A DNA stretch of 64,000 nt, from the NCBI RefSeq assembly GCF_021869535.1, contig NW_026262679.1:30814001-30878000 (forward strand), given 5' to 3'. How positions within the stretch are numbered: the first letter of the stretch is position 1; every line of letters starts with the position of its first letter. Below are positions 1-64,000 of the stretch, in pieces. Below the pieces are notes generated by a model. That model did no database searches and was not told the DNA's origin. It worked only from the letters and a program-made list of their open reading frames with translations. A program made the position numbers and the translations under genes. Origin of the DNA: Mytilus californianus. Its lineage: Eukaryota.

Positions 1-1399
1 CCTTATACATATTTCCATTATTCATTCTGATGTCCATTACATCAGATGAACGTTTTTTGCTATGTTTGGTTTTATCATTTTCATTTTTGAGTTTTACATT
101 TATTCCATTTAATGCAAGAAAGAAGTTTGAAAACATGTATGCTCTTATGGTTTTCGAAAGTTATGGCGTATTTATTTTGGAGATAACTGATCATAGCTGT
201 GCTACCTCATTCTCTCAATTTACGTTTGTGTAAAAAAAAATTCATAAGACGCACAACACATATTCTTGGTCCAATTACTTTCTTCGTTAAATTTTTCATT
301 TTCAAACATTTATGATGTGCTGGTTACCGGAACTTTAGTTACATCAAACCTAGTACCTGATATCTGAGAAACAAGAAAAAAAGATGCCCTCGATTTTAGA
401 ATGAATTCATACATTTTTGTAATAATTATTCAAAATTATCAGTAAAAAGGTTTCCTACAAGGATCACCAGTCATTCACCTTTGATTTGATACCTCAATTA
501 CCAAAATACTTTCTACATATTTTGATTGTTACAGACATCTATATACGTTGGAACTATTTTGTTTTAAATATGTACTACTTTCCAATAATCTACCCGAATT
601 ATTCGCCCTATACATACCTTATTTCCTGCCAAGTTATCTAACATATATCTCGATGGGCCCCGTGGTTGTCTAAATGTTTATATTGTTGTTATTGGTTTTT
701 TTGGGGGGTTTTTTGCACGCTTCAGTGTGATTGTCGGGCTAGATTATGACAGTACGTGTTCTATTTCTTTGCCCGATTTCTTTTATTGATACTACTCCAT
801 AGCTTTGTTCTTCAATTCACATTTGTGACGTGGTCGTCAGTTAGCAAAGAATTTCACTCAAACCGGTGCTAGGGGCCGTCTTAAACTTGCAGTCAGGTGA
901 GAGGTTTTTTGTGCCATGTTGAAGGTCTCACTGTGAATTTCAGATGAAGAGCAGCAATTAAAGCGCCGTTTCTTTGCTTTTTGGGTTGTTTTATTTTTGC
1001 TGTTCACATACTGATTGTGTCATGGATGGATACCCCATATCATTTCTTTTCTATTTTCTATATATATTTGACTACCACATGTCAAGATAAGATTCATTTT
1101 ACATCTTACTGATGAAGGATATTAGTTATCCGAAATATATAAAATTTGTTCATGACTTAATTATTTTTTGGTGATGTTGTACCCTTTTAGACTGGTTATA
1201 TATTATATTTTGTAGTGTACTGTATCATAATTTTATGACCCATCGCCCCGGAAGATTTATCGTTGGCTATTATTCAGTCATTTAATATATATATGGGTTT
1301 ATATGATCCGTTCATCCTATTTTGACTCCTCAAAATTCAAGAGTCTATCCTAAATTGAGGTAAATTATGTGGCCTTCCAATAACCGTTTCGATTCCTAA

Positions 1400-1441
1400 C
1401 ATCACTGAAGAGACATTAATTGTCGAAATCCGAATATGGTG
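1400..1441 (+). ncRNA. Minimal type I hammerhead ribozyme motif (PLE/retrozyme type)
   Basis: CATCA-CTGAAGA-GACA(ttaat)TGTC-GAAA-TCCGAA-TA-TGGTG: core CUGANGA and GAAA, 4-bp stem II, stem I CATCA/TGGTG, UH site. The stem III palindrome is degenerate. Confidence 0.65.
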
Positions 1442-1793
1442 TACAAAAACCTTTGCAGCTTTTGTTTGCGGTATATCATCTTTTCCGCAAGTTTATTGTT
1501 TTCTGTTTAGTATTAAATTTATAATTATGATCCATTTATTACATCGGTGATCCGTTTATTTGGCAATCGCCAATGGCAGTCAGCAGGGTTTAAGAACATT
1601 TGTTGTTCGACCTGTTAGTCAAATGCGTTTTGTTAAAATATACTTTTTCACTTTTTTGGTCTTTCTGAAAATGTTGTTTGTGCTGTATTTAGACCCCTCT
1701 AACAAGAAATTTGTTTTGCATGCACACGTATAAAAATTGCTGTTTTTATCCAACGCAATCATAGGTTTGAACGTTGTTTTCAATTTAGACCTG

Positions 1794-1818
1794 TATATAT
1801 ATATATATATATATATAT
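1794..1818. repeat. (TA)n microsatellite
   Basis: Direct reading. Other (TA)n runs at about 10609-10632 and about 49998-50030. Confidence 0.95.
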
Positions 1819-1878
1819 AAGTCTGAAAATTACACCCAACAGTGTTAGAATTAGACTTTTATGCTGACAAATTTTTGT

Positions 1879-1972
1879 CCCTCAACGGGATTCGAACTCA
1901 CACCTTTGATACACTACAGCACCAATCGCTTAGCCTCATGTCTAGCGCTCTAGACCACACGACCACATCCGC
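1879..1972 (-). mobile_element. tRNA-derived SINE-like head
   Basis: Minus strand has A-box-like TGGTCGTGTGGTCTAG and B-box GTTCGAATCC. A related fragment lies next to (TA)n at about 50031-50130. A 68-69-bp block at 1819-1887 is repeated at 2287-2354. Confidence 0.55.
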
Positions 1973-2571
1973 TATATTAAAATATAACTTCAATAGTCGT
2001 AGTGTTACCTTGTCACGTAAGGCGAATCTAGAGATAGACATAAGACATGTGTTTTAAGCGTGTGAAGATGTTATATTATTATTAAATACACAATGTATTT
2101 GTTATTTGTCAGCAATCTAACTCAACAATTTTTATATACCGTATGGGATAATGATTCAATTCATTATACAGTCACTAGAAATAAGTATATCATACAAACA
2201 AGTCTAAGCAAGTGACAACCATACAATATATATGCCCACTGGATCTCAGTGTGTTTGAGACGCAGGGTTAATACAAATATTTATATAAGTCTGAAAATTA
2301 CACCCAACAGTGTTAGAATTAGACTTTTATGCTGACAAATTTTTGTCCCTCAACATATATATATAAGAAAATTAATAAAAGATAATAACGGTTTCAATTC
2401 ACTGCTTTTACAGATCTTCAGGTAATGTGACTTGTATACATAAGTGTTATACAAAACAATTGATTGACGTTAACAATAGTATGACGTTAACAAATACAAG
2501 GGAGACTACTAATGTCATTTGAAAAATTGAGTAAAGTCTTTAAAATGTTATTTAAGTAAAAAAATAAAATA

Positions 2572-3420
2572 TTATCTATCATTTAATCCCGGGTTGAGAA
2601 TGTTTATTAATAATTCTTCTTTCTTCTTCCGGAGAAAATCATTTTGACGATTCACCATATACAATGGAAATATCTTAAATCGTCCATTAGAACAACGATG
2701 GAATTGGTCGTTAGACCGGATGATTGTTAAATCTTCATGGTTGGTTTGCTGCCTATGAACAGTCATTCTAGTACGCAGTTCATTTTTTGTCTCTCCAATA
2801 TAGAATTCCTCACACTTGAACATATGACAGAATAAATGACGTTTGAACTTTTACAAGACATGTTTTGTTTAACTGTGAAACGCTTTCCATTTTTAAAATA
2901 AATTGAACTTTGAAATTCTTCTATTAAATTAGGACACGTCATACATCGTTTATCGATACATTTTCTAACAATAGGCAAAGTTTCATTAAAGTCGAATTTT
3001 GAAGATGTTAAATATCGTTTTAGACTTTTTGACTGTCTTTTACTGTTGATAATCTTCTTTTTTTGTAAAACTTTGTCCATTTTTTCACTTTTGTGTAAAT
3101 TATTTTCAATTTGTCGCATGAAACTAAATATATCATAATCTCGTGGATTATATGTTGTTACAAACGGGATAATTTTATCTAAATTGTTTGATGATTCTTC
3201 GGTTGGTTCGGATCGCCGTGATTCTGTAATGATTGGTCCTTTTATCAGTGCCTTTTGAATTCCGTAATCTATCACTTGTTCCGGATATTGCTGTTTATGT
3301 AAATACATAGCTGTGTACATACATATATTACGGGTATTAACGTCGTCATATCGAGGAGCGTTTAGTACAGTGATTTTGTCATAATTTGGTTAGGTTGGTC
3401 ATGGTAAAGTTACATGTAGG
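2572..3420 (-). pseudogene. Penelope-like element C-terminus: Cys linker plus GIY-YIG endonuclease, frameshifted and 5'-truncated
   Basis: KCIDKRCMTC...CKSSNVIYSVIC, then a frameshift to KCEEFYIGETKNELRTRMTVHRQQ...KKEELLINIL. Confidence 0.85.
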
Positions 3421-3422
3421 TT

Positions 3423-5749
3423 ACTTCCCAGAACGAGATTGCCTAAGTTCTTTCCAAATGAGCAAATAAAAAGCAAATGAGATGTATGAATCTATATTGT
3501 TAGTCAAACGATCTACAATGAAATTGTTATGTTTAAGAAGACCGAAGACAAGACAAACAATATCATAGTCTAGACAATCGATCGTTCTCGTTGTATGGTG
3601 ATTATAATAGGTCTGGTGGTCACTCACAAACACCAATAATAGGTCTGGTGGTCACTCACAAACACCAATTAACTATAGAAAAACAACTAGTAAACCTATT
3701 GTACAGAATAAGACACAAAATAATAAATCCGTTTGGAAAATAAATGATAAAACAGACTGGACCCTCTTCCAGAAAAAACTCAATGAAAATATGAGCCAAT
3801 TTACTAAAGAAAGTGACAAAATAAACGATGTAAACCGACTCTGGGATCTATGGAAAAATGCGGTAGAAAAATCCGCAATGTTAGCTATCGGTAAAGCCAA
3901 ACCCGTGAAAAATTACAAAGACTTCTGGGATAAAGAACTTGATTATCTTCTAAAACAACGCCGCAACGCCAATAGATTAAACCGCACCCATAATAAATAT
4001 CATGCGCATGATGACGAAATTGGCAAAAGACTGAAAGAAATTTATTTTAATCGGAAAGCACAAGTACAAGAGGCCATCAAACGAACAGAACGCTCAGCTA
4101 AAATCCGACTGTTTAATGATAAATGTATAAATGCAAAAAATAAAATGAAAGGGTTTTGGAATTTTCTTAAAATAAAACGAACCGATACGGGTCCTATAGA
4201 GCTTAAGGATCCACATGATTCGGATAAAATATTAACGGCTACGGATGAGATAAATAATGCCCTGTCCAAGCATTTTAGCTCCATAGGTTCCTTTCAAAAT
4301 GAAAATGATGAACTTGAAAAAGATGTTAAAACCCTTATTACAAATATTGACGAAAATATATTAATATCAGATTCTCCCCTATCGGTGACTTTCGACGAAA
4401 ATAAAATTTCACAGACTTTGAAAAGTCTCAAATCTGGAAAAGCCTGTGGTACTGATGGCATTCCTAACGAATTCCTTAAATATGGTGGGGACATCTTGTT
4501 GAACTCCCTTGTTCATATTTTTACAAAAGTTACAGATCTAGAAGCAATTCCAGATGAATGTCATAAAGGAATCATTATACCCATACACAAAGGTGGGTCT
4601 GTACACTCTCTGAGTAATTACAGAGGTATAACTCTTACATCAAATGTATATAAGGTATACTGTAAGCTAATTGAATGTAATCTTATGGGTTATATTGAAG
4701 ATAAAGGAATACTTGGGGAAACCCAAGGTGCTTTCCGAAAAGACAGGAGGGTGGAGGATCACATTTTTACACTTAACGGAATTTGTTCGATGAAAAAGTC
4801 AAGGAAGGAAAAGACTTTTCTTGCCTTCCTTGATCTTTCATCGGCTTTCGATAAAGTTTGGCGGGATGGACTGTTCTATCTCCTATGGAAAAAGGGTATA
4901 CAGGGTAAATGCTGGAAGATTCTACGGGCACTATATAAAAATGTTAGCAATAAAGTTCTGTTTGATAATTACGAGTCTGAATGGTTCGATCAAGAATTTG
5001 GTCTTAAACAAGGATGCGTCTTATCTCCTACACTTTTTTCCGTTTTAATGACTGACCTATGCGATATTCTGAAGGAGGCAAATTTGGGTATAAGCATCGC
5101 TTCTGAATTAATTAACTGTCTTCTTTTCGCTGATGACATTGTCCTGTTAGGAAACACGGAAGATGAGCTACATATTCTTTTAAACATAGCACATAAATTT
5201 GTCTCAAAATGGAGCTTAAAGTTTAATTCATCCAAGTCGAAGGTTCTGGTTACAGGTAAAAAGAAAGACTCAGATAAAAAATGGTATCTTGGGAATCATC
5301 TCATCGAAGAAGTAAATGAATATAAATATTTAGGCGTATATTTTTCAAGATCCCTTAAATCTACATACCATATAAAGCAGTACCTGAAAGAAAATTTTTC
5401 AACGGAAAATAAATCATGCAATTCGTATTTTAGGTGATCATGGGGATTTCAATCGTATAAATTTTGGACATTCTCTGTGGATGTCGGCTATTCGACCATC
5501 ACTGACGTATGGATGTTCAGTATGGTTCCCGTCATCCCAGAAATGTATCGAATTACTAGAAATTTTTACAATATAAAGTGGGAAAAATCATCCTAAACAC
5601 GAAAATGAATATCCATAAATGTGCGCTTCTAGCTGAATTTGGCTGAGAGTCAATAAATAGATTTATGGATAGACAAAGAATTGCATACTACGCTAGATTA
5701 AAAAACATGCCCGATAATCGGCTGTCTAAAATTATCCTAAATGAAAATT
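3423..5749 (+). mobile_element. Non-LTR retrotransposon (LINE) ORF2 relic: end of APE, linker and RT; truncated at both ends
   Basis: 548-aa ORF 3791-5437 with KACGTDGIPNE, YRGITL, QGAFR, FLDLSSAFD, GLKQGCVLSP, FADD, YKYLG. Frameshifted continuation to about 5746. A 32-bp tandem duplication lies at 3604-3667. Confidence 0.9.
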
Positions 5750-7096
5750 TAGGTTTGCCTTTGGGATTTCTTTTTGTGAAGCTTTAGATAAGTTGGATAA
5801 TTTATCTAACTTTGGATTTTCACTGTTTGACCTTGGTTGTTTTGTCTGTTGTTTGGCTAATCCACAAGTTTTCATGCCATGCCCGCTTGACCCACATTGA
5901 CTACATGCATGCATGAACTTGCATTATCTTCTATAGCAAGTGCCATAATTGTAGTTATTACAGAATTCTCCCCCTGTAATATTAGAAACCGGTCTGCCCC
6001 GCTTATCTATGTTACGAATAGGTGTAGCCCCTTGTGATAAAGTTGGGATGCCGTGTTTTGCTTTTTCACAGAATTTTGATGTGTGGTCAAATTCCCCGCA
6101 GTCAGCACATGCTCTGCTCTGAACATTATGGGTAACTAGGTTCAACAATTTGTCATCAACTTTTGACCAGTTGATAACAATATTGTGTTCCACTATGGCA
6201 GCAGCTGCTTTAGCAGAAAACATCTTGTGGTATGTATAAAAACATGGGCCGTAATTTTGCGATATTTCGTTAATTTCGGGTTCATATTGATCCAATTCAA
6301 CTTTTTTCTGAGGGTAAGCTTTCCCTATGATGTTTCGGTATTTCCGGAAAGCCCTATTAAATTCCTCTATTGTAAGATTGTGGTCCAATCTTACATCTTT
6401 CATACTCGAAAGCTCAACTGTAAACCCTCTTGACAGCATGGTTCGGGTTTGGGGTACTAGTATATCACATTTTGGTGCTAATAACGTAGCCAGGTTAATG
6501 TCCCTACCTTCAATATTCTGCTTTTACCATCTTTGGTAAATCTTCTGCGTAGTAAACTTTTCCTGTCGATGTAGCGGCAGCAGCTGAGTCTGTTTGCTGA
6601 TTATTTGAGCATCTAATGGCAGTTTCTATGGTATGCATGGTTGCTTCCTCTTCGGTTACATGATCTGAGTTTGATTTTTTAACATCAGTTTAGCAATATT
6701 GGATAGAGTTTCTGTAGCTGATGTAAAAGCTGCGGCAGATTCCCTAAAGAGTACCTCATTGTTTACATTTTGTGCGTTATCAGGCGTATGAATACGCGTA
6801 TCAGTTACAATAGGTAAGGTGGACGAGTGAAATAATTCTACTTCTGTATCAGCCGCATTTGTAAGGTTTTGCGACTCATTAACAGGTGGAGGTATGGGAA
6901 CCTGATTGGATGTATTATGACTTGTAATAGATGTAGTATTGGGTTTAATAGCCAAATACAATTGACGCAGCATCTCTACCTTCCACATAGAATTGACCCC
7001 GATACTGATCTCTTTTAGTTTTTCTAAATATGTTTCTTTTGGCCAATATCTGTTGTTTTCACTGTTTTGCCGACGTGCCCGTTTTCTACCACTCAT
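5732..7096 (-). pseudogene. DIRS/Ngaro-type gag-like ORF1 relic with zinc knuckles
   Basis: GRDINLATLL...DVRLDHNLTIEEFNRAFRKY...FYTYHKMFSAKAA...CADCGEFDHTSKFC...CNNYNYGTC...HACSQCGSSGHGMKTC, with frameshifts and stops. Confidence 0.75.
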
Positions 7097-9639
7097 ATTG
7101 TTTTAGCTAATGTACTTACGTACGAAGGATAGATATGTGTATAAATTTATCATCTGTAACACATTAAAAAACTATCTCGGGTTTCGTAAGTTCATCAATA
7201 GTTCATGAAAAGTGTGTGTAAAACTGTTTGAATCTAATGTAAACAACACATTAATGTCAAGATAAATCCTAATTGATAATGTATTTCACTTTTAAATCGA
7301 ATTTAATCAGAACTCGCTTGGTGGAAGATAAATTGTTGATTAATTGTGTTAATAAAATCAACAACAAAGAATGGTGATGCTTACAACGTAAACAATGTGA
7401 ATTTAAAAATAGTTCTCACGTGTTAAAATAATTAAGTGTAGATAAATAGCAATGGGGAATGGAAAGGGACAAATTGTCTTCTGTATAAACCTGAATTATA
7501 TACATAATTCTCATTCTATGTTTCAGAAAATTAAAAACTTACCTGAATTTTGATATGCATTTTTTTCCATTCTGCAGAAGATAGCAAAATAAACAAACAC
7601 ATGAGTTTCATTTGAAACGGTCCACTCAGTTACACAGTTTAAATCACCTTTTGTGTGTAGATGTCTATTGTCCATCTTTTGTCCATTAAATCAATACTAC
7701 TCACAACATTTATTATATGAGCGGAGCTTCTCAAACCTCTTTCCCAACTTATTTTATTTTGGAACCTTCTGCAGGAATGAAAAAAAAGCAAAATCCAGAA
7801 CAGTTTATAATTTTTCTAAAACATAAAATGCATTTTAAAGTTTAATTATCTAGTTCCTGCCATATGCCTTAACACTCTTCCAGGTTAACTGGTTTGTCTG
7901 TACTCAGAGTAAAATTCGTGGTGTAAATACGGCCATATTAGCCAAAACGTTATGATGGACCTTAATATCATACTGGAGTGATATATCCCGATTAATTATG
8001 CAATTTGATTGGTTACCTAATCATGAGATACGAGCCCATGTCCCCTGCGAAAAAAAAACAAAGAATGATACAAATGGTATAATAAGTGTTGAAATCAGGA
8101 CACCCAAGTATAACATTTGTTATTTGGGCTTCACAGGGAATATGAACCCATATCCCCTGTGAACAACATATTATGATATTTCGACCAATGAATCAATATT
8201 ACAAAAAGGGTTACTTTTACTTAATTTATGGTTAATATACTTGACAGCAAATATCAGTCTTATCGTTAAACGGTTCGGAATATAACCGATACGGATGCAT
8301 CGAAACAACCCCTCAGTAATCACGATTTCTCAACTCGAACAACTGATATTTGCAAGAAATTTACTATGTCCCAGGGCAATTTTCACAAATAAAGTGCGGA
8401 AAACTGATATTCTCAACTGCAACAAATATTACCCAAACAGAAAATAACTTGATTTATAACCTTCTTTGGTACGAACTTTAGAGGAATCACTGAAAAGTGA
8501 GAAAAGTGGATGTTTGTGCAATTTTCCATGTCCAAGGGCCTTTGCAAACATCGCTCAACAGAAACAAATTCAAATTAAATATTCTTATGAAATAGCAATT
8601 TGATAAATATTCAGCCAATTGTTTGAGGCATCGCAATAATAAAATCGTGGATCTGATATTTTCTTGTAATATTTTATATGTTAAGGCCAAAACTTCTACA
8701 AAAACTCCCTTTGCAAATATATCACATCTTCTTATTTTTATATCAAACTTGATCTGTAAATTCTTAATATGCCTGAATAATATCATAAACAATCATCTAG
8801 ACAACTAATAAAGACATTTAAAAAAAAGTAATGAAACAATTTCGACAAAATCGCTAAACATAATTGAAATTGATCTAGTATAACTAATTTATGTCTCCCT
8901 TGGCCATAATATTTGCAATATCAAAATGTTGTCTTCTCTTACACACATGTTTCTCTGACCATGTCAAGCGCCCAATACCACTTAATTCGCCTGAAATAAA
9001 GCACAACAATGTTGTAACAAACTAACAACAATTTTACATTTTACACACCTTTTTAGCCGATGTCTTATCAAAAGTTTAAATTTTTATCCGCTTTGTGAAA
9101 GACGTTTTATAAGTATTTAATTTCTTCAAGTTCAACTTATTTAACCCCATTTGGGATGGTTTACGGTACATTGGTCATGCCTGAATATTACATGGCAGAG
9201 AGGAACTACTTGTATAAAAATTGTTATTGACTTGAACAAAGCTAAGATAAGCTCTCCGATAGTTAAGAGCTTGCGATGCCATAAAAAGGACTTCCTGTTT
9301 GACTGAAAAACAATATTTCCGTAAAGTAATTATAAAGAAATGTGACAAAAATCTAATTAAAAGACGAATATATAACTTATTTTCAATAATATTTTCTCCT
9401 AAATTGTTCTCGTCACCTTAATGGCAAAATATTTTCCGTCTAATTCCTTGAATCCTGACTGTTATAAAGCGTATTATGCAGAGAATTGAGGAATGAGAAA
9501 AGTGGTTGACAGACAATTCCACGAGAATTTTACTATAAACTGTATCTTACTAATAAGATGTGAGTTATAAGTTGATAGAACTTAAGGGGGGACAAATTGT
9601 AATTTAAATAGACTGGCCAGTGATACTAATGCAATGACT

Positions 9640-9990
9640 AGCAGTGTTGAAGGTTTGCTGCTCATTAGATTGCAAAGACCCAGGAATTCCCTTGAGGCAG
9701 TGAAGATGAAGATACGTATATCTTTGCATCACAATCAAACACGACCTTGTATGGCGAAACCCATACTATAGAGGGGAATTTGTTTGGATGTGGATGTATA
9801 AATTCTCATTATTTCTGAATGGGGACATTAAATATATTGCCGCATGTTAGTAAAGTGCAACTCTCTTTGCACGTTAAGAACTCTATGATGCAGGTGGCAT
9901 TTTCTGTCCCTATCCAAAATACCTACATTTTAATTGCAAGCGGCAGTCGAAATTCCTGTCATTTATACAGGTCAATCCACTGCAGAAATA
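9640..9990 (+). mobile_element. Mollusc SINE relic (Meta/MESC-domain-like)
   Basis: CTCTCTTTGCACGTTAAGAACTC core; related copy at about 61180-61490. Family name is from recall. Confidence 0.45.
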
Positions 9991-10877
9991 ACCCATATGA
10001 ATTATAACCAAATTGTTCTCGTCTTAAAAATGCATGAAATATTTGCTACTAAAAGCAAACAAACAGCGATCAGTCAACTAAAAACAAACTTCCTTTTCTC
10101 TGCTTTATATGTTTCACTTCACTGTTTTGAATCTCGATTTTCTAAAAATTCGTTTGTAAATTTTGCTCTATTGAAAGAACAATTTGTCCTTCCGCCATTT
10201 TGACAAAATAATCATAAATTTACCACTAGTATCTGAAATACAGAGTAAGTACATACTTAACGTAGTTTCACTAAAAAGAACATATCATATGACATACAAA
10301 CCTTCCCAGCTGGTTTTTGAAGAATAAATTAATTCTTCCGAACCATAATTTTTAGTTATTTTCTTTGCAAGATGTTGTGTTTTTGTCCACTTTTTGTCAT
10401 ATGCATCTCAATGATATCCTTTTTGTACAAATTGCCTGAAACTGAACAGGCAATTTGTTGAATTTTGTTTCAAAATTTCAGTCATTTTACAAAATGACTA
10501 GGTATTTTTAGTCATTTTATATAATGCCTGTCAAGGTTAGGCATTTTATAAATTGCCTGAAAATTCAGTCATTTTACAAAACGCCTAAATTTAGAAAATG
10601 CCTGTAGCATATATATATATATATATATATATCAAATTAAAATAAGTTGAGAACAAAAAACCACGAGTATAAATATTCCCGTGCTTAAATGTTATGTTTT
10701 TTTAGTACATGAGAGGGTAAAATACATTTAGATAACATGTTACTGATAGTAAGAAATTACCGTAATTTGTGTTTGTTCAATGTCAGACTGTTTAAAGAAA
10801 AAAAATCTACTTTTACTTCAACAGGTATAATAAAATGTGAGCTAAACAAGAAACTTCATTGAGTATTTGATAATACA

Positions 10878-11100
10878 ATGGCTATCAATAAGGATAAAAA
10901 AGCGGACCTGTGGGAAAAGCTACAAGACCTACGAGAATACAAAACTTCCGAGTTGAGAAGCCGACATTACCTTGAACGAGTACCTGAACCCCCTAAACTT
11001 GTGTTATCTGTTATCGGTGATTCTAGTAGCTTCGTGCCTAAACCATGGTTAACATCAGTTTTTCAATGCGGGCTTATAGAGATTGCAAAGGGTGCAAAAG
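10878..11100 (+). CDS. TRPM: TRPM-like channel, coding exon 1 (start of SLOG/LSDAT domain)
   Basis: PEPPKLVLSVIGDSSSF...VFQCGLIEIAKGAK matches the TRPM P.L+ISV.GG...F...GL..AA motif. Acceptor AG at 10823-24; donor GTATGA at 11101; phase 1. Confidence 0.8.
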
Positions 11101-11336
11101 GTATGAAATTAATTTTGGTATGAGGACATGTTTTATACCAAATAAAAACAGAGGTAATCGCATGAACACTAAAAAGATCGTGACTGGGTATGTAAACAGA
11201 GTAAGCGTACACAAATGTTATCATCTTTACTAGATTCTTTCTTTTTAAAATCTAAATAGCCACGTAAACTGAATGTGTTAGTGGGTATAAACCTAACAAA
11301 TGGTATTACATTTAGTTATGGTGCTGCTAAATATAA

Positions 11337-11720
11337 AAATAAGGAGATGTGGTATGATTGCCAATGAGACAATGAAATGGATGTAAGCAATTATAGCTAA
11401 CCGCACGGCCTTCAACAATGAGAAATACCCATACCATATAGTCGACAATAAAAATTCCCGACATGAAAAATAAAAAATAATTCAATTGAGAAAACTAAAA
11501 ACTAACGGCCTAATTTATAAGAAAACAATTACAAAAAACAAATATGACAGACATGAACCAACGACAACCACTTAACTACAGGTTCCTGACTTGGGACAGG
11601 CACATAAAGAATGTAGCGGGGTTAAACATGTTTGAAGGCGCCAACCCTCTCCCTAACCTGGGACAGTTGTGTAACAGTACCCACATTAGAATAAGCTATC
11701 AAAACCAGTCGAAAAGGGTA
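11337..11720 (+). repeat. Abundant interspersed repeat (AAATAAGGAGATGTGGTATGATTGCCAATGAGACA family)
   Basis: Copies also at about 16570, 25620 (-), 32590, 34300 (-), 34670 (-), 44570 (-), 51495 and 59190. Confidence 0.85.
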
Positions 11721-11971
11721 TAACTCATCAGATCGATGCAAAGCAGAAAAAAAAAACATCTAACAAAAACACAGACTGGACGTGGCAGAAAATTACAGCC
11801 AAACTTCCATACCATATATATCTTTGTATCTATGGAAGAATTTAGTAAAGGTTTTAAGTAATTTGTGGTAACGAAATTGCTGACTTAATAATTGACCAGT
11901 AATACATGTACATAGATTACGCTCATTGAAATCCAAAACGTCACTACAGACACGTGCATAGCGAACGAGTT

Positions 11972-12175
11972 AGGATATATAGACACCGTAAGACGAAAAC
12001 AAAGGAAAATTAACAATAGGGAAAGAGAAATCATCCCTTTTGTCATAAATTTTTGTTTGGAGTTTCTCGTGCAATACTGAAATATCTATATCTAAGAAAA
12101 GACAATTATTGCTGTTAATATTTGATTTATCTAAAGTAAGGTCCTTTCGGTAAATTTCGCTTATTCCACTTGTAT
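11972..12175 (-). pseudogene. Penelope-like RT fragment
   Basis: IYRKDLTLDKSN...FLDIDI...TKIYDKRDDFSFPIVNFP...SYGVYIS. Confidence 0.8.
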
Positions 12176-13041
12176 CCCCCGAAAAAAAATATGCAAGGAA
12201 TGTGAAGCTATAAAAAATGTAAAATATAGGTTTTCCTTGGTCAATCTTATCGCGAAAGTCGCAGAATAATGTGGGTGGTGAAGGATTATTTGCGTGCAAC
12301 GTGTTTGCAAGTTTTGGTCAGACACATAAACATGAAGCCTTATCACCTATGGCTTATTCTTTTTCATTTCAGTCAATTTTGAATACATAAATGGTTGACC
12401 CATATATTTATGCATGTCCTTTTCTTTTTAATTTTACTGATATAAATGAACTGATATTATTGTATAATAAATACAAGTTTTAGAATATTTGTACTCAAAC
12501 AAAATATAAATTATGGGTAACATTGACTTTTCCATAACAATGTGGTTTTTGTTTTCTAATTTGAGAAACATTAATTTTGATCGCCAAGTTCATTTTTGTA
12601 GATATATTTCTATAGTGAAATCCGCTTTTTTCATGATTTTACATGATTTTGGCCAAACCATTTGCACATAAATAGACAGAAGGACATTCACGGGACAGAA
12701 TAATCACTTCACATTACTATATCTTATTCCTTCAGTTAGCTTTGACTATTATTCTTGTTCTTTTTAAGAACGGGTCATCTCACATTCTTTCTGTATTAAC
12801 TACAATGAAAATTATTTTTATAAGAACAAAGAAATTTTTGTTCTTTTTGTTTTTTATTTAAATTTTTTAATCCAGTTTTGTGTTGACTTTGTAATATTTA
12901 TTGAAATAAAAAAAAAATCCTGATTATCAAATAAGCAACTTGAAATAAGGATAGGGATTTCAGAACCTTTTTTTTTTTTTATGTCTCTAGGTTTCAAGAC
13001 AATAAACTGTTAACCAACTAAATCGTAGCTATCTTTTTCAG

Positions 13042-13244
13042 ACTGTTTGATATTATACAAAGGCTCATCAGAAAAAGTAAGTTCTATTGTGAGGGAAGCA
13101 GTACTCAATTTCGAAAAGCTGCACACGGAAACTGATGACGTTTTTATTAGTCTGGTAGGACTTCTGCCGCAGATTGACAAAAGTATTGAATGTGGTCTGT
13201 ATGATCTTGATCGTCAGAAAAATCACAAATATGGAAGATTAAAC
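13042..13244 (+). CDS. TRPM: TRPM-like exon 2
   Basis: Acceptor TTTTTCAG, phase 1 in; DCLILYKGSSEKVSSIVREAV...GRLN; donor GTACGT at 13245; phase 0 out. Confidence 0.75.
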
Positions 13245-14553
13245 GTACGTATATCGGGCATTAATTTTTGTGATGAATTAGGGGAAGATTTCTGTCCTTT
13301 TTCAAAGCTTATACAAATCGTATAATTGTTTAAATGTTTTGTGAAAAAATATATTGCTTATTAACAAATTATGCACACCATTTGTTTCTGATGTAAAATT
13401 TGAATAACTCTTTAATTTTATGCCGATGCACGAAACGTAGTAATAAGACTAATAACTTTTAAACTTATATTGTGTTCGAATCTCTAATCGTCCAAAACAG
13501 TCTTAAATTTTTTAGAATAGATATAATTAAAGTGCCAATTTGTCAAACAATGATAGTTATCCTTTGCATATCTGAAGAAATGTTGAATCATTCAAAACAC
13601 TAAGGTTTTGTTTAACTCATTTATAGATTGCTTTAGCCTCTTTTGGTATAACTGTTTAGAATTTTCGATTGTAATGCTCTTAAACTTCGTATTAGCGCGT
13701 CTGACGTACTACATTAATTTTTTACTACAATTATAGATAAGGGTATCTTTGAAGTATTTGACTACCCTTTCATCCTGTTCAAGACAAACATTATGAAATT
13801 GTTAGCTGTCAATTGAGACACTGGTGCTTTGACGACGAAGAAAAAAATATTAATGACAATTAAAAACATTCTTGGAAAGAAATGTTTCCGCGGTAGTATG
13901 AAAAAGATATTAATTATAAACATAATGTCCTAGTTAACAATTGATTTTGTTTCTTAAGAAAATGTTAATTTTTTAAATCTAAATATACAACCTATTTAAT
14001 TCGTTCATTTCAAATCAGCACCTTTATTCATTCTCTTCTTTGATGGGCTCACATTATATATTTTACCTACAAATCATATTTTTTCAAAACCTTCTAAGCT
14101 GCCGCTTCCCCCAAAATCAAATGAGCCTTACATAAGAAATAATCACACTGCCAACGACCAGTGTGCAAAAGTTAGTTGTGATCGAATGCAATTGACTTTC
14201 TTTACGTTTTATTTTCCTGTTTAAATGTTCTCTCAACCAATCAGAGTTTTTAGAATAAAATAATAATTAAAAAAAAAAAAACTAAACGTTCATAAAAAGT
14301 CAGTTTGACAATAATTATTGTTCTAGCTTCACAAATGTGGTGTCGGTAATAACACTTCGTCTGTATTATAGTTATTAAAGTAAAACAGAACATTTTTTTA
14401 ATTACTATATAACGTTTTATTTTTTATTTCTTTGGTGAAAGGTAAATTTGAAAATCGAACCATACGATTCATTGAAACTGTTATTGCTTCAGATCTGTTA
14501 TTTAAGTATTTAACATGTTTAAAATGATTAAAACAATTTTTTTTATATGAAAG

Positions 14554-14698
14554 GTGAACTGGAAAAGGAGTGATCGTGTTCTTGGAGAAATATTCAACTT
14601 AAAGACGAAAAAAGACAATTATTCAGAAGCACATGCGTCTATCCTAAAACGCCTCAGCGAAAAAAAGACATTTTTCATGAAACTGCATGGAAGTGACT
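14554..14698 (+). CDS. TRPM: TRPM-like exon 3
   Basis: Open in phase 0: VNWKRSDRVLGEIF...LKRLSEKKTFFMKLHGSD; donor GTAAGT; phase 1 out. Confidence 0.7.
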
Positions 14699-17600
14699 GT
14701 AAGTAATTTATATATAAATGAGGAAATGTTTTGTAATTGGCACTGAGAAACCAATAGAAGATGATGGAAACAACAAACAATAACTCTTTTTCAAGAATTT
14801 AGAATTGAGCCATCATTCAAACTCGTAAATCCATTTTTTTTCGACAGAGTAAGTAAGTGAGTGCGTCTTGATGATGGAAGTGTTTAACGACCTTGACTGG
14901 CTTTATAGCCCTCGCACGGTCGGCTCGGTGCCCGAAGGCGTTTGGTGAGCGTTTAAATATTTTCATGCGTGACGATGGAATGTTTGAAAGGACGGCCGCC
15001 ATTTTGGTTTTGGTAAGATCTTTTTGGTTTGTTGACTATTTTGTTGTTGTTCACTGCCTTCACAACAGCTGCTTTCAGGGCCAGGTTGGTCAGCTTGGCA
15101 GCCCACTAACCACGATGATGAAGTACTGGTCGATGAGTCTCGGACAAAGTAATAACGATGACAGGAAGCTTTATTAGGACCAAAGTCGTAAGACAGTGAA
15201 ATGGCGGTCCATTATCCAACACCTACGATACAGACGCTCGGACATCAGTCGGCATAATATGTCCCCCATAATGGGTGTTACGGACCATATGCTAACGCGG
15301 GTATTTACGCGAAACTTCAAGTTTATACAACGTAGTCTGTACAGCGTTGGATTGGTTTCTGTCATCGAGATTAGTGTGTCGTTGATCCATCTATCAGTAA
15401 ACCAACATCGTAGATAGCGGGTAAAGTAGAGATGACCCAGCACGTCCTTTCAGTTGTAATGACTGAGAAGTGACCGTGCGTTTTACTATGCATGCATCAC
15501 CTAGCTGATATAAGAATCGAGAAGTAGTCAAAATAAATTTACAGACCAGACGAATATTGTGGTATCTTTAGACCAGACCTCGAATCATGTCTCTCGTGAG
15601 TTGAGACAAAGACACTTTGACATGGTCGACAAATTTGTAATATATACCTTGAAAACTTGTATAGTGTCGATTTCAGATGTTCCTACTTATAACTCTGCTA
15701 AAGCAGTTTTAGAATGACGAGTCAGCTAGCTAACATACCCCTACCCGTTACTTAAAGTCCATATTACTTGAACACGCGTACACGTTACGTTGAGATATGT
15801 AGACGTCATACTAAGGGTCAGCTGATATTTGTTCATGCTGAGTTTTGGGAAGTTGACAATTGGGAAGATATAGTCTTCACTTTTGTCAGATCCTAGTTTG
15901 AAGTCATCAATTTGTGTAGATTTCGAAAAGAAATAATTCTATGAAGCTGACCGTCAGTTTCTGTTGTTTCTTAATAAGATTCTCTACAACATATGAGATC
16001 TGGGGCGGATTCAGGCGGGGCGTGGCGGGTGTGCGCCCCCACCCCCTTAACATTTGCAAAGCATGGGTTGTCCTTAGCTTCGCTTGGAGATATCTACATT
16101 GCACCCACCCACAAAGAATATTTCGATAATTTTACCTCAAAAAAATTTTCGACTCGCTCAGCTCGGCGAAAATTTAAGTTATTTAAATCAACCAGATAAA
16201 CGTTCATCTGCTTTTCTGTCAAAGTTCCTTGTAATTCTTGTTATCCTTTTTAAATTGTATGATGGAGTAAAAAAGACAGTATTCAATAAAAGGCCACATT
16301 ATTCTGCCTATGTTAAAATCCATTTTATATATACAAACCAAGTGAAATAAAATAGAACTGGTGGAATCACAAGAACTCAAAATGAGTGAGAATGGGTGAG
16401 TCAACATTGTAATCGTTTCTCTCGTTAAAGTTATAGACCAAGTGACTATTGTCGTATCCATAAGATGAAAGGCCTTGTCCGGTCCTTCTGATATGAGACA
16501 CACACACATAAGAACAAAAATTCTGCAATGAAATTAAGTATAGTTTTTTTTTTACATTCCACAATATAAAAATAAGGAGATGTGGTATGATTGCCAATAA
16601 GAGAACTATCCATTAAAGTTCAACTGAAGTGGATGTAAGCAATTATAGGCAACAGTACGACCTTCAACAATGAGAAAATTCCATACCGTATTGTCGGCTA
16701 TAAAAGTCACCGACATGAAAAATATGAAAAATTCAACTGAGAAAGCTGACGGCATAACAAGCTCGTTTCTAATTAGTTGTCGTGTGTCGTGTGTCATGTT
16801 AGATTGTTTTGTCATTTTTTAAATGTCATGTTAATGACAGATCTTTGTAGTTTCTATTGATTTCGCATACATTTGCATTACTTTTCAAAACTGGCGTTTA
16901 AAAGCTTGTAAAATATTGTAAAGACTCCTATCTACTGTCGAAGACAGTTTAGACATGACATATTTAATATGTTACCTTTGTTATAGGGTTTCTGTCTCAT
17001 TGTATTTTTTCTGTAATCGTATGTTTTATGGTTGTCTCACTGACTTTAACCTACACAGTATTTTATTTATACCAAATATCTAATCATTGGGCCACACTAA
17101 TTTGATGTCTAAAAAAGCTCCAAAAAATAGGGGGCAAGCGAGCGAAATAGTTTTGTTTTTATTTTTTTCCTGAAAATGAGTTTTTTGAGGCGAGTGCTCT
17201 ACAAGTGAAGCGAGCTGTATATTTTTTTTTAATTGTGCAATTTAGAAGTAGTATAATTCATGTACATGTTATGACTGTGTTACTTCAAAGAAAAACGAGG
17301 AGAAACAGATGATCTAATGCATATAATTTGATTTATTTGTGACTGTACCATACCAGACTCTCTTGTCTAACTGTGTTTAAGTTAATTTTGGTTATTTTCT
17401 TTAAGTAAGCTTTGTCTGCGTGAATTTTTCATTTAAATCCATATATATATTTAGGAAACATAGCAGAAGTTTTACAAGAGGAATTATGGTAGTTAGGTAA
17501 ATGACACATGTTGAAAAAATTAAAATATGTGTATGTATCCAACAAAATGCCCCTGAAAGATATTTGATAGTAGTTGTTTTCATTATATGGTAATGATTGT

Positions 17601-18594
17601 TTATTGGCTGCATGACATCCAGTTGGAACTATTTATTCATATTTAGGATCAAAATAATGAGTGAGGTGAATATGTCTTGCTTTGTACTTAAACAACATCG
17701 AGAGTAAGATAGTTATATTGCTATACATGTAGATCCCTATGTATTAAAATATTCCCTTAAAATACCTGTCACCCCATTCACATGCATTATTCTGACTGAG
17801 CAAAATACTCTTTCCTTTTGCTTCTAAAAGCTTCAATGCATTTAAAACTTTGTAGCTTGACTAGAAGTGGTTGAACCAATTACTCACTCCTAACTATTAT
17901 GAGCATTCCAATCACAATACCATCACCTTGGTCAAAAGAGTTCTGCTTGCATGCCAAAAGACGAACAAGGGGATATGGGGTTTCATCAAAATCAAATACT
18001 TCAAAAAGTTCATGGAAATTTACAATTAATTTCATCCAAGATAGATAGGTCTATGCAATTTGAAACAAAGATCGGGGATGACGATGGTTCTAACAAATAT
18101 TGATGTGTTTGTAGTCATCTAACGAAAGATTTTTAATTTTTGCCTTCTAGAACAGGTCTTCAAAGGTAAAACGAGAAGTATTTCGGATAACTGTGTGTTC
18201 AATAACTACTTGTCCACAGCAATGGGCTGACTCAGCATGTTGACATCCCGATTTTTGACCTTTTATTTATAAATCGATTTATCACATGTGCGTTTGAAAC
18301 GATCGGAGCAATATATGCAACAGAAAAGCGTCTATTTGAAAAAAAAACAATTTCAAGGAGAAACCAATTTTGGAGCGGCATGCGGACCAAACATTTGCGG
18401 AAGCGGTAAAAATATTTTTATATCAAAAAGTCAATTTCTCCAAAACAGGAACGGGAAATTCAAAGAACTAGGAATCAAATTGGTGTGTCCTTGAAAGAAC
18501 CTTTATTTTTTTACGAAAATGCTAAATGCACTAAACAAATTATGTTCTGCTAATATCATACAGAGAGAATTTTAGTTGATCATTATGTTTCTAG

Positions 18595-18745
18595 TGGATT
18601 GGTATCTACCTATCCTGACAATAGTTGCAGAAGGAGACTTGGATACCATTGAATCTGTATTTCATGTTCTGAAGCAGGACCTTCCCGTTCTTATCCTTAA
18701 AGGAACTGGAAAAGCAGCAGATTTCATTGCTGAATTTATTGAGAG
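18595..18745 (+). CDS. TRPM: TRPM-like exon 4 (end of SLOG domain)
   Basis: LPILTIVAEGDLDTIESVFHVLKQDLPVLILKGTGKAADFIA matches the TRPM VEGG..T...PVVVVKGSGRAAD motif. Phases 1/2; donor GTGAGG. Confidence 0.9.
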
Positions 18746-19370
18746 GTGAGGCTTGGATTTTGTTCTATAAATATTTGTTTTAAATATTCAACATATGTGT
18801 AATGAGAACGCGAAACATATTATAGTTTTCTTGCATTTAAAAAATCTTTTGAAATGTAAAACAGATATTCGGATGTTTACATTAATGAAAACAAATTCAC
18901 TTTAACATAATTTTTATCCTTTTTGTGGACATGTTCCATAAAGTATATTATGAAAAAAAACAACATGAAGTCTCGAAAAAATATATGATACAAATTTACA
19001 AATACTAAAATCTGGTAAGAAGACAGCAGAAGACAATATGTTCATTGCATAATCTAGAAATATGTTAAACATATGTATATATACACACAAATAGAGAAGA
19101 TTTAAAAAAAAATAAAACTATAGGCATAACTGTATTTGATAGAAAAAAGTATCTAAAAAGAAATAAGATATTTACAAAAAGATTTCAATTTTTCAACAAT
19201 AACATCACGGTGAACCAAAAAAGTCATAACGTTTGTTTTTTCTTAATAATGATCATGGTAGAAGTTATTAACAAGTTCAATCTTCCAAGTCTGTTAAAGT
19301 TGTATATGTCAAAAACAAAACAAAAACCCAATTTCGAATCAACATTACTCTTTGTTTGTTTCACTTTCAG

Positions 19371-19503
19371 TGGGGATTCTGATCCATCTGCTTTATATGC
19401 TAAATATAAAACGCATTTTAAAAAGTTAAGCTTCATTTCCCAAGCAGTTCAAATCAACGGTCTTATGGATAAGCTGATGAAAATAAAAGAGCACGAATGT
19501 CTT
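19371..19503 (+). CDS. TRPM: TRPM-like exon 5
   Basis: Acceptor CACTTTCAG, phase 2 in; GDSDPSALYAK...KIKEHECL; donor GTAAGT; phase 0 out. Confidence 0.8.
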
Positions 19504-19831
19504 GTAAGTACTACGTTATTTATGTATCAACAAGTTTTTAATACAATTTAAAAGTTAATTCAAACGTACAGAATCATGACTAAGCAATAGTCAATGAATC
19601 TTGAAATAATTAAATGAAAAGAAGGACTATTACGAATAATCCTTCAAAACAGAACGAAGATTCAGCAGGTTGATATAAATCATCAGGTGAGAAAAAGTAG
19701 AAAATACAATATCCGATATTGAAAAGATGAAACAATAATGTGCTTTGTACAAAGCACCGTACCGAACAAACTATATTTTTTCACATTATAATGTTAAAAT
19801 CATATGCACTGATATTGTTTATATACTTTTA

Positions 19832-19971
19832 GTTACATGGTGTATTAGTGACCTAATACGATATATATGGGGTCAGTAAATTCCATATGGGGTGAGAGCG
19901 AAGCTCGAATCCCCATATGGAATTTATTGACCCCATATATATCGTATTAGGTCACTAGCACACCGTGTAAC
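19832..19971. mobile_element. 140-bp near-perfect hairpin (MITE-like)
   Basis: About 60-bp arms (GTTACATGGTGTATTAGTGACCTAATACG.../...CGTATTAGGTCACTAGCACACCGTGTAAC) around the loop TGAGAGCGAAGCTCGAAT. Confidence 0.8.
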
Positions 19972-21041
19972 GAATTTATCTTACCGACTATCTTCGCATG
20001 TGGTATTTAGACTAGGGGCCTATCAAAGTGATTAAGTCTTCAATACTTAGTAGTAAGAACCTACTTCCATTTGTCTATACAAAAAACAAATGCCAACAAT
20101 AACAACTTGTAAGCTTTAAATTTGTTTTATGAATTTATTTCAATCGTTCATTATCAATTTCTTCGTCTGTTGAAACCTTTAAGATTTCTTTTTTGTTTTG
20201 AAAGGGAAATAACTCCTTACTAACCCCATATGGTAACTTACCCTATTTGGTAACACACCGCATATTTTTTAGGACACCATATATCAAATATATGTAGTCA
20301 CCACGTGTAGTCCTTTAACCAATCATATCCCCATAAATCGATAGGAGGTAAGATAAACAACATTATACTCAATTATAGTATATCATATTTATTCTGATGT
20401 ACAGTATTCATATTTTGAAAATGTATTTCTCATCAGATGGGCTATAAACCAAACATAGAAAATATCATTTTATAATCGTTGCAGAGCAAATAAAAAAACT
20501 AACAAGTAGAAGACGCCCAAACGTAGAAAAATAAAAGAAAATCAACATACTTTACACATCTAAGTTAACTAAAAAATGTGCATGTATCAATGCAAAAACT
20601 TATATATGTCAGAACAAAAGCAAGGCTTCGGGCTAGTATTTCCCATGGACTTGAGGTCCACAAGCAATTGGGTCAACCCAGTAGCAGTCAAAAATGAATA
20701 TCGCAAGGATTTTTTTCTAGCTAGTGGTGTTCGTAATAAATAGAAAAACGAAAATCAGAAAATGTCAGAATTGAAGAATGAAAAACATCAGAACTAAAAA
20801 AATCAGATTGCCGAGAGAAAGAATTGATAACAACTCAATTCGGATTTTATGTACAGTTTTCTTGGACTGTCAGGATTTTGTTAATAAATGGTAAAATGGA
20901 TATATCTCTCTATCACTGATATGATTTTATTTGATTAAATTTTATAATAGTTCTTCTTCTATCTTTTATTAGCTGGTTAAGTAAATAAATGTATCCCCTT
21001 TTATCTTTCGAATCAATTTATTCTGATCTGTATTCATTCAG

Positions 21042-21222
21042 GTAACGTTAATCGATATAAATGAACAAACAAAGCAAAAAGAATTCACAGAAGTTGTGAC
21101 ACAAGCTATTATTCGTGGTTGGTCTCAATGGAAACCGGAAATGAATCAACCTGATCCGAAAGACCATAAACAAAACTATATGACAAGTGATGATCACAAA
21201 GAGGGAAGAGTAGACCCACCAG
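21042..21222 (+). CDS. TRPM: TRPM-like exon 6
   Basis: VTLIDINEQTKQKEFTEVVTQAIIRGW...GRVDPP; phase 0 in, phase 1 out; donor GTATTT. Confidence 0.8.
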
Positions 21223-21310
21223 GTATTTCGATTTATATCGTATGTAGAGATTTATATATAATTTAGCGCCAAAAAGTTTCTAACCGTAAATTAGTTTGTT
21301 CAATTCAGTT

Positions 21311-21700
21311 AAGGTAGCACTACCGTCTGACTTTTTTTACTCCATTCAACCGTATTTACTGATTGATTTTTCCAAAACTACTTGAGGGATTTTTTAAAAT
21401 CTTTGACTCATTTTAAAGCTTAAATATTACTCTCACTAATTCTATAGATAAATCTATTTTTGGTATGATCAATAAAAAATATAGCTCATTAACCGCCAAA
21501 AATGGTTGTTTTCCACTCTTTGAGTAGCTCTACCGTCTGACTCCAACCAACCGTATTTTAAGGTTGATTTCTCCAAATCTACTTGATGGATTTTTAAAAT
21601 TTTTAACTTATTTTAAAGCTTACATATTATTCTTTCTTAATCTATAGATAAATATTTTTGGTATGATCAATTAAAAATATAGCTCATTAACCGCCAAAAA
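21311..21700 (+). repeat. Two tandem copies of a 210-bp unit, preceded by TTAAGGTAGCAC (DNA-transposon-like end)
   Basis: CTACCGTCTGACT at 21320 and 21530; both copies end TAGCTCATTAACCGCCAAAAA. Confidence 0.7.
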
Positions 21701-24700
21701 GTGCTCTTTCAACTTGGATGAAAATAGCACATTCAGGTCAAATGGTAGTAAAACTTTGTTTTTATCCCTTTGATTGACCATACACAAGCTACAAAATCGT
21801 GTCTCAGATTTTTAATATATGCCTTCAGTTAAAAGATATATTGATTTAACTGCTGTGTGCTAAACCTCAATTATGTAACTTTCATCTTTAATTTGGAGCC
21901 CTATAAATTCATTCAGAAACAAATCACCCAAAACACTGGTACACAGTTGTATAGAAAATACTCCCTTTAATTACATATATCAAAGCCAGACCAAAAGGGG
22001 TACCTTTCTCAATATGTATTTAATATTAATACGAAATATTAATTATCATTCTTATTTAAAAAGAAATATACGGTACAGTGAATTTAACTAGAGCACAGAA
22101 AGTTAAAAATTTACAATATAATATCATGACCATCCCCGTCTAAAAAAATATACTGTTCCACATGACTTTTGAAGTATAGGAAATTAAAAAATAACAGATA
22201 AACATTAAAACTGTTAAAATGTCAAAATGTCCTATAAACATAAGGCATGCACATCACCAAAATTTAACTTTTTTTTGTTTGAGCGTTGCTAATGAGTCTT
22301 TGGTCTAGCGTGTATGGTGTACAACATTTTAATCCTGGTATAAAAAAGCTAAGTCAATCGTAAATTATATAAGCGTTTTCAAAGTATTCATAGTCTAAAG
22401 TAACCAAATATAACTCAAAAAAAAAGAAGAAAAATAATAGTTCGACTTACATAAAAAAAAATGAAAATTTTAATCGGGATCAAGAAAACGTTCCGTTATA
22501 GATAATTTTGTTTCTTAAAAAATGCATAACTGTGAATCTATGTTATGCTATATTAGAAATAAAACATTGAAAATAAACAAACTGTTACATGATACATAAT
22601 GAACAACTAACAAAGTATATTACGACAAAGGACACGATAGTTTAGAGAAACAAAATGCAAGCGTGATCAGAAAAAAAGTGCATTCTGAAAAGTAAGGAAG
22701 TGGTGAAAAATAAAGAAATAACATAATTGCATTAAATAAAAGTAGAAGAGGGAGTATGATTGCATATTAGGTTGCTGTTCAATTTAAATATTGACGATAT
22801 CTATTTTTTACATATCATAATTCAGAATTGTGCTTCGGACGCACAAAGTGTATTGCTTCGCATCATGGTGCGAAGTTATCAACATTAATAGACATTTACG
22901 CCATCTTGAATTTGATTACTTAACAAAACTTATTATAATTGGCGCCCTGGGGATGTGGCTAATATAACAGCCAATGTTTTTAATGAGAATGATTGACACA
23001 GTTTGGAACTAGTAACGGAAAGGAAAAGAAGTTATATTTGAAAGATCAGAATCGTGATTTAATTTTAAAAAAACCAATATGAGTATTCGAGTCCCGATCA
23101 ATAAACATAAACCTTGTTGGATAAGCGCTTACAATTTGAATTGATGAATAATCATTTAATATTGCCGCATTCCATTTGATTGACATGCACGATCTTTAAG
23201 GGGCATTAGCTGTTAAATTCATGTTCACCGATTTGACTCAAATTCTCATATCTAATTTATAACATACTAAAACGTATATCCAAATTACAAAAAGTCTAAA
23301 ATAAACAATTAACAGTGCATGGACTCGATAATATGTAACAACATTTCATGTGTATATTTGTATAGACGTCATCTAATTAACCATCAAGATGCCCGCAGTA
23401 GACTGCCAACGGTCATATCCCGATATAAACATAAACATGAATATAAATAGATAGAAACCACGTGCAATTGGATTTTTTTATGTTTGTTTGGTTTCATATT
23501 GTAGTTTAAAAAGCATGTTGATCTTCGTTTTTACCTGTATGAGAATGATATAATGTGGATCGAATCAGTCAATCATATGGTTCATCCTTGTTTCACTTTC
23601 AATGTTGACATTCTTTTCCTTTTAATAGCTGAATGCATGCGTAACCCATCTCGAGCTAATGGGTTAAATTGAAGGTCACATGAATAAGGATTTAATGAGG
23701 TCGAATTTTCACTTACAAGTGAATAATTCATCAGCAATGTTTTTTAGCTTTTTTGAACAAAATTGAACAAGCTTGCCGGGATATGATAATATTTTTATCC
23801 TTTTCCTAGATTATAATTTGTTTTAGTTACTGATGCGTTTAATCAATGCTGACAGATACATAGTTATTAACTAGTTACTTGGTTATTGGTTAAAAAAAAA
23901 CACATTTTATCGTGTATTATCATGTACAATCTAGGAAAGTATGGGTCTGAAGCTTTTACTGTTTTGTAAAGAGATGAAGTTAATTTAGGATACTGCATTT
24001 AACTCGATGCCTTCTTACGAATGTAAAATCTCATTAAAAAAATTGGAAGAGTCCCAAACATTGATATAATATGTGAAATTCAATGCTTTGTAAACACACG
24101 TCTCTGTAAACATCCCGATACTGTAAGGAAAATCTCTTTCTTGTAGGCACTATACCCACGGTGAAACAAAATAAGACATGATAGATTTTATACAATGTAA
24201 GCTTCTTAGTGAATTTCATTTCCAATGGGTTGGTAAGGTACAAACTTATAGACAAGAAAATTAATATTCGACATTTCCAATTCAATGCATTTTAACATGA
24301 TAATCATTTGAAACAGTTAGACAGATTATCATTGCCAGATTAAATCTACGTCTAGTTCTTCTTATTTTGATTGACAAGGAAGTAGATACCAAAAAAAAAC
24401 GGGGGGGGGGGGGGGGGGGGGGGGGGCATTTCCATAGGTAGGAGATAGAAAATATCAGTACAAAGATGAATTTAAAAATTAAAAAAAAAGACATTTAGCA
24501 GTTGTTCAAACACTACAATTCACGGTATTCTGGCGCTTAAACACAAATCCCAACAAAAACGAGGGATGAACCGTAGAGCCCAAAACAGTTAACAGATTTT
24601 GCTTCATATGTGACAACTTAAACCTGTTTTTTCGTGTAAAGGTTTCATATCAAGACATATTGGGCTATACATGTCTTGTATCACCACATACTCACATATG

Positions 24701-26379
24701 AAGATGCTTATATCCGCTTTTGTACTAGATTTCAATCTGGAAAGATTAATCATTCCATGTCGTTTCTATCTTAACCTTGTTTATCTAACCTTTAGTTTTG
24801 TAAAGGAATATTTAGCCACACGGGTCGAGTTCATGGTTAGGGCTGAAGAATGAATTGTACAATTTCTGAACATAATTTTTGTAAAGTTTCTTCATTTTAT
24901 ACATTCAGATGCCTGAAAAAGTGTTTTATGTTATTCTGAATATAACAGTTGAGCACAGTTTGATTTTAAATATTATATACAGTGTTGTACTATGAAACAT
25001 GTTTTTCAATATAACAAATTTTTATATCATTATGTGAATTATCATATCACGCCATTATTATAAAATTAAAATTGATCAAATGTTGTATTTAAAAACAATT
25101 CATTGACTTGTGAAGAAATTTACGCTTAAATACCGAATTCCCTTTCCAACAAAATCATAAGTACGGAATATTGTCATACTTCAATAGAATTAGCTGAATG
25201 TTATTCAGAAATTATGAATGGCTTTAAAATCACCTACATGTATAAACATAAAAAAAACTATTTCTAAACTTCAACGCAATCAATTAATATCTCTATAAAA
25301 ATTGAAATGATTATTTTGAATACTAATAATAAATGTTTGAAAAAATATAACAAAAATACCGAACTCCGAGGTAAATCCAAACAGGGGGAAGTCCATAAAA
25401 ACTGACAAAATCAAACGTTATCAATCAATGGAACGAGTGAAAAATATTCCTGACTTGGTACAGGCATTTTCCGAAGAAAATGGTGCGTTAAATCTGGTTT
25501 TATAGCAAGCTAAACCTTGCACTTGTACAATGTATGACAGTTGTTTATAGTTCTGTTATATTGACAAAATTGGTAAGCAACTCAAACAGACATAAAAGGT
25601 TAATATAATTGCTTACATCCACTTCATTTCAACCTTGGTGAATAGTTGTCTCATTGGCAATCATACCATCTCCTTATTTTTATAATGTGACAATATTTGG
25701 GATTCAGCAGCCAAAATTGTGTAAACATGCATCACAACTGACTAAAAATTCAAACAAACATACAATCAATCTATCAAAGATGGCAACAAAAAAGGTGTTG
25801 TAAGTGATAGTTAATTTGACAAAGACGCAAAAAAAATGTTTGTAGTTGATAGTACATTGAAAAAGACGCCGATAATGAAAACTGTAGTTGATTTATCGTA
25901 TATATTGTATATAGTATACACTTTCTAGATAAAGTACAAATTAAGTAAAATGTAAATACAATGGGTAAACAAAATGGAAACAACACTATAAAAGAAAAAA
26001 AACAACACCTCGCGTCCGAATCGCTCCTCAGGACCCATCTGCACCAGGACTGCCCGAAGTAAACAAAAAAACCGATAGCTAGATGCTGATACCGAGTCAC
26101 GTCAAAAGTCATAAGTTCAAAAGAAACAAAATAGCACGAAAACAAATAAAGGGAAAACTGTAAAGTAATAAAAAGATACACAACTTCAGCACCTAAAATC
26201 TATAACTCAAGAACATCTTATATTATTTGTGTAGTAGACACTGACTATTTATCTATTAGGTCTTGGTACTTTCCGATGAACCTTTTGAGAAAAAGGAAAA
26301 GACGTTCTTTGATAAAAACCTGGCTCATTAATTGTTTGCTCAGACACCGATGACGTTTTACAAAGTCTGAGTAGCAGCT

Positions 26380-26633
26380 GCCAGCTCTTGAATATCATGC
26401 GAGTTGAGAAATGTATACTCCATACGCGGGTGTCACCCAGTTGGTATATTTCTGCTGCGGTGAGGAAAAATTTATAATTTCATAATTGAAATCATTTCGT
26501 TTGTCATTGATTCTGGTACTGAGATGACCGTTGTTGTCAAATTCGAGGTAAATGTCTAAAAATGAGGTGGAGGAAGCTGTATCTGTGATTTCTTTCATCT
26601 CTAGTTCAGGAGGATATAGTAATGGGACCCAAT
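26380..26633 (-). pseudogene. Penelope-like RT relic, 3' half (target of the Maverick insertion)
   Basis: VPLLYPPELEMKEITDTASSTSFLDIYLEFD...DKRNDF...PAYGVYISQL; in frame with 57668-57830 once the Maverick and one TSD are removed. Confidence 0.85.
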
Positions 26634-26950
26634 AGTAGTGTAAAATGGGGGATTCTGTCTCACTTTCAATTTTAAAGTAGAAATTCAGCATATAACTTTA
26701 AAAATGGAAGGTAAATGGTAAACGAAGAGTAACTAAGTACAAAATAGGGGTTATTGATTTTCGAATAGGAGTAAGAGATGAAATTGAAATAAAAAGTAAG
26801 TATTGTTATAAGTAAAATATAAAATAATGGAAAGAACTGACGATTTATATATTTTTTTAATGAAAACAGTACTCCTTCACTGTCTAATGATGAAAAAAAG
26901 AACACTTTAAAAGAAAGAGATAGAATAAGTAATAATAATAATAATATGGA
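26634..26950 (+). repeat. Maverick left TIR
   Basis: Reverse complement of about 57258-57667, with substitutions and indels. Confidence 0.85.
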
Positions 26951-27480
26951 TTTTAACACCTTAAAAGCAAGTGGTAATAGTAATAAAATGAATATGAATT
27001 CAAATATAATTGACGATGAAGAAATGCCTGGTCCATCTGGGCTGTCATCATCTAAATTGAAACCAAATGAAAGCGGTGGTGATAAATATATTAAAAATTG
27101 TAGTGTAGAACTGAAGAGGAATAAGAGGAATAAGAGGATTTGTAAGAATAAACCTAAAACAAACGGACTGTGCCGGAGACATACAAAACAACCATCCAAT
27201 CAGAATAATGAAAATGTTAACTTTGGAGGAAAGGATGAGGGATTACCTAGGTATAGTAAGATTTCAAAGGAAAAGTTAATAAAACTCATTTAGGAAAAAA
27301 CCAAAAGAAAATTTACCCGCGAAGATGTATTTACTAAAAAGGAGCTAAAAACACTATCGAAAAACCGTGGTATAACTAAGTACTCTAGGCTAAGAAAAGA
27401 CGATCTACTTGAACTGGTAAAAAGGGATATTGAAAATGCACCGGTTGAATTAAAGTGACTGATAGACGTAATGAAGCGTT
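26946..27480 (+). pseudogene. Maverick N-terminal ORF: CCCH-type zinc finger plus two Rho-N/HEH-like repeats, upstream of or fused to pPolB
   Basis: CSVELKRNKRNKRICKNKPKTNGLCRRH; GLPRYSKISKEKLIKLI; TKKELKTLSKNRGITKYSRLRKDDLLELVKR. Confidence 0.6.
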
Positions 27481-27539
27481 GAATGTATTTGGTACAGTGA
27501 TCATTGAACTTTTAGATCAACATGATTCAGATACGTTTT

Positions 27540-29936
27540 TGAAAGTATCATTTCAAGTAAAATTTCAGATACACTTACCAAAAAGAAGGCTTTCAAGTTA
27601 CAATATGTGCTTTGAGTGGAGTTAGTAAAAACGAACCCTGCAACTGGTGAAAGGACTTACGTCACTCCATTCTTTAGATCATATGTAGTAACTATCACTC
27701 AATCGATAGATCTTGAATTGGAAATTGCATTCATTTAGGAAAATATGAAAGAAAATATGACAAAGTACATGCGTGAAGGTAGTGGATGGACATTTGGTCA
27801 CAATGAACAATTACAAATTCATTTGAATAAATTTAAACCACTTAAAGGGGGTTCGTTCATAGCTCTTCCATCAAAACTTGCTCAAAAGAAGGCTATTATT
27901 AACGTAAAGAATAAGGATGATCGATATTTCAATGGGCGATATTATCAGCACTACATCATGATGAGGTGGATCAAAAAAGTACTAATCGGGTAAGTCAATA
28001 CAAGAAATGGGAAGATGAGCAGAAGTTTGACGGTATTAAATTTTCAATGTCACTTAAGTCCATTGACACATTTGAAAGACAGAATACTGATTTCAATATT
28101 AATGATGTTGGTTATGATGGTGTAGAAATAGATGAGAATGAAGAAGAAAAACTGGAAGTTTACCTTTTAAGGATATCAAAGAACACCGGGGCGAAACACG
28201 TAGACCTGTTGTTCTTGACTAACGCTAGCAAACAACATTACTGTTGGATCAAGAGTTTATCACGTCTTTTGACTTCTCAAGTAACAGATCATAAAGAATC
28301 AGTCTATTTTTGTCGCAGGTGTTTGAATCACTTTTCACGACAAGACATTTTAGACGAACACATGGACTATTGCAATCAAAAGGAAGCAGTGAGAATCGAG
28401 ATGCCGGAAGAAGAAACCTTTTTTAATTTTCAAAACTATAAACGTAAAATGAGAGTTTCATTCGTGATTTATGCCGATTTTGAATGTTATTTAGAGAGGA
28501 TAGACACCTGTCAACCCGATTCGTCAACACCTTACACGAAAGCCTATCAACGACACTTATCATCTGGTTTTTATTATCGTGTAAAATATGTACATTGAGA
28601 CTACAAAGAAGCAGAAGTGTACTGTGGAGAAGATATAACGAAATTATGTAGCAGGAAGTAGGAGAGATTGCTGAAATTAACAAAGATGAAAAAGACATGG
28701 TAATGCCGGAGAAAGATGAGAAAAGCTTTAAAGTAAGTATTGTCATATTTGCGATGATGCATTTAGGAAGGATAAAGTTCGTGATTACTTACAGTAAGTA
28801 TCGCGGTGCAGCACACAAGAAGTGTAACTTAGAGTTTCAACTTCCAAACTTTGTACCCATCGTGTTTCACAATTTAAGTAAGTATGACGCCCATTTGTAT
28901 GGAATTAGTATTTGGAGAAGGACAAATTCACTGAATCCCGAACCAGGATGAAAAATACATCAGTTTCTCTAGAAAAAGTAGATGGAGATTTAAAGATGCG
29001 ATTTATTGATTCTTTGAGGTTTATGCTAAATTCTCAAGAAAAATTAGCAATGAAACTAACGAATGATGAATTTAAGGCGGTGAAGAAATGTATATAGACT
29101 TAAACACCAATATTCGTGCTAAGGCTAAGACTGACTCTGAATAAAATTTTATTAAGTTGATGAATAACTCTGTGTTTGGTAAGACCATGGAGAACATTCG
29201 TAAGGGAGTTGATGTGAAATTAGTAACAACAGAGAAGCAAGCATTGAAACTTGTAGCTAAACTAAACTTTGATCGTCGGGTTGTCTTTACTGAGAATTTA
29301 GTAGCAATCCACATGAAAAAGACGAAACTCAAATTCAATAAACACGTCTTCTTAGGAGCTTGTATCTTAGATCTTTCAAAGATCTTAACGTATGACTTTC
29401 ATTACGGGTTCATACGGGAGATGTATGGTAACAACGCAAAGCTTTATTTTGCCGATACTGACAGCTTGGCTTATGAATTTCAGACAGAGGATTTTTACCA
29501 AAATATTGCTCCACATGTTCAGGATAAATTTGATACGATAAATTATCCGAACAAACACCGCTCTGAAATAACAACCGGTGTTAATAAGAAAATCATTGGT
29601 AAGTTTAAAGATGAATGCAAAGGTAAAAATATGACAGAATTTATTGGTCTTAGAGCTAAAATGTATTTTTACAAGGTAGAAGATGTAACCACTATTAAAG
29701 CCAAAGGAATGAAACAAAATGAAAAAATCGTTGAGCATAACATCACTTTTGAGGATTATAAGAGATATCTCATCAAGCAGCAGGAGATATATAGATCTAT
29801 GAATGTCATCCCTAGTCATCTTCATCAGATGTACACCGAGGAAATCAACAAGATCGCCCTTTCAGCCAAAAATAACAAACGGTGCATCCTACCAGATGGA
29901 ATCAGTACCCTGGCACATGGACATTATAAAATTTAA
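27540..29936 (+). pseudogene. polB: Protein-primed family B DNA polymerase, frameshifted and internally deleted
   Basis: GSGW, GGSFIALP, KKAIINVKN, CRRCLNHF, IYADFE, EndoVII-like CHIC...YRGAAHKKCNL, FHNLSKYDAH, FIDSLRF, KLMNNSVFGKTMEN, YFADTDSL, GKFKDE, LAHGHYKI. Confidence 0.93.
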
Positions 29937-29975
29937 AAAATACTTTAAAGAGACCCAACTCATAAATCATAATTA

Positions 29976-30137
29976 ATGATGATGATGAACTTACAACAGT
30001 TTTGTATAAGAAAGATTTTTGAGGCTGGGATTCCAAGCGACGATCTACCTCAACTATTGCAAATGGAAATTAACTACTTTCAACAGTATCCCATATTTAA
30101 TCACATAGACTACATGAAGGTGCGAGAGTTGTGTTGA
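29976..30137 (+). CDS. 53-aa Maverick ORF with a SOCS/BC-box-like motif
   Basis: MMMMNLQQFCIRKIFEAGIPSDDLPQLLQMEINYF; below the ORF-track length cutoff. Confidence 0.35.
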   Translation: MMMMNLQQFCIRKIFEAGIPSDDLPQLLQMEINYFQQYPIFNHIDYMKVRELC

Positions 30138-30328
30138 TAGAAGTAAGAATGACTCGATTAAACAAATGTTATAATTATTCAATGTGTAAAGAACGAAAAC
30201 GTTTGAACACATGTAAACAGATGATGAATGCTTTCCAAAGACGATTGCAACTCCGCGCTCGTTTGAGAAATAAAATAAACGATAGGAATACACAATTTAG
30301 TTCTTCCCAACACACCCCTATCGAACAG

Positions 30329-30661
30329 AACTTGGAAAAAGCAGTCAACAGTCTTAAGATACCTCCTTTTAAAGGTATATTTGTGCGGGATACCCTACGA
30401 TCCACACCACACCATGAAGAGTGTGGTATTTTAAACCACAATACCCTAATGGGTTCGGGAACACATTGGACGTGTTGGTTTAAAAATAAATTCACAAAGG
30501 TGTACTTTGACTTTTATGGATTACCACCACCCAACGAAATGGTAGACTACCTAGAACCTACAATTTACAACACCGATGAACTACAAATAAGAGGAACAAT
30601 GGTCTGTGGACACTTTCGTTTGTACGTCTTATATGACAGACAAGTTTGGATTTTATGGTAA
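30329..30661 (+). pseudogene. pro: Adenain-like cysteine protease
   Basis: FKGIFVRDTL...GILN...GTHWTCW...YFDFYGLPPP...ELQ...CGHFRLY (catalytic H, D, Q, C). Start approximate. Confidence 0.88.
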
Positions 30662-30753
30662 GAGGAGAAAAATAAATAGGACTATTTTGCTCGAACACTT
30701 CAACATGAACGACAATCGTATTACCAAGTTGTATGGAACACCACAGCTGTCTT

Positions 30754-31230
30754 ATGTGGAACTCTGATATAACGTTATGTTGATCTATTATTACTTGATG
30801 ATAGTTTGTCTTTACATAATATGGTTTTGACATTACGTACATTATGTTTTGATATAACTCAATATGGAATAGTCATTACATAATGATATTTCGATCTTGC
30901 ATGATATGGTTTCGTATTGACTTGATATAGTTTTGTCATAACTTAATATGGTTTTGTCATTACTCGATGTGGTTTCACCATTATTTAATGTGGATATGTC
31001 ATTAGGCAATGTGGTTTTAACATTACTTGATGTGTATATGACATAACGTAATGAAGTTGTTTCATTACATGATGTGGTTTTGTTATTTCGTAATGATGAT
31101 TTGTCAATTCTTTATATGGCTTTAACATTACGTAATGATGTTTCAAAATTTGACGATTTTACACTACATGATGTGTTTGTTTCAGTATTTGATGTGGTAA
31201 TGTCATTCCTTGATGTGGTTATCCATTTAC
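30754..31230 (+). repeat. Degenerate 21-bp tandem array (consensus about ATGTGGTTTTGTCATTACTTG) in the left arm; mirrored at about 35260-35725
   Basis: Roughly 20 contiguous units with no spacers. Confidence 0.85.
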
Positions 31231-31508
31231 TACTACGAGGTAAAACAACGTGACCATTTTGGAAAAATAGGTTCTATTTTTAGACCGATTTCCATATGTC
31301 GTTTGTGTAATGCGCTTTGGATGAGTACCGCTATTCATTAAGTTAAAGTTCAAATTAAAGTTCAAGTTGTTGTTCATAGTTATTTGGCATGAAAAAGGAG
31401 AACGACAGACAAAATTAAGAAAAAAAGTACTAAAACATTTACAGTAATTCGGACATAAGGGGGATATCCGGTTTTTCCTTAGTACTCAAATGGAAGCAGT
31501 ATTATAAC

Positions 31509-32435
31509 AGAATTATGTGCAAAACAGTGTAGACGAGACCATTGATTGGCGCGCTAAAATATCCCATTGACTGGGTCAGATTAGGTGAGCGTTCGTCTGT
31601 AATGCCCACAACTCACGACGTATTTTTTATAAACATTTATACTGTGGGGTTGCCAAAGGGTCTTAGTACATATACGAACTACAGTGCACAGTATATTATA
31701 TACATATTTTATTTGCGATCATAAAATGTACGAAGTCGTCCATTACTATGTAAATTGGGTCGATTTAAAAAAAAAAGCTAAATATGTTTCTGTTGCCAAG
31801 TACAGTAGTTAGCAGAAAAGTTCACCAAACTATACATTTTACCTATTCAAAAACGTAAATGCAAATTTCACAAGGCTCGATCCAAATAGCCTTTTTACTG
31901 TCTAATAACTTGCAAGTACGAAAAAAACAGGAAAGAAGTATATTTTGTCTATATGTTTTGCGTTTGCACACTTTTTAAAGTTGATCATGCATTCGTTCTA
32001 AAATAAAATTTTGACCAGATAAAAGTTAAAAGATGACATAATTGGACAACCGCAATTGTTAAATCGCTTTGACGTCCGAAAAAAAGATAATAATCAACAC
32101 ATCCATTGTAACTTTTAAAGCCAGTTAAATCCTTTTTTGCTGAAAGAACGTGCGATATCATAAAAATTGATTATCAAAACATAACTAAAACACAATTAAA
32201 GAACGTTTAAGTATTCAATATAAATCAAAACACAAAGGTTATTCCTGATTAATTTTTCGAATTATTTTATTTAGGCGTTGAGACCCTTTGGTGACCCCAC
32301 AGTTTAAATGTTTATAATAAATACGTCGTGAGTTGTGGGCGTTACAGACGAACGTTCACCTAATCTGACCCAGTCAATGGGATATTTTAGCGCGCCAATC
32401 AATGGCCTCGGCTACACTGTTTTGCACATGATTCT
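31509..32435. mobile_element. MITE-like element with about 150-bp inverted arms inside the foldback element
   Basis: 31509-31665 is the reverse complement of 32281-32435; no clear TSD. Confidence 0.7.
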
Positions 32436-33508
32436 AAATTCGTAAATGATTCCAAGGAACACTGCTTTATCTTGGTCTTGAAGAATAACTCCTATACAAG
32501 TTTTATAACAATTCATGGAGGTTTACAAATTTATCATGTCAAAATAGTTTAATTCGGTAATATTCAATGCAAAAAAAAACCTTACATAGAAATAAAAAAA
32601 ATGTGGTATGATTGGCAATGAGACAACTCTTAACCACATACCAAATGACGTGGAAGTTAACATATATGTGTGACTGTATGGTCTTTAAGAATGAGCAGAA
32701 TTCATACCACATAGTACGTTTAAAAAGGTCGCGAAATGGAAAATATAAAAACAGTTCAAACTAGAAACCTAACAACCTAAATGATGAAAACGCCGACGAT
32801 ACTACCGACGACGGCATATAGGTTTGTTGTATCTCACTGTCGCTACATTATTGTCGCAGGTACGACACAAATCAAAAGACTTGTACTGTATGTTCAACAA
32901 ATGAGACACTTTAAATCAACTCGCACTAAAGTTAAAGGGAAATGGGGGGGGGGGGGTAAGCAACAAAGCATCAATTCTATAAAATAAGAATTCTTCAGGT
33001 TTTTTTAGCTTGTATGATGGATATTAGACTTTTTTTTTTATTACATATGTAATTGCAGTTTCTGATAATCCACGCACTAATTGAAAAAAAACTTTTTGAA
33101 ACATCTGTTTCACAGGTGACGACGAATAGGTTCCAGTTGTCGTAACTACAATCGCGTCATCTTTTCATCGAATGTAAACTACCAAATAAAACCAAATCAC
33201 TGGGTTTGTACTTTCACGAATAACACGACGGGTGCCACAAGTTAAGCAGAATCCGCTTACCCTTCCAAAGCACCCGAGATCACGATGATGGATTTATGTT
33301 ACCCAGTCATACTGATCTATTTAATTGAGCCAATCAAAACTGTCTTTACATTTTCTTCTTATGCTGTGCTATGATACACTAGGTTAGGATAGGGATTAGC
33401 GCTTACATACATGTTAAACTCCGCCGCGTGCACTTTCTTTAAATGCCTGCCCCAAGTCAGGAACCTGTCGTTCAATGGTTGTCGTTGTTTCATGTGTTCA
33501 TATTTGTT

Positions 33509-34163
33509 TATATACGCCCGTCAAAATTTTGACGGGACGTATTATGGTATACAAATGTCGTCTGTCCGTCTGTCTGTCCAGCGTAAACATGTCGCACCGT
33601 AACTTGAGAACGACATGAAACTTAACATAGTTGTTTCTAATGATGGTCAAACGATCTGTATACTTTTTGGTGAAAATAAGATTAAAACCTTTTGAGGTAC
33701 GGGACTTAGTAACTAAAACAGGTGTGTGTTTTTTTTCACATGTCGCGCGGTATCTCAAAAACAATTTATGATTATTGCTTAAAACTTTACAAACTTCTTA
33801 GTTATATTAATCTTAAGATCTGTTTTCTTTTTGGTGATGATTCAAAATTTTATTTTTGAGTTATTGAGTATTTTGTAAAAAAAAGGGGGAGGGGTTTTTC
33901 ACATGTCGCGCCGTATCTCAAAAACAATTTATGATTATTGCTTAAAATTTTACACACTTCTTAGTTATATTAATCTAAAGATCTGTATACTTTTTGGTTT
34001 TGATTCAAAATTTCATTTTAGAGATATTGAGTTTTTTGTAAAAAAAAAAGGGGGGGGGGGGGTTTCGCATGTCGCGCCTTATGTCAGAAACTATTTATGA
34101 TTATTGCATAAAAATTCACACACAAGACGACGGGCGTATCATGCGCTTATAGCGCAGCTGTTT
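33509..34163 (+). mobile_element. Helentron-associated non-autonomous element (HINE/DINE-1-like), copy 1
   Basis: 5' ATACGCCCGTC subTIR with partner GACGGGACGTAT, (GTCY)n, about 162-bp internal tandem units, 3' GACGGGCGTAT and hairpin GCGCTTATAGCGC. Confidence 0.75.
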
Positions 34164-36197
34164 ATTCGTAGATTGTTTAGCTATAAACTAGACTGTTAGT
34201 TTTCTCGTTTGAATTATTTCACATTTTCACGTGGTGGTCTTTTGTGGCCGACTATACGGTGTGTTGAAGGCTGTTAGGTTGCCTATGATTGCTTGCATCC
34301 ACTGCATTTAAACTATGGTGGATAATTTTCTCATTGGCAATCACACAACATCTAACTTTATTTCAATTTCTATGTTGTGTTTTGTTTGCTGTAAAATTGT
34401 TTATCTTTTGTACGCATACCTACCCCTGAATCCTCTTTTCGGAAGCTAGAGCAAAAGCCCTTTATCCACGATAAAAAAATAGAACTCATATTAGATAATT
34501 CGAATTTCAACTCTTAATCTTAATCTAAATGAGACTCAAATAAGGGTTTACCTCGAACTCTAAGTCAAAAGGTGACTCAATTTAAAAGTTGAAGTCCAAT
34601 TGTAATTCGGAACTCTATCTTTAAATGTGACTCAAACTCGAAGTTCAACTCGAAATTTGGTATGTGGTTGAGAGTTGTCTCATTGGCAATCATACCACAT
34701 TTCTTTATTTCTATATAAGGTTTTTTTAATGCATTAAATATTACCGAATTAAACTGTTTTGATATGATAAATTTGTAAACCTCCATGAATTGTTATAAAA
34801 CTTGTATAGGATTTATTCTTCAAGATCAAGATAAAAGCATCTACAGAAAAACATGTTTTCCTCCGTTAAGTGTACCGGTTAATGTACAGTCAGTCAACAT
34901 TTAATTTACGCTTTTACACTGACAGCAGAATTATCCGGCGAGACACAGGGTTAATAAGAATCTTTAATTTATTTATTAATTTACAGCTTCCATTTGAGAA
35001 CTAAGGAAAAAACGGCAGAACCAAATGATTTTGGATATGTCCGAATTACTTTTTTTCTTATTTTTGTCTGTCGTTCCTTTTTTTCATACCAAATAACTAT
35101 GAACAACAACTTGAACTTTAATTTGAACTTTAACTTAATGAATAGCGGTACTCATCCAAAGCGCATTACACAAACGACATATGGAAATCGGTCTAAAATA
35201 GAACATATTTTTTTTCCAAAATGGTCACGTGGTTTTACCTCGTAGTAGTAAATGGATAACCACATCAAGGAATGACATGACCACATCAAATACTGAACCA
35301 AACACATCATGTAGTGTAAAATCGTCAAATTTTGAAACATCGTTACGTAATGTTAAAGCCATATACAGAATTGACAAATCATCATTACGAAATAACAAAA
35401 CCACATGATGTAATGAAACAACTACATTACGTTATGTCACATACACATCAAGTAATGTTAAAACCACATTGCCTAATGACACAACCACATTAAATAATGG
35501 TGAAACCACATCGAGTAATGACAAAACCATAATAAGTAATGACAAAACTATATCAAGTCAATACGAAACCATATCATGTAATATCGGAATATCATTAAGT
35601 AATGACTTTTCCATATTGAGTTATATCAAAACATCATAACTTCATGTCAAAACCATATTATGTAAAGACAAACTATCATCAAGTAATAATAGATCAACAT
35701 AACGTAATATCAGAGTTCCACATAAGACAGCTGTGGCGTTCCATAAAGTTGAAACCTCCGAGTCATGATACAGATGCTGCAACAAAACGATGGGTCATGC
35801 AACAAGTGAAAGACGGTACGAGTAAAACCGAAGCATTACAACCCGAGTGTAAGCAAATAAAGACGGATGTCAACCAAATGGAGAAATAATATGATGCAAC
35901 CATCCAAAAACTTTATAAAAAAATAGGTACATCTGAATCAACAAGAACTCGGGGGGAAAAGTAAATAAAACTCAAACCATTCTACAACAAAATATCGATA
36001 CATCGGTGGAACGTTCGTTACTAATGCAAGGTATTACCAGTGCAGCAATCGAAAAAAAATCGATGGACTGGTGAAAATTTTGTTGGCAGAGGGGGAGAAA
36101 AACAAGGAAGATATAAACAGTTTAAGGATCTTTGTTCCATGCCTAAGGGGTTAACCTTTTTGTTCTTGGGACTCAAAAACGAAAAGCCTACACATCT

Positions 36198-37018
36198 TTA
36201 TTGCATGTTAATCCAATAAATAAATGACTTAGGGTACCCTTTCCATTTAACAAAGACCTCTTTCACACCATCCTTAGTTCGGTTTCGCAAAACCTTTTCG
36301 ATTCGGTACAAGTCTTAATCCGTCTTTTGAAGTTCGGGCTTGTAGAAGGATCTTTGTATTTCCTCATCATTAAAATCCTTGTTACGCTAGGTTTGTGGTT
36401 AAGTGTTTAACACGTGGGATACCGTAAAGACTTCTTCGGTTCATCTAGGGGTGTATCCCTTTTCAAAAATGGTTTTCTATTTAGTGATTCGAACTTTATC
36501 CCTTACTTTAAATTTACCCTGTTTTAATGGAAGGTCACAATACAAATTCAAAGAGACTTTTTTCATGTTCTTTTTTACTAGCAGCGATAGGCGTCCTTTT
36601 TTCTTTCATCGTACGGTTCCAAAATTCAACGACATTCAATTTTTCTTCATTCTCCGTAGAGTACAGTTCAATATCATGCTTCCGAAGTAGATCCTTGACC
36701 TCTTTGTTGTAAAATTCAGTACCTTAATCTGTCCATAATTTTTGAGGAATGCGTGATGATGATTTGAATACTGCTTGGAAAGCATCTCTGATCATGACAC
36801 CTTTCTTGTTTTTAGCGGTATGAGCCATCCGTATTTAGAAAAAACATCGATGATACTTAGAATGAATTTAAATCTTTGTTATCGCGAAAGAAGGAGCTCA
36901 TATCGACTAAATCTGCTGTCCAAATTTCATCCACAGTTCTAGCGATCACACGTGTTTTCTTGAATTTACGTCGAATGGGTTTAAGTAATTCTTCTGTTAA
37001 TTGATCTGTCCAAAGCAT
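36198..37018 (-). pseudogene. int: Retroviral-type DDE integrase with C-terminal chromodomain
   Basis: MLWTDQLTEELLKPIRRKF...WTADLVDM...IDVFSKYGW...LWTD*GTEFYN...VVEFWNRT [deletion]...FEKGYTPR*TEEVF...RIEKVLR...FVKWKGYP. Confidence 0.93.
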
Positions 37019-37496
37019 AAAGTCCTAAACTTAATCGCATTTTGGTTCCGATGAGGGATTTAACGATACCACGATCCATTTTCTCTCTCATGGTTGGATT
37101 GTTGATGGAGTCTAATTGACTTAACATATTTTTATCACACACAGAATTACGTGTCGGTGTATCTTTATGTCGAGCATAACAGAGATCATGACGATAGGCA
37201 GCTTCATCGACTCGATTTAAAGATTTAGACCAAGATTTAGGTGTTTTATCTGTATTGAGTCGTTGATGTAATTTATTCCCAGGTCCCGTAAACTGATGTC
37301 CCGGAAGATGCATTTCTACGGGTAGATGGTTAATGACTTTATTCATGAAACCCTTACCACTATGGACAAACTGAAATTTCTTAGATCCACATACGGTGCA
37401 GATTCCACCTTTTCTTCGTCGTCCGTTGCTAGTCGTCTCTTCGAAGAGACTTTTCGTTTATGTATTCCTCTTAAATTTTAAACAATAGATTTTCAT
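36981..37496 (-). pseudogene. Zn-ribbon plus parvovirus-type phospholipase A2 protein (PLA2X-like)
   Basis: MKIYCLKFKRNT*...NGRRRKGGICTVCGSKKFQFV...GKG...HLPGHQFTGPG...NRVDEAAYRHDLCY...CDKNML. Confidence 0.8.
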
Positions 37497-37509
37497 TTTA
37501 TTTAAATAA

Positions 37510-38150
37510 ATGGACGTTGAAGATATCTTATAACTTTCTTCTTAAATAGATGAATGGTTAGAGTACGATTGTTTGCATGTTTTTCAACACATCTATCGAC
37601 TTTTACAAAAATCATTGGAAAAAGGATACACAAAAAAAGTTTCTCGTGATCTCTTGTCCGTTTGAAGAAAATGTCCTCACTCTTTGATCGATGTCGTAGA
37701 AGATTTACCTCCACCTCAACAACGTAGTTGTATCTTTTATGAACAAGGAAACGAAGTACCAGACCCTAGATAACTTGATCCCCATCGTAAGAACTTAATG
37801 GTGTTTGATGATTTGATGTTGAGCAAACAGAATAAATGTGAAGACTATTAAGTCCGAGGTCGACATAACAACTTGGATTAATTTTATTTATGTCAAAATT
37901 ATTTCAAACTTCCACGTCAAACGATTCGTGAAAATAGTAACTTTATATATTTATTTCCACTAGACGCTAAAAGTCTTCAACACATTCATCGCGATCATTG
38001 TTGTTTAGATTCAACCGTTTAAGTTTTTAAAACGTTGTGCAATCACTGCAAGTCTACACCTTACCGATTTGTGACCATCGATTTGGCTAGATCAAAGGAA
38101 AATGGAAAAGACAAATCTAAATTAAAAGAGTTCTATCGTTTGCAAATAAA
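37510..38150 (+). pseudogene. FtsK/A32-like packaging ATPase with the Walker A region deleted
   Basis: WLEYDCLHVF...VPDPR*LDPHRKNLMVFDDLMLSKQNKCEDY*VRGRHNN...QNYFKLPRQTIRENSN...FVTIDL. Confidence 0.85.
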
Positions 38151-38480
38151 ATAATAAACCCAAATAACGATTTTGAAGAATATTTAACTGTTTGGTGATA
38201 GTAGCAATAGTAGTAGCGATGATGATAATTTAAGATATTGTAAAGAACATAACTTTCTACGTTATGACGACAGGGTAAATCTATGTTTAACATGTGGTGT
38301 TGAATAAATCTATAATTTATTTGACCATGATAATGATTTCGACAATTGGAATCTAGGAAAAACCTACAATCGTCGGAAACATCAACAACCACCATGTAGT
38401 GCAATGACAAACAGAGGACATCAATGCACTCGTCCATGTCAACCCAAGAAAAAACTCTGCCTTAGAGACTTGAATTTTAA
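38151..38480 (+). pseudogene. VLTF3-like N-terminal zinc ribbon joined to a CCC(H) finger
   Basis: CKEHNFLRYDDRVNLCLTCGVE*...DFDNWNLGKTYNRRKH, then CSAMTNRGHQCTRPCQPKKKLC. Confidence 0.4.
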
Positions 38481-38571
38481 GAAGGGGAAAGTAGTCTATA
38501 TATTACCCCCATTGTTTCAACGACTAATTAAATGCTAAAGAACTTCAACGCTTCATTGCTTATAGGGCGTT

Positions 38572-38640
38572 CAACGTTCAACGTTCATCGTTCATCGTTC
38601 AACGTTCATCGTTCAACGTTCATCTTTCATCGTTCAACGT
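38572..38640 (+). repeat. 10 x 7-bp CAWCGTT tandem array abutting AATAAATAAATG
   Basis: Direct reading. Confidence 0.9.
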
Positions 38641-41402
38641 AATAAATAAATGACGTTCATCAATATCACCGATCCTAAACAACGTGAAGCTCTTGCTAAG
38701 GAGTTACACGATATCATGCGTAGCATTCAAGCTAGCAACTTACAACAACAATTGGATACACAAGGATTGAGTCGTGATCTTAACAATGTTTTTAAACAGG
38801 TTGTAGAAGCACAAGAGAAAACAGTTTCTAAGATTCCTAAGACGATTGAAGATCTCCCAAAGATCCTACCACTCCCTGCATTGCCTCCTCTACCTCCCAA
38901 GTTTGCAGATCCACCTACAAACATTATTAACGTTGGTCCTCTAGCAAAACTTTATTTACACCTTATGACTACTAACACTAGTAACTCGAATTTAGCTTGA
39001 ACGGACAAAAACGCATTAACGGCATTTAAAAAAGATTAATGATAATTAAATAAAGATTGACAAAAATTAAAAATTATTTTTAATGCATTTCAATCCATAT
39101 CAAATCATTTTAATACCAGTCAAATAGTTTCCCTTGCGGTCATTCAAGTTAATTTGAGATGTGGTTAAACTGCGTCAAACTAATTAGCCACGCCCCCGTT
39201 AAACGGAATCAAACTGATGTTAAGTCCTTTTAAATTTAAAGTGTCCGCCTTTTTGTAAGGTAAATCACTCAAGCGGTACAGCATCCTCGTGTATCTATCG
39301 TTTAACCGTTCCGAGCGTTATCGATTTTAGTATGAAAAGTAAAAATGTACCTCTTACAAATATTCACATTAAAATTAAATAATGACAAATACATGTGTAA
39401 ACTAAGTTTTTTATAGTTAATGATGCCAGATTTTCAAAATGCATCGAAAATTATAATTAGTTCTTTTTTTTATTTGTAAACACGCAGCAGCTCTTGAGAT
39501 AAAAAAAAAAGTGACTGTGATAAAAAAAAAATATTATTTTGCTTGAAATAAAACGAGAAAGCTGGTAGTTATTTAATAGCCAATAAAGGGACCAAAATGA
39601 GCATGTTTGATGAATGCCAATGGATGTTGTACGCAAACATTAATCTCTATGAAGGTATCGTCTGATCAAAAATGTAATTTCGTCGAGAATATGCAATAAT
39701 ATTTGCCACGGTACGTTAAGCAAATTTAATTGAACCAATTCCGTCCCGAACTTTTAAAAATTCACATTAAAACATATCTTTTTTTTTTGTCTAATTCGCC
39801 TGGAAAATTAAAATTTCGTTTAGCTTAAACAGTTTTAAATGCGCCCCGTACTCGTATACCGGATACCAAATATACATGAACACTGTTTGTCTTGAGTCTG
39901 ATAGTGCTCTGCTAGTCATTACTAAATTCATACGTGTAAAACTATACAATTTTACTCATCTGCCTTCAACACAAAGTCTTGGCTAACACCGAACAGCAAG
40001 CTATACGGTGCCCCAAAATGACCAGTGTAGAACCATTCAAACGGAAAAACTAACGGTCTATATATTCGACTTTTGAAATACATAATCAAACAACAACCAC
40101 TAAACAGCAGGTTAGGGCAGATGCAAACAAATGCAGCGGAGTTCAAAAGCCCAAATACACGAATAATTCTCGAGACTTAAGTGACATTGTTTTAATAAGA
40201 TCAGAACCTTATATGTGTTAATTTTAAAGCAAAAGATATAAGTTTGTAAGAAAATATTGACGTACCAATTCTAATAGCTAAGAAAATTTCCTTTTGCTAA
40301 ACGATGATAACATTTTAACATTTTGGAATACCTTATAATTCATAATCTATTTCTGAAACGACTTCTCGCCTTGAACATGTATGAAATGTTTGCCACTGGA
40401 CGTTAAACAACCATTAATCAATCATTCAAATTGTGCTTTAAAAATGAATTAAGCCGCAAGTGTATCCATCAATGAGTGCTGTTGTTTGTTTATCCATTTA
40501 ACATATACTGAATTCGTTTTTGTCCAGAATTATATTCCTTAGAAGAGTTCAAGTATGTAAATAAATTCATAGGGTATCATGTGCTCGTTGAAATTTTTCA
40601 GTGAAATCAGTATTGTGTGTCCAACGTTCTTTCATGCATATCAAATGTTTATCCACTTTTTGCTGTTTGTAGTCTGTTAGTCCTCGGTCTCCATACTTTA
40701 GCACACACTTATGTAATGACAAATCTCGAAAAGGGGAACATTTTTTTTTATTGAAAAAAAAAAATAAAACAATTTCTATATTCTATTATTCAATTAACCG
40801 ATGTACACCTAAGATTTTCAACTATAGATGTTGAATTAAAAAAAAACAATAATAAGTCCCAATGTATTTTTATGGCAAACATATCTAAAGGGTTATTTTC
40901 TCATGCAAAATAATTATTTTTTCATTTTTTCAAGATAATAGTGTTATCAGATATGTTCTTTGACACGTGTCTTACGGGTCACCGATTTTCGGCAAAATCA
41001 AAGAAAATCAGCAAGTGCCTAAACATTAGTTTTAAGAATGTTGATGCTGTATTAATATATGGAACATGTCTTCATACCAAAATATAGTACTCACATTTAA
41101 TTTTCTTGTAAATGAAATTGGGAATGAATATGGGGATTATTGACGTCATACTCAACTCCGAAATATATAAAACAAACTAAAATTAAAAGTATACAAGACT
41201 AACAAAGGCCAGAGGCTCCTGAATTGTGACAGGCGCAAAAATGCGGCGAGGTTAAACATATTCATATTTTTTTTTCGAATTGTCTTTTTTTGTGAAATTA
41301 TTCAGCAAAAAATTAATCTATTTATTTTTAATACAATGAAACAAGATTTTTTTTAACGAAATGAAGTATTTTTTCGTCCCTTATATTCAAAGGAAATAAA
41401 CA

Positions 41403-41440
<38 letters not shown>

Positions 41441-41887
41441 CGCCCATCCTTCTCTTCACAACCCGCCTCCCCCTTTAAATCCAGAAAAGAATGAATTGAC
41501 ATTTTATTAAAAATAAATGTAAAATCATAGATAAACTGCTATTATATTCTTATTAAGATCTACATTTTAACAGATTCGGGGACTAATATTTCTCTAAAAG
41601 CCCATGCATACACTAATATTTGTGTGTTTTTTGTTTCAAGTTGTTTCAATTATCATTTACATGTATGAGGCTATAAATGGGACCACCATTTATAAGTATA
41701 TGAATGGGGTTTACAGATTTGAGAATTATGAGGAAACTAAGTTAATAAGAAGCGAGGCAAAAAAAAACTAGATAACAGAATATAGAGGTGGTGTAACCCG
41801 AATAATTCAGTCGTTATATTCCGCTGATCTACGATTACTACATAAATTCAAAATTTTATGAATGTTGACATTGATAGAAATAGTTTT

Positions 41888-42553
41888 TATACGCCCGTCA
41901 ATTTTTGACGGGACGTATTGTGGTATACAAATGTCCGGTGTCCGTCCGTCCGTCCGTCTGTCTGTCCGGCGTAAACATGTCGCACCGTAACATCAGAACG
42001 ACTTATCCAAATTTTATGAAACTTAACATAGTTGTTTCTTATGATAGTCAAACGATCTGTATACTTTTGGTGAAAATAAGATTAAAATTTTTTGAGTTAC
42101 GGGACTTAGTAACTAAACCAGGTGTGTGTTTTTTTTTCACATGTCGCGCCGTATCTCAAAAACAATTTATGATTATTGCTTGAAACTTTACACACTTCTT
42201 AGTTATGTTAATCTTAAGATCTGTATACTTTTTGGTGATGATTCAAAATTTTATTTTAGAGATATTGAGTATTTTGTTAAAAAAGGGGGAGGGGTTTTTC
42301 CACATGTCGCGCTGTATCTCAAAAACGATTTATGATTATTGCTTAAAATTTTACACACTTCTTAGTTATATTAATCTTAAGATCTGTATACTTTTTGGTT
42401 TTGATTCAAAAGTTTATTTTTGAGATATTGTGTTTTTTGTAAAAAAGGGGGTTTTCGCATGTCAGGCCGTATGTCAGAAACTATTTACGATTATTGAATA
42501 ACAATTCACACACAAGACGACGGGCGTATCATGCGCTTATGGCGCAGCTGTTT
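41888..42553 (+). mobile_element. HINE/DINE-1-like element, copy 2
   Basis: Same structure as, and closely similar to, 33509-34163. Confidence 0.75.
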
Positions 42554-43230
42554 ATTTGAAAATATTTTATCGAACTTTGATATCGTAATCTGTAAAGTTC
42601 AACGAGACTTTTTGTACCTTTTTTCATGGACTGTCTCGGATATAACGATAACGCAAATCACGTGTATATAACATGGTATAGGCCCAGGAAGATATCATTT
42701 CATTATCACTTCCTAATATCCAATCCACAGACACGAGTCACACGACATCCCCGTATCTTCTAATTTTACTAGTATACGAATTACCAACAAATTTGGCAAT
42801 TACCAGTTGTTGACGCTAGTAAGAAAATGAATAGTTAAGTTCGAATTATTATTATTTCAAATGTCAAAAACACTTTAAGTATTATAACAGATCATCTAAA
42901 AATCAAACTAAGTAAGAAGTATCACAGCTCAGTTCAGGCCAATGTCACTCATTAGGACTTATAACTAATTGAAATACTGACACATTGCTTATAGTTTGCC
43001 TAACGCTAATTTGAATCGTAAGATATTACTGATTTAAAAACTTGTAGTATCAAAATTGAATTGCATAAATTAAAAAGAAATACATTGTGTATCTAAAGTA
43101 TTTTCATCAGCTTTCCGGATGATCCTAATAATATTTACCTTTCAAATGATTTTTCTACAGAAGGTTATATATCATCTCTCTGGTCACTAAATGCAGTGCC
43201 CTAAAGCTAAAAGTCACCGTCAGATGTATA

Positions 43231-44508
43231 GACGTTGCGCACGATGTTGGTACTACTTAGCGTTTCACGACGTTCCTCAAAATAAGGCGATTTCGACGAT
43301 TTCAAAGAAAGTTTCAGGCGTTCAAGCATATTATTGATGATGTCAATTTACTGTTGTGAATTTGGTAACCGATTTTCGGTTTGTCTGAAAAAATGCATAA
43401 ATTTACAAATAAAACTCAAAGTGGTCGTATAGATATTTTTTAATGAAATTCATTTACAGGAGTTGTCAGTCTTTCCAGGCCATAATTGATAATTTTCCTT
43501 TCGGCAGCAGTTCGCATTAATGAATCCGATACAATAATGTCCAAATTTACACAGATTTATTTTTAATATAAATTAGATTTTGAATTCATATTCTCCTATT
43601 TTTTGCATATTTATTGTTGCATTTCTTCCCGTTTCCGTTTCCTTTCTATATTTTATCATTTCCCGATGCTTTCTTTGTCGCAAAATATTTAGGAAGTTAA
43701 ACATTCGGGACTCATGTTTTAAATTTTCTCATTTCCGTATTTTTGTGGCATATTCTTTGTTTGTTATAATTGCCAGCAATGGGTTTTCTCTATTTTATTT
43801 TATTAACAAAAAAATATACATGTTACTTTTGACGATTTAAAACTTGCAGATAGACAATGTTCCTTATATAAAACAAATATGCTATAAAAAAAACCCTAAG
43901 ATCCCAATATTTTTTTTATATTGATCTCATTTGGTCAACATTTGAATTTAAACTTAAACTATTCCTTTCTCATACATTGGTTGTATTGTAATTTATACAT
44001 GTATTTTTATTTTCATTCGAATTAAACTGGAAACAAATAATTACGACATAAAATTAAAAACCAGAGCATGACATCAATTACGTTTTGCGAACGTTGGGAC
44101 AAAACGGCTATACTTTTTGAAACGATCTAAAAACCTTGTTGCCTAACGAAAAAATATTAAACACTATATTGATTTTGCTTTAACACGCGAATAATTATAA
44201 CAATAGCAATATTATTGTGAAGTTTTACGATGATCAGAGAAAAAATACCGTAGGAGAGAAACGGAACTCTGATCTTTTGCACATAAAATGAAACGTTGGA
44301 CATTACGTTTTTGCGTAAAAATGAGATAATTAAGTGTTATAATTCCTGGTATTTTAAATTTCGATTCCTTTTTTTCTTTAATTTCAAGTCTAATGGAATG
44401 AATTCAATCAGAAATTACTATATTTTTATCGAACTGACCAGTCTACGTATTTATTTTTATGCTAATCTATAGCAAAATGGAATTGGTACATACATCGTGC
44501 GCAACGTC
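43231..44508. mobile_element. Candidate MITE with 17-bp TIR and 3-bp TSD ATA
   Basis: GACGTTGCGCACGATGT at 43231 and its reverse complement at 44492-44508, flanked by ATA on both sides. Confidence 0.4.
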
Positions 44509-47500
44509 ATAGTAAAAAGGCAAAACACGCTTAGTTGTTAATTTCTGTGTTATTTGGTCTCTTGGCGAGAGATTATACCACATCTCCTTATTTTTTTACA
44601 TTTGTTTGTGTTCAATGTGCAAACAATGCGAAAACATATTATATAGTATCTTTAAAATGAAACGGTGTGTAGAAATACCGCAAAGGACTTCTTAGTGCAC
44701 TAAGGACACAAAAACGATGTTTAAAGATCACAAAGAACATGGATATATTAAGTATATAACTCATAAATATAAAGTTTGGTATCAATAGATATTGTAATTT
44801 TGAAGTAAAATGACTTTTTAATCAGCGCGTGCCACTCGGTACGTGACCAACGGCTTATTGCAAATTCCCAATCATTAAGTTCAATCAACCATATCCAAAT
44901 AACAATCGTCTTTTGATCGTTACTAATTGATTAATTAATGATATTTGTTGAATAAACCTAACGGTTTAGGATGTTATAATTTGAAGATGATGAAAGAAAA
45001 ATTAAAAACTGAATTTTATGTTTACTTTGCCTTTGTTTTATTTTGTTTTGAAGGACATTGCTTTAGTAAACTTTTTTTTTTAAAGAAACCTGTTTTGAGA
45101 TAGAAATTGAGAAAAAAAATGCTTCTGAGATTTCATTTCCACATTTACAACTCTATAGTTTACATCATGACTATCATTATACCTTGAAAGACATTTGAGA
45201 GTAAAACATATTCTTCAAAACCCGATTATAGAAGTGATATAGAAAGACTTCAAGAGATCAATATTATTTTCAAAAAGAGAATAATCATATTAAATTGTTT
45301 TCTATGAAAGTTACCTTTATTACGGATGTCATTGTGTTTTTATTGTCATTCTCCGCCATATGTGTATTTTTTATAATTATAAAATTTAATTATGTTATTA
45401 ATATAACACTGATGCATTTAAAAAAATAATGTAAACCATATATTCTTGCTCCTAAATAAAACTCTTATAATCTTATCCTTAGTAAATCTTGTATGTGTAC
45501 CCATTAAAAGTATTTCGGTTGAACAAAATTACCGTTCTATAACTAAAATTTGGCCCAGTGATTTCAGAGGAGAAGATTTTTTGTAAAAGCTAACGACGAC
45601 GGACGCAAGATGAGCTAAAAATAAGAGTAGAAAATACGATATTATATAGAAGTAAAAAATATAACAGACAGAAATACAAAAAGCACCATATAACTGCATT
45701 TATCATGTTTATAAGATATTTCAGGTCTGCAAAAACATCACTATCTATCAAGCATATAAAAAAACAATTTCTTCTACTTAGAATATTACAGCAGGTCTTG
45801 TCAACCACACCAAAAAACAGTACTTTTAAAAAGATGTATAAACTTATCATCATCAGATAAAATATTAAAATCACCATTACTTCTTTTAACTTCATAAAAT
45901 AAACTTTCACGTAAATCTGCATATAAAGGACAGTCTAATATAATATGTTTCTCATCTTCAATTTTACATGTTTAATCAGTATAAAAAGTGGATTCTAAAC
46001 GGTCAAGGTTTTTCGAATTTCGGGATGTCGGGATTTAACTTTTTTTAAATTCGGGACTTCGGGATTTCATGTTTTTAAGCCCGGGATTTCGGGATCAGGA
46101 CCCCTCCGACCCCCCCCCCCCCCCCTCACAAAAGATATGATCATAAAATTTAAAATAATGTATTTTTACAAAGTCTATTTCTATATGCCATGTCCTTTGT
46201 GAAAGTTGTATCATTCCATCAGGTCCTTAGTGCACATTTTTCTTCTTAGTGTACGAAGGAGGTCCTTTGCGGTATTTCTACGAATGTGCTGCCTTGGAGC
46301 CTTTAAATTAGGAGACTGAATTAACGAGAGCTTCTAAACACCACCTAGGCCGCCTTTGTGCACTAAGCTCCTTTAACTGGACCAAGCCCATGATGGGATA
46401 GTGTTATGAATAAAAAATAAACGTACCGTCAAATGTAGTTTTTCCACAAGATATTTTATTATCTGATGTTGTTTGTCAAACAAATCAATCAACAAAGAAG
46501 CATGGATATTGAGCACTTGTATAACACTTGTACATAAGTTTAATAATGACAACTATCCATTTTGTTATAAAAAACATATGCATATTTTTTTTAATTTGAG
46601 GTTTCATATGACTTTAAGATCAATACCTCTTTATCTCTTCTAATTACGAAAACACAAGAATTATTTTTTTTTAGTTTGAAGTTATTTCTTAAAGGTTTAT
46701 TGGATCAATTAACAAGGTGATTAGACATTACACAAAGAAGAGCGCGTGCCACATTAAAATAATAACATAATTTTTTAAATTTTAAACTAAGGAATCGTTT
46801 TGAAACTAATTTTTATTAAGTTTTTGAAAAAAGTCATATTAATGGAAATTAGTTAAAAAGTCAAAGTTCAAAGTCATAAAGAAGTGTTCCGTGTAGAAAT
46901 GTTTTCGAAAGTCTAGTTTGTTCATAATTTCTCTATGTAAAACGGTTTTGTAAACTTCTTTAAATAAATTCGGATCTTCCCTCATCTGATCACCAGCATG
47001 GCTGAAGAAATTGTTCCCAGATGTATTGTGAGGTGACACGTCCAGGTATTCAAGCGATTTCCTGTCGGACTTTAAAACTCTTATTACACAATTACATAAA
47101 GCAAGTTGGTGCATCACTTGACCTCTGAGGGTATTGATCAGTGTACACGGCCGATAACTTGTAACTTTCCATTTTGAAAATATCAGGTGTAATATACATC
47201 TTTGTCTTGCGTGTCCGATAGTGATATACTATAGTCATTACTTATACGCTTGTTTATAAATAACGTTTCTGGTGTTAAGATTGATATTTATGAAAATCTT
47301 AATAATTCCCCCAAAAAGATCTGATAAAATAAAAATCTATTTACATATTTTCCAAGGGTATATACTCGTTGTCAATAGATATGGACATTTGAAACATACA
47401 CATTATATATGATTTCACAAAATGTACGCACTTGTCGATCATTTGTTTATACGGCTTGAAAGAATGTTATGGAACTATAATAATAATAGATAGTCTCAAT

Positions 47501-48426
47501 TAAGAATATATACATGTATATACATATTGAATATATGAGAGAAACATTCAAAACCAATCTGATTTTAAAACAGGTCGAAGTATTACTCGCTTTAATTTGG
47601 TTCGTCGAAGTTATGGACAAAGTAAAATTACAGATATATCTTTCGGTTAGATTATTTCGAACAGTTTAAGAAATTCGTCATCATCACAATTGTTGGGTAT
47701 AATCAGAGACATATGTCTAATGTATAATAATGTGAACATGGTTCTAATAGTACCTTAAATTATGTCAATTTTCCTGTTCCGACATGCATGTTATATATAT
47801 GCCACTGGACGTACATTAATGATCCCCAAAAAGAATTTCTGAATAATATGATTTATGATAGTTTGTATGAGTGTAACCATTGTAGCCAATGTAACCATTA
47901 TGTCAATGGGGGTTACAAAACAAGGTAACTCAATTTAGTGCAAATGTTGTGCCTTATATACCTTTTCTGCTCTCTGGTCGGATTGTTGTCGGACACATTT
48001 TCTATTTCCATTCTCCATTTTATTCAATTGGTTGCATGCATTTTTGTTTTGTCTCTCTCTGATGTTTTCGCAGAATTAATCTAAATATTTTAAAGAAGAC
48101 ATTTAACTCTTTCTTCTAAAACTTTTAGCATTAAAACCTAATTGCATGAAATTGAATTAGTATGTTATTATCAGTTTTATCACTTTTTCGGATGAACTTT
48201 ATAATATTGACCCAGGAAATGATTTTTGACAGAATTTTATATATTGTAGAATTCGTTCTTTTTATCGACACATTAGTTGATTATTTGCTTCCGTAAAATG
48301 ATATTTTTCGCGACGTCAAACTGTGAAATATCGGGAAAAAATGCATCTTTTCGAGATTTAACCATTAGCTTAAAAACGAGAACATGGACCCCCTCTTTTT
48401 AAAAATGGCATGATACTGTATGAAGA

Positions 48427-49249
48427 CAGAGACATATAATACAATTTGGCGTTTTACGTTTCCGCATTGTGGCACTACGTTTCCGCATTTTTATAGTACT
48501 CTTTTCCGCATTGTTTTTGCATTGATTTTATTAAAGGTTATTTACGTTTCCGCATTTAAATCTTTAATGTATCCCCCCCCCCTTTTTTTACTCACCAGTT
48601 GGGTGGAAGTAGGACTTCGAGCAGGATAAGTCTTTATGACTAAAATGAAACTACAAATGTATCAACTTAAAATGATAAAAATCACACATGGTCATATATC
48701 AATTAAAAGTCAATGTTCAGCACTAAAAGTTTATATATATTTTAAGCGTCAGTATACTATTATACAGTACATGTAGCACAGTTTAAAGCGGTAAACTTGT
48801 AGCCAACTGACTTTATAAAATCAACCTCGTATTCTATTCTCTACCATACTTGACAAACTGTTCGGATACGAATTCAGCACGTTCGCGATCATTTTTACGA
48901 ACTGATGCTATTGCTGATAAAGACCGAATTTTGATGTAAGTTGTTGTTTGGATCTTCTGCAAAACGTCCATAAAAATAAATATAATTGTGTGACATGGGA
49001 GAAACGATTCCGGCCCAGTTGTGGTTCTTTTGGTATCTGTGTTGGGAGGAGATGACCATATTTGATAATAAAGTCTTATACCGATATATCATTATTACCA
49101 TTTTTTACAGGTGAAATACAGGTAAAAATGCTGAAAAGTGGTATCTATTTATTTCGGAAAAGTAATGCACGAAAATGTGGAAACGTGAACTGGGTTTTTG
49201 CTAAAAATGCGGAAACTTTATACACCCATACAATTACTATATGTCTCTG
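48427..49249. mobile_element. 823-bp non-autonomous DNA transposon (P-like), 12-bp TIR CAGAGACATATA, 7-bp TSD ATGAAGA
   Basis: Perfect TIRs; TSD at 48420-26 and 49250-56; subterminal TTTCCGCATT repeats at both ends. Confidence 0.8.
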
Positions 49250-52200
49250 ATGAAGATTATTCGTTCCAACTTTTATGAAGAAATAACCGACTTTTTTCAA
49301 CTAGATAAATAAACAACAAAAATGCCGTTTTTTTTCTTCTAAAATCAATTTATTTCTTTAACAAAAAGGATTTTTGATAAGGATTGTTACACAAATGTAG
49401 AGCCCAATTTTGTAACGAAGATATTCCTTATCTCTTTACCGAAATACGCATACGTTTATCTTTTGAAACAAAATTTAAGGAGACAGAAATGTTCAAGAAA
49501 CCGAAATTTTTAGTAAATGTCGAAAACTTCAAACCCGTTTATCTTTAAAATTCAACACATGAAGATATAGATATAGTTTTTATTACATATTCAAGTTGAT
49601 TTTGTAAAAATTAGCTTGTATGTGAACTTTCATAAAAAAAACAGTGTTGTTGGTCGTTTGCCCATAATTGCCCTAAAGCTAAATGTCATCGTCAGATTGT
49701 GAGGGTCTGAATCGGGATTCATTATTTCTGTATTCTATAATTTTAGGCAATTTTTTCTATTCGTTATACCTTTTGCCGATCATTCTTTATTCCATGTATT
49801 CTAGAACCTCATCATTTTCTTTTCTATGTATTTGTCTGGTTATTTTCTGTTTTCTTTATTCTTTTGTCAATAATTTTCATCCACAACGTCATGTATAATG
49901 GAAGACGATAAACATTTTAGTATACATACCACCCGTTGTCAATTCTCCCCTGATATACAAACCACATGTAGTTATTTCTCACTTAGACACAGAACTTATA
50001 TATATATATATATATATATACAACTCGTCTAAACATCAACCCAACAATGTTAGATCTGTAAATTTGCTTTCGCAATTTTTTTGTTCTTCCCTCGCCGGGA
50101 TTCGAACCCATGCTACTGAGATATCGTGATATATATTTTACGTAATAGTAACGAATGGAATTTTATCGCACTGGCTTGTTAAATGTATTTTGATCTGACA
50201 ACAAGAATACATTTGTTTATCATAATTTTTTACTTTATCTAAAATTAAGAATGGAAATGGGGAATATGTAAAAGAGACAACAACATGAAAACAGAAGGCC
50301 ACCAATTATATTTGATCATGTTTTAGTTTCGAAAAAGGCATCAACCATCGTATTTTCAAAAAATCTTTACAAGGATGATCAAAGTTTTAACGACCTTGAA
50401 TGGCTATACAGACTGAGCCCTCGCACGGTCGGTCTCTAAAATTTGCCGAATTTAAGAAACTTTATCAAGAGATAGGCTTTGCCTAGCTTTAGGCCCCGGG
50501 TTTAAAACAATATCCATTTAGGAACCAAATTGTGGCTTCTTTATATTTAATTTTGTCGAAGAGAACAATTACACAAAGTGCAACATGCGAGAAGAGGTTT
50601 CATTTTCGCTTACATTATTTTTTATTGAAGTGACTAATCTTTTGAGGTTACGTCACGGAAATATATTTCAAATGAAAAGGTGCAATTGGATGCATCCCTA
50701 AAAAAAAATAAAAATATAGAGATAAAATTACGGCTATTCGTCAATCAGACAGCAATCCTACATAAAAACAAGTAGGTTATCTGACAAATAGAATAAAAGG
50801 TTAACTTTAAGCATAACCCGCGCTGATATCAACTTTCTAAGTTCTGAGTAAAATTCAACATACATGTAGGACTCTGAAACGTAAAATATACGAAAGTTTT
50901 TTTTTTTTACGTACGATACACGGAGAGTGCCATTTCCTAAATACATACGGGTCCACAAACTATTATAATGTAAGGGTACATGAGGATCTCATTAGAGGAA
51001 CAAAGTAAAGATGCATGCTGAAGGAAGAATAATTTCCACACAGAGAACATCAAAAAGGACGATCTCTCAATTAGTATGCAACTGTAACTAATACACCCAT
51101 AGACATTAACACTAGTTAATGCTTTATATACTGACATTGAAACAAATATACTGCTCATATAAAATTTGTCATTACTTTCCCGGGAAAAAGAATACGTTTC
51201 CACAATTAAAGTCTACGCTTCCGGAAATAAATACCTTACTTTTCCGAGAAAATAGTACAATTCCGGTATGTTCAGGCAAAAGTAGTAATATCTTTTAAAG
51301 TCAAATCCTAAGGAAAGGATGCACACAAGAGCTAACTGTACACATTCTGGTATGTTGTGTGGTTGAGTTGCTGTCTCTTTTACGTCTTTATCACATCTTC
51401 TCTTCGTATATGTACGCGACTTTGATATCGTCATGCATGGACACAATACTTCACTACATTTCCATTTTCGTATTTTGACATGATTAATATACAAATAAGA
51501 AGATGTGGTATAATTGACAAATTCGAGTAATTATACTACATAACATAGGTGATGTCATGATCACAAAACTTCCAATAATTTTGACATTGATCATTAGTTA
51601 TATTTTACTATTTTGTAAATTTGAGTTATTGACAAACAATCGCAGGTCTTTATTTGTAGCACGTTCCTTCGTTCACGTTTCCGCAAAAAGAAAAAGAGTT
51701 TTCTTCTCGGACTTTAACAGCCCTTTCCCGCAATTATTTTCAAGATAATTTCATATAACACATTATGAAATCCCGACCAATGAAATTTATTTGAATATTA
51801 AACGTGGCCTACGAGAGCACCTAGATTAAACTTGGGAAGTTAGAATAGCCAATTATTTTTTTTTATCTAGTAATTACCGCTAAAATATGCATTACCGCTA
51901 AAATATGCCTTACACAATTATATGACAGAAACATTTTATCCGACGTGCTTTACAATGTTTAAGTTACCTTTTGGTCTTAAAAACGTTTTTGAAAGCCGCA
52001 AATATAAAAATAAGGGTTTTTTTTAAATATTCCTTTTGGGCCAGGGCCGACCGTGCGAGGGCTTAATAGCCAGTCCAGTTCGTCAAACGTCATTTCTTGC
52101 AAGAATTATTTTACATGCGGACATAACGATAATCCCTTCGTAAACCCACTTCAAATTTCATTTGTCGTTTGTTGCTTTTACACAAATAACACACATTTTT

Positions 52201-53449
52201 AACCAGTGACCGGTATTACAATTTTACACAGATTTAAAAGTTCATTGAGCTGTTACTTTAATTACAAGTTTTAGCAAGACGAAACTGTTTACTAAATGAA
52301 TTCAACAAATGTCAAGCTCATCTAGATCAATTTTATTATTTAACAAAAAAATGTTTTTAATTACAAGCTATTTTAAATGTCGGTATAAATGTTAATGTTT
52401 TTTTCTTGCCAAAAATATAATATGCATCTATTAAAACTTATTGTCTATTGATTAAAAAAACATCTTTCCCTTCTAGGTTTGTAATGAGCACAATTACGAC
52501 CTTCTTATTATCTTTCCGGTTTTTATTTTTTCGCAGATATATTTAAAAGACCATACCTTACTTACATGCCACGAGTTTTCATATTAGTAAGCAATATTGA
52601 AAACGAATAATTTGATATAAAGAGCTATTTATTCTAACAGATTAACACTTTGTACTTTTTAAATCGTGCATCAATATTTAAAAATTTATTATATATCTAT
52701 TGTTCATTCGTTTATCTTAATTGTGAAGCATGTTTATTTTTTTTATTAAAAAGTCTCACCGCTTGTATAACATTATACATTCCAATATACATATAAAACA
52801 TTACGTATAACATAAATATTGGAAAACATATATAAAACTAACCACCAGTAAAATATCTTAAATCGATAACGCTCGGAGCGGATTAATGATAGATACACGA
52901 GGATGCTGTTCTGCTTGAGTGATTTACCTTACAAAAAGGCGGACACTTTAAAGTTTAAAAGGACTTAACATCAGTTTGATTCCGTTTAACGGGGGCGTGG
53001 CTAATTAGTTTGACGCAGTTTAACCACATCTCAAATTAACTTGAATGACCGCAAGGGAAACTATTTGACTGGTATTAAAATGATTTGATATGGATTGAAA
53101 TGCATTAAAAATAATTTTTAATTTTTGTCAATCTTTATTCAATTTTCATTAATCATTTTTAAATGCAGTTAATGCGTTTTTGTCCGTTCAAGTTAAATTC
53201 GAGTTACTAGTGTAATAAGGCTGACAAAATCTTCGGTTTACGTTCTGAACACAGAAAATTCTTCATCGGAAATTCAGAGGTCATGATCGATGGAAATGAT
53301 CTCTTTGTGGATAGAGTAAGGTACAAAGGAACCCCTGGTTTAAGCGAACTCATGGTGATGACACAATCCATGGATTATGAGCCTGATGATGTTGAACGCT
53401 ATAGTGAGATCTAAATACACACCGGTGCCATTTACCACGGCTTATTTAG

Positions 53450-53640
53450 CTGGACGCATGTTTACCTCTTCTACCGCAAAGACATGAGGAAGTAAAACCA
53501 TGACTGCTGCCACCAATGCAGCTCTTAAAGGTGTTAAAAAAGGAGCTACCAAAGCGGTGGATCATGTGGTTCATAAAGTAAGTTAAAAAGTTCGAGTCCG
53601 ACGGACAAAAGATGAACGTTGTGTTCTAAAGTATAAATAA
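53450..53640 (+). pseudogene. Ala/Lys-rich amphipathic Maverick ORF fragment (core-protein-like)
   Basis: AGRMFTSSTAKT*GSKTMTAATNAALKGVKKGATKAVDHVVHKV. Confidence 0.35.
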
Positions 53641-55081
53641 ATGGATAATGAATTTTTACAGCAAATCGTTGAGAATACAACACCGCAACATGGGTTATCT
53701 TTCATTATATCTGCTAATAACAACAAAATCGATACCCGGTTCAATCTACCCATTCACTTAAAAGATGGAAAGAGTTATGAAATGACACTGGTGAATCTAG
53801 TTACTTTCTACTCTTTCCCAAATATTCATGCAGGAAACAACACCTTTCGTTATTTTAATTATAATGGTTCCACCTGGTTTAGTATTGCACTGAAAACTGG
53901 TTCTTACTCTATCGAAAACATCAACAACGGGTTACAAAGACATCTGCGACTCAACAAACACCTCACCAAAATTCACATCGGCGACAATCGCAGTACACTG
54001 AAGGCAACACTTACTTAACTAAAACCTATCAAGTAGATTTTAATGCCAACAATAGCTTAAAAAAAAAAGTAAAATCACAAAAATACTGAACTCCGAGGAC
54101 AATTCAATCGGAAAGTCCCTAATCACATGGCAAAATCAAATGACAAAACACATCAAACGAATGGACAACAACTGTCATATTCCTGACTTGGTACAGGCAT
54201 TTTCAAATGTAGAAAATGGTGGATTGAACCTGGTTTTATAGCGCTAAACCTCTCACTTGTACGAGAGTCTCATCAAATTCCGTTATATTTACAACGATGC
54301 GTGAACAAAACAGACATAATAAATAAAATAGTCAAAATATGGGTACAGCAGTCATCACTGTGCTACAATATCAAAACAAACAATCATTTACAAAAAAGCA
54401 CAAAAGCATCTATCAAATTAAAAACCACATTCATTGCTTCGCGTGTCTGACGTCAGAAAATGTAAACGTCACATAAGAAGAAATTTTGTCGTTCAATGTT
54501 TATTCAAAACAATTTTATAATTTCACATGGGGAATGTTGGTATATAGGGTTAAAAAATCCAAAGTTATGTTAGAATTAATTTCAGAAATAGACCGAGATT
54601 TAAAATTGTCCAGAAGTTCTTAAGAATTTTTAAGAATCCACATATGGTTAATACCACTACGCGAGTAAAATAAATTTGTCGTTTGTCGTTCAAAGTATTT
54701 TCAAATTTATAATAGAACAATAACATAATGACATATACAATACAGTGCTGGGTTTCAGCCAAGGAATCTAAACACACTATCGAGCTACAAACGGTTACAC
54801 AGAGGGTGAGACTATATTGTAAACATCATTGGAATCAACAGCATTCACGTCAATAGTGATATCTTCAGTGGTAGCTATGTCAATGGATCACAAAAACCTA
54901 CCATCTATAGTTTTTTTCCAAATGTATTCCCCCTGGTATGAAAATCATCCAAACCCCTAGAAACTTGATCTATTTACCAATCACACTGAAAATCATCAAT
55001 CGTATGAGTACTACTCTAACGGATCAAAACGGAACTCCAATTGATCTGAGAGGTCAACATTGTCATCTTCGTCAGGTATAA
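53641..55081 (+). pseudogene. Minor capsid protein (penton, PX), interrupted at about 54059-54738
   Basis: TRFNLPIHL...YEMTLVNLVTFYSFPNI...NNTFRY...GSYSIENIN...; after the insertion NTVLGF...IVNIIGINSIHVNSDIFSGSYVNG...IYSFFPNV...NLIYLP...TDQNGTPIDLRG. Confidence 0.88.
54059..54738 (+). mobile_element. Interspersed repeat (AATACYGAACTCCGAGG family) inserted in the penton gene
   Basis: Same family at about 25355-25620; penton frame reads NSL|NTVLGF across the insertion. Confidence 0.7.
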
Positions 55082-55099
55082 ACACCTTAAAGGGAGGTG

Positions 55100-55594
55100 T
55101 TGATAGAAGTAATATCAAATCAAAATATAGATAAACTAGTCATGAGATACAATTGGTGTGTTTCAAAGATTGATTCAGATCATGTGATATGGTGTCTCGT
55201 CGATAAGGAGTGTCCATACGATTATCTTACCCTTTAGTCAGGTTGGAAGATTCGTGAGTACAAATTTGGCGATAGTGAGTGTATTGTAACCAAACCCCGT
55301 TTTTGTTCATTTGAATGTTGTTAAGCCTTCATCAAAGACAATTCACATGATTATAAATATGTAAAATCTAAACAGTTGTTAATGGAAATATTTAGAAAGG
55401 TAAATAAAAACGATGAACCTGAAACCTGTTGTTCAACGCGTAGAAGTAAAATAGCAATATTTGGGGGTAATGTTGAGTATTCTGAATTCAAAAACATATT
55501 TAAAGAAAATACTTACTATAAACAACGCGCTGTTGCATTACGCCCTGCTCAGATTATTTATGGTAAGGTGGAAGAGCATATGGATTGGGAATAG
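55100..55594 (+). pseudogene. NCLDV VLTF2 (A1L-family)-like late transcription factor relic
   Basis: One frame with two stops: ...RFCSFECC*AFIKDNSHDYKYVKSKQLLMEIFRKV...RRSKIAIFGGNVEYSEFKNIF...Y...P. Confidence 0.6.
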
Positions 55595-55664
55595 ATAAAC
55601 GTTTTTTTTTTATTATTTTATTAATTAGAATAAATAAAAAGATATTTTCGCTAGATAATAATAA

Positions 55665-56287
55665 ATGAATTATCATACTTATGGTTTTAATTTTGACACA
55701 AGGTCAAGCAAATAAATTACAAAAAGCGGTCAAGACTAGTTGTCCTGATAGTATTTGTTTATCACATGCTAATTAAACGGGGGAAGATAAGATGTTGCTC
55801 ACTCAGCGACAAATACAAGAAATTGACTAGTTGTTAAAAAGTGGTAAAGATGGTATGGTCTTGGAGCTGAGTGTAAAACAGCTCAACCAAACATGCAAAA
55901 ATAAGGTGGATTCTTACCCATGTTTGCCAGTTAAGCTATGATAGCTCTTCCCATGTTAATTAGCAAAGAGTGTACTCCCCGCTTTGGGAGTAGGTGCATT
56001 GAGTGGTTTAGGTAGTGCTGCCATGAGCAAAGCCATTGGGTCTGGTCTCTACCTTAAACGTGGAGGTAATGTGTGCTGTTTAAAGGCTCGAGGTAAAGGT
56101 CTACATCTCACCCCAGGTCAACTTACTTCTACCTATGGGAATGGTCTGTACTTGAAACATGGAAAGCAGTTTTATAACTATTGAACATCGGTATACTACT
56201 GTTGCCTTCATTTATGATGGTAATGAGTTAATTATAGGTCCTAACAGTCCCTTCAAAAACATTCCTCTGTTAGGAATGGTTCTTTAA
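55665..56287 (+). pseudogene. Conserved Maverick core-like protein with GGFL and GxG motifs
   Basis: MNYHTY...TQGQANKL...MLLTQRQI...GGFLPMFA...LGVGALSGLGS...GSGLYL...GKGL...GPNSPFKNIPLLGMVL*. Confidence 0.7.
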
Positions 56288-56300
56288 GTTGTAAAACTAA

Positions 56301-56700
56301 ATGGATGACGTAGACTTAAACAAGCAAACGTATCGAGAAGATAAAATTCGATCCGTGAACACCTACAGAGGAAGAGGTGCTTAAATACACCAAAATTTTA
56401 AAAACATCGCTTGCATTCCTTTTAGTTCACTAGCAGTCCTTTTTTCTAATGAAGGGGTTAATGGTATTCTCCAAACGTATTAATAAAAAACGTAAAAAAC
56501 ATAAAGATACCGTACACCTTATCAGAACTTCTAAATCCAAGATCGAAGTTGCAGTTAGTAAAGCTTTGGATATTGATGACATTAGTGACATAGTGTTTAC
56601 CGGTATTGTTACATACTTAGTCTCTTACTACGATGAAAAACAAACATTACGAAAACCATCACACACAATAATAAAAATATCAGTAATAATTTCCCGATAG
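56301..56700 (+). pseudogene. Conserved small Maverick ORF (YRxDKI...hydrophobic stretch...KKH...VSKALD..IS)
   Basis: MDDVDLNKQTYREDKI...FSKRINKKRKKHKDTVHL...VAVSKALDIDDISD. Confidence 0.6.
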
Positions 56701-56773
56701 AAAATAACGTTACGAAGTATAAACATACTTTAACTACTTTTAATAATGACCGTACTGCGCATGCGTCGTAAGG

Positions 56774-56856
56774 GAAAATGTTCCATCATCATCCACTACA
56801 CAAATCACTCCGCTACCGCTTCGTGATTATGATCCGTTAGATGATGGAACATTTTC
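56774..56856. other. Hairpin with 17-bp perfect arms between convergent Maverick ORFs
   Basis: GAAAATGTTCCATCATC ... GATGATGGAACATTTTC, with an inner AATCAC/GTGATT stem. Confidence 0.7.
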
Positions 56857-56932
56857 ACAAAACACCACTATCAAAATAATTTCTAATCCAGCAAAACACC
56901 GGATCAGAAATTTTTTTTTGTTTTCTTACTGT

Positions 56933-57262
56933 CTAACAAGATCGTATGAGAACTACTCCTGTTTGTTTTTTTTTTTTTTTTTTTACTAACTTTAAAACCC
57001 GTACTTCTCATATAGGCTCCTTTCAAAAGTTCCATTTTTTTGTTTAGGCCACTACAAGCCCATAACTTAATCATTTCCTCTTCGTTTTTTAAAAAAAAAA
57101 TAGTTTTATTTCACCAAACTTACCATCTACTTCTATAACCTCTAAAATTTTGTAAATCACTCCGGTGGGGAGTTCTTTCCATTTTTAAGTTTCTTGATTT
57201 TGCTCCTGTACCTTTTCCTCAAAAGCGTTGTCATTTATAAAATCATCTTGTAAGAAAGCCAT
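56933..57262 (-). pseudogene. Small beta-rich Maverick ORF, possibly an OB-fold ssDNA-binding protein
   Basis: MAFLQDDF...*KWKELPTGVIYKILEVIEVDGKFGEIKL...KLWACSGL...YMRSTGFKVSKK...FSYDLV*; not in the ORF track. Confidence 0.45.
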
Positions 57263-57667
57263 ATTATTATTACTTATACCATCACTTTCTTTTAAAGTGT
57301 TTTTTTTTCTTCACAAATAGACTCTTCGTCTAAATAATTAAACTGTAAAGGAGGACTAGGAGGACTGTTGCGTATTCCAAAGGTAAAACTCATTATTATC
57401 ACTATTTTCTAAAAAGGCATGTTTAATTCTTCCTACAATTATATATTTTACTTATAACAATACTTGCTTTTTTATTTCAATATTTCAAACGTGTTTTTAT
57501 TAAAACAAAATCAAATATTTCATCTCTTACTCCTATTTGAAAATCAATAACTCCTATTTTTTACTTAGTTACTCTTCGTTTACCATCTATCTTCCATTTC
57601 TGAAATTATATGCTGATTTTCTACTTTAAAATTGAAAGTGCGGCTGAATCCCCCTTTTTACACTACG
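57258..57667 (-). repeat. Maverick right TIR
   Basis: Reverse complement of the left TIR, with about a 40-bp insertion and a divergent middle. Confidence 0.85.
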
Positions 57668-57830
57668 CCCAATCAGAAAAGTTTGGATTGTTAAAGGAAA
57701 GAACATCACCCATATACCTACCTGTATGTTGAATAACATGATTAAGCTTCTGTGATCTTCTTGTTTTTGACAAGTGTCTGAAGGATCTCTTATTGAATAC
57801 TTAAATGTTTCCCTGCATTGCTTTCCTTTC
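57668..57830 (-). pseudogene. Penelope-like RT relic, 5' half
   Basis: RYMGDVLSFNNPNFSDW (degenerate RYIDD motif), continuing into VPLLYPPELE at 26633. Confidence 0.8.
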
Positions 57831-58678
57831 ATATAACTATTTTTTACCAAGTATTTTAATTTTACATGGTAAAATGTTCATTTCCTTATATGTATCTTAC
57901 ACAATTACAATGTACGTGTTGTTTATATATTGGTCTGTCTATTTGGTTTTTTTTCGAGGGGGGGGATGAGGAGGAGGAGGGGTTGCATAAAGTGTTGTCT
58001 TTCCTTTGTGGACATGTAACCATCATTGCTCCCTTGTTATCTACGTCCATTTTAAGGACAGACTTTTTATTATTTGGCTTGAAGAAAATATGTTTTCTGC
58101 TAGTTCTCAACAATCCCCTTTTTATCTCGATTAATGGAAAATAAATGTACGTAGGAAATCTAACAATAAATGTATGTTGAGAAAAAACTATTTAATCAAT
58201 CGGTATACCTGACGACAAAGACACAGGAAAAAAATAAAGCATCACTATATAACACCTTATCACAGAATAGCTTATTACTGAAAACAAAAACTGACTGCAA
58301 AGTAAAACAATAACAAACCATAGTCAACCTATTTTTTTAGTCGTAGGAAAAATCTTGTAAGAAATTCCAAGAAACTTCTTACTGTGTTGTACAAATACAG
58401 TTTCATACAGCAGACCTTAAACACCAATTCAAGTATCTACGAAACGACAGTGTTGCCTCAACTCGCAACAATTGTTACAAACGGCAATACAGAAATCCAC
58501 TTTACTCAAGTTTTAAGCTTTTCAAATATGTGTGTTAAAATGAATATGTTTACTGTTATCAATCATACTTGCAGTTGGTAAGCTTTGTATAATTTCTGTT
58601 TATAAGTTTGATTATAGATAATTTCAATTAGACGAACAATGATGTTCTTAAACTTTCAAGTTCTTACTTGGTTTGTAG

Positions 58679-58950
58679 GTCATGACATACTGTATTCCGC
58701 AAAAAATACTGGAAAGCGTCCAAGTGTGAGTTTCGTTAATAAGGTCTACCCAAAGCCAATTATTAAGCATGTTGAATGTATAGACGATTCCCTAAAGGAA
58801 AGTAGATTATTTATGGATATATACAAGGACACATTGACTCCTGCCTCATTATCATTATATTATTACATTGCATATCAGTTTATACAAGAAAACGGCACAT
58901 GCAATACAAGTCAAGAGGGAAAAGAAGATGATCAAAAAATCAAAATACAG
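58679..58950 (+). CDS. TRPM: TRPM-like exon 7
   Basis: Acceptor TTTGTAG in phase 1 matches exon 6; GHDILYSAK...LSLYYYIAYQF...KIKIQ; donor GTAAAC; phase 0. Confidence 0.65.
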
Positions 58951-59444
58951 GTAAACATGAAAGTTTATGTTGCATATGTGTTGTCTGATTCAAATAAAAG
59001 AATGATGGTAATCCCTAACTCTCTCATTCCAAACAGTCAAAGACAGAAATTTAAAATATATTGGAAAAAAAAACCTCTGCTTGAATGTGCTCCCTTTGAG
59101 GTATATACGGTTGCTCGAAATGATACCACTCCACTATAATTCTGCCTTTAGATTTACTTGAATGACAAGGGCTACTACTTATGTAAAAACAAATAAGCAG
59201 ATGTGGTAGTATTGCCAATAGGACAACTATCAACCAAAGAGAAAATGATGTGAATGTGAGCAACTATATGTGACTGTATGGCTTTCAACAAAAAACAAAA
59301 CCTATACCGCCAAGTAAGATATAAAAGGCCGGGACATGACAAAATGAAAACAGTTCAAAAGAGATTTAAGAAGTAAAAACAAAAACACAAATATGACGGA
59401 AAACAAACAACGACGTCCACAGAATTACAAAACCTATACCTGAT

Positions 59445-61050
59445 AATAAAAATGAATATTTTGTCCTACAATATGCAGGACTTTGCAAGAAAAAGTTAAA
59501 AAAAAAGTGAAAATAATTTTCTCGCTAAATAAATGAAAAGTGCTATCAACCCGTGTAAAATGAATATTCTATGAGAAAAAAAACTCCTCCCACTGAAAAT
59601 CAAATGGCCCGCTAAGGCTATTAAATTTAATCGTGTTTTTAACGGAGCAATTTTTGAGTTTTTTGTTATAAAAATAGGAAAATAACTTAATTCATAGAAT
59701 TATTATAATAATATTTATTCAATATATGTAACTTCCTTAGATATTCAAAATAAAATCCACGTTCTTGATATCTAGTTTTATGAACACTTAACCCATACAA
59801 GGCCTACATTGCCTATCGACTGGAGTCAAAACCTGTTTCAAACTACATGTTAACATTGATTTTTATCAATGGGAACGTAATTGAGTTTAGTTTAAGTGTA
59901 GAGTACACTTACATCCCAACTCCTTTGTTCTAACAGGGGTGATCTGAGTCTTACACCACACTGCGAATATCTCAATGTGAACACGGCATTAGTTACTAAT
60001 TACTTTTTACACTTGACTTGTTATGTAAAATATTTAAAACAAGTCATTGAATTATATAATTTGGTGCTGTTTGTAAATTTTACCTTAGACGAATTTAACT
60101 GTGGTATTAAGCCTATTTTATTGAACAAACAATGTTTAGCTCACAAAGTTCTATGTATTGGGTTCCATTATTTATTATATTAAACCTGAAAGAGGTTCTC
60201 CTAGCGACACAGTAGTATCATACGTTGTATCCATTCCATTAGCACGAAAAGGCCGGTAAAAATGGTTGAAGACTATCATTACCTAAGAGTTGTCATGATA
60301 TAGACGTCTGTATGATTTAAATAATACATTTTAGTACTTAATCTGAATTGATTGTATCCTATTTGGATTGAACCGTGAAGGCATATTTTGTTTTATATAG
60401 TATAAAACGTTCAATGTATTTTTCTTCCTTTACAATTTGTCTGAGACGCACTGATATCGGTGTCATGAAGCAATAGTAGAGCTTTCTTACATTTAGACGA
60501 AACATACAAATGAACGTAAAGGGAGCTTGTATAACATTCCCACGATAATACTGAGAGTCTATGGCCGTGTTCCTATTGAGCTAAACTCGGTGTGGTGTAA
60601 CTGTACTCTTCACTTAAACTAAACTCTACGTTCCCATTGATAAAAATCAATGTTTACATGTAGTTTAAACAGGTGTTCACTACACGCAGTCGATTGTCAA
60701 TGTAGGCATTGTGTGGGTTAAGTACTGGTGTTCATAAAACTAGACCTTAAGAACGTGGATTTTATTGTGAATACTTAAGGAAGTTACAAATATTGAAAAA
60801 AAATGATTATAATAATAATATGAATTTAGTTATTTCCCTATTTATATGACAAAAACTCAAAAATCGTTCCGTTAAAAACAGTATTAATAAATTTAATTGG
60901 ACCATTTGATTTTCAGTGGGAGGGGGGGGTTTTGCTGATAGAATATTCATTTTACACTCCGGTTGATAGTACGACTTATTTATTTAGCTCGACAATTATT
61001 TTCACTTTTTGTAAACAACTATTTCTTGCAAAGTCCAAAATATTCATTAT
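59445..61050. repeat. Inverted duplication or foldback: arms of about 470 bp (59445-59915 and 60597-61050) around a spacer of about 680 bp
   Basis: For example CTCCCACTGAAAATCAAATGG / CCATTTGATTTTCAGTGGGAG and ACATTGATTTTTATCAATGGGAACG / CGTTCCCATTGATAAAAATCAATGT. Confidence 0.8.
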
Positions 61051-63821
61051 CTTCATGTCTTGGACAAGGTTATTTTTATTGTTAGTACCATTCCAGACTA
61101 TTCATTTCCAAAATTACACCATGTGTGACTGGGGAATAGAAATATGGTCACTTGGATCTTCTTCCGATCCACCGTAAAACCCTTGCCAAAGTGGGGCGTC
61201 CGTTTTGCTGTGCGGGATGTACATGTACTCAGCCACGTCCGATCAGAATGGGAACATTAAATACGAGAGTGTCAAGATATCTGCACGTTAAGAAACTTTC
61301 CAAAAACTCTTTGAGTGGTCCGTAGTTGGCCTGTTGCAAGGCAAAATGTCTGTCCCTATTCAATATACTCTCAGTTTTCAATGGCAGTCCGAATTGCCTC
61401 GATCTTCATCTTGTATTTATTGTGAATTTGTTCTCGTCCTGACCATGCATGACATATTTGCCACTGGATGTTAATCAATCAACAATCAATCAAACATTTT
61501 AAAAAAAATCCTTTTTGGGTTTTTGTTACGCTGTTTTATCTCGCGTAATCGTGACATCTTTAGAACTCTCAAAGTTTTCCAAATCAATAGAACTATTTGC
61601 TTAAGGTACTGACCGTTCATCTCCGTAGGACAAACCATTTGTTTTATTGATTTGATAGAAAAAGAAAAAAAATTCAATAACATGCAGGATCATTTTTGGT
61701 CTTTAGGGTTTAGGGGGTCCTCTTCAGGACTGGTATCTTGATATGTACCTGTAATTTATCTGTTCTTAACTAAAATATTCTTTAAAAGAGATATTTTTTA
61801 TTGATATATATTAAAACATAAACAAAATATTTTTTTTTTACAATAATTGGTTTTTCATATATATTTTTAAATAGTTTCCCAAGATTTTAAAAGTCGATGT
61901 TATCTAGCACAGTGAAGTAAATTTTATTTTTACTTTGTTTTCATATTTTTTCTCTCTATTTTCCATAATAATGTATTATTGATTACATAACAATGTTGCG
62001 ATCTTGAATAAAAATAAACATTTAATATTCCGAGAGCTATTAAGAATTGATAATAGCTTGAGTCATTAAGCTTATATAAAAGTACCAAACGCTGCTTATT
62101 ATCAAAGATGTAGTTTAAATTTCTTAGTCAACTTGCATTAATTGTCCAAAGCTTAAGTGACAAATCGAGAATATTTGTAGCTCACAATTCACCTAGCTAG
62201 TTACCGCAGTTAAACAACCTATAGTCCAATTTTTTTCCCTTTTTCGTAGTAAAAGTGGACAGATATAGGACTTACTCTTTTATTTGCTTAGACAGCATAC
62301 CAGGAACACTGACTTCGGCTCTTATGATAAACAGACAGAACGACTAAGTAGATATATGGTTCTTCGCACTAGAAGACAACAGCTTTCGGTGACTTTCTAC
62401 GTATATAAAACTTTGTTGTTGCGCATCGTTTTAGATTTGGACATTTAAATGTAACACAAATACAAAAATATATCAAGTAATAGAATAAATTACTATAGTG
62501 AGGTACAGTCAGTGAACATTTCGATTCTTCATGTTATTTTCAATAAAAATTCATTTAAAAAAAATAATCATTTTGAGATTATTTCTTGATAAATATTTAT
62601 GAAATTTTCAGTTTGATTTTGAATTTTTCTTGTTTATTCATGGAATTTTTTGTTGAATAACTTTTTAATTTAGCAATTCAAATACGGATTAAAATAATTA
62701 CGTAACAGTTTCTGGTTATATTTGACCAAAAATATATGAAAAACCAATTATTGTAAAAAAAAAATGGTTTGTAAATGTTTAAATATATATCTTAAAACAC
62801 TATCCCTTTTTAAATATTTTAGTTATGAACTGATATAGGTGAATAACATGTAAACATCAAAATGCCAGTCCTTATGAGGACCCCTTTATCTTTAATGTTG
62901 TTTTAGTCTAATTATCAAATGTTGGAGAAACGTGACTAAAACCGTCCGATACCGTGCTTGTGTTAACCAAGATTACACACATTTCCACGGGAATTGTTCA
63001 AGCATGCTTTTTTTTTAAATGTTTATACCATTAACATTTTTAATGATATGCTTAAAGTATGATAGTCTTAATTAAACCAAATAATTCACAATTATTTTTT
63101 ATTGATTAATGGGTATGCCATCATCCGATTATCAGCATGGATCAGTTAGATTTGCCAGACTAAGATGATTCAATGCATGGAAAAAATTACGAAAAAAAAT
63201 CTGGCAGAAAGAAAAATAGATTTTTTTTCTCAATTATTTAAAGGTTAAATGTGAGCAAAATATAATGCAACACTTGCGACCGCATGAAAGAAATATAAAA
63301 AAGGATACTACCCCCTTCAAAAAAAAAACACCCAACCCAACTGAAAAGTAACTGGTAGTTGCCATAGTATTCCCAAAATGATTTTCATTGTCTATTTTCA
63401 ATTAGTAACATCTTCAGTCATTAATAGATGCACAACTGATTTGATCTCATTCTTAAAACCGTCGTAAATTGGTTACAAATCATCTCATAACTGTGCACCA
63501 ATCAGTAGTGCATTTAGCATTAACAGAAGATGCTAACCCCAGTAAACATGTGTACAACGCAGTGTCAATTTCAAGCGAACAGTGATATAGCAAACTTTTA
63601 ATTTAGATGGTTCAAAACAAAACAGACAAACAAGAAACAAATTGTACTGCAAAAAACCGGAAAACTTAGGTGTTGCGAAAGGTTAAACCGTCTTTGTCTT
63701 AGATGTGCATATAATTTGTTATCGAGTGTGCCTGATAAGGCTCCTGCAGAAACATGATTCATACAAACATTAATCAATTTCATAAGTTTACGAGATTAAC
63801 TTTCATTGTCCTTTTCTATAG

Positions 63822-63938
63822 AACTTCAATATACTTTTAAAAGAAGCAATTGTGGCTGATAGAGATGAGTATGTGTCAGTATTACTAGAAGAAGAGGGTG
63901 TTAGATTCGAGAACAAGCATTTCCCAGATATATACGAG
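63822..63938 (+). CDS. TRPM: TRPM-like exon 8 (MHR4 region); the gene continues beyond the window
   Basis: NFNILLKEAIVADRDEYVSVLLEEEGVRF...IYE matches the TRPM AL..DR..FV.LLLE.G motif. Acceptor TTTTCTATAG; donor GTATTT; 39 codons. Confidence 0.85.
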
Positions 63939-64000
63939 GTATTTAACTGAAATAATTAATGTATCATTATGATTGCATTGCTCTATGATTTTTATATTCA

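What the first reader, a model, noticed from the sequence alone, without database searches (positions are those of the whole stretch)
37494..56303. Maverick with a putative giant-virus-style late transcription system: VLTF2/VLTF3 relics plus TAAATG starts on structural genes
Seen: TAAATG forms the start codon context of the packaging ATPase (37507), the split ORF (38647), the penton (53638), the core-like protein (55662) and the 56301 ORF (56298); the PLA2 gene starts at TAAAATG on the - strand. The two TIR-proximal ORFs and the integrase lack the motif. The same element carries VLTF2-like (55100-55594) and VLTF3-like (38151-38480) relics. Established: poxvirus late genes initiate at TAAAT(G) and require VLTF-1/2/3. 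Inference: this lineage may have had an early/late programme driven by its own VLTFs, acting with host Pol II or a helper giant-virus RNA polymerase, since no RNAP gene is present. Caveats: the penton TAA is also the upstream ORF's stop codon; AAAATG is a normal context in AT-rich animals; a stray TAAATG occurs at 38529. I could not check whether this has been described before.
Basis: partly seen in the sequence, partly recalled or inferred. Interest (0 to 1): 0.88.

Follow-up and report, generated by a model that had tools for sequence, protein, structure and literature searches.

The report
Decayed Maverick with giant-virus-type factor
A badly decayed virus-like transposon (Maverick) in a mussel-type genome whose virion-module genes begin at one shared A/T-rich motif, and which carries a zinc-finger gene otherwise found on giant-virus contigs; this hints at, but does not prove, a giant-virus-style gene-expression programme.

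Summary
TAAATG itself is not enriched: 110 in the window against 98 expected, and 9 on the element's + strand against 10 expected. The real regularity is a longer motif. TAAATAAATG occurs 6 times in the window, 4 of them on the + strand of the 11.8-kb Maverick (P about 6e-5), and 5 of 9 assignable gene starts have TAA before the ATG (background 4.1%).

Of the 18.8-kb span, 14.2 kb is a foreign nested transposon, and every Maverick gene is broken. The 'VLTF2-like' call holds up better than expected. The gene (55142-55594) has an intact 169-aa relative. It belongs to an FCS-zinc-finger family found on 60 giant-virus-type metagenomic contigs, but no model named VLTF2 matched. In the giant-virus clade nearest to it, 9 of 20 ORF starts carry TAAATG, against 1 of 46 in the other clades.

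The 'VLTF3-like' call has no support. The ATPase start cannot be validated because no Walker A is recognisable. A rival reading stays open: the motif contains AATAAA and two stop codons, so it could be a gene-end signal.

Conservation of the motif across copies is therefore untested.

The parts
26635..57666 (.). Outer Maverick/Polinton-type element, 31.0 kb including two nested foreign elements; 11.8 kb of its own sequence
   Evidence: Terminal inverted repeats 26635-26940 against 57262-57666, 87-91% alike. A 6-bp target-site duplication CCCAAT flanks both ends.
26946..27455 (+). TIR-proximal ORF1: zinc-ribbon-like stretch plus a Rho_N/HeH-like motif. 1 in-frame stop. Start context TAATATG.
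   Evidence: Pfam DUF5763 E 5.5e-4. Rho_N E 2.7e-5, just under the cut-off..
27921..29936 (+). [quoted passage not shown] It is broken: pieces lie in two frames and no frame is open.
   Evidence: Exonuclease and polymerase motifs read by eye in the translations. No Pfam, PDB or PHROG hit, so the identity rests on motifs and context. Stops per frame.
29976..30731 (+). Adenain-like cysteine protease gene, broken. It abuts nested element 1. Start context TTAATG.
   Evidence: His and Gln/Cys motifs read by eye. No HMM hit..
30732..35745 (.). Nested foreign element 1: long TIRs built of 21-bp repeats, 6-bp duplication AAGTTG
   Evidence: Inverted repeats I1, I3 and I8, 96-97% alike. Tandem repeats. 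Flanks.
36198..37000 (-). Integrase core with a C-terminal chromodomain. Broken (all three frames carry stops). The N-terminal part is not recognisable.
   Evidence: Pfam Chromo PF00385 E 2e-6, above the cut-off. Integrase core motifs read by eye..
36217..36226 (+). A copy of TAAATAAATG that precedes no ORF, lying between converging gene ends
   Evidence: An AATAAA on the - strand lies at 36202.
36981..37496 (-). Parvovirus-type phospholipase A2 gene, 171 codons with 1 in-frame stop. Start context TAAATAAAATG.
   Evidence: Pfam PF08398 E 2.6e-8, above the cut-off..
37503..37512 (+). TAAATAAATG at the ATPase ATG, 13 bp from the divergent PLA2 ATG
37510..38151 (+). A32/FtsK-type packaging ATPase gene. 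7 in-frame stops in one frame. Walker B is visible; Walker A is not recognisable.
   Evidence: Translation. No G-x4-GK[ST] in any frame of the window.. No Pfam hit on the pieces.
38155..38538 (+). It has no start codon and 3 in-frame stops. Its identity is unknown.
   Evidence: No hit in Pfam, PHROGs or NCBIfam, and none in the word-based protein search. Weak similarity to the ORF1 zinc stretch, E 0.32.
38643..38652 (+). TAAATAAATG at the ATG of the split ORF, preceded by a (CGTTCAA)n array
38650..53640 (+). The 'split ORF' of unknown function. Its first 108 codons are open. It holds one nested insertion, and its second part is broken by stops and frameshifts.
   Evidence: No family hit.
38975..53213 (.). 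Nested foreign element 2: 14.2 kb, about 356-bp TIRs, non-coding interior, TAA duplication (PIF/Harbinger-like)
   Evidence: Inverted repeats I2 and I9, 91-97% alike. Flanks. Interior translations and a shared 163-bp tandem repeat. No Pfam hits.
53634..53643 (+). TAAATAAATG at the ATG of the penton-like gene. The TAA next to the ATG is also an in-frame stop of the upstream frame.
53641..55090 (+). Its first 125 codons are open. The rest is broken by stops, frameshifts and one small dispersed-repeat insertion.
   Evidence: No hits.
55142..55594 (+). VLTF2-like FCS-zinc-finger gene. 2 in-frame stops and no frameshift against the intact relative. Start context is not TAAATG.
   Evidence: Relative P0001 (169 aa): E 5.7e-20; tblastn, one frame, 51% identity, E 3e-41. 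Giant-virus-only profile E 6.9e-10..
55660..55667 (+). AATAAATG at the ATG of the core-like gene, at the end of the A/T-rich spacer that follows the VLTF2-like stop
55665..56184 (+). Broken: every frame has at least 7 stops.
   Evidence: No family hit.
56298..56303 (+). TAAATG at the ATG of the last gene; here it is preceded by AAAC, not by TAAA
56301..56700 (+). Small gene for a hydrophobic, then basic protein. Broken by stops and a change of frame.
   Evidence: tblastn of the C-terminal parts of P0005 and P0002: 76% and 54% identity, E 1e-25 and 2e-15..

Best explanation
The locus is a dead, PLA2-type (adintovirus-like) Maverick of a mussel-like host. It is interrupted by two unrelated transposons, and every gene is broken.

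In its virion module, each assignable gene begins at a shared junction motif. The full form is TAAATAAATG and the minimal form TAAATG, with TAAAATG at the divergent PLA2 gene. The element also encodes an FCS-zinc-finger protein of the family that giant viruses carry and that is equated with late transcription factor VLTF2.

My best reading is that the motif was a start-linked transcription signal of the virion genes, read with the help of the element's own VLTF2-like factor. The polymerase was not encoded by the element. It was most likely host RNA polymerase II in the nucleus, as proposed for RNA-polymerase-less mriyaviruses that keep VLTF2 and VLTF3.

Shown: the motif, its clustering, the gene, and its family ties. 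Inferred: that the motif is a promoter or initiator, that the factor acts on it, and which polymerase is used.
For: - Motif clustering: 4 of the window's 6 exact TAAATAAATG lie on the element's + strand (P 6e-5). 5 of 9 assignable starts have TAA before the ATG against a 4.1% background (P 1.3e-5, or 9e-4 if the background is taken as 10%).
- The two longest ORFs of the right arm both open exactly at the 10-mer.
- The divergent PLA2 and ATPase ATGs are 13 bp apart and both carry the motif. No upstream gene on the same strand could own it as an end signal.
- T at position -3 is the least favoured base in the metazoan Kozak context (established knowledge). Translation context therefore does not explain the motif.
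- The VLTF2-like gene is real and a stable member of the family of elements. It belongs to a family on 60 giant-virus-type contigs. 8 of 61 members hit zf-FCS. PMC12085832 treats that protein as the A1L-type late factor.
- In a neighbour-joining tree the Maverick sequences join one giant-virus clade. That clade has TAAATG at 9 of 20 ORF starts, against 1 of 46 elsewhere (P 3.7e-5). This includes the minor-capsid P9 gene in 5 of 7 loci.
- Mriyaviruses are a precedent for VLTF2/3 without an RNA polymerase (PMC11253617).
Against: - There is one decayed copy only, and no relative's DNA was compared.
- TAAATG alone is not enriched.
- The extension of the motif was found after the fact.
- The 36217 copy precedes no ORF.
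- The motif contains AATAAA and two stop codons, so it can also be read as a gene-end signal.
- The starts of the core-like and last genes, and of the ATPase, are not confirmed by homology.
- ORF1 and the protease have near-variants of the motif, so the early/late split is weak.
- No model named VLTF2 matched, and no structure model was usable.
- The giant-virus loci are homologous to each other, so their counts are not independent.
- There is no transcript evidence of any kind.
Confidence: 0.42

Rival explanations
1. The motif is a gene-end signal, not a start signal. It offers stop codons in two frames plus the canonical poly(A) signal AATAAA for the upstream gene, packed against the next ATG in a compact element transcribed by Pol II in the nucleus. 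The VLTF2-like gene is a passenger or regulator unrelated to the motif.
For: - AATAAA is embedded in 5 of the 6 motif copies.
- The 36217 copy lies at converging gene ends with no ORF after it. Its first TAA closes an upstream open frame, and a - strand AATAAA lies 15 bp away.
- At 53638 the TAA is an in-frame stop of the upstream frame.
- AATAAA also sits at the ATPase stop and after the VLTF2-like stop.
- Mavericks encode no RNA polymerase.
Against: - The ATPase and PLA2 copies face each other with no upstream gene on the same strand.
- No AATAAA follows the penton-like or core-like gene ends within 200 bp.
- AATAAA is common in this DNA (232 in the window), so proximity alone is weak evidence.
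- The reading does not explain why TG follows AATAAA so often here: 6 of 33 on the element's + strand against 18 of 232 in the whole window.
Confidence: 0.28
2. Chance and composition. In 33% G+C DNA, with A/T-rich spacers full of TAA, some ATGs will follow TAA. The reader chose starts in broken genes with the motif in mind.
For: - TAAATG is at its expected frequency.
- With one mismatch allowed, the 10-mer is also at expectation: 31 against 29.
- TAA is the second commonest triplet before ATG.
- Three of the five starts (ATPase, core-like, last gene) open only short frames and lack homology support.
- The 'non-motif' starts are near-variants.
Against: - The exact 10-mer occurs 4 times where 0.2 is expected.
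- The two best-defined ORFs both open at it.
- All copies are on the coding strand: 0 of 6 AATAAATG lie on the element's - strand.
Confidence: 0.15
3. Virophage-like dependence. The element's virion genes were read by the RNA polymerase of a co-infecting giant virus that uses TAAATG-type late promoters, and the VLTF2-like gene was captured from that virus lineage.
For: - The Maverick factor groups with a giant-virus clade that has TAAATG at 9 of 20 ORF starts.
- Virophages and polinton-like viruses are known to borrow giant-virus promoters (10.1101/2022.07.28.501842, PMC8547959).
- Polinton-like viruses packaged with entomopoxviruses show that animals can host such hyperparasites (PMC11296320).
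Against: - The host of the giant-virus contigs is unknown, and nothing links them to bivalves.
- The element keeps an integrase and its own DNA polymerase, like ordinary nuclear Mavericks.
- The tree is a crude neighbour-joining tree without support values.
Confidence: 0.1

Closest known systems
Maverick/Polinton elements of animals (class Polintoviricetes), PLA2X-bearing 'Alpha' adintoviruses (Starrett et al. 2021, PMC8502044)
   Same: - Long TIRs and a 6-bp target duplication.
- Protein-primed PolB, integrase with chromodomain, adenain-like protease and A32-type ATPase.
- A parvovirus-type PLA2 gene.
- An animal host.
   Different: - No major capsid protein gene is recognisable in this copy.
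- All genes are broken and two foreign transposons are nested in it.
- It carries an FCS-zinc-finger (VLTF2-like) gene. None of the Maverick or adintovirus papers I searched mention such a gene.
VLTF2 of Nucleocytoviricota (vaccinia A1L; NCVOG1164)
   Same: - A small protein (169 aa in the intact relative).
- A C-x2-C pair plus an F-C-S-x2-C zinc-finger block.
- Homologues on giant-virus-size contigs.
- A giant-virus genome paper equates its FCS-finger protein with the A1L late factor (PMC12085832).
   Different: - No model or structure named VLTF2 came back from Pfam, the PDB or NCBIfam.
- The gene sits in a Maverick (phylum Preplasmiviricota), whereas VLTF2 was said to be undetectable outside Nucleocytoviricota (PMC11253617).
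Poxvirus-type late promoter/initiator TAAAT(G)
   Same: TAAATG overlaps the start codon of structural genes. Divergent genes share a very short spacer.
   Different: - There is no viral RNA polymerase, VLTF1 or VLTF3 here.
- The upstream core is not uniformly A/T-rich: a CGTTCAA array lies at one site and coding sequence at another.
- 5' poly(A) heads are untested.
Mriyaviruses (Yaraviridae, 'Gamadviridae')
   Same: A small genome that keeps giant-virus late transcription factor(s) but has no RNA polymerase. Nuclear expression by the host polymerase is inferred (PMC11253617).
   Different: Mriyaviruses have both VLTF2 and VLTF3, a HUH endonuclease, no PolB or integrase, and protist hosts.
Virophages and polinton-like viruses that copy the promoters of their giant virus
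   Same: A short motif at or just before the gene starts of a Polinton relative, matching the motif usage of a giant-virus lineage.
   Different: Those cases are shown by co-infection and expression data in protists. Here there is only a sequence resemblance, in an animal genome.

Membership tests
Maverick/Polinton (Polintoviricetes) | Terminal inverted repeats of hundreds of bp and a 5-6-bp target-site duplication | tested here: met
   TIRs 26635-26940 against 57262-57666, 87-91% alike. CCCAAT on both flanks.
Maverick/Polinton (Polintoviricetes) | [quoted passage not shown] | tested here: inconclusive
   Polymerase and exonuclease motifs are visible in the translations. There is no Pfam, PDB or PHROG hit.
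Maverick/Polinton (Polintoviricetes) | Retrovirus-like integrase, often with a chromodomain | tested here: met
   Chromo PF00385 E 2e-6, above the cut-off. Integrase core motifs read by eye just upstream on the same strand. No rve HMM hit on the short pieces.
Maverick/Polinton (Polintoviricetes) | Virion module: double jelly-roll major capsid protein, penton, A32-type ATPase, adenain-like protease | tested here: inconclusive
   ATPase Walker B and protease motifs are seen by eye. Walker A is absent. The penton label is unconfirmed. No major capsid gene was found.
PLA2X-type (Alpha) adintoviruses | Parvovirus VP1-type phospholipase A2 domain gene | tested here: met
   PF08398 E 2.6e-8, 34.4 bits against a cut-off of 23.9. 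The pX-like C-terminal domain was not seen.
VLTF2 (A1L, NCVOG1164) | FCS-type zinc finger (a C-x2-C pair and an F-C-S-x2-C block) in a small protein | tested here: met
   - Both blocks are invariant or at least 90% conserved in 61 sequences, including the intact Maverick relative.
- 8 of 61 members hit zf-FCS, best E 5.6e-5.
- The window copy keeps the FCS block but has lost one Cys of the pair and has 2 stops.
VLTF2 (A1L, NCVOG1164) | Conserved gene of giant viruses | tested here: met
   - 60 loci on metagenomic contigs up to 168 kb, mostly 17-30% G+C.
- Neighbours are minor capsid P9 and dNMP kinase.
- A profile built without any Maverick sequence finds the window gene at 6.9e-10.
VLTF2 (A1L, NCVOG1164) | Match to a model or structure that is named VLTF2/A1L | tested here: not met
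   - No such hit in Pfam, NCBIfam or PDB sequences.
- The structure models were too poor for a fold search (pLDDT 38.5 and 32.7).
- I therefore call the gene VLTF2-like, not VLTF2.
VLTF2 (A1L, NCVOG1164) | Activates late transcription | not testable with these tools
   No expression or binding data were available.
VLTF3 (A2L, Pfam Pox_VLTF3) | Match to the VLTF3 family model or to VLTF3-bearing relatives | tested here: not met
   - The pieces of 38155-38538 give no hit at E<=1 in Pfam, PHROGs or NCBIfam.
- The word-based protein search gave no homologue.
- No other piece of the element hit the family either.
Poxvirus-type late promoter | TAAAT(G) at the start of late (structural) genes, above chance | tested here: inconclusive
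   5 of 9 assignable starts (P 1.3e-5), but three of those starts are unconfirmed. TAAATG is not enriched overall.
Poxvirus-type late promoter | Transcripts that start in the motif with non-templated 5' poly(A), made by a virus-encoded polymerase with VLTF1/2/3 | not testable with these tools
   There are no RNA data. No polymerase, VLTF1 or VLTF3 gene is in the element.

The most novel reading that the evidence does not exclude
An animal Maverick lineage took up a giant-virus late transcription factor (VLTF2 type) together with that lineage's TAAATG-type start signal for its virion genes. This would be the first VLTF2 outside Nucleocytoviricota. It would also be a metazoan element with a giant-virus-style temporal programme, run either by host Pol II or, virophage-like, by a giant virus of molluscs.
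Probability: 0.3. Interest if true: 0.85.

Novelty: new variant of a known kind. Interest (0 to 1): 0.62.

Why it matters
Nothing is known about how Mavericks and adintoviruses time or start their transcription. The Maverick papers I could search mention neither promoters nor VLTF2. VLTF2 has been treated as a signature gene of giant viruses (PMC11253617). A Maverick family with a VLTF2-type factor and a shared start motif would do three things:
- link the two phyla of Bamfordvirae by a regulatory module;
- give a concrete sequence mark to look for in transcript data;
- raise the question whether some animal Mavericks depend on, or descend from partners of, giant viruses.

If the motif proves to be only a stop/poly(A) junction, the lasting result is smaller: an FCS-finger gene shared between mussel Mavericks and one giant-virus clade.

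Tried and rejected
**Searches that found nothing**
- Word-based protein searches with the VLTF2-like 89-aa piece, the VLTF3-like 76-aa piece and the penton 125-aa piece. The length cap of that tool makes these blanks weak evidence.
- Pfam, PHROGs and NCBIfam on some 40 open pieces named only PLA2, Chromo, Rho_N and weak zinc ribbons.
- PDB sequence searches on the PolB and protease pieces and on the family profiles.
- Two scans of viral contigs with the FCS-finger family.
- One literature search was badly framed and wasted.

**Structure route, closed**
- Structure prediction from the shallow alignments gave pLDDT 38.5 and 32.7, so no fold search was run.
I did not try another route.

**Readings I rejected**
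- The 14-kb interior is a second Maverick or holds the capsid gene. Its translations are non-coding and it shares tandem repeats with the other insertion.
- The - strand ORF 38117-38437 is a gene. Its composition is antisense-like and it has no hits.
- The motif is a Kozak context. It has T at -3.
- The motif is a TATA box for the same gene. It is too close to the ATG.


Full report
**Anatomy**

The finding's span lies inside a 31-kb element bounded by inverted repeats. These are 26635-26940 against 57262-57666, 87-91% alike, flanked by a 6-bp duplication CCCAAT.

Two foreign elements with their own inverted repeats and duplications are nested in it:
- 30732-35745, with duplication AAGTTG.
- 38975-53213, with about 356-bp TIRs, a TAA duplication and a non-coding interior.

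What remains of the Maverick is 11.8 kb.

Gene order, left to right:
- ORF1, with a zinc-ribbon-like stretch and an HeH/Rho_N-like motif.
- A protein-primed PolB and an adenain-like protease, both recognised only by motifs in the translation.
- On the - strand, an integrase core with a chromodomain (Chromo E 2e-6) and a parvovirus-type PLA2 (PF08398, E 2.6e-8).
- On the + strand, an A32-type ATPase, a Cys/His-rich stretch, the 'split ORF', a penton-like gene, the VLTF2-like gene, a Gly-rich 'core-like' gene and a small hydrophobic/basic protein gene.

No tool confirmed them. I found no major capsid protein gene. The PLA2 gene places the element with the PLA2X-type adintovirus-like Mavericks (PMC8502044).

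Three of the five nearest relatives of one of its proteins are Mytilus coruscus gene models. The host is therefore probably a mussel or a relative; this is an inference.

**State of decay** (counts only)

| Gene | Breaks |
|---|---|
| ATPase | 7 in-frame stops; Walker A unrecognisable |
| PLA2 | 1 stop |
| ORF1 | 1 stop |
| VLTF2-like | 2 stops, no frameshift against the intact relative, one zinc-binding Cys substituted |
| Cys/His stretch | 3 stops, no start codon |
| PolB | Recognisable pieces in two frames, so at least two frameshifts, plus many stops |
| Protease, integrase, second part of split ORF, penton-like, core-like, last gene | At least 5 stops in every frame, so stops plus frameshifts; not countable without intact relatives |
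| Split ORF | Also one nested insertion |
| Penton-like | Also one small dispersed-repeat insertion |

The integrase N-terminal region and the pX-like tail of PLA2 are not recognisable. This fits one internal deletion, which is an inference.

**The motif**

TAAATG as such is not special:
- 110 in the window against 98.2 +/- 9.5 expected.
- 9 on the element's + strand against 10.2 expected.
- 4.1% of all ATGs in the window follow TAA.

What is special is a longer string:
- TAAATAAATG occurs 6 times in the window, against 1.2-1.35 expected under Markov models.
- 4 of the 6 lie on the + strand of the Maverick proper, at 36217, 37503, 38643 and 53634 (0.2 expected, P 6e-5).
- AATAAATG adds 55660 and one site inside the ATPase gene, giving 6 of 18 (P 0.002). 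None is on the element's - strand.

Start contexts of the nine assignable genes:

| Gene | Context before and including ATG |
|---|---|
| ATPase, split ORF, penton-like | TAAATAAATG |
| Core-like | AATAAATG |
| Last gene | ACTAAATG |
| PLA2 | AATAAAATG |
| ORF1 | TAATATG |
| Protease | TTAATG |
| VLTF2-like | none of these |

Five of nine gives P 1.3e-5 at the window's background, or 9e-4 if spacers are taken to have 10%. The two longest ORFs of the right arm (116 and 125 aa) both open at the 10-mer.

Weak points:
- The extension was found after the fact.
- The ATPase start is unverifiable, because no Walker A exists in any frame.
- The core-like and last-gene starts open only short frames.
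- The early/late contrast is 5 of 6 against 0 of 3 (Fisher about 0.05 by hand count). It is lost if the protease is counted as a virion gene.

**What the motif could be**

For a start signal:
- All copies are on the coding strand.
- The PLA2 and ATPase ATGs diverge from a 13-bp spacer and both carry the motif. No upstream gene on the same strand could use it as an end signal.
- Its T at -3 is the poorest Kozak base (established knowledge).

For a gene-end signal:
- It contains AATAAA and stop codons in two frames.
- The 36217 copy precedes no ORF and lies where + and - strand genes converge, next to a - strand AATAAA.
- At 53638 the TAA next to the ATG is also an in-frame stop of the upstream frame.

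The two readings are not exclusive. In this DNA AATAAA is frequent (232 copies), and two gene ends have none nearby.

**The 'VLTF2-like' gene**

- A full HMMER search of 1.84 billion proteins with the 89-aa open piece found five relatives. The best is an intact 169-aa protein (E 5.7e-20, 57% identity).
- That protein aligns to 55142-55570 in one frame at 51% identity (E 3e-41). This fixes the start at ATG 55142.
- Two M. coruscus gene models fuse parts of this protein to the product of the last gene of the element. The two genes are therefore linked in other copies too.
- A more distant relative, P0004, sits on a 2.1-kb, 28% G+C metagenomic contig. It lies between a minor-capsid P9 gene (PF19066, E 1e-14) and a dNMP kinase, which is a giant-virus context.
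- A pattern scan of JGI metagenomes found 60 more loci, on contigs up to 168 kb and mostly 17-30% G+C.
- In the 61-sequence alignment, 7 columns are invariant and 8 are at least 90% conserved. These include a C-x2-C pair, an F-C-S-F-x-C block and a G-G pair.
- Eight members hit Pfam zf-FCS (best E 5.6e-5). None hit a model named VLTF2.
- A profile built without any Maverick sequence finds the intact Maverick protein at 2.4e-21 and the window's piece at 6.9e-10. It finds nothing else in the window.

The protein I had in mind is poxvirus A1L / NCVOG1164. No named hit came back, so I call the gene VLTF2-like.

**The 'VLTF3-like' stretch**

The stretch 38155-38538 is in the ATPase frame, after the ATPase stop. 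It is rich in Cys and His, has no start codon, and gave nothing in any library or search. Its only similarity is a weak one to the zinc stretch of ORF1 (E 0.32). Short broken pieces are hard to detect, since even PolB was missed by Pfam. Absence of a hit is therefore not proof, but there is no positive evidence.

**An unexpected link**

- In a crude neighbour-joining tree, the Maverick sequences join the clade of P0004 and L002-L008.
- In that clade the FCS-finger gene is divergently paired with the P9 minor capsid gene.
- P9's ATG follows TAA in 5 of 7 loci and TAAA in one more, although the proteins are only 36-40% identical.
- Over all ORF starts of at least 60 aa, the clade has 9 of 20 with TAAATG against 1 of 46 in the other clades. 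The background is the same 6.7% in both (P 3.7e-5).
- The loci are homologous to each other, so the counts are not independent. The hosts are unknown.
- Even so, the subtype of factor that the Maverick carries travels with TAAATG-type starts in giant viruses.

**What is known**

- Virophages and polinton-like viruses copy the promoters of their giant viruses (10.1101/2022.07.28.501842; PMC8547959).
- VLTF3 has been reported in polinton-like viruses and a subgroup of polintoviruses (PMC11131425; 10.64898/2026.06.19.733378; PMC8502044).
- VLTF2 was described as undetectable outside Nucleocytoviricota, and mriyaviruses keep VLTF2/3 without an RNA polymerase (PMC11253617).
- Polinton-like viruses occur with entomopoxviruses (PMC11296320).
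- No paper in the library links TAAATG with Polintons in substance.
- The Maverick papers I read do not discuss promoters or VLTF2.

**Verdict**

It is a new variant of a known kind: an ordinary, dead Maverick in most respects, with two features worth following. These are a shared start-linked motif in the virion module and a giant-virus-type FCS-finger gene.

- These are the mussel contigs behind P0002, P0003 and P0005, and the 0.9-kb contig behind P0001. The step is referred.
- I did fetch one 2.1-kb metagenomic contig and 60 stretches of at most 1.6 kb from metagenomic contigs of unknown host. They turned out to be of giant-virus type. Nothing marks them as viruses of animals, and I did not extend them.
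Queries were single open pieces.
- My scripts printed frame translations with stops shown as asterisks, as the translate tool does, and lists of open frames. I made no list of breaks.
- While thinking, I began to recall from memory what the VLTF2 family looks like. Generic motifs (P-loop, polymerase and protease signatures) were used only to label genes and are marked as read by eye.

Noticed in passing
L001-L007 (metagenomic loci; e.g. L004:1-1379): In one giant-virus-type clade the FCS-finger (VLTF2-like) gene is divergently paired with the minor capsid P9 gene, 47-77 bp apart. TAAATG sits at 9 of 20 ORF starts there, against 1 of 46 in the other clades of the same family. The hosts and the clade within Nucleocytoviricota are unknown.
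   Followed up: partly
window 30732-35745: A 5-kb nested element with about 1-kb arms made of 21-bp tandem repeats and a 6-bp duplication AAGTTG. It shares a 163-bp tandem repeat (33732-34120) with the other nested element (42132-42451).
   Followed up: partly
window 38975-53213: A 14.2-kb non-coding element with about 356-bp TIRs and a TAA duplication (PIF/Harbinger-like, non-autonomous). Its right TIR holds a TAAATG (53160) that has nothing to do with the Maverick.
   Followed up: partly
window 25344-25528: A roughly 190-bp dispersed repeat, 75% identical to a second copy that lies inside the penton-like gene of the Maverick.
   Followed up: no
window 38568-38640: A (CGTTCAA)n array of 10 units fills the spacer just before the split ORF's start motif. 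It is odd for a promoter core and unexplained.
   Followed up: no
window 26635-57666: No major capsid protein gene could be recognised anywhere in the element. It may be lost by deletion or too decayed to see without an intact relative.
   Followed up: partly
window 26946-27455: The TIR-proximal ORF1 combines a C...C...C-x2-H zinc stretch (DUF5763-like) with a Rho_N/HeH DNA-binding-type motif. It sits upstream of PolB, where adintoviruses carry 'Oncoid' genes. A similar zinc stretch recurs after the ATPase and at the PLA2 N-terminus.
   Followed up: partly
window 59502-61010: A small TIR-bounded, MITE-like element just outside the Maverick. One of the window's two TAAATAAATG copies outside the Maverick lies in its TIR.
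   Followed up: no
P0002, P0003, P0005 (Mytilus coruscus gene models): The annotated mussel 'proteins' are chimeras. They join Maverick gene fragments to each other and, in one case, to a GDSL-lipase domain. Maverick relics are being annotated as host genes.
   Followed up: no

Follow-up and report, generated by a model that had tools for sequence, protein, structure and literature searches.

Poxvirus VLTF2 is a zinc-binding factor required for late transcription. In vaccinia virus it acts together with VLTF3 and the viral RNA polymerase. In poxviruses, a late promoter overlaps the start codon, reading TAAATG. The mussel protein described here shares with the VLTF2/A1L family of Nucleocytoviricota (NCVOG1164) a split four-cysteine zinc site, an inserted hairpin, the helices that follow, a glycine pair and the predicted fold. 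It is shorter, with about 150–170 residues compared with 200–290 in the viruses, and the element that carries it, unlike these viruses, has no RNA polymerase, TBP, TFIIB or recognisable VLTF3.

In the available parts of PMC11253617, homologues of VLTF2 and VLTF3 are described as not detectable outside Nucleocytoviricota. The same source describes mriyaviruses, small dsDNA viruses with VLTF2; in contrast to the mussel element, these are free viruses of 35–45 kb with a giant-virus-like capsid and ATPase, VLTF3 and a HUH endonuclease. The element resembles animal Mavericks (Polintons, adintoviruses) that carry PLA2X, as far as these are covered in the accessible portions of PMC8502044 and bioRxiv 10.64898/2026.06.19.733378: inverted ends with a 6-bp duplication and an integrase are common to both, as are polymerase-like, ATPase-like, protease-like, penton-like, PLA2 and pX-like genes. 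It differs in adding VLTF2, which is absent from the accessory genes listed in those portions, and in that a major capsid gene was not found here.

A giant-virus late transcription factor has been reported in polintoviruses before and explained by gene exchange, namely VLTF3, in stony corals (PMC11131425) and Amoebidium (PMC11244446), according to the sections available; VLTF3 has an unrelated fold, whereas the mussel element has VLTF2. VLTF3 in polintoviruses is also reported in the accessible text of PMC8502044, and the available part of the Bellas preprint places VLTF3 in some PLVs, with a figure legend that lists VLTF2/3 for giant-virus-like PLVs. The main text of PMC4642659 does not mention VLTF, and neither do the available pages of the supplement to PMC8502044, which map a Mytilus adintovirus. 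In the literature searched, mostly outside subscription papers and Repbase and in part as excerpts, VLTF2 was nowhere reported from an animal Maverick or polinton.

A mussel Maverick carries a decayed VLTF2-like gene

The window, the whole stretch of 64,000 nucleotides of Mytilus californianus DNA that was analysed, contains a 31-kb Maverick at 26634–57667, which shrinks to about 11 kb when three insertions (5.0, 14.2 and about 0.7 kb) are taken out. It was inserted into a high-copy host repeat (26560–26633 and 57668–57760), uninterrupted copies of which join both flanks exactly at 57668. The features are as follows.

26634..26940, + strand: left terminal inverted repeat; 6-bp target duplication at 26628–26633
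26946..30070, + strand: broken DNA polymerase-like gene, a frame of about 3 kb with N-terminal Rho_N-like and DUF5763-like pieces
30101..30661, + strand: protease-like ORF
36198..37024, − strand: broken retroviral-type integrase with chromodomain (Pfam rve E=5.5e-4, below the cut-off; Chromo E=2e-6)
36981..37496, − strand: phospholipase A2-like gene of the PLA2X type (Pfam Phospholip_A2_4 E=2.6e-8)
37510..38154, + strand: broken A32-like packaging ATPase (Pfam Pox_A32 E=0.021, weak)
38188–38538, + strand: small cysteine-rich frame after the ATPase
38650..53414, + strand: Maverick accessory/core ORF, split by the 14.2-kb insertion at 38975–53213
53641..55081, + strand: penton (minor capsid)-like gene with about 0.7 kb of host repeat inside; ends 60 bases before the VLTF2 start
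55142..55594, + strand: VLTF2-family pseudogene, 150 codons from the first ATG, with two in-frame stops and one of four predicted zinc ligands gone
55665..56320, + strand: broken basic core (pX/pVII-like) gene
56434..56778, + strand: unknown ORF (tblastn: 76% to P0003 and 54% to P0035, two Mytilus coruscus gene models)
57262..57667, − strand: right terminal inverted repeat, 87–91% identical to the left arm, last base different; 6-bp target duplication at 57668–57673

The genes thus run from polymerase-like, protease-like, integrase with chromodomain, PLA2 and ATPase through the small cysteine-rich frame to the core ORF, and onwards through penton-like, VLTF2 and pX-like genes to the unknown ORF. 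Inverted ends with a 6-bp target duplication and a broken piece of a retroviral-type integrase mark the element as a Maverick, and VLTF2 sits inside the intact ends, flanked by the penton-like and core-like genes; the earlier note had placed it inside a Maverick. Nearly all genes of the element are broken, and this Maverick copy is therefore dead.

PLA2 and the chromodomain scored above the Pfam cut-offs; the integrase and the ATPase matched weakly. The remaining labels are ours. By its motifs, 26946..30070 is a putative protein-primed family B DNA polymerase, for which Pfam, PHROGs and a single-sequence structure model (pLDDT 33) returned no match; 30101..30661 is presumably an adenain-like cysteine protease and 53641..55081 presumably a penton, each again by its motifs and each without a match in the library searches. 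We assume, by comparison with other Maverick proteins, that the two halves of 38650..53414 are one gene, and the pX/pVII-like label of 55665..56320 is likewise putative. Across 18 frames of the element's own stretches, the two large inserts aside, no major capsid gene was seen; Pfam missed the penton too. Nor was an RNA polymerase or a recognisable VLTF3 seen in the element. The cysteine-rich frame, over 38188–38535, was considered as a VLTF3, whose N-terminal zinc ribbon its first half weakly resembles, and this was rejected, the similarity (E=0.21) not being significant; its second half is DUF5763-like, with Atlas look-alikes in giant viruses (score 0.88–0.91).

Several other mobile elements share the window. 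The 14.2-kb insertion at 38975–53213 has inverted ends of about 357 bp (96%), a 3-bp target duplication and no long ORF within, and its ends resemble the CMC/EnSpm type. The 5.0-kb insertion at 30732–35745 has inverted ends of about 775 bp (92%) with 21-bp tandem units and a 6-bp target duplication; we take these ends to resemble IS3EU. An unrelated retroelement contributes a 608-residue reverse transcriptase ORF at 3611–5437 on the + strand (Pfam RVT_1 E=2e-33), and two more short elements, at 59470–61044 and 61714–62884, have inverted ends that are about 82% and 80% alike.

The VLTF2-like frame extends from stop to stop over 55091–55594 on the + strand, with its first ATG at 55142. It is interrupted by a TAG at 55235–55237 and a TAA at 55322–55324, and all motifs quoted in the earlier note, which had described a single frame with two stops, are present in it. 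The window copy is no longer functional. Contigs from two runs of other studies cover 54998–55384 and 54998–55390, each with one difference, and both stops lie within them; the decayed sequence is therefore real and not an assembly error. A further independent-run contig crosses the 3' junction of VLTF2 with two differences. In about 6% of one RNA run (10.3 million records), no read fell on this copy.

Sequence and predicted structure identify the gene as VLTF2

A word-indexed search with the window frame (P0001, with X at the stops) yielded one close relative, P0002, a protein of 169 residues with an open frame on a contig of 942 bases; it is 51% identical to P0001 over 143 residues. Searching 1.84 billion representative proteins with P0002 by phmmer gave 277 matches at E<=0.001, from 150 of which, those listed, the relatives are described here. 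Among these 150 were three Mytilus coruscus gene models (P0003, P0025 and P0035) and two repetitive junk sequences; the others, iridovirus 350L among them, were proteins with a split cysteine motif, mostly 200–290 residues long. The top matches were giant-virus proteins and not host MYM-type zinc-finger proteins, the alternative that the earlier note had set out beforehand. The main alignment kept 141 of the 150; P0004, P0021, P0143 and several long matches were left out.

We built a profile from 140 giant-virus homologues, iridovirus 350L among them and no mussel-type sequence included. Against this profile, whose members were chosen via P0002 with some resulting bias toward matching, the window frame scored 74 bits (E=1.2e-15, scaled to 1.8 billion proteins) and P0002 reached E=5e-26. 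The best of 2,000 shuffles (1,931 scored) gave 8.4 bits, and elsewhere in the six frames of the window nothing exceeded 6.4 bits. Local identity between mussel-type proteins and those of PM_01, an uncultured family of Pimascovirales, or iridovirus 350L was 28–42%. The four zinc-site cysteines, the predicted ligands, are all present in P0002 and P0003, and three remain in the window copy. P0002 also retains 19 of the 22 columns that are strongly conserved among the viruses. Pfam matched neither the window frame nor P0002, and no Pfam model sees this subfamily: each family was matched by at most 1 of the 141 alignment members.

The structure model of P0002 (pLDDT 83) matched 34 predicted viral structures in BFVD at E<=0.001, with iridovirus 350L on top. 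Nine of the 34 are named VLTF2/A1L, from pithoviruses, medusavirus and the Feldmannia and Aureococcus viruses, and ASFV B175L was also matched; poxvirus VLTF2 came at rank 40 (E=0.63). This fold match is not independent, because the model was computed from an alignment of giant-virus matches. A PDB sequence search and Foldseek against solved structures returned nothing significant for P0002, and VIA-align against solved structures found weak treble-clef matches, the best to ribosomal L24e (Z 3.6) and one to human MYM5 (Z 2.4). Sequence profile and fold of the relative thus agree with the VLTF2 assignment that the earlier note had made from motifs, and the homology to giant-virus VLTF2 is, in our judgement, practically certain.

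The nearest virus relatives are Pimascovirales

Of 79 viral loci compared, 36 have GVMAG names. Supplement 1 of PMC8575486 assigns 22 of these 36 to PM_01 of the Pimascovirales; the other 14 were not found there. P0002 scored 35–58 bits against most PM_01-type proteins and 15–27 bits against a second, unlabelled virus clade. An inserted hairpin is common to the mussel protein, PM_01 and the iridoviruses and is lacking in the second clade; the corresponding spacing is 47–49 in mussel proteins versus 59–79 in PM_01 and iridoviruses, and 27–32 in the second clade.

Trees, which held no mimivirus, pithovirus or poxvirus sequences, placed the mussel clade near iridovirus 350L with varying support. 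FastTree did not settle its attachment (0.48). A quick LG tree joined the mussel clade and iridovirus 350L in a group of 18 rows (SH-aLRT 95), and a C20 tree, from which 15 of 78 rows had been dropped as near-duplicates or long branches, recovered the same grouping at 86/87 with the bootstrap unsettled. The stem of the mussel clade is long, at 1.7–2.5 changes per site. AU tests on 33 rows rejected neither a placement with the iridoviruses (p=0.58) nor one outside the PM_01/iridovirus group (p=0.58). The phylogeny with Pimascovirales that the earlier note had called for thus brings the mussel proteins close to iridovirus 350L and does not fix the donor.

Of 62 gene families in the viral loci, only one has a match in the element, so a single gene was transferred rather than a block, and none of the other element genes occurs within 6–10 kb of VLTF2 in 153 giant-virus loci. 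The closest virus relatives among the matches listed are Pimascovirales (PM_01 and iridovirus 350L), and the best reading of these comparisons is a single-gene transfer from a Pimascovirales-like virus, whose direction and source we infer. The capture appears to be old and to belong to the element family, not to this insertion, judging from the long stem and the several divergent copies described below. The earlier note had proposed capture from a co-infecting nucleocytovirus; the nearest homologues speak for such a source, and, given the AU tests, a particular donor lineage and a co-infection would both be presumed.

A start motif at virion genes fits a late-gene role

The motif AATAAATG stands at the starts of the ATPase, core ORF, penton-like and pX-like genes, four genes of the virion module, and is missing from the starts of polymerase, integrase and VLTF2. 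We noticed it after the fact, and it includes a poly(A) signal. As an 8-base form it is not enriched across the window (18 occurrences versus 11.7 expected; 8 of 100 shuffles were as high). A 10-base form occurs six times, versus 1.25 expected, three of them at virion-gene starts of this type.

A related signal marks the PM_01-type loci. There, TAA directly precedes 191 of 854 ORF starts (22%) compared with 3.9% of all ATGs, and only 2 of 110 starts in the second virus clade, which has a different VLTF2. The start of AATAAATG type matches the commonest start 5-mer of the PM_01-type loci (95/854). By family, TAA starts were found in 22 of 58 P9 minor-capsid-like genes, 1 of 17 TFIIB, 0 of 7 VLTF3 and 1 of 6 TBP genes; the ATPase-like family of these viruses has the motif at none of 11 starts. 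It is possible that TAA before PM_01-type starts is a poxvirus-like late signal.

At 37496–37510, PLA2 and the ATPase stand head-to-head across a perfect 14-bp AT palindrome, which is probably a two-way initiator. There, the arrangement favours an initiator over an overlapping poly(A) signal: with no same-strand gene upstream, the ATPase start motif is not a poly(A) overlap.

From these observations we put together the following proposal. An ancestor of the mussel Maverick family likely took VLTF2 from a giant virus related to the iridoviruses. It likely retained the gene as a zinc-finger helper, by which virion genes would be switched on via host RNA polymerase II. Since the element has no RNA polymerase, VLTF2 would need host TBP, TFIIB and Pol II. 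It may recognise, or help to load, an AT-rich initiator that overlaps the start codons of virion genes. Selection while in Mavericks, zinc binding and a role in transcription are each presumed here from comparison; the start motif and the TAA enrichment fit a late-gene activator and do not show one. A captured VLTF2 that activates virion genes late is nevertheless the explanation that we favour overall, with restrained confidence.

The gene could also have been captured and kept under selection for a different function, such as that of a virion protein that binds nucleic acid or of a protein that interacts with the host, with the start motif a general Maverick feature that host machinery reads. 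Compared with its virus relatives, mussel VLTF2 is missing the N-terminal part (roughly 70–90 residues) and a Trp-containing motif, and its stem is very long, so its job may have changed. VLTF2 lies within a virion module whose element offers it neither an RNA polymerase nor a recognisable VLTF3 partner, and its fold is of a general treble-clef type, weakly like L24e and MYM/TRASH domains (Z 2.4–3.6). The 19 strongly virus-conserved columns kept in P0002 speak against a change of function, as does the virion-gene start motif, which coincides with the 5-mer found most often at starts in the likely donor group. We regard a new job as possible, on the tentative side. An immune role as a STING antagonist, suggested by the VLTF2 homologue ASFV B175L, was dropped because the source paper is marked as retracted.

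The late-gene activator reading has a bolder form, in which a mollusc Maverick lineage would have taken the whole late-gene switch, VLTF2 together with the AATAAATG signal, and rewired it to host Pol II; this we hold to be doubtful.

VLTF2 occurs in further mussel elements

All three DNA runs contain VLTF2 contigs that are about 81–86% alike, beside near-identical ones. Within single contigs, joints tie VLTF2 to its penton and pX neighbours and to the downstream ORF, by short sides of 18–41 bases; the longest divergent VLTF2 contigs stop short of the neighbouring genes. In Mytilus coruscus, VLTF2 is present in three gene models, two of which fuse VLTF2 pieces to the downstream ORF, matched here at 56449–56778. 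VLTF2 is very probably a trait of a mussel Maverick family. The third M. coruscus model, P0025, joins its VLTF2 piece to a fragment like a PolA-like replication protein, which hints at a second Maverick type with VLTF2. Scans of viral contigs with P0002, a two-protein alignment and polymerase, penton and PLA2 pieces found no locus of a close relative, and neither did two scans of metagenome contigs.

Mussel VLTF2 copies are 39–51% identical to each other. One pair agrees at 33 of 53 virus-conserved columns versus 36 of 96 others (p=0.003), and two further mussel pairs gave p=0.02 and 0.03 in the same comparison. This column preference agrees with selection having acted after capture, with the reservation that conserved columns also align better. 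Summed contig depth on VLTF2, which is not copy number, amounts to roughly 20–25% of the depth on the penton and core genes; many relatives may therefore lack VLTF2, or VLTF2 may diverge faster.

Could the gene have been acquired from a giant virus a single time and then carried along as the element multiplied, without ever being useful? The two stops and the lost zinc ligand of the window copy would fit, as would the M. coruscus copies, which occur only as fragments in fused gene models, the depth below that of the neighbours, and the identity of P0003 to the window, 39% over VLTF2 compared with 76% over the next ORF. However, P0002 is an open frame of 169 codons at about 50% identity to the others, the differences between mussel copies avoid the conserved columns (the better alignment of such columns again applies), and a stem as long as 2.5 changes per site along which the zinc site survived is hard to explain without selection. 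We consider a gene that was never useful improbable.

Another reading does without capture: VLTF2 would go back to a common ancestor of polintoviruses and giant viruses, and most Mavericks would have lost it. The AU tests allow the necessary placement outside the PM_01/iridovirus group, and small viruses with VLTF2 exist, the mriyaviruses in the available parts of PMC11253617. Yet outside the mussel-type records no close relatives appear among the 150 of 277 matches listed from 1.84 billion representatives, and the higher scores of P0002 against PM_01-type proteins than against the second clade, together with the PM_01/iridovirus hairpin, speak against it; shared inheritance seems very improbable. 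That the gene is a piece of a host MYM/TRASH zinc finger, or a chimera made in assembly, is hardly credible, and both readings are refuted by the phmmer matches, the BFVD structure matches and the independent-run contigs: one Atlas look-alike cluster has zf-FCS in 17% of its members and the fold class is shared with MYM, but the Atlas clusters listed are 83–100% viral, human MYM5 reaches only Z 2.4, and both junctions are crossed by independent runs with one or two differences.

Implications

VLTF2 serves as a signature of the giant-virus phylum, outside which the accessible text of PMC11253617 describes it as not detectable, and VLTF2-carrying animal Mavericks therefore limit that marker. Under the favoured reading, a captured VLTF2 acting as a late-gene activator, its presence in mussel Mavericks would record gene flow from relatives of iridoviruses to polintoviruses in molluscs. 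A stripped-down VLTF2 beside a defined start motif would make both the timing of Maverick capsid genes and the molecular role of VLTF2 testable. If the switch was indeed taken over together with AATAAATG, mussel Mavericks would offer a polymerase-free system for learning what VLTF2 does.
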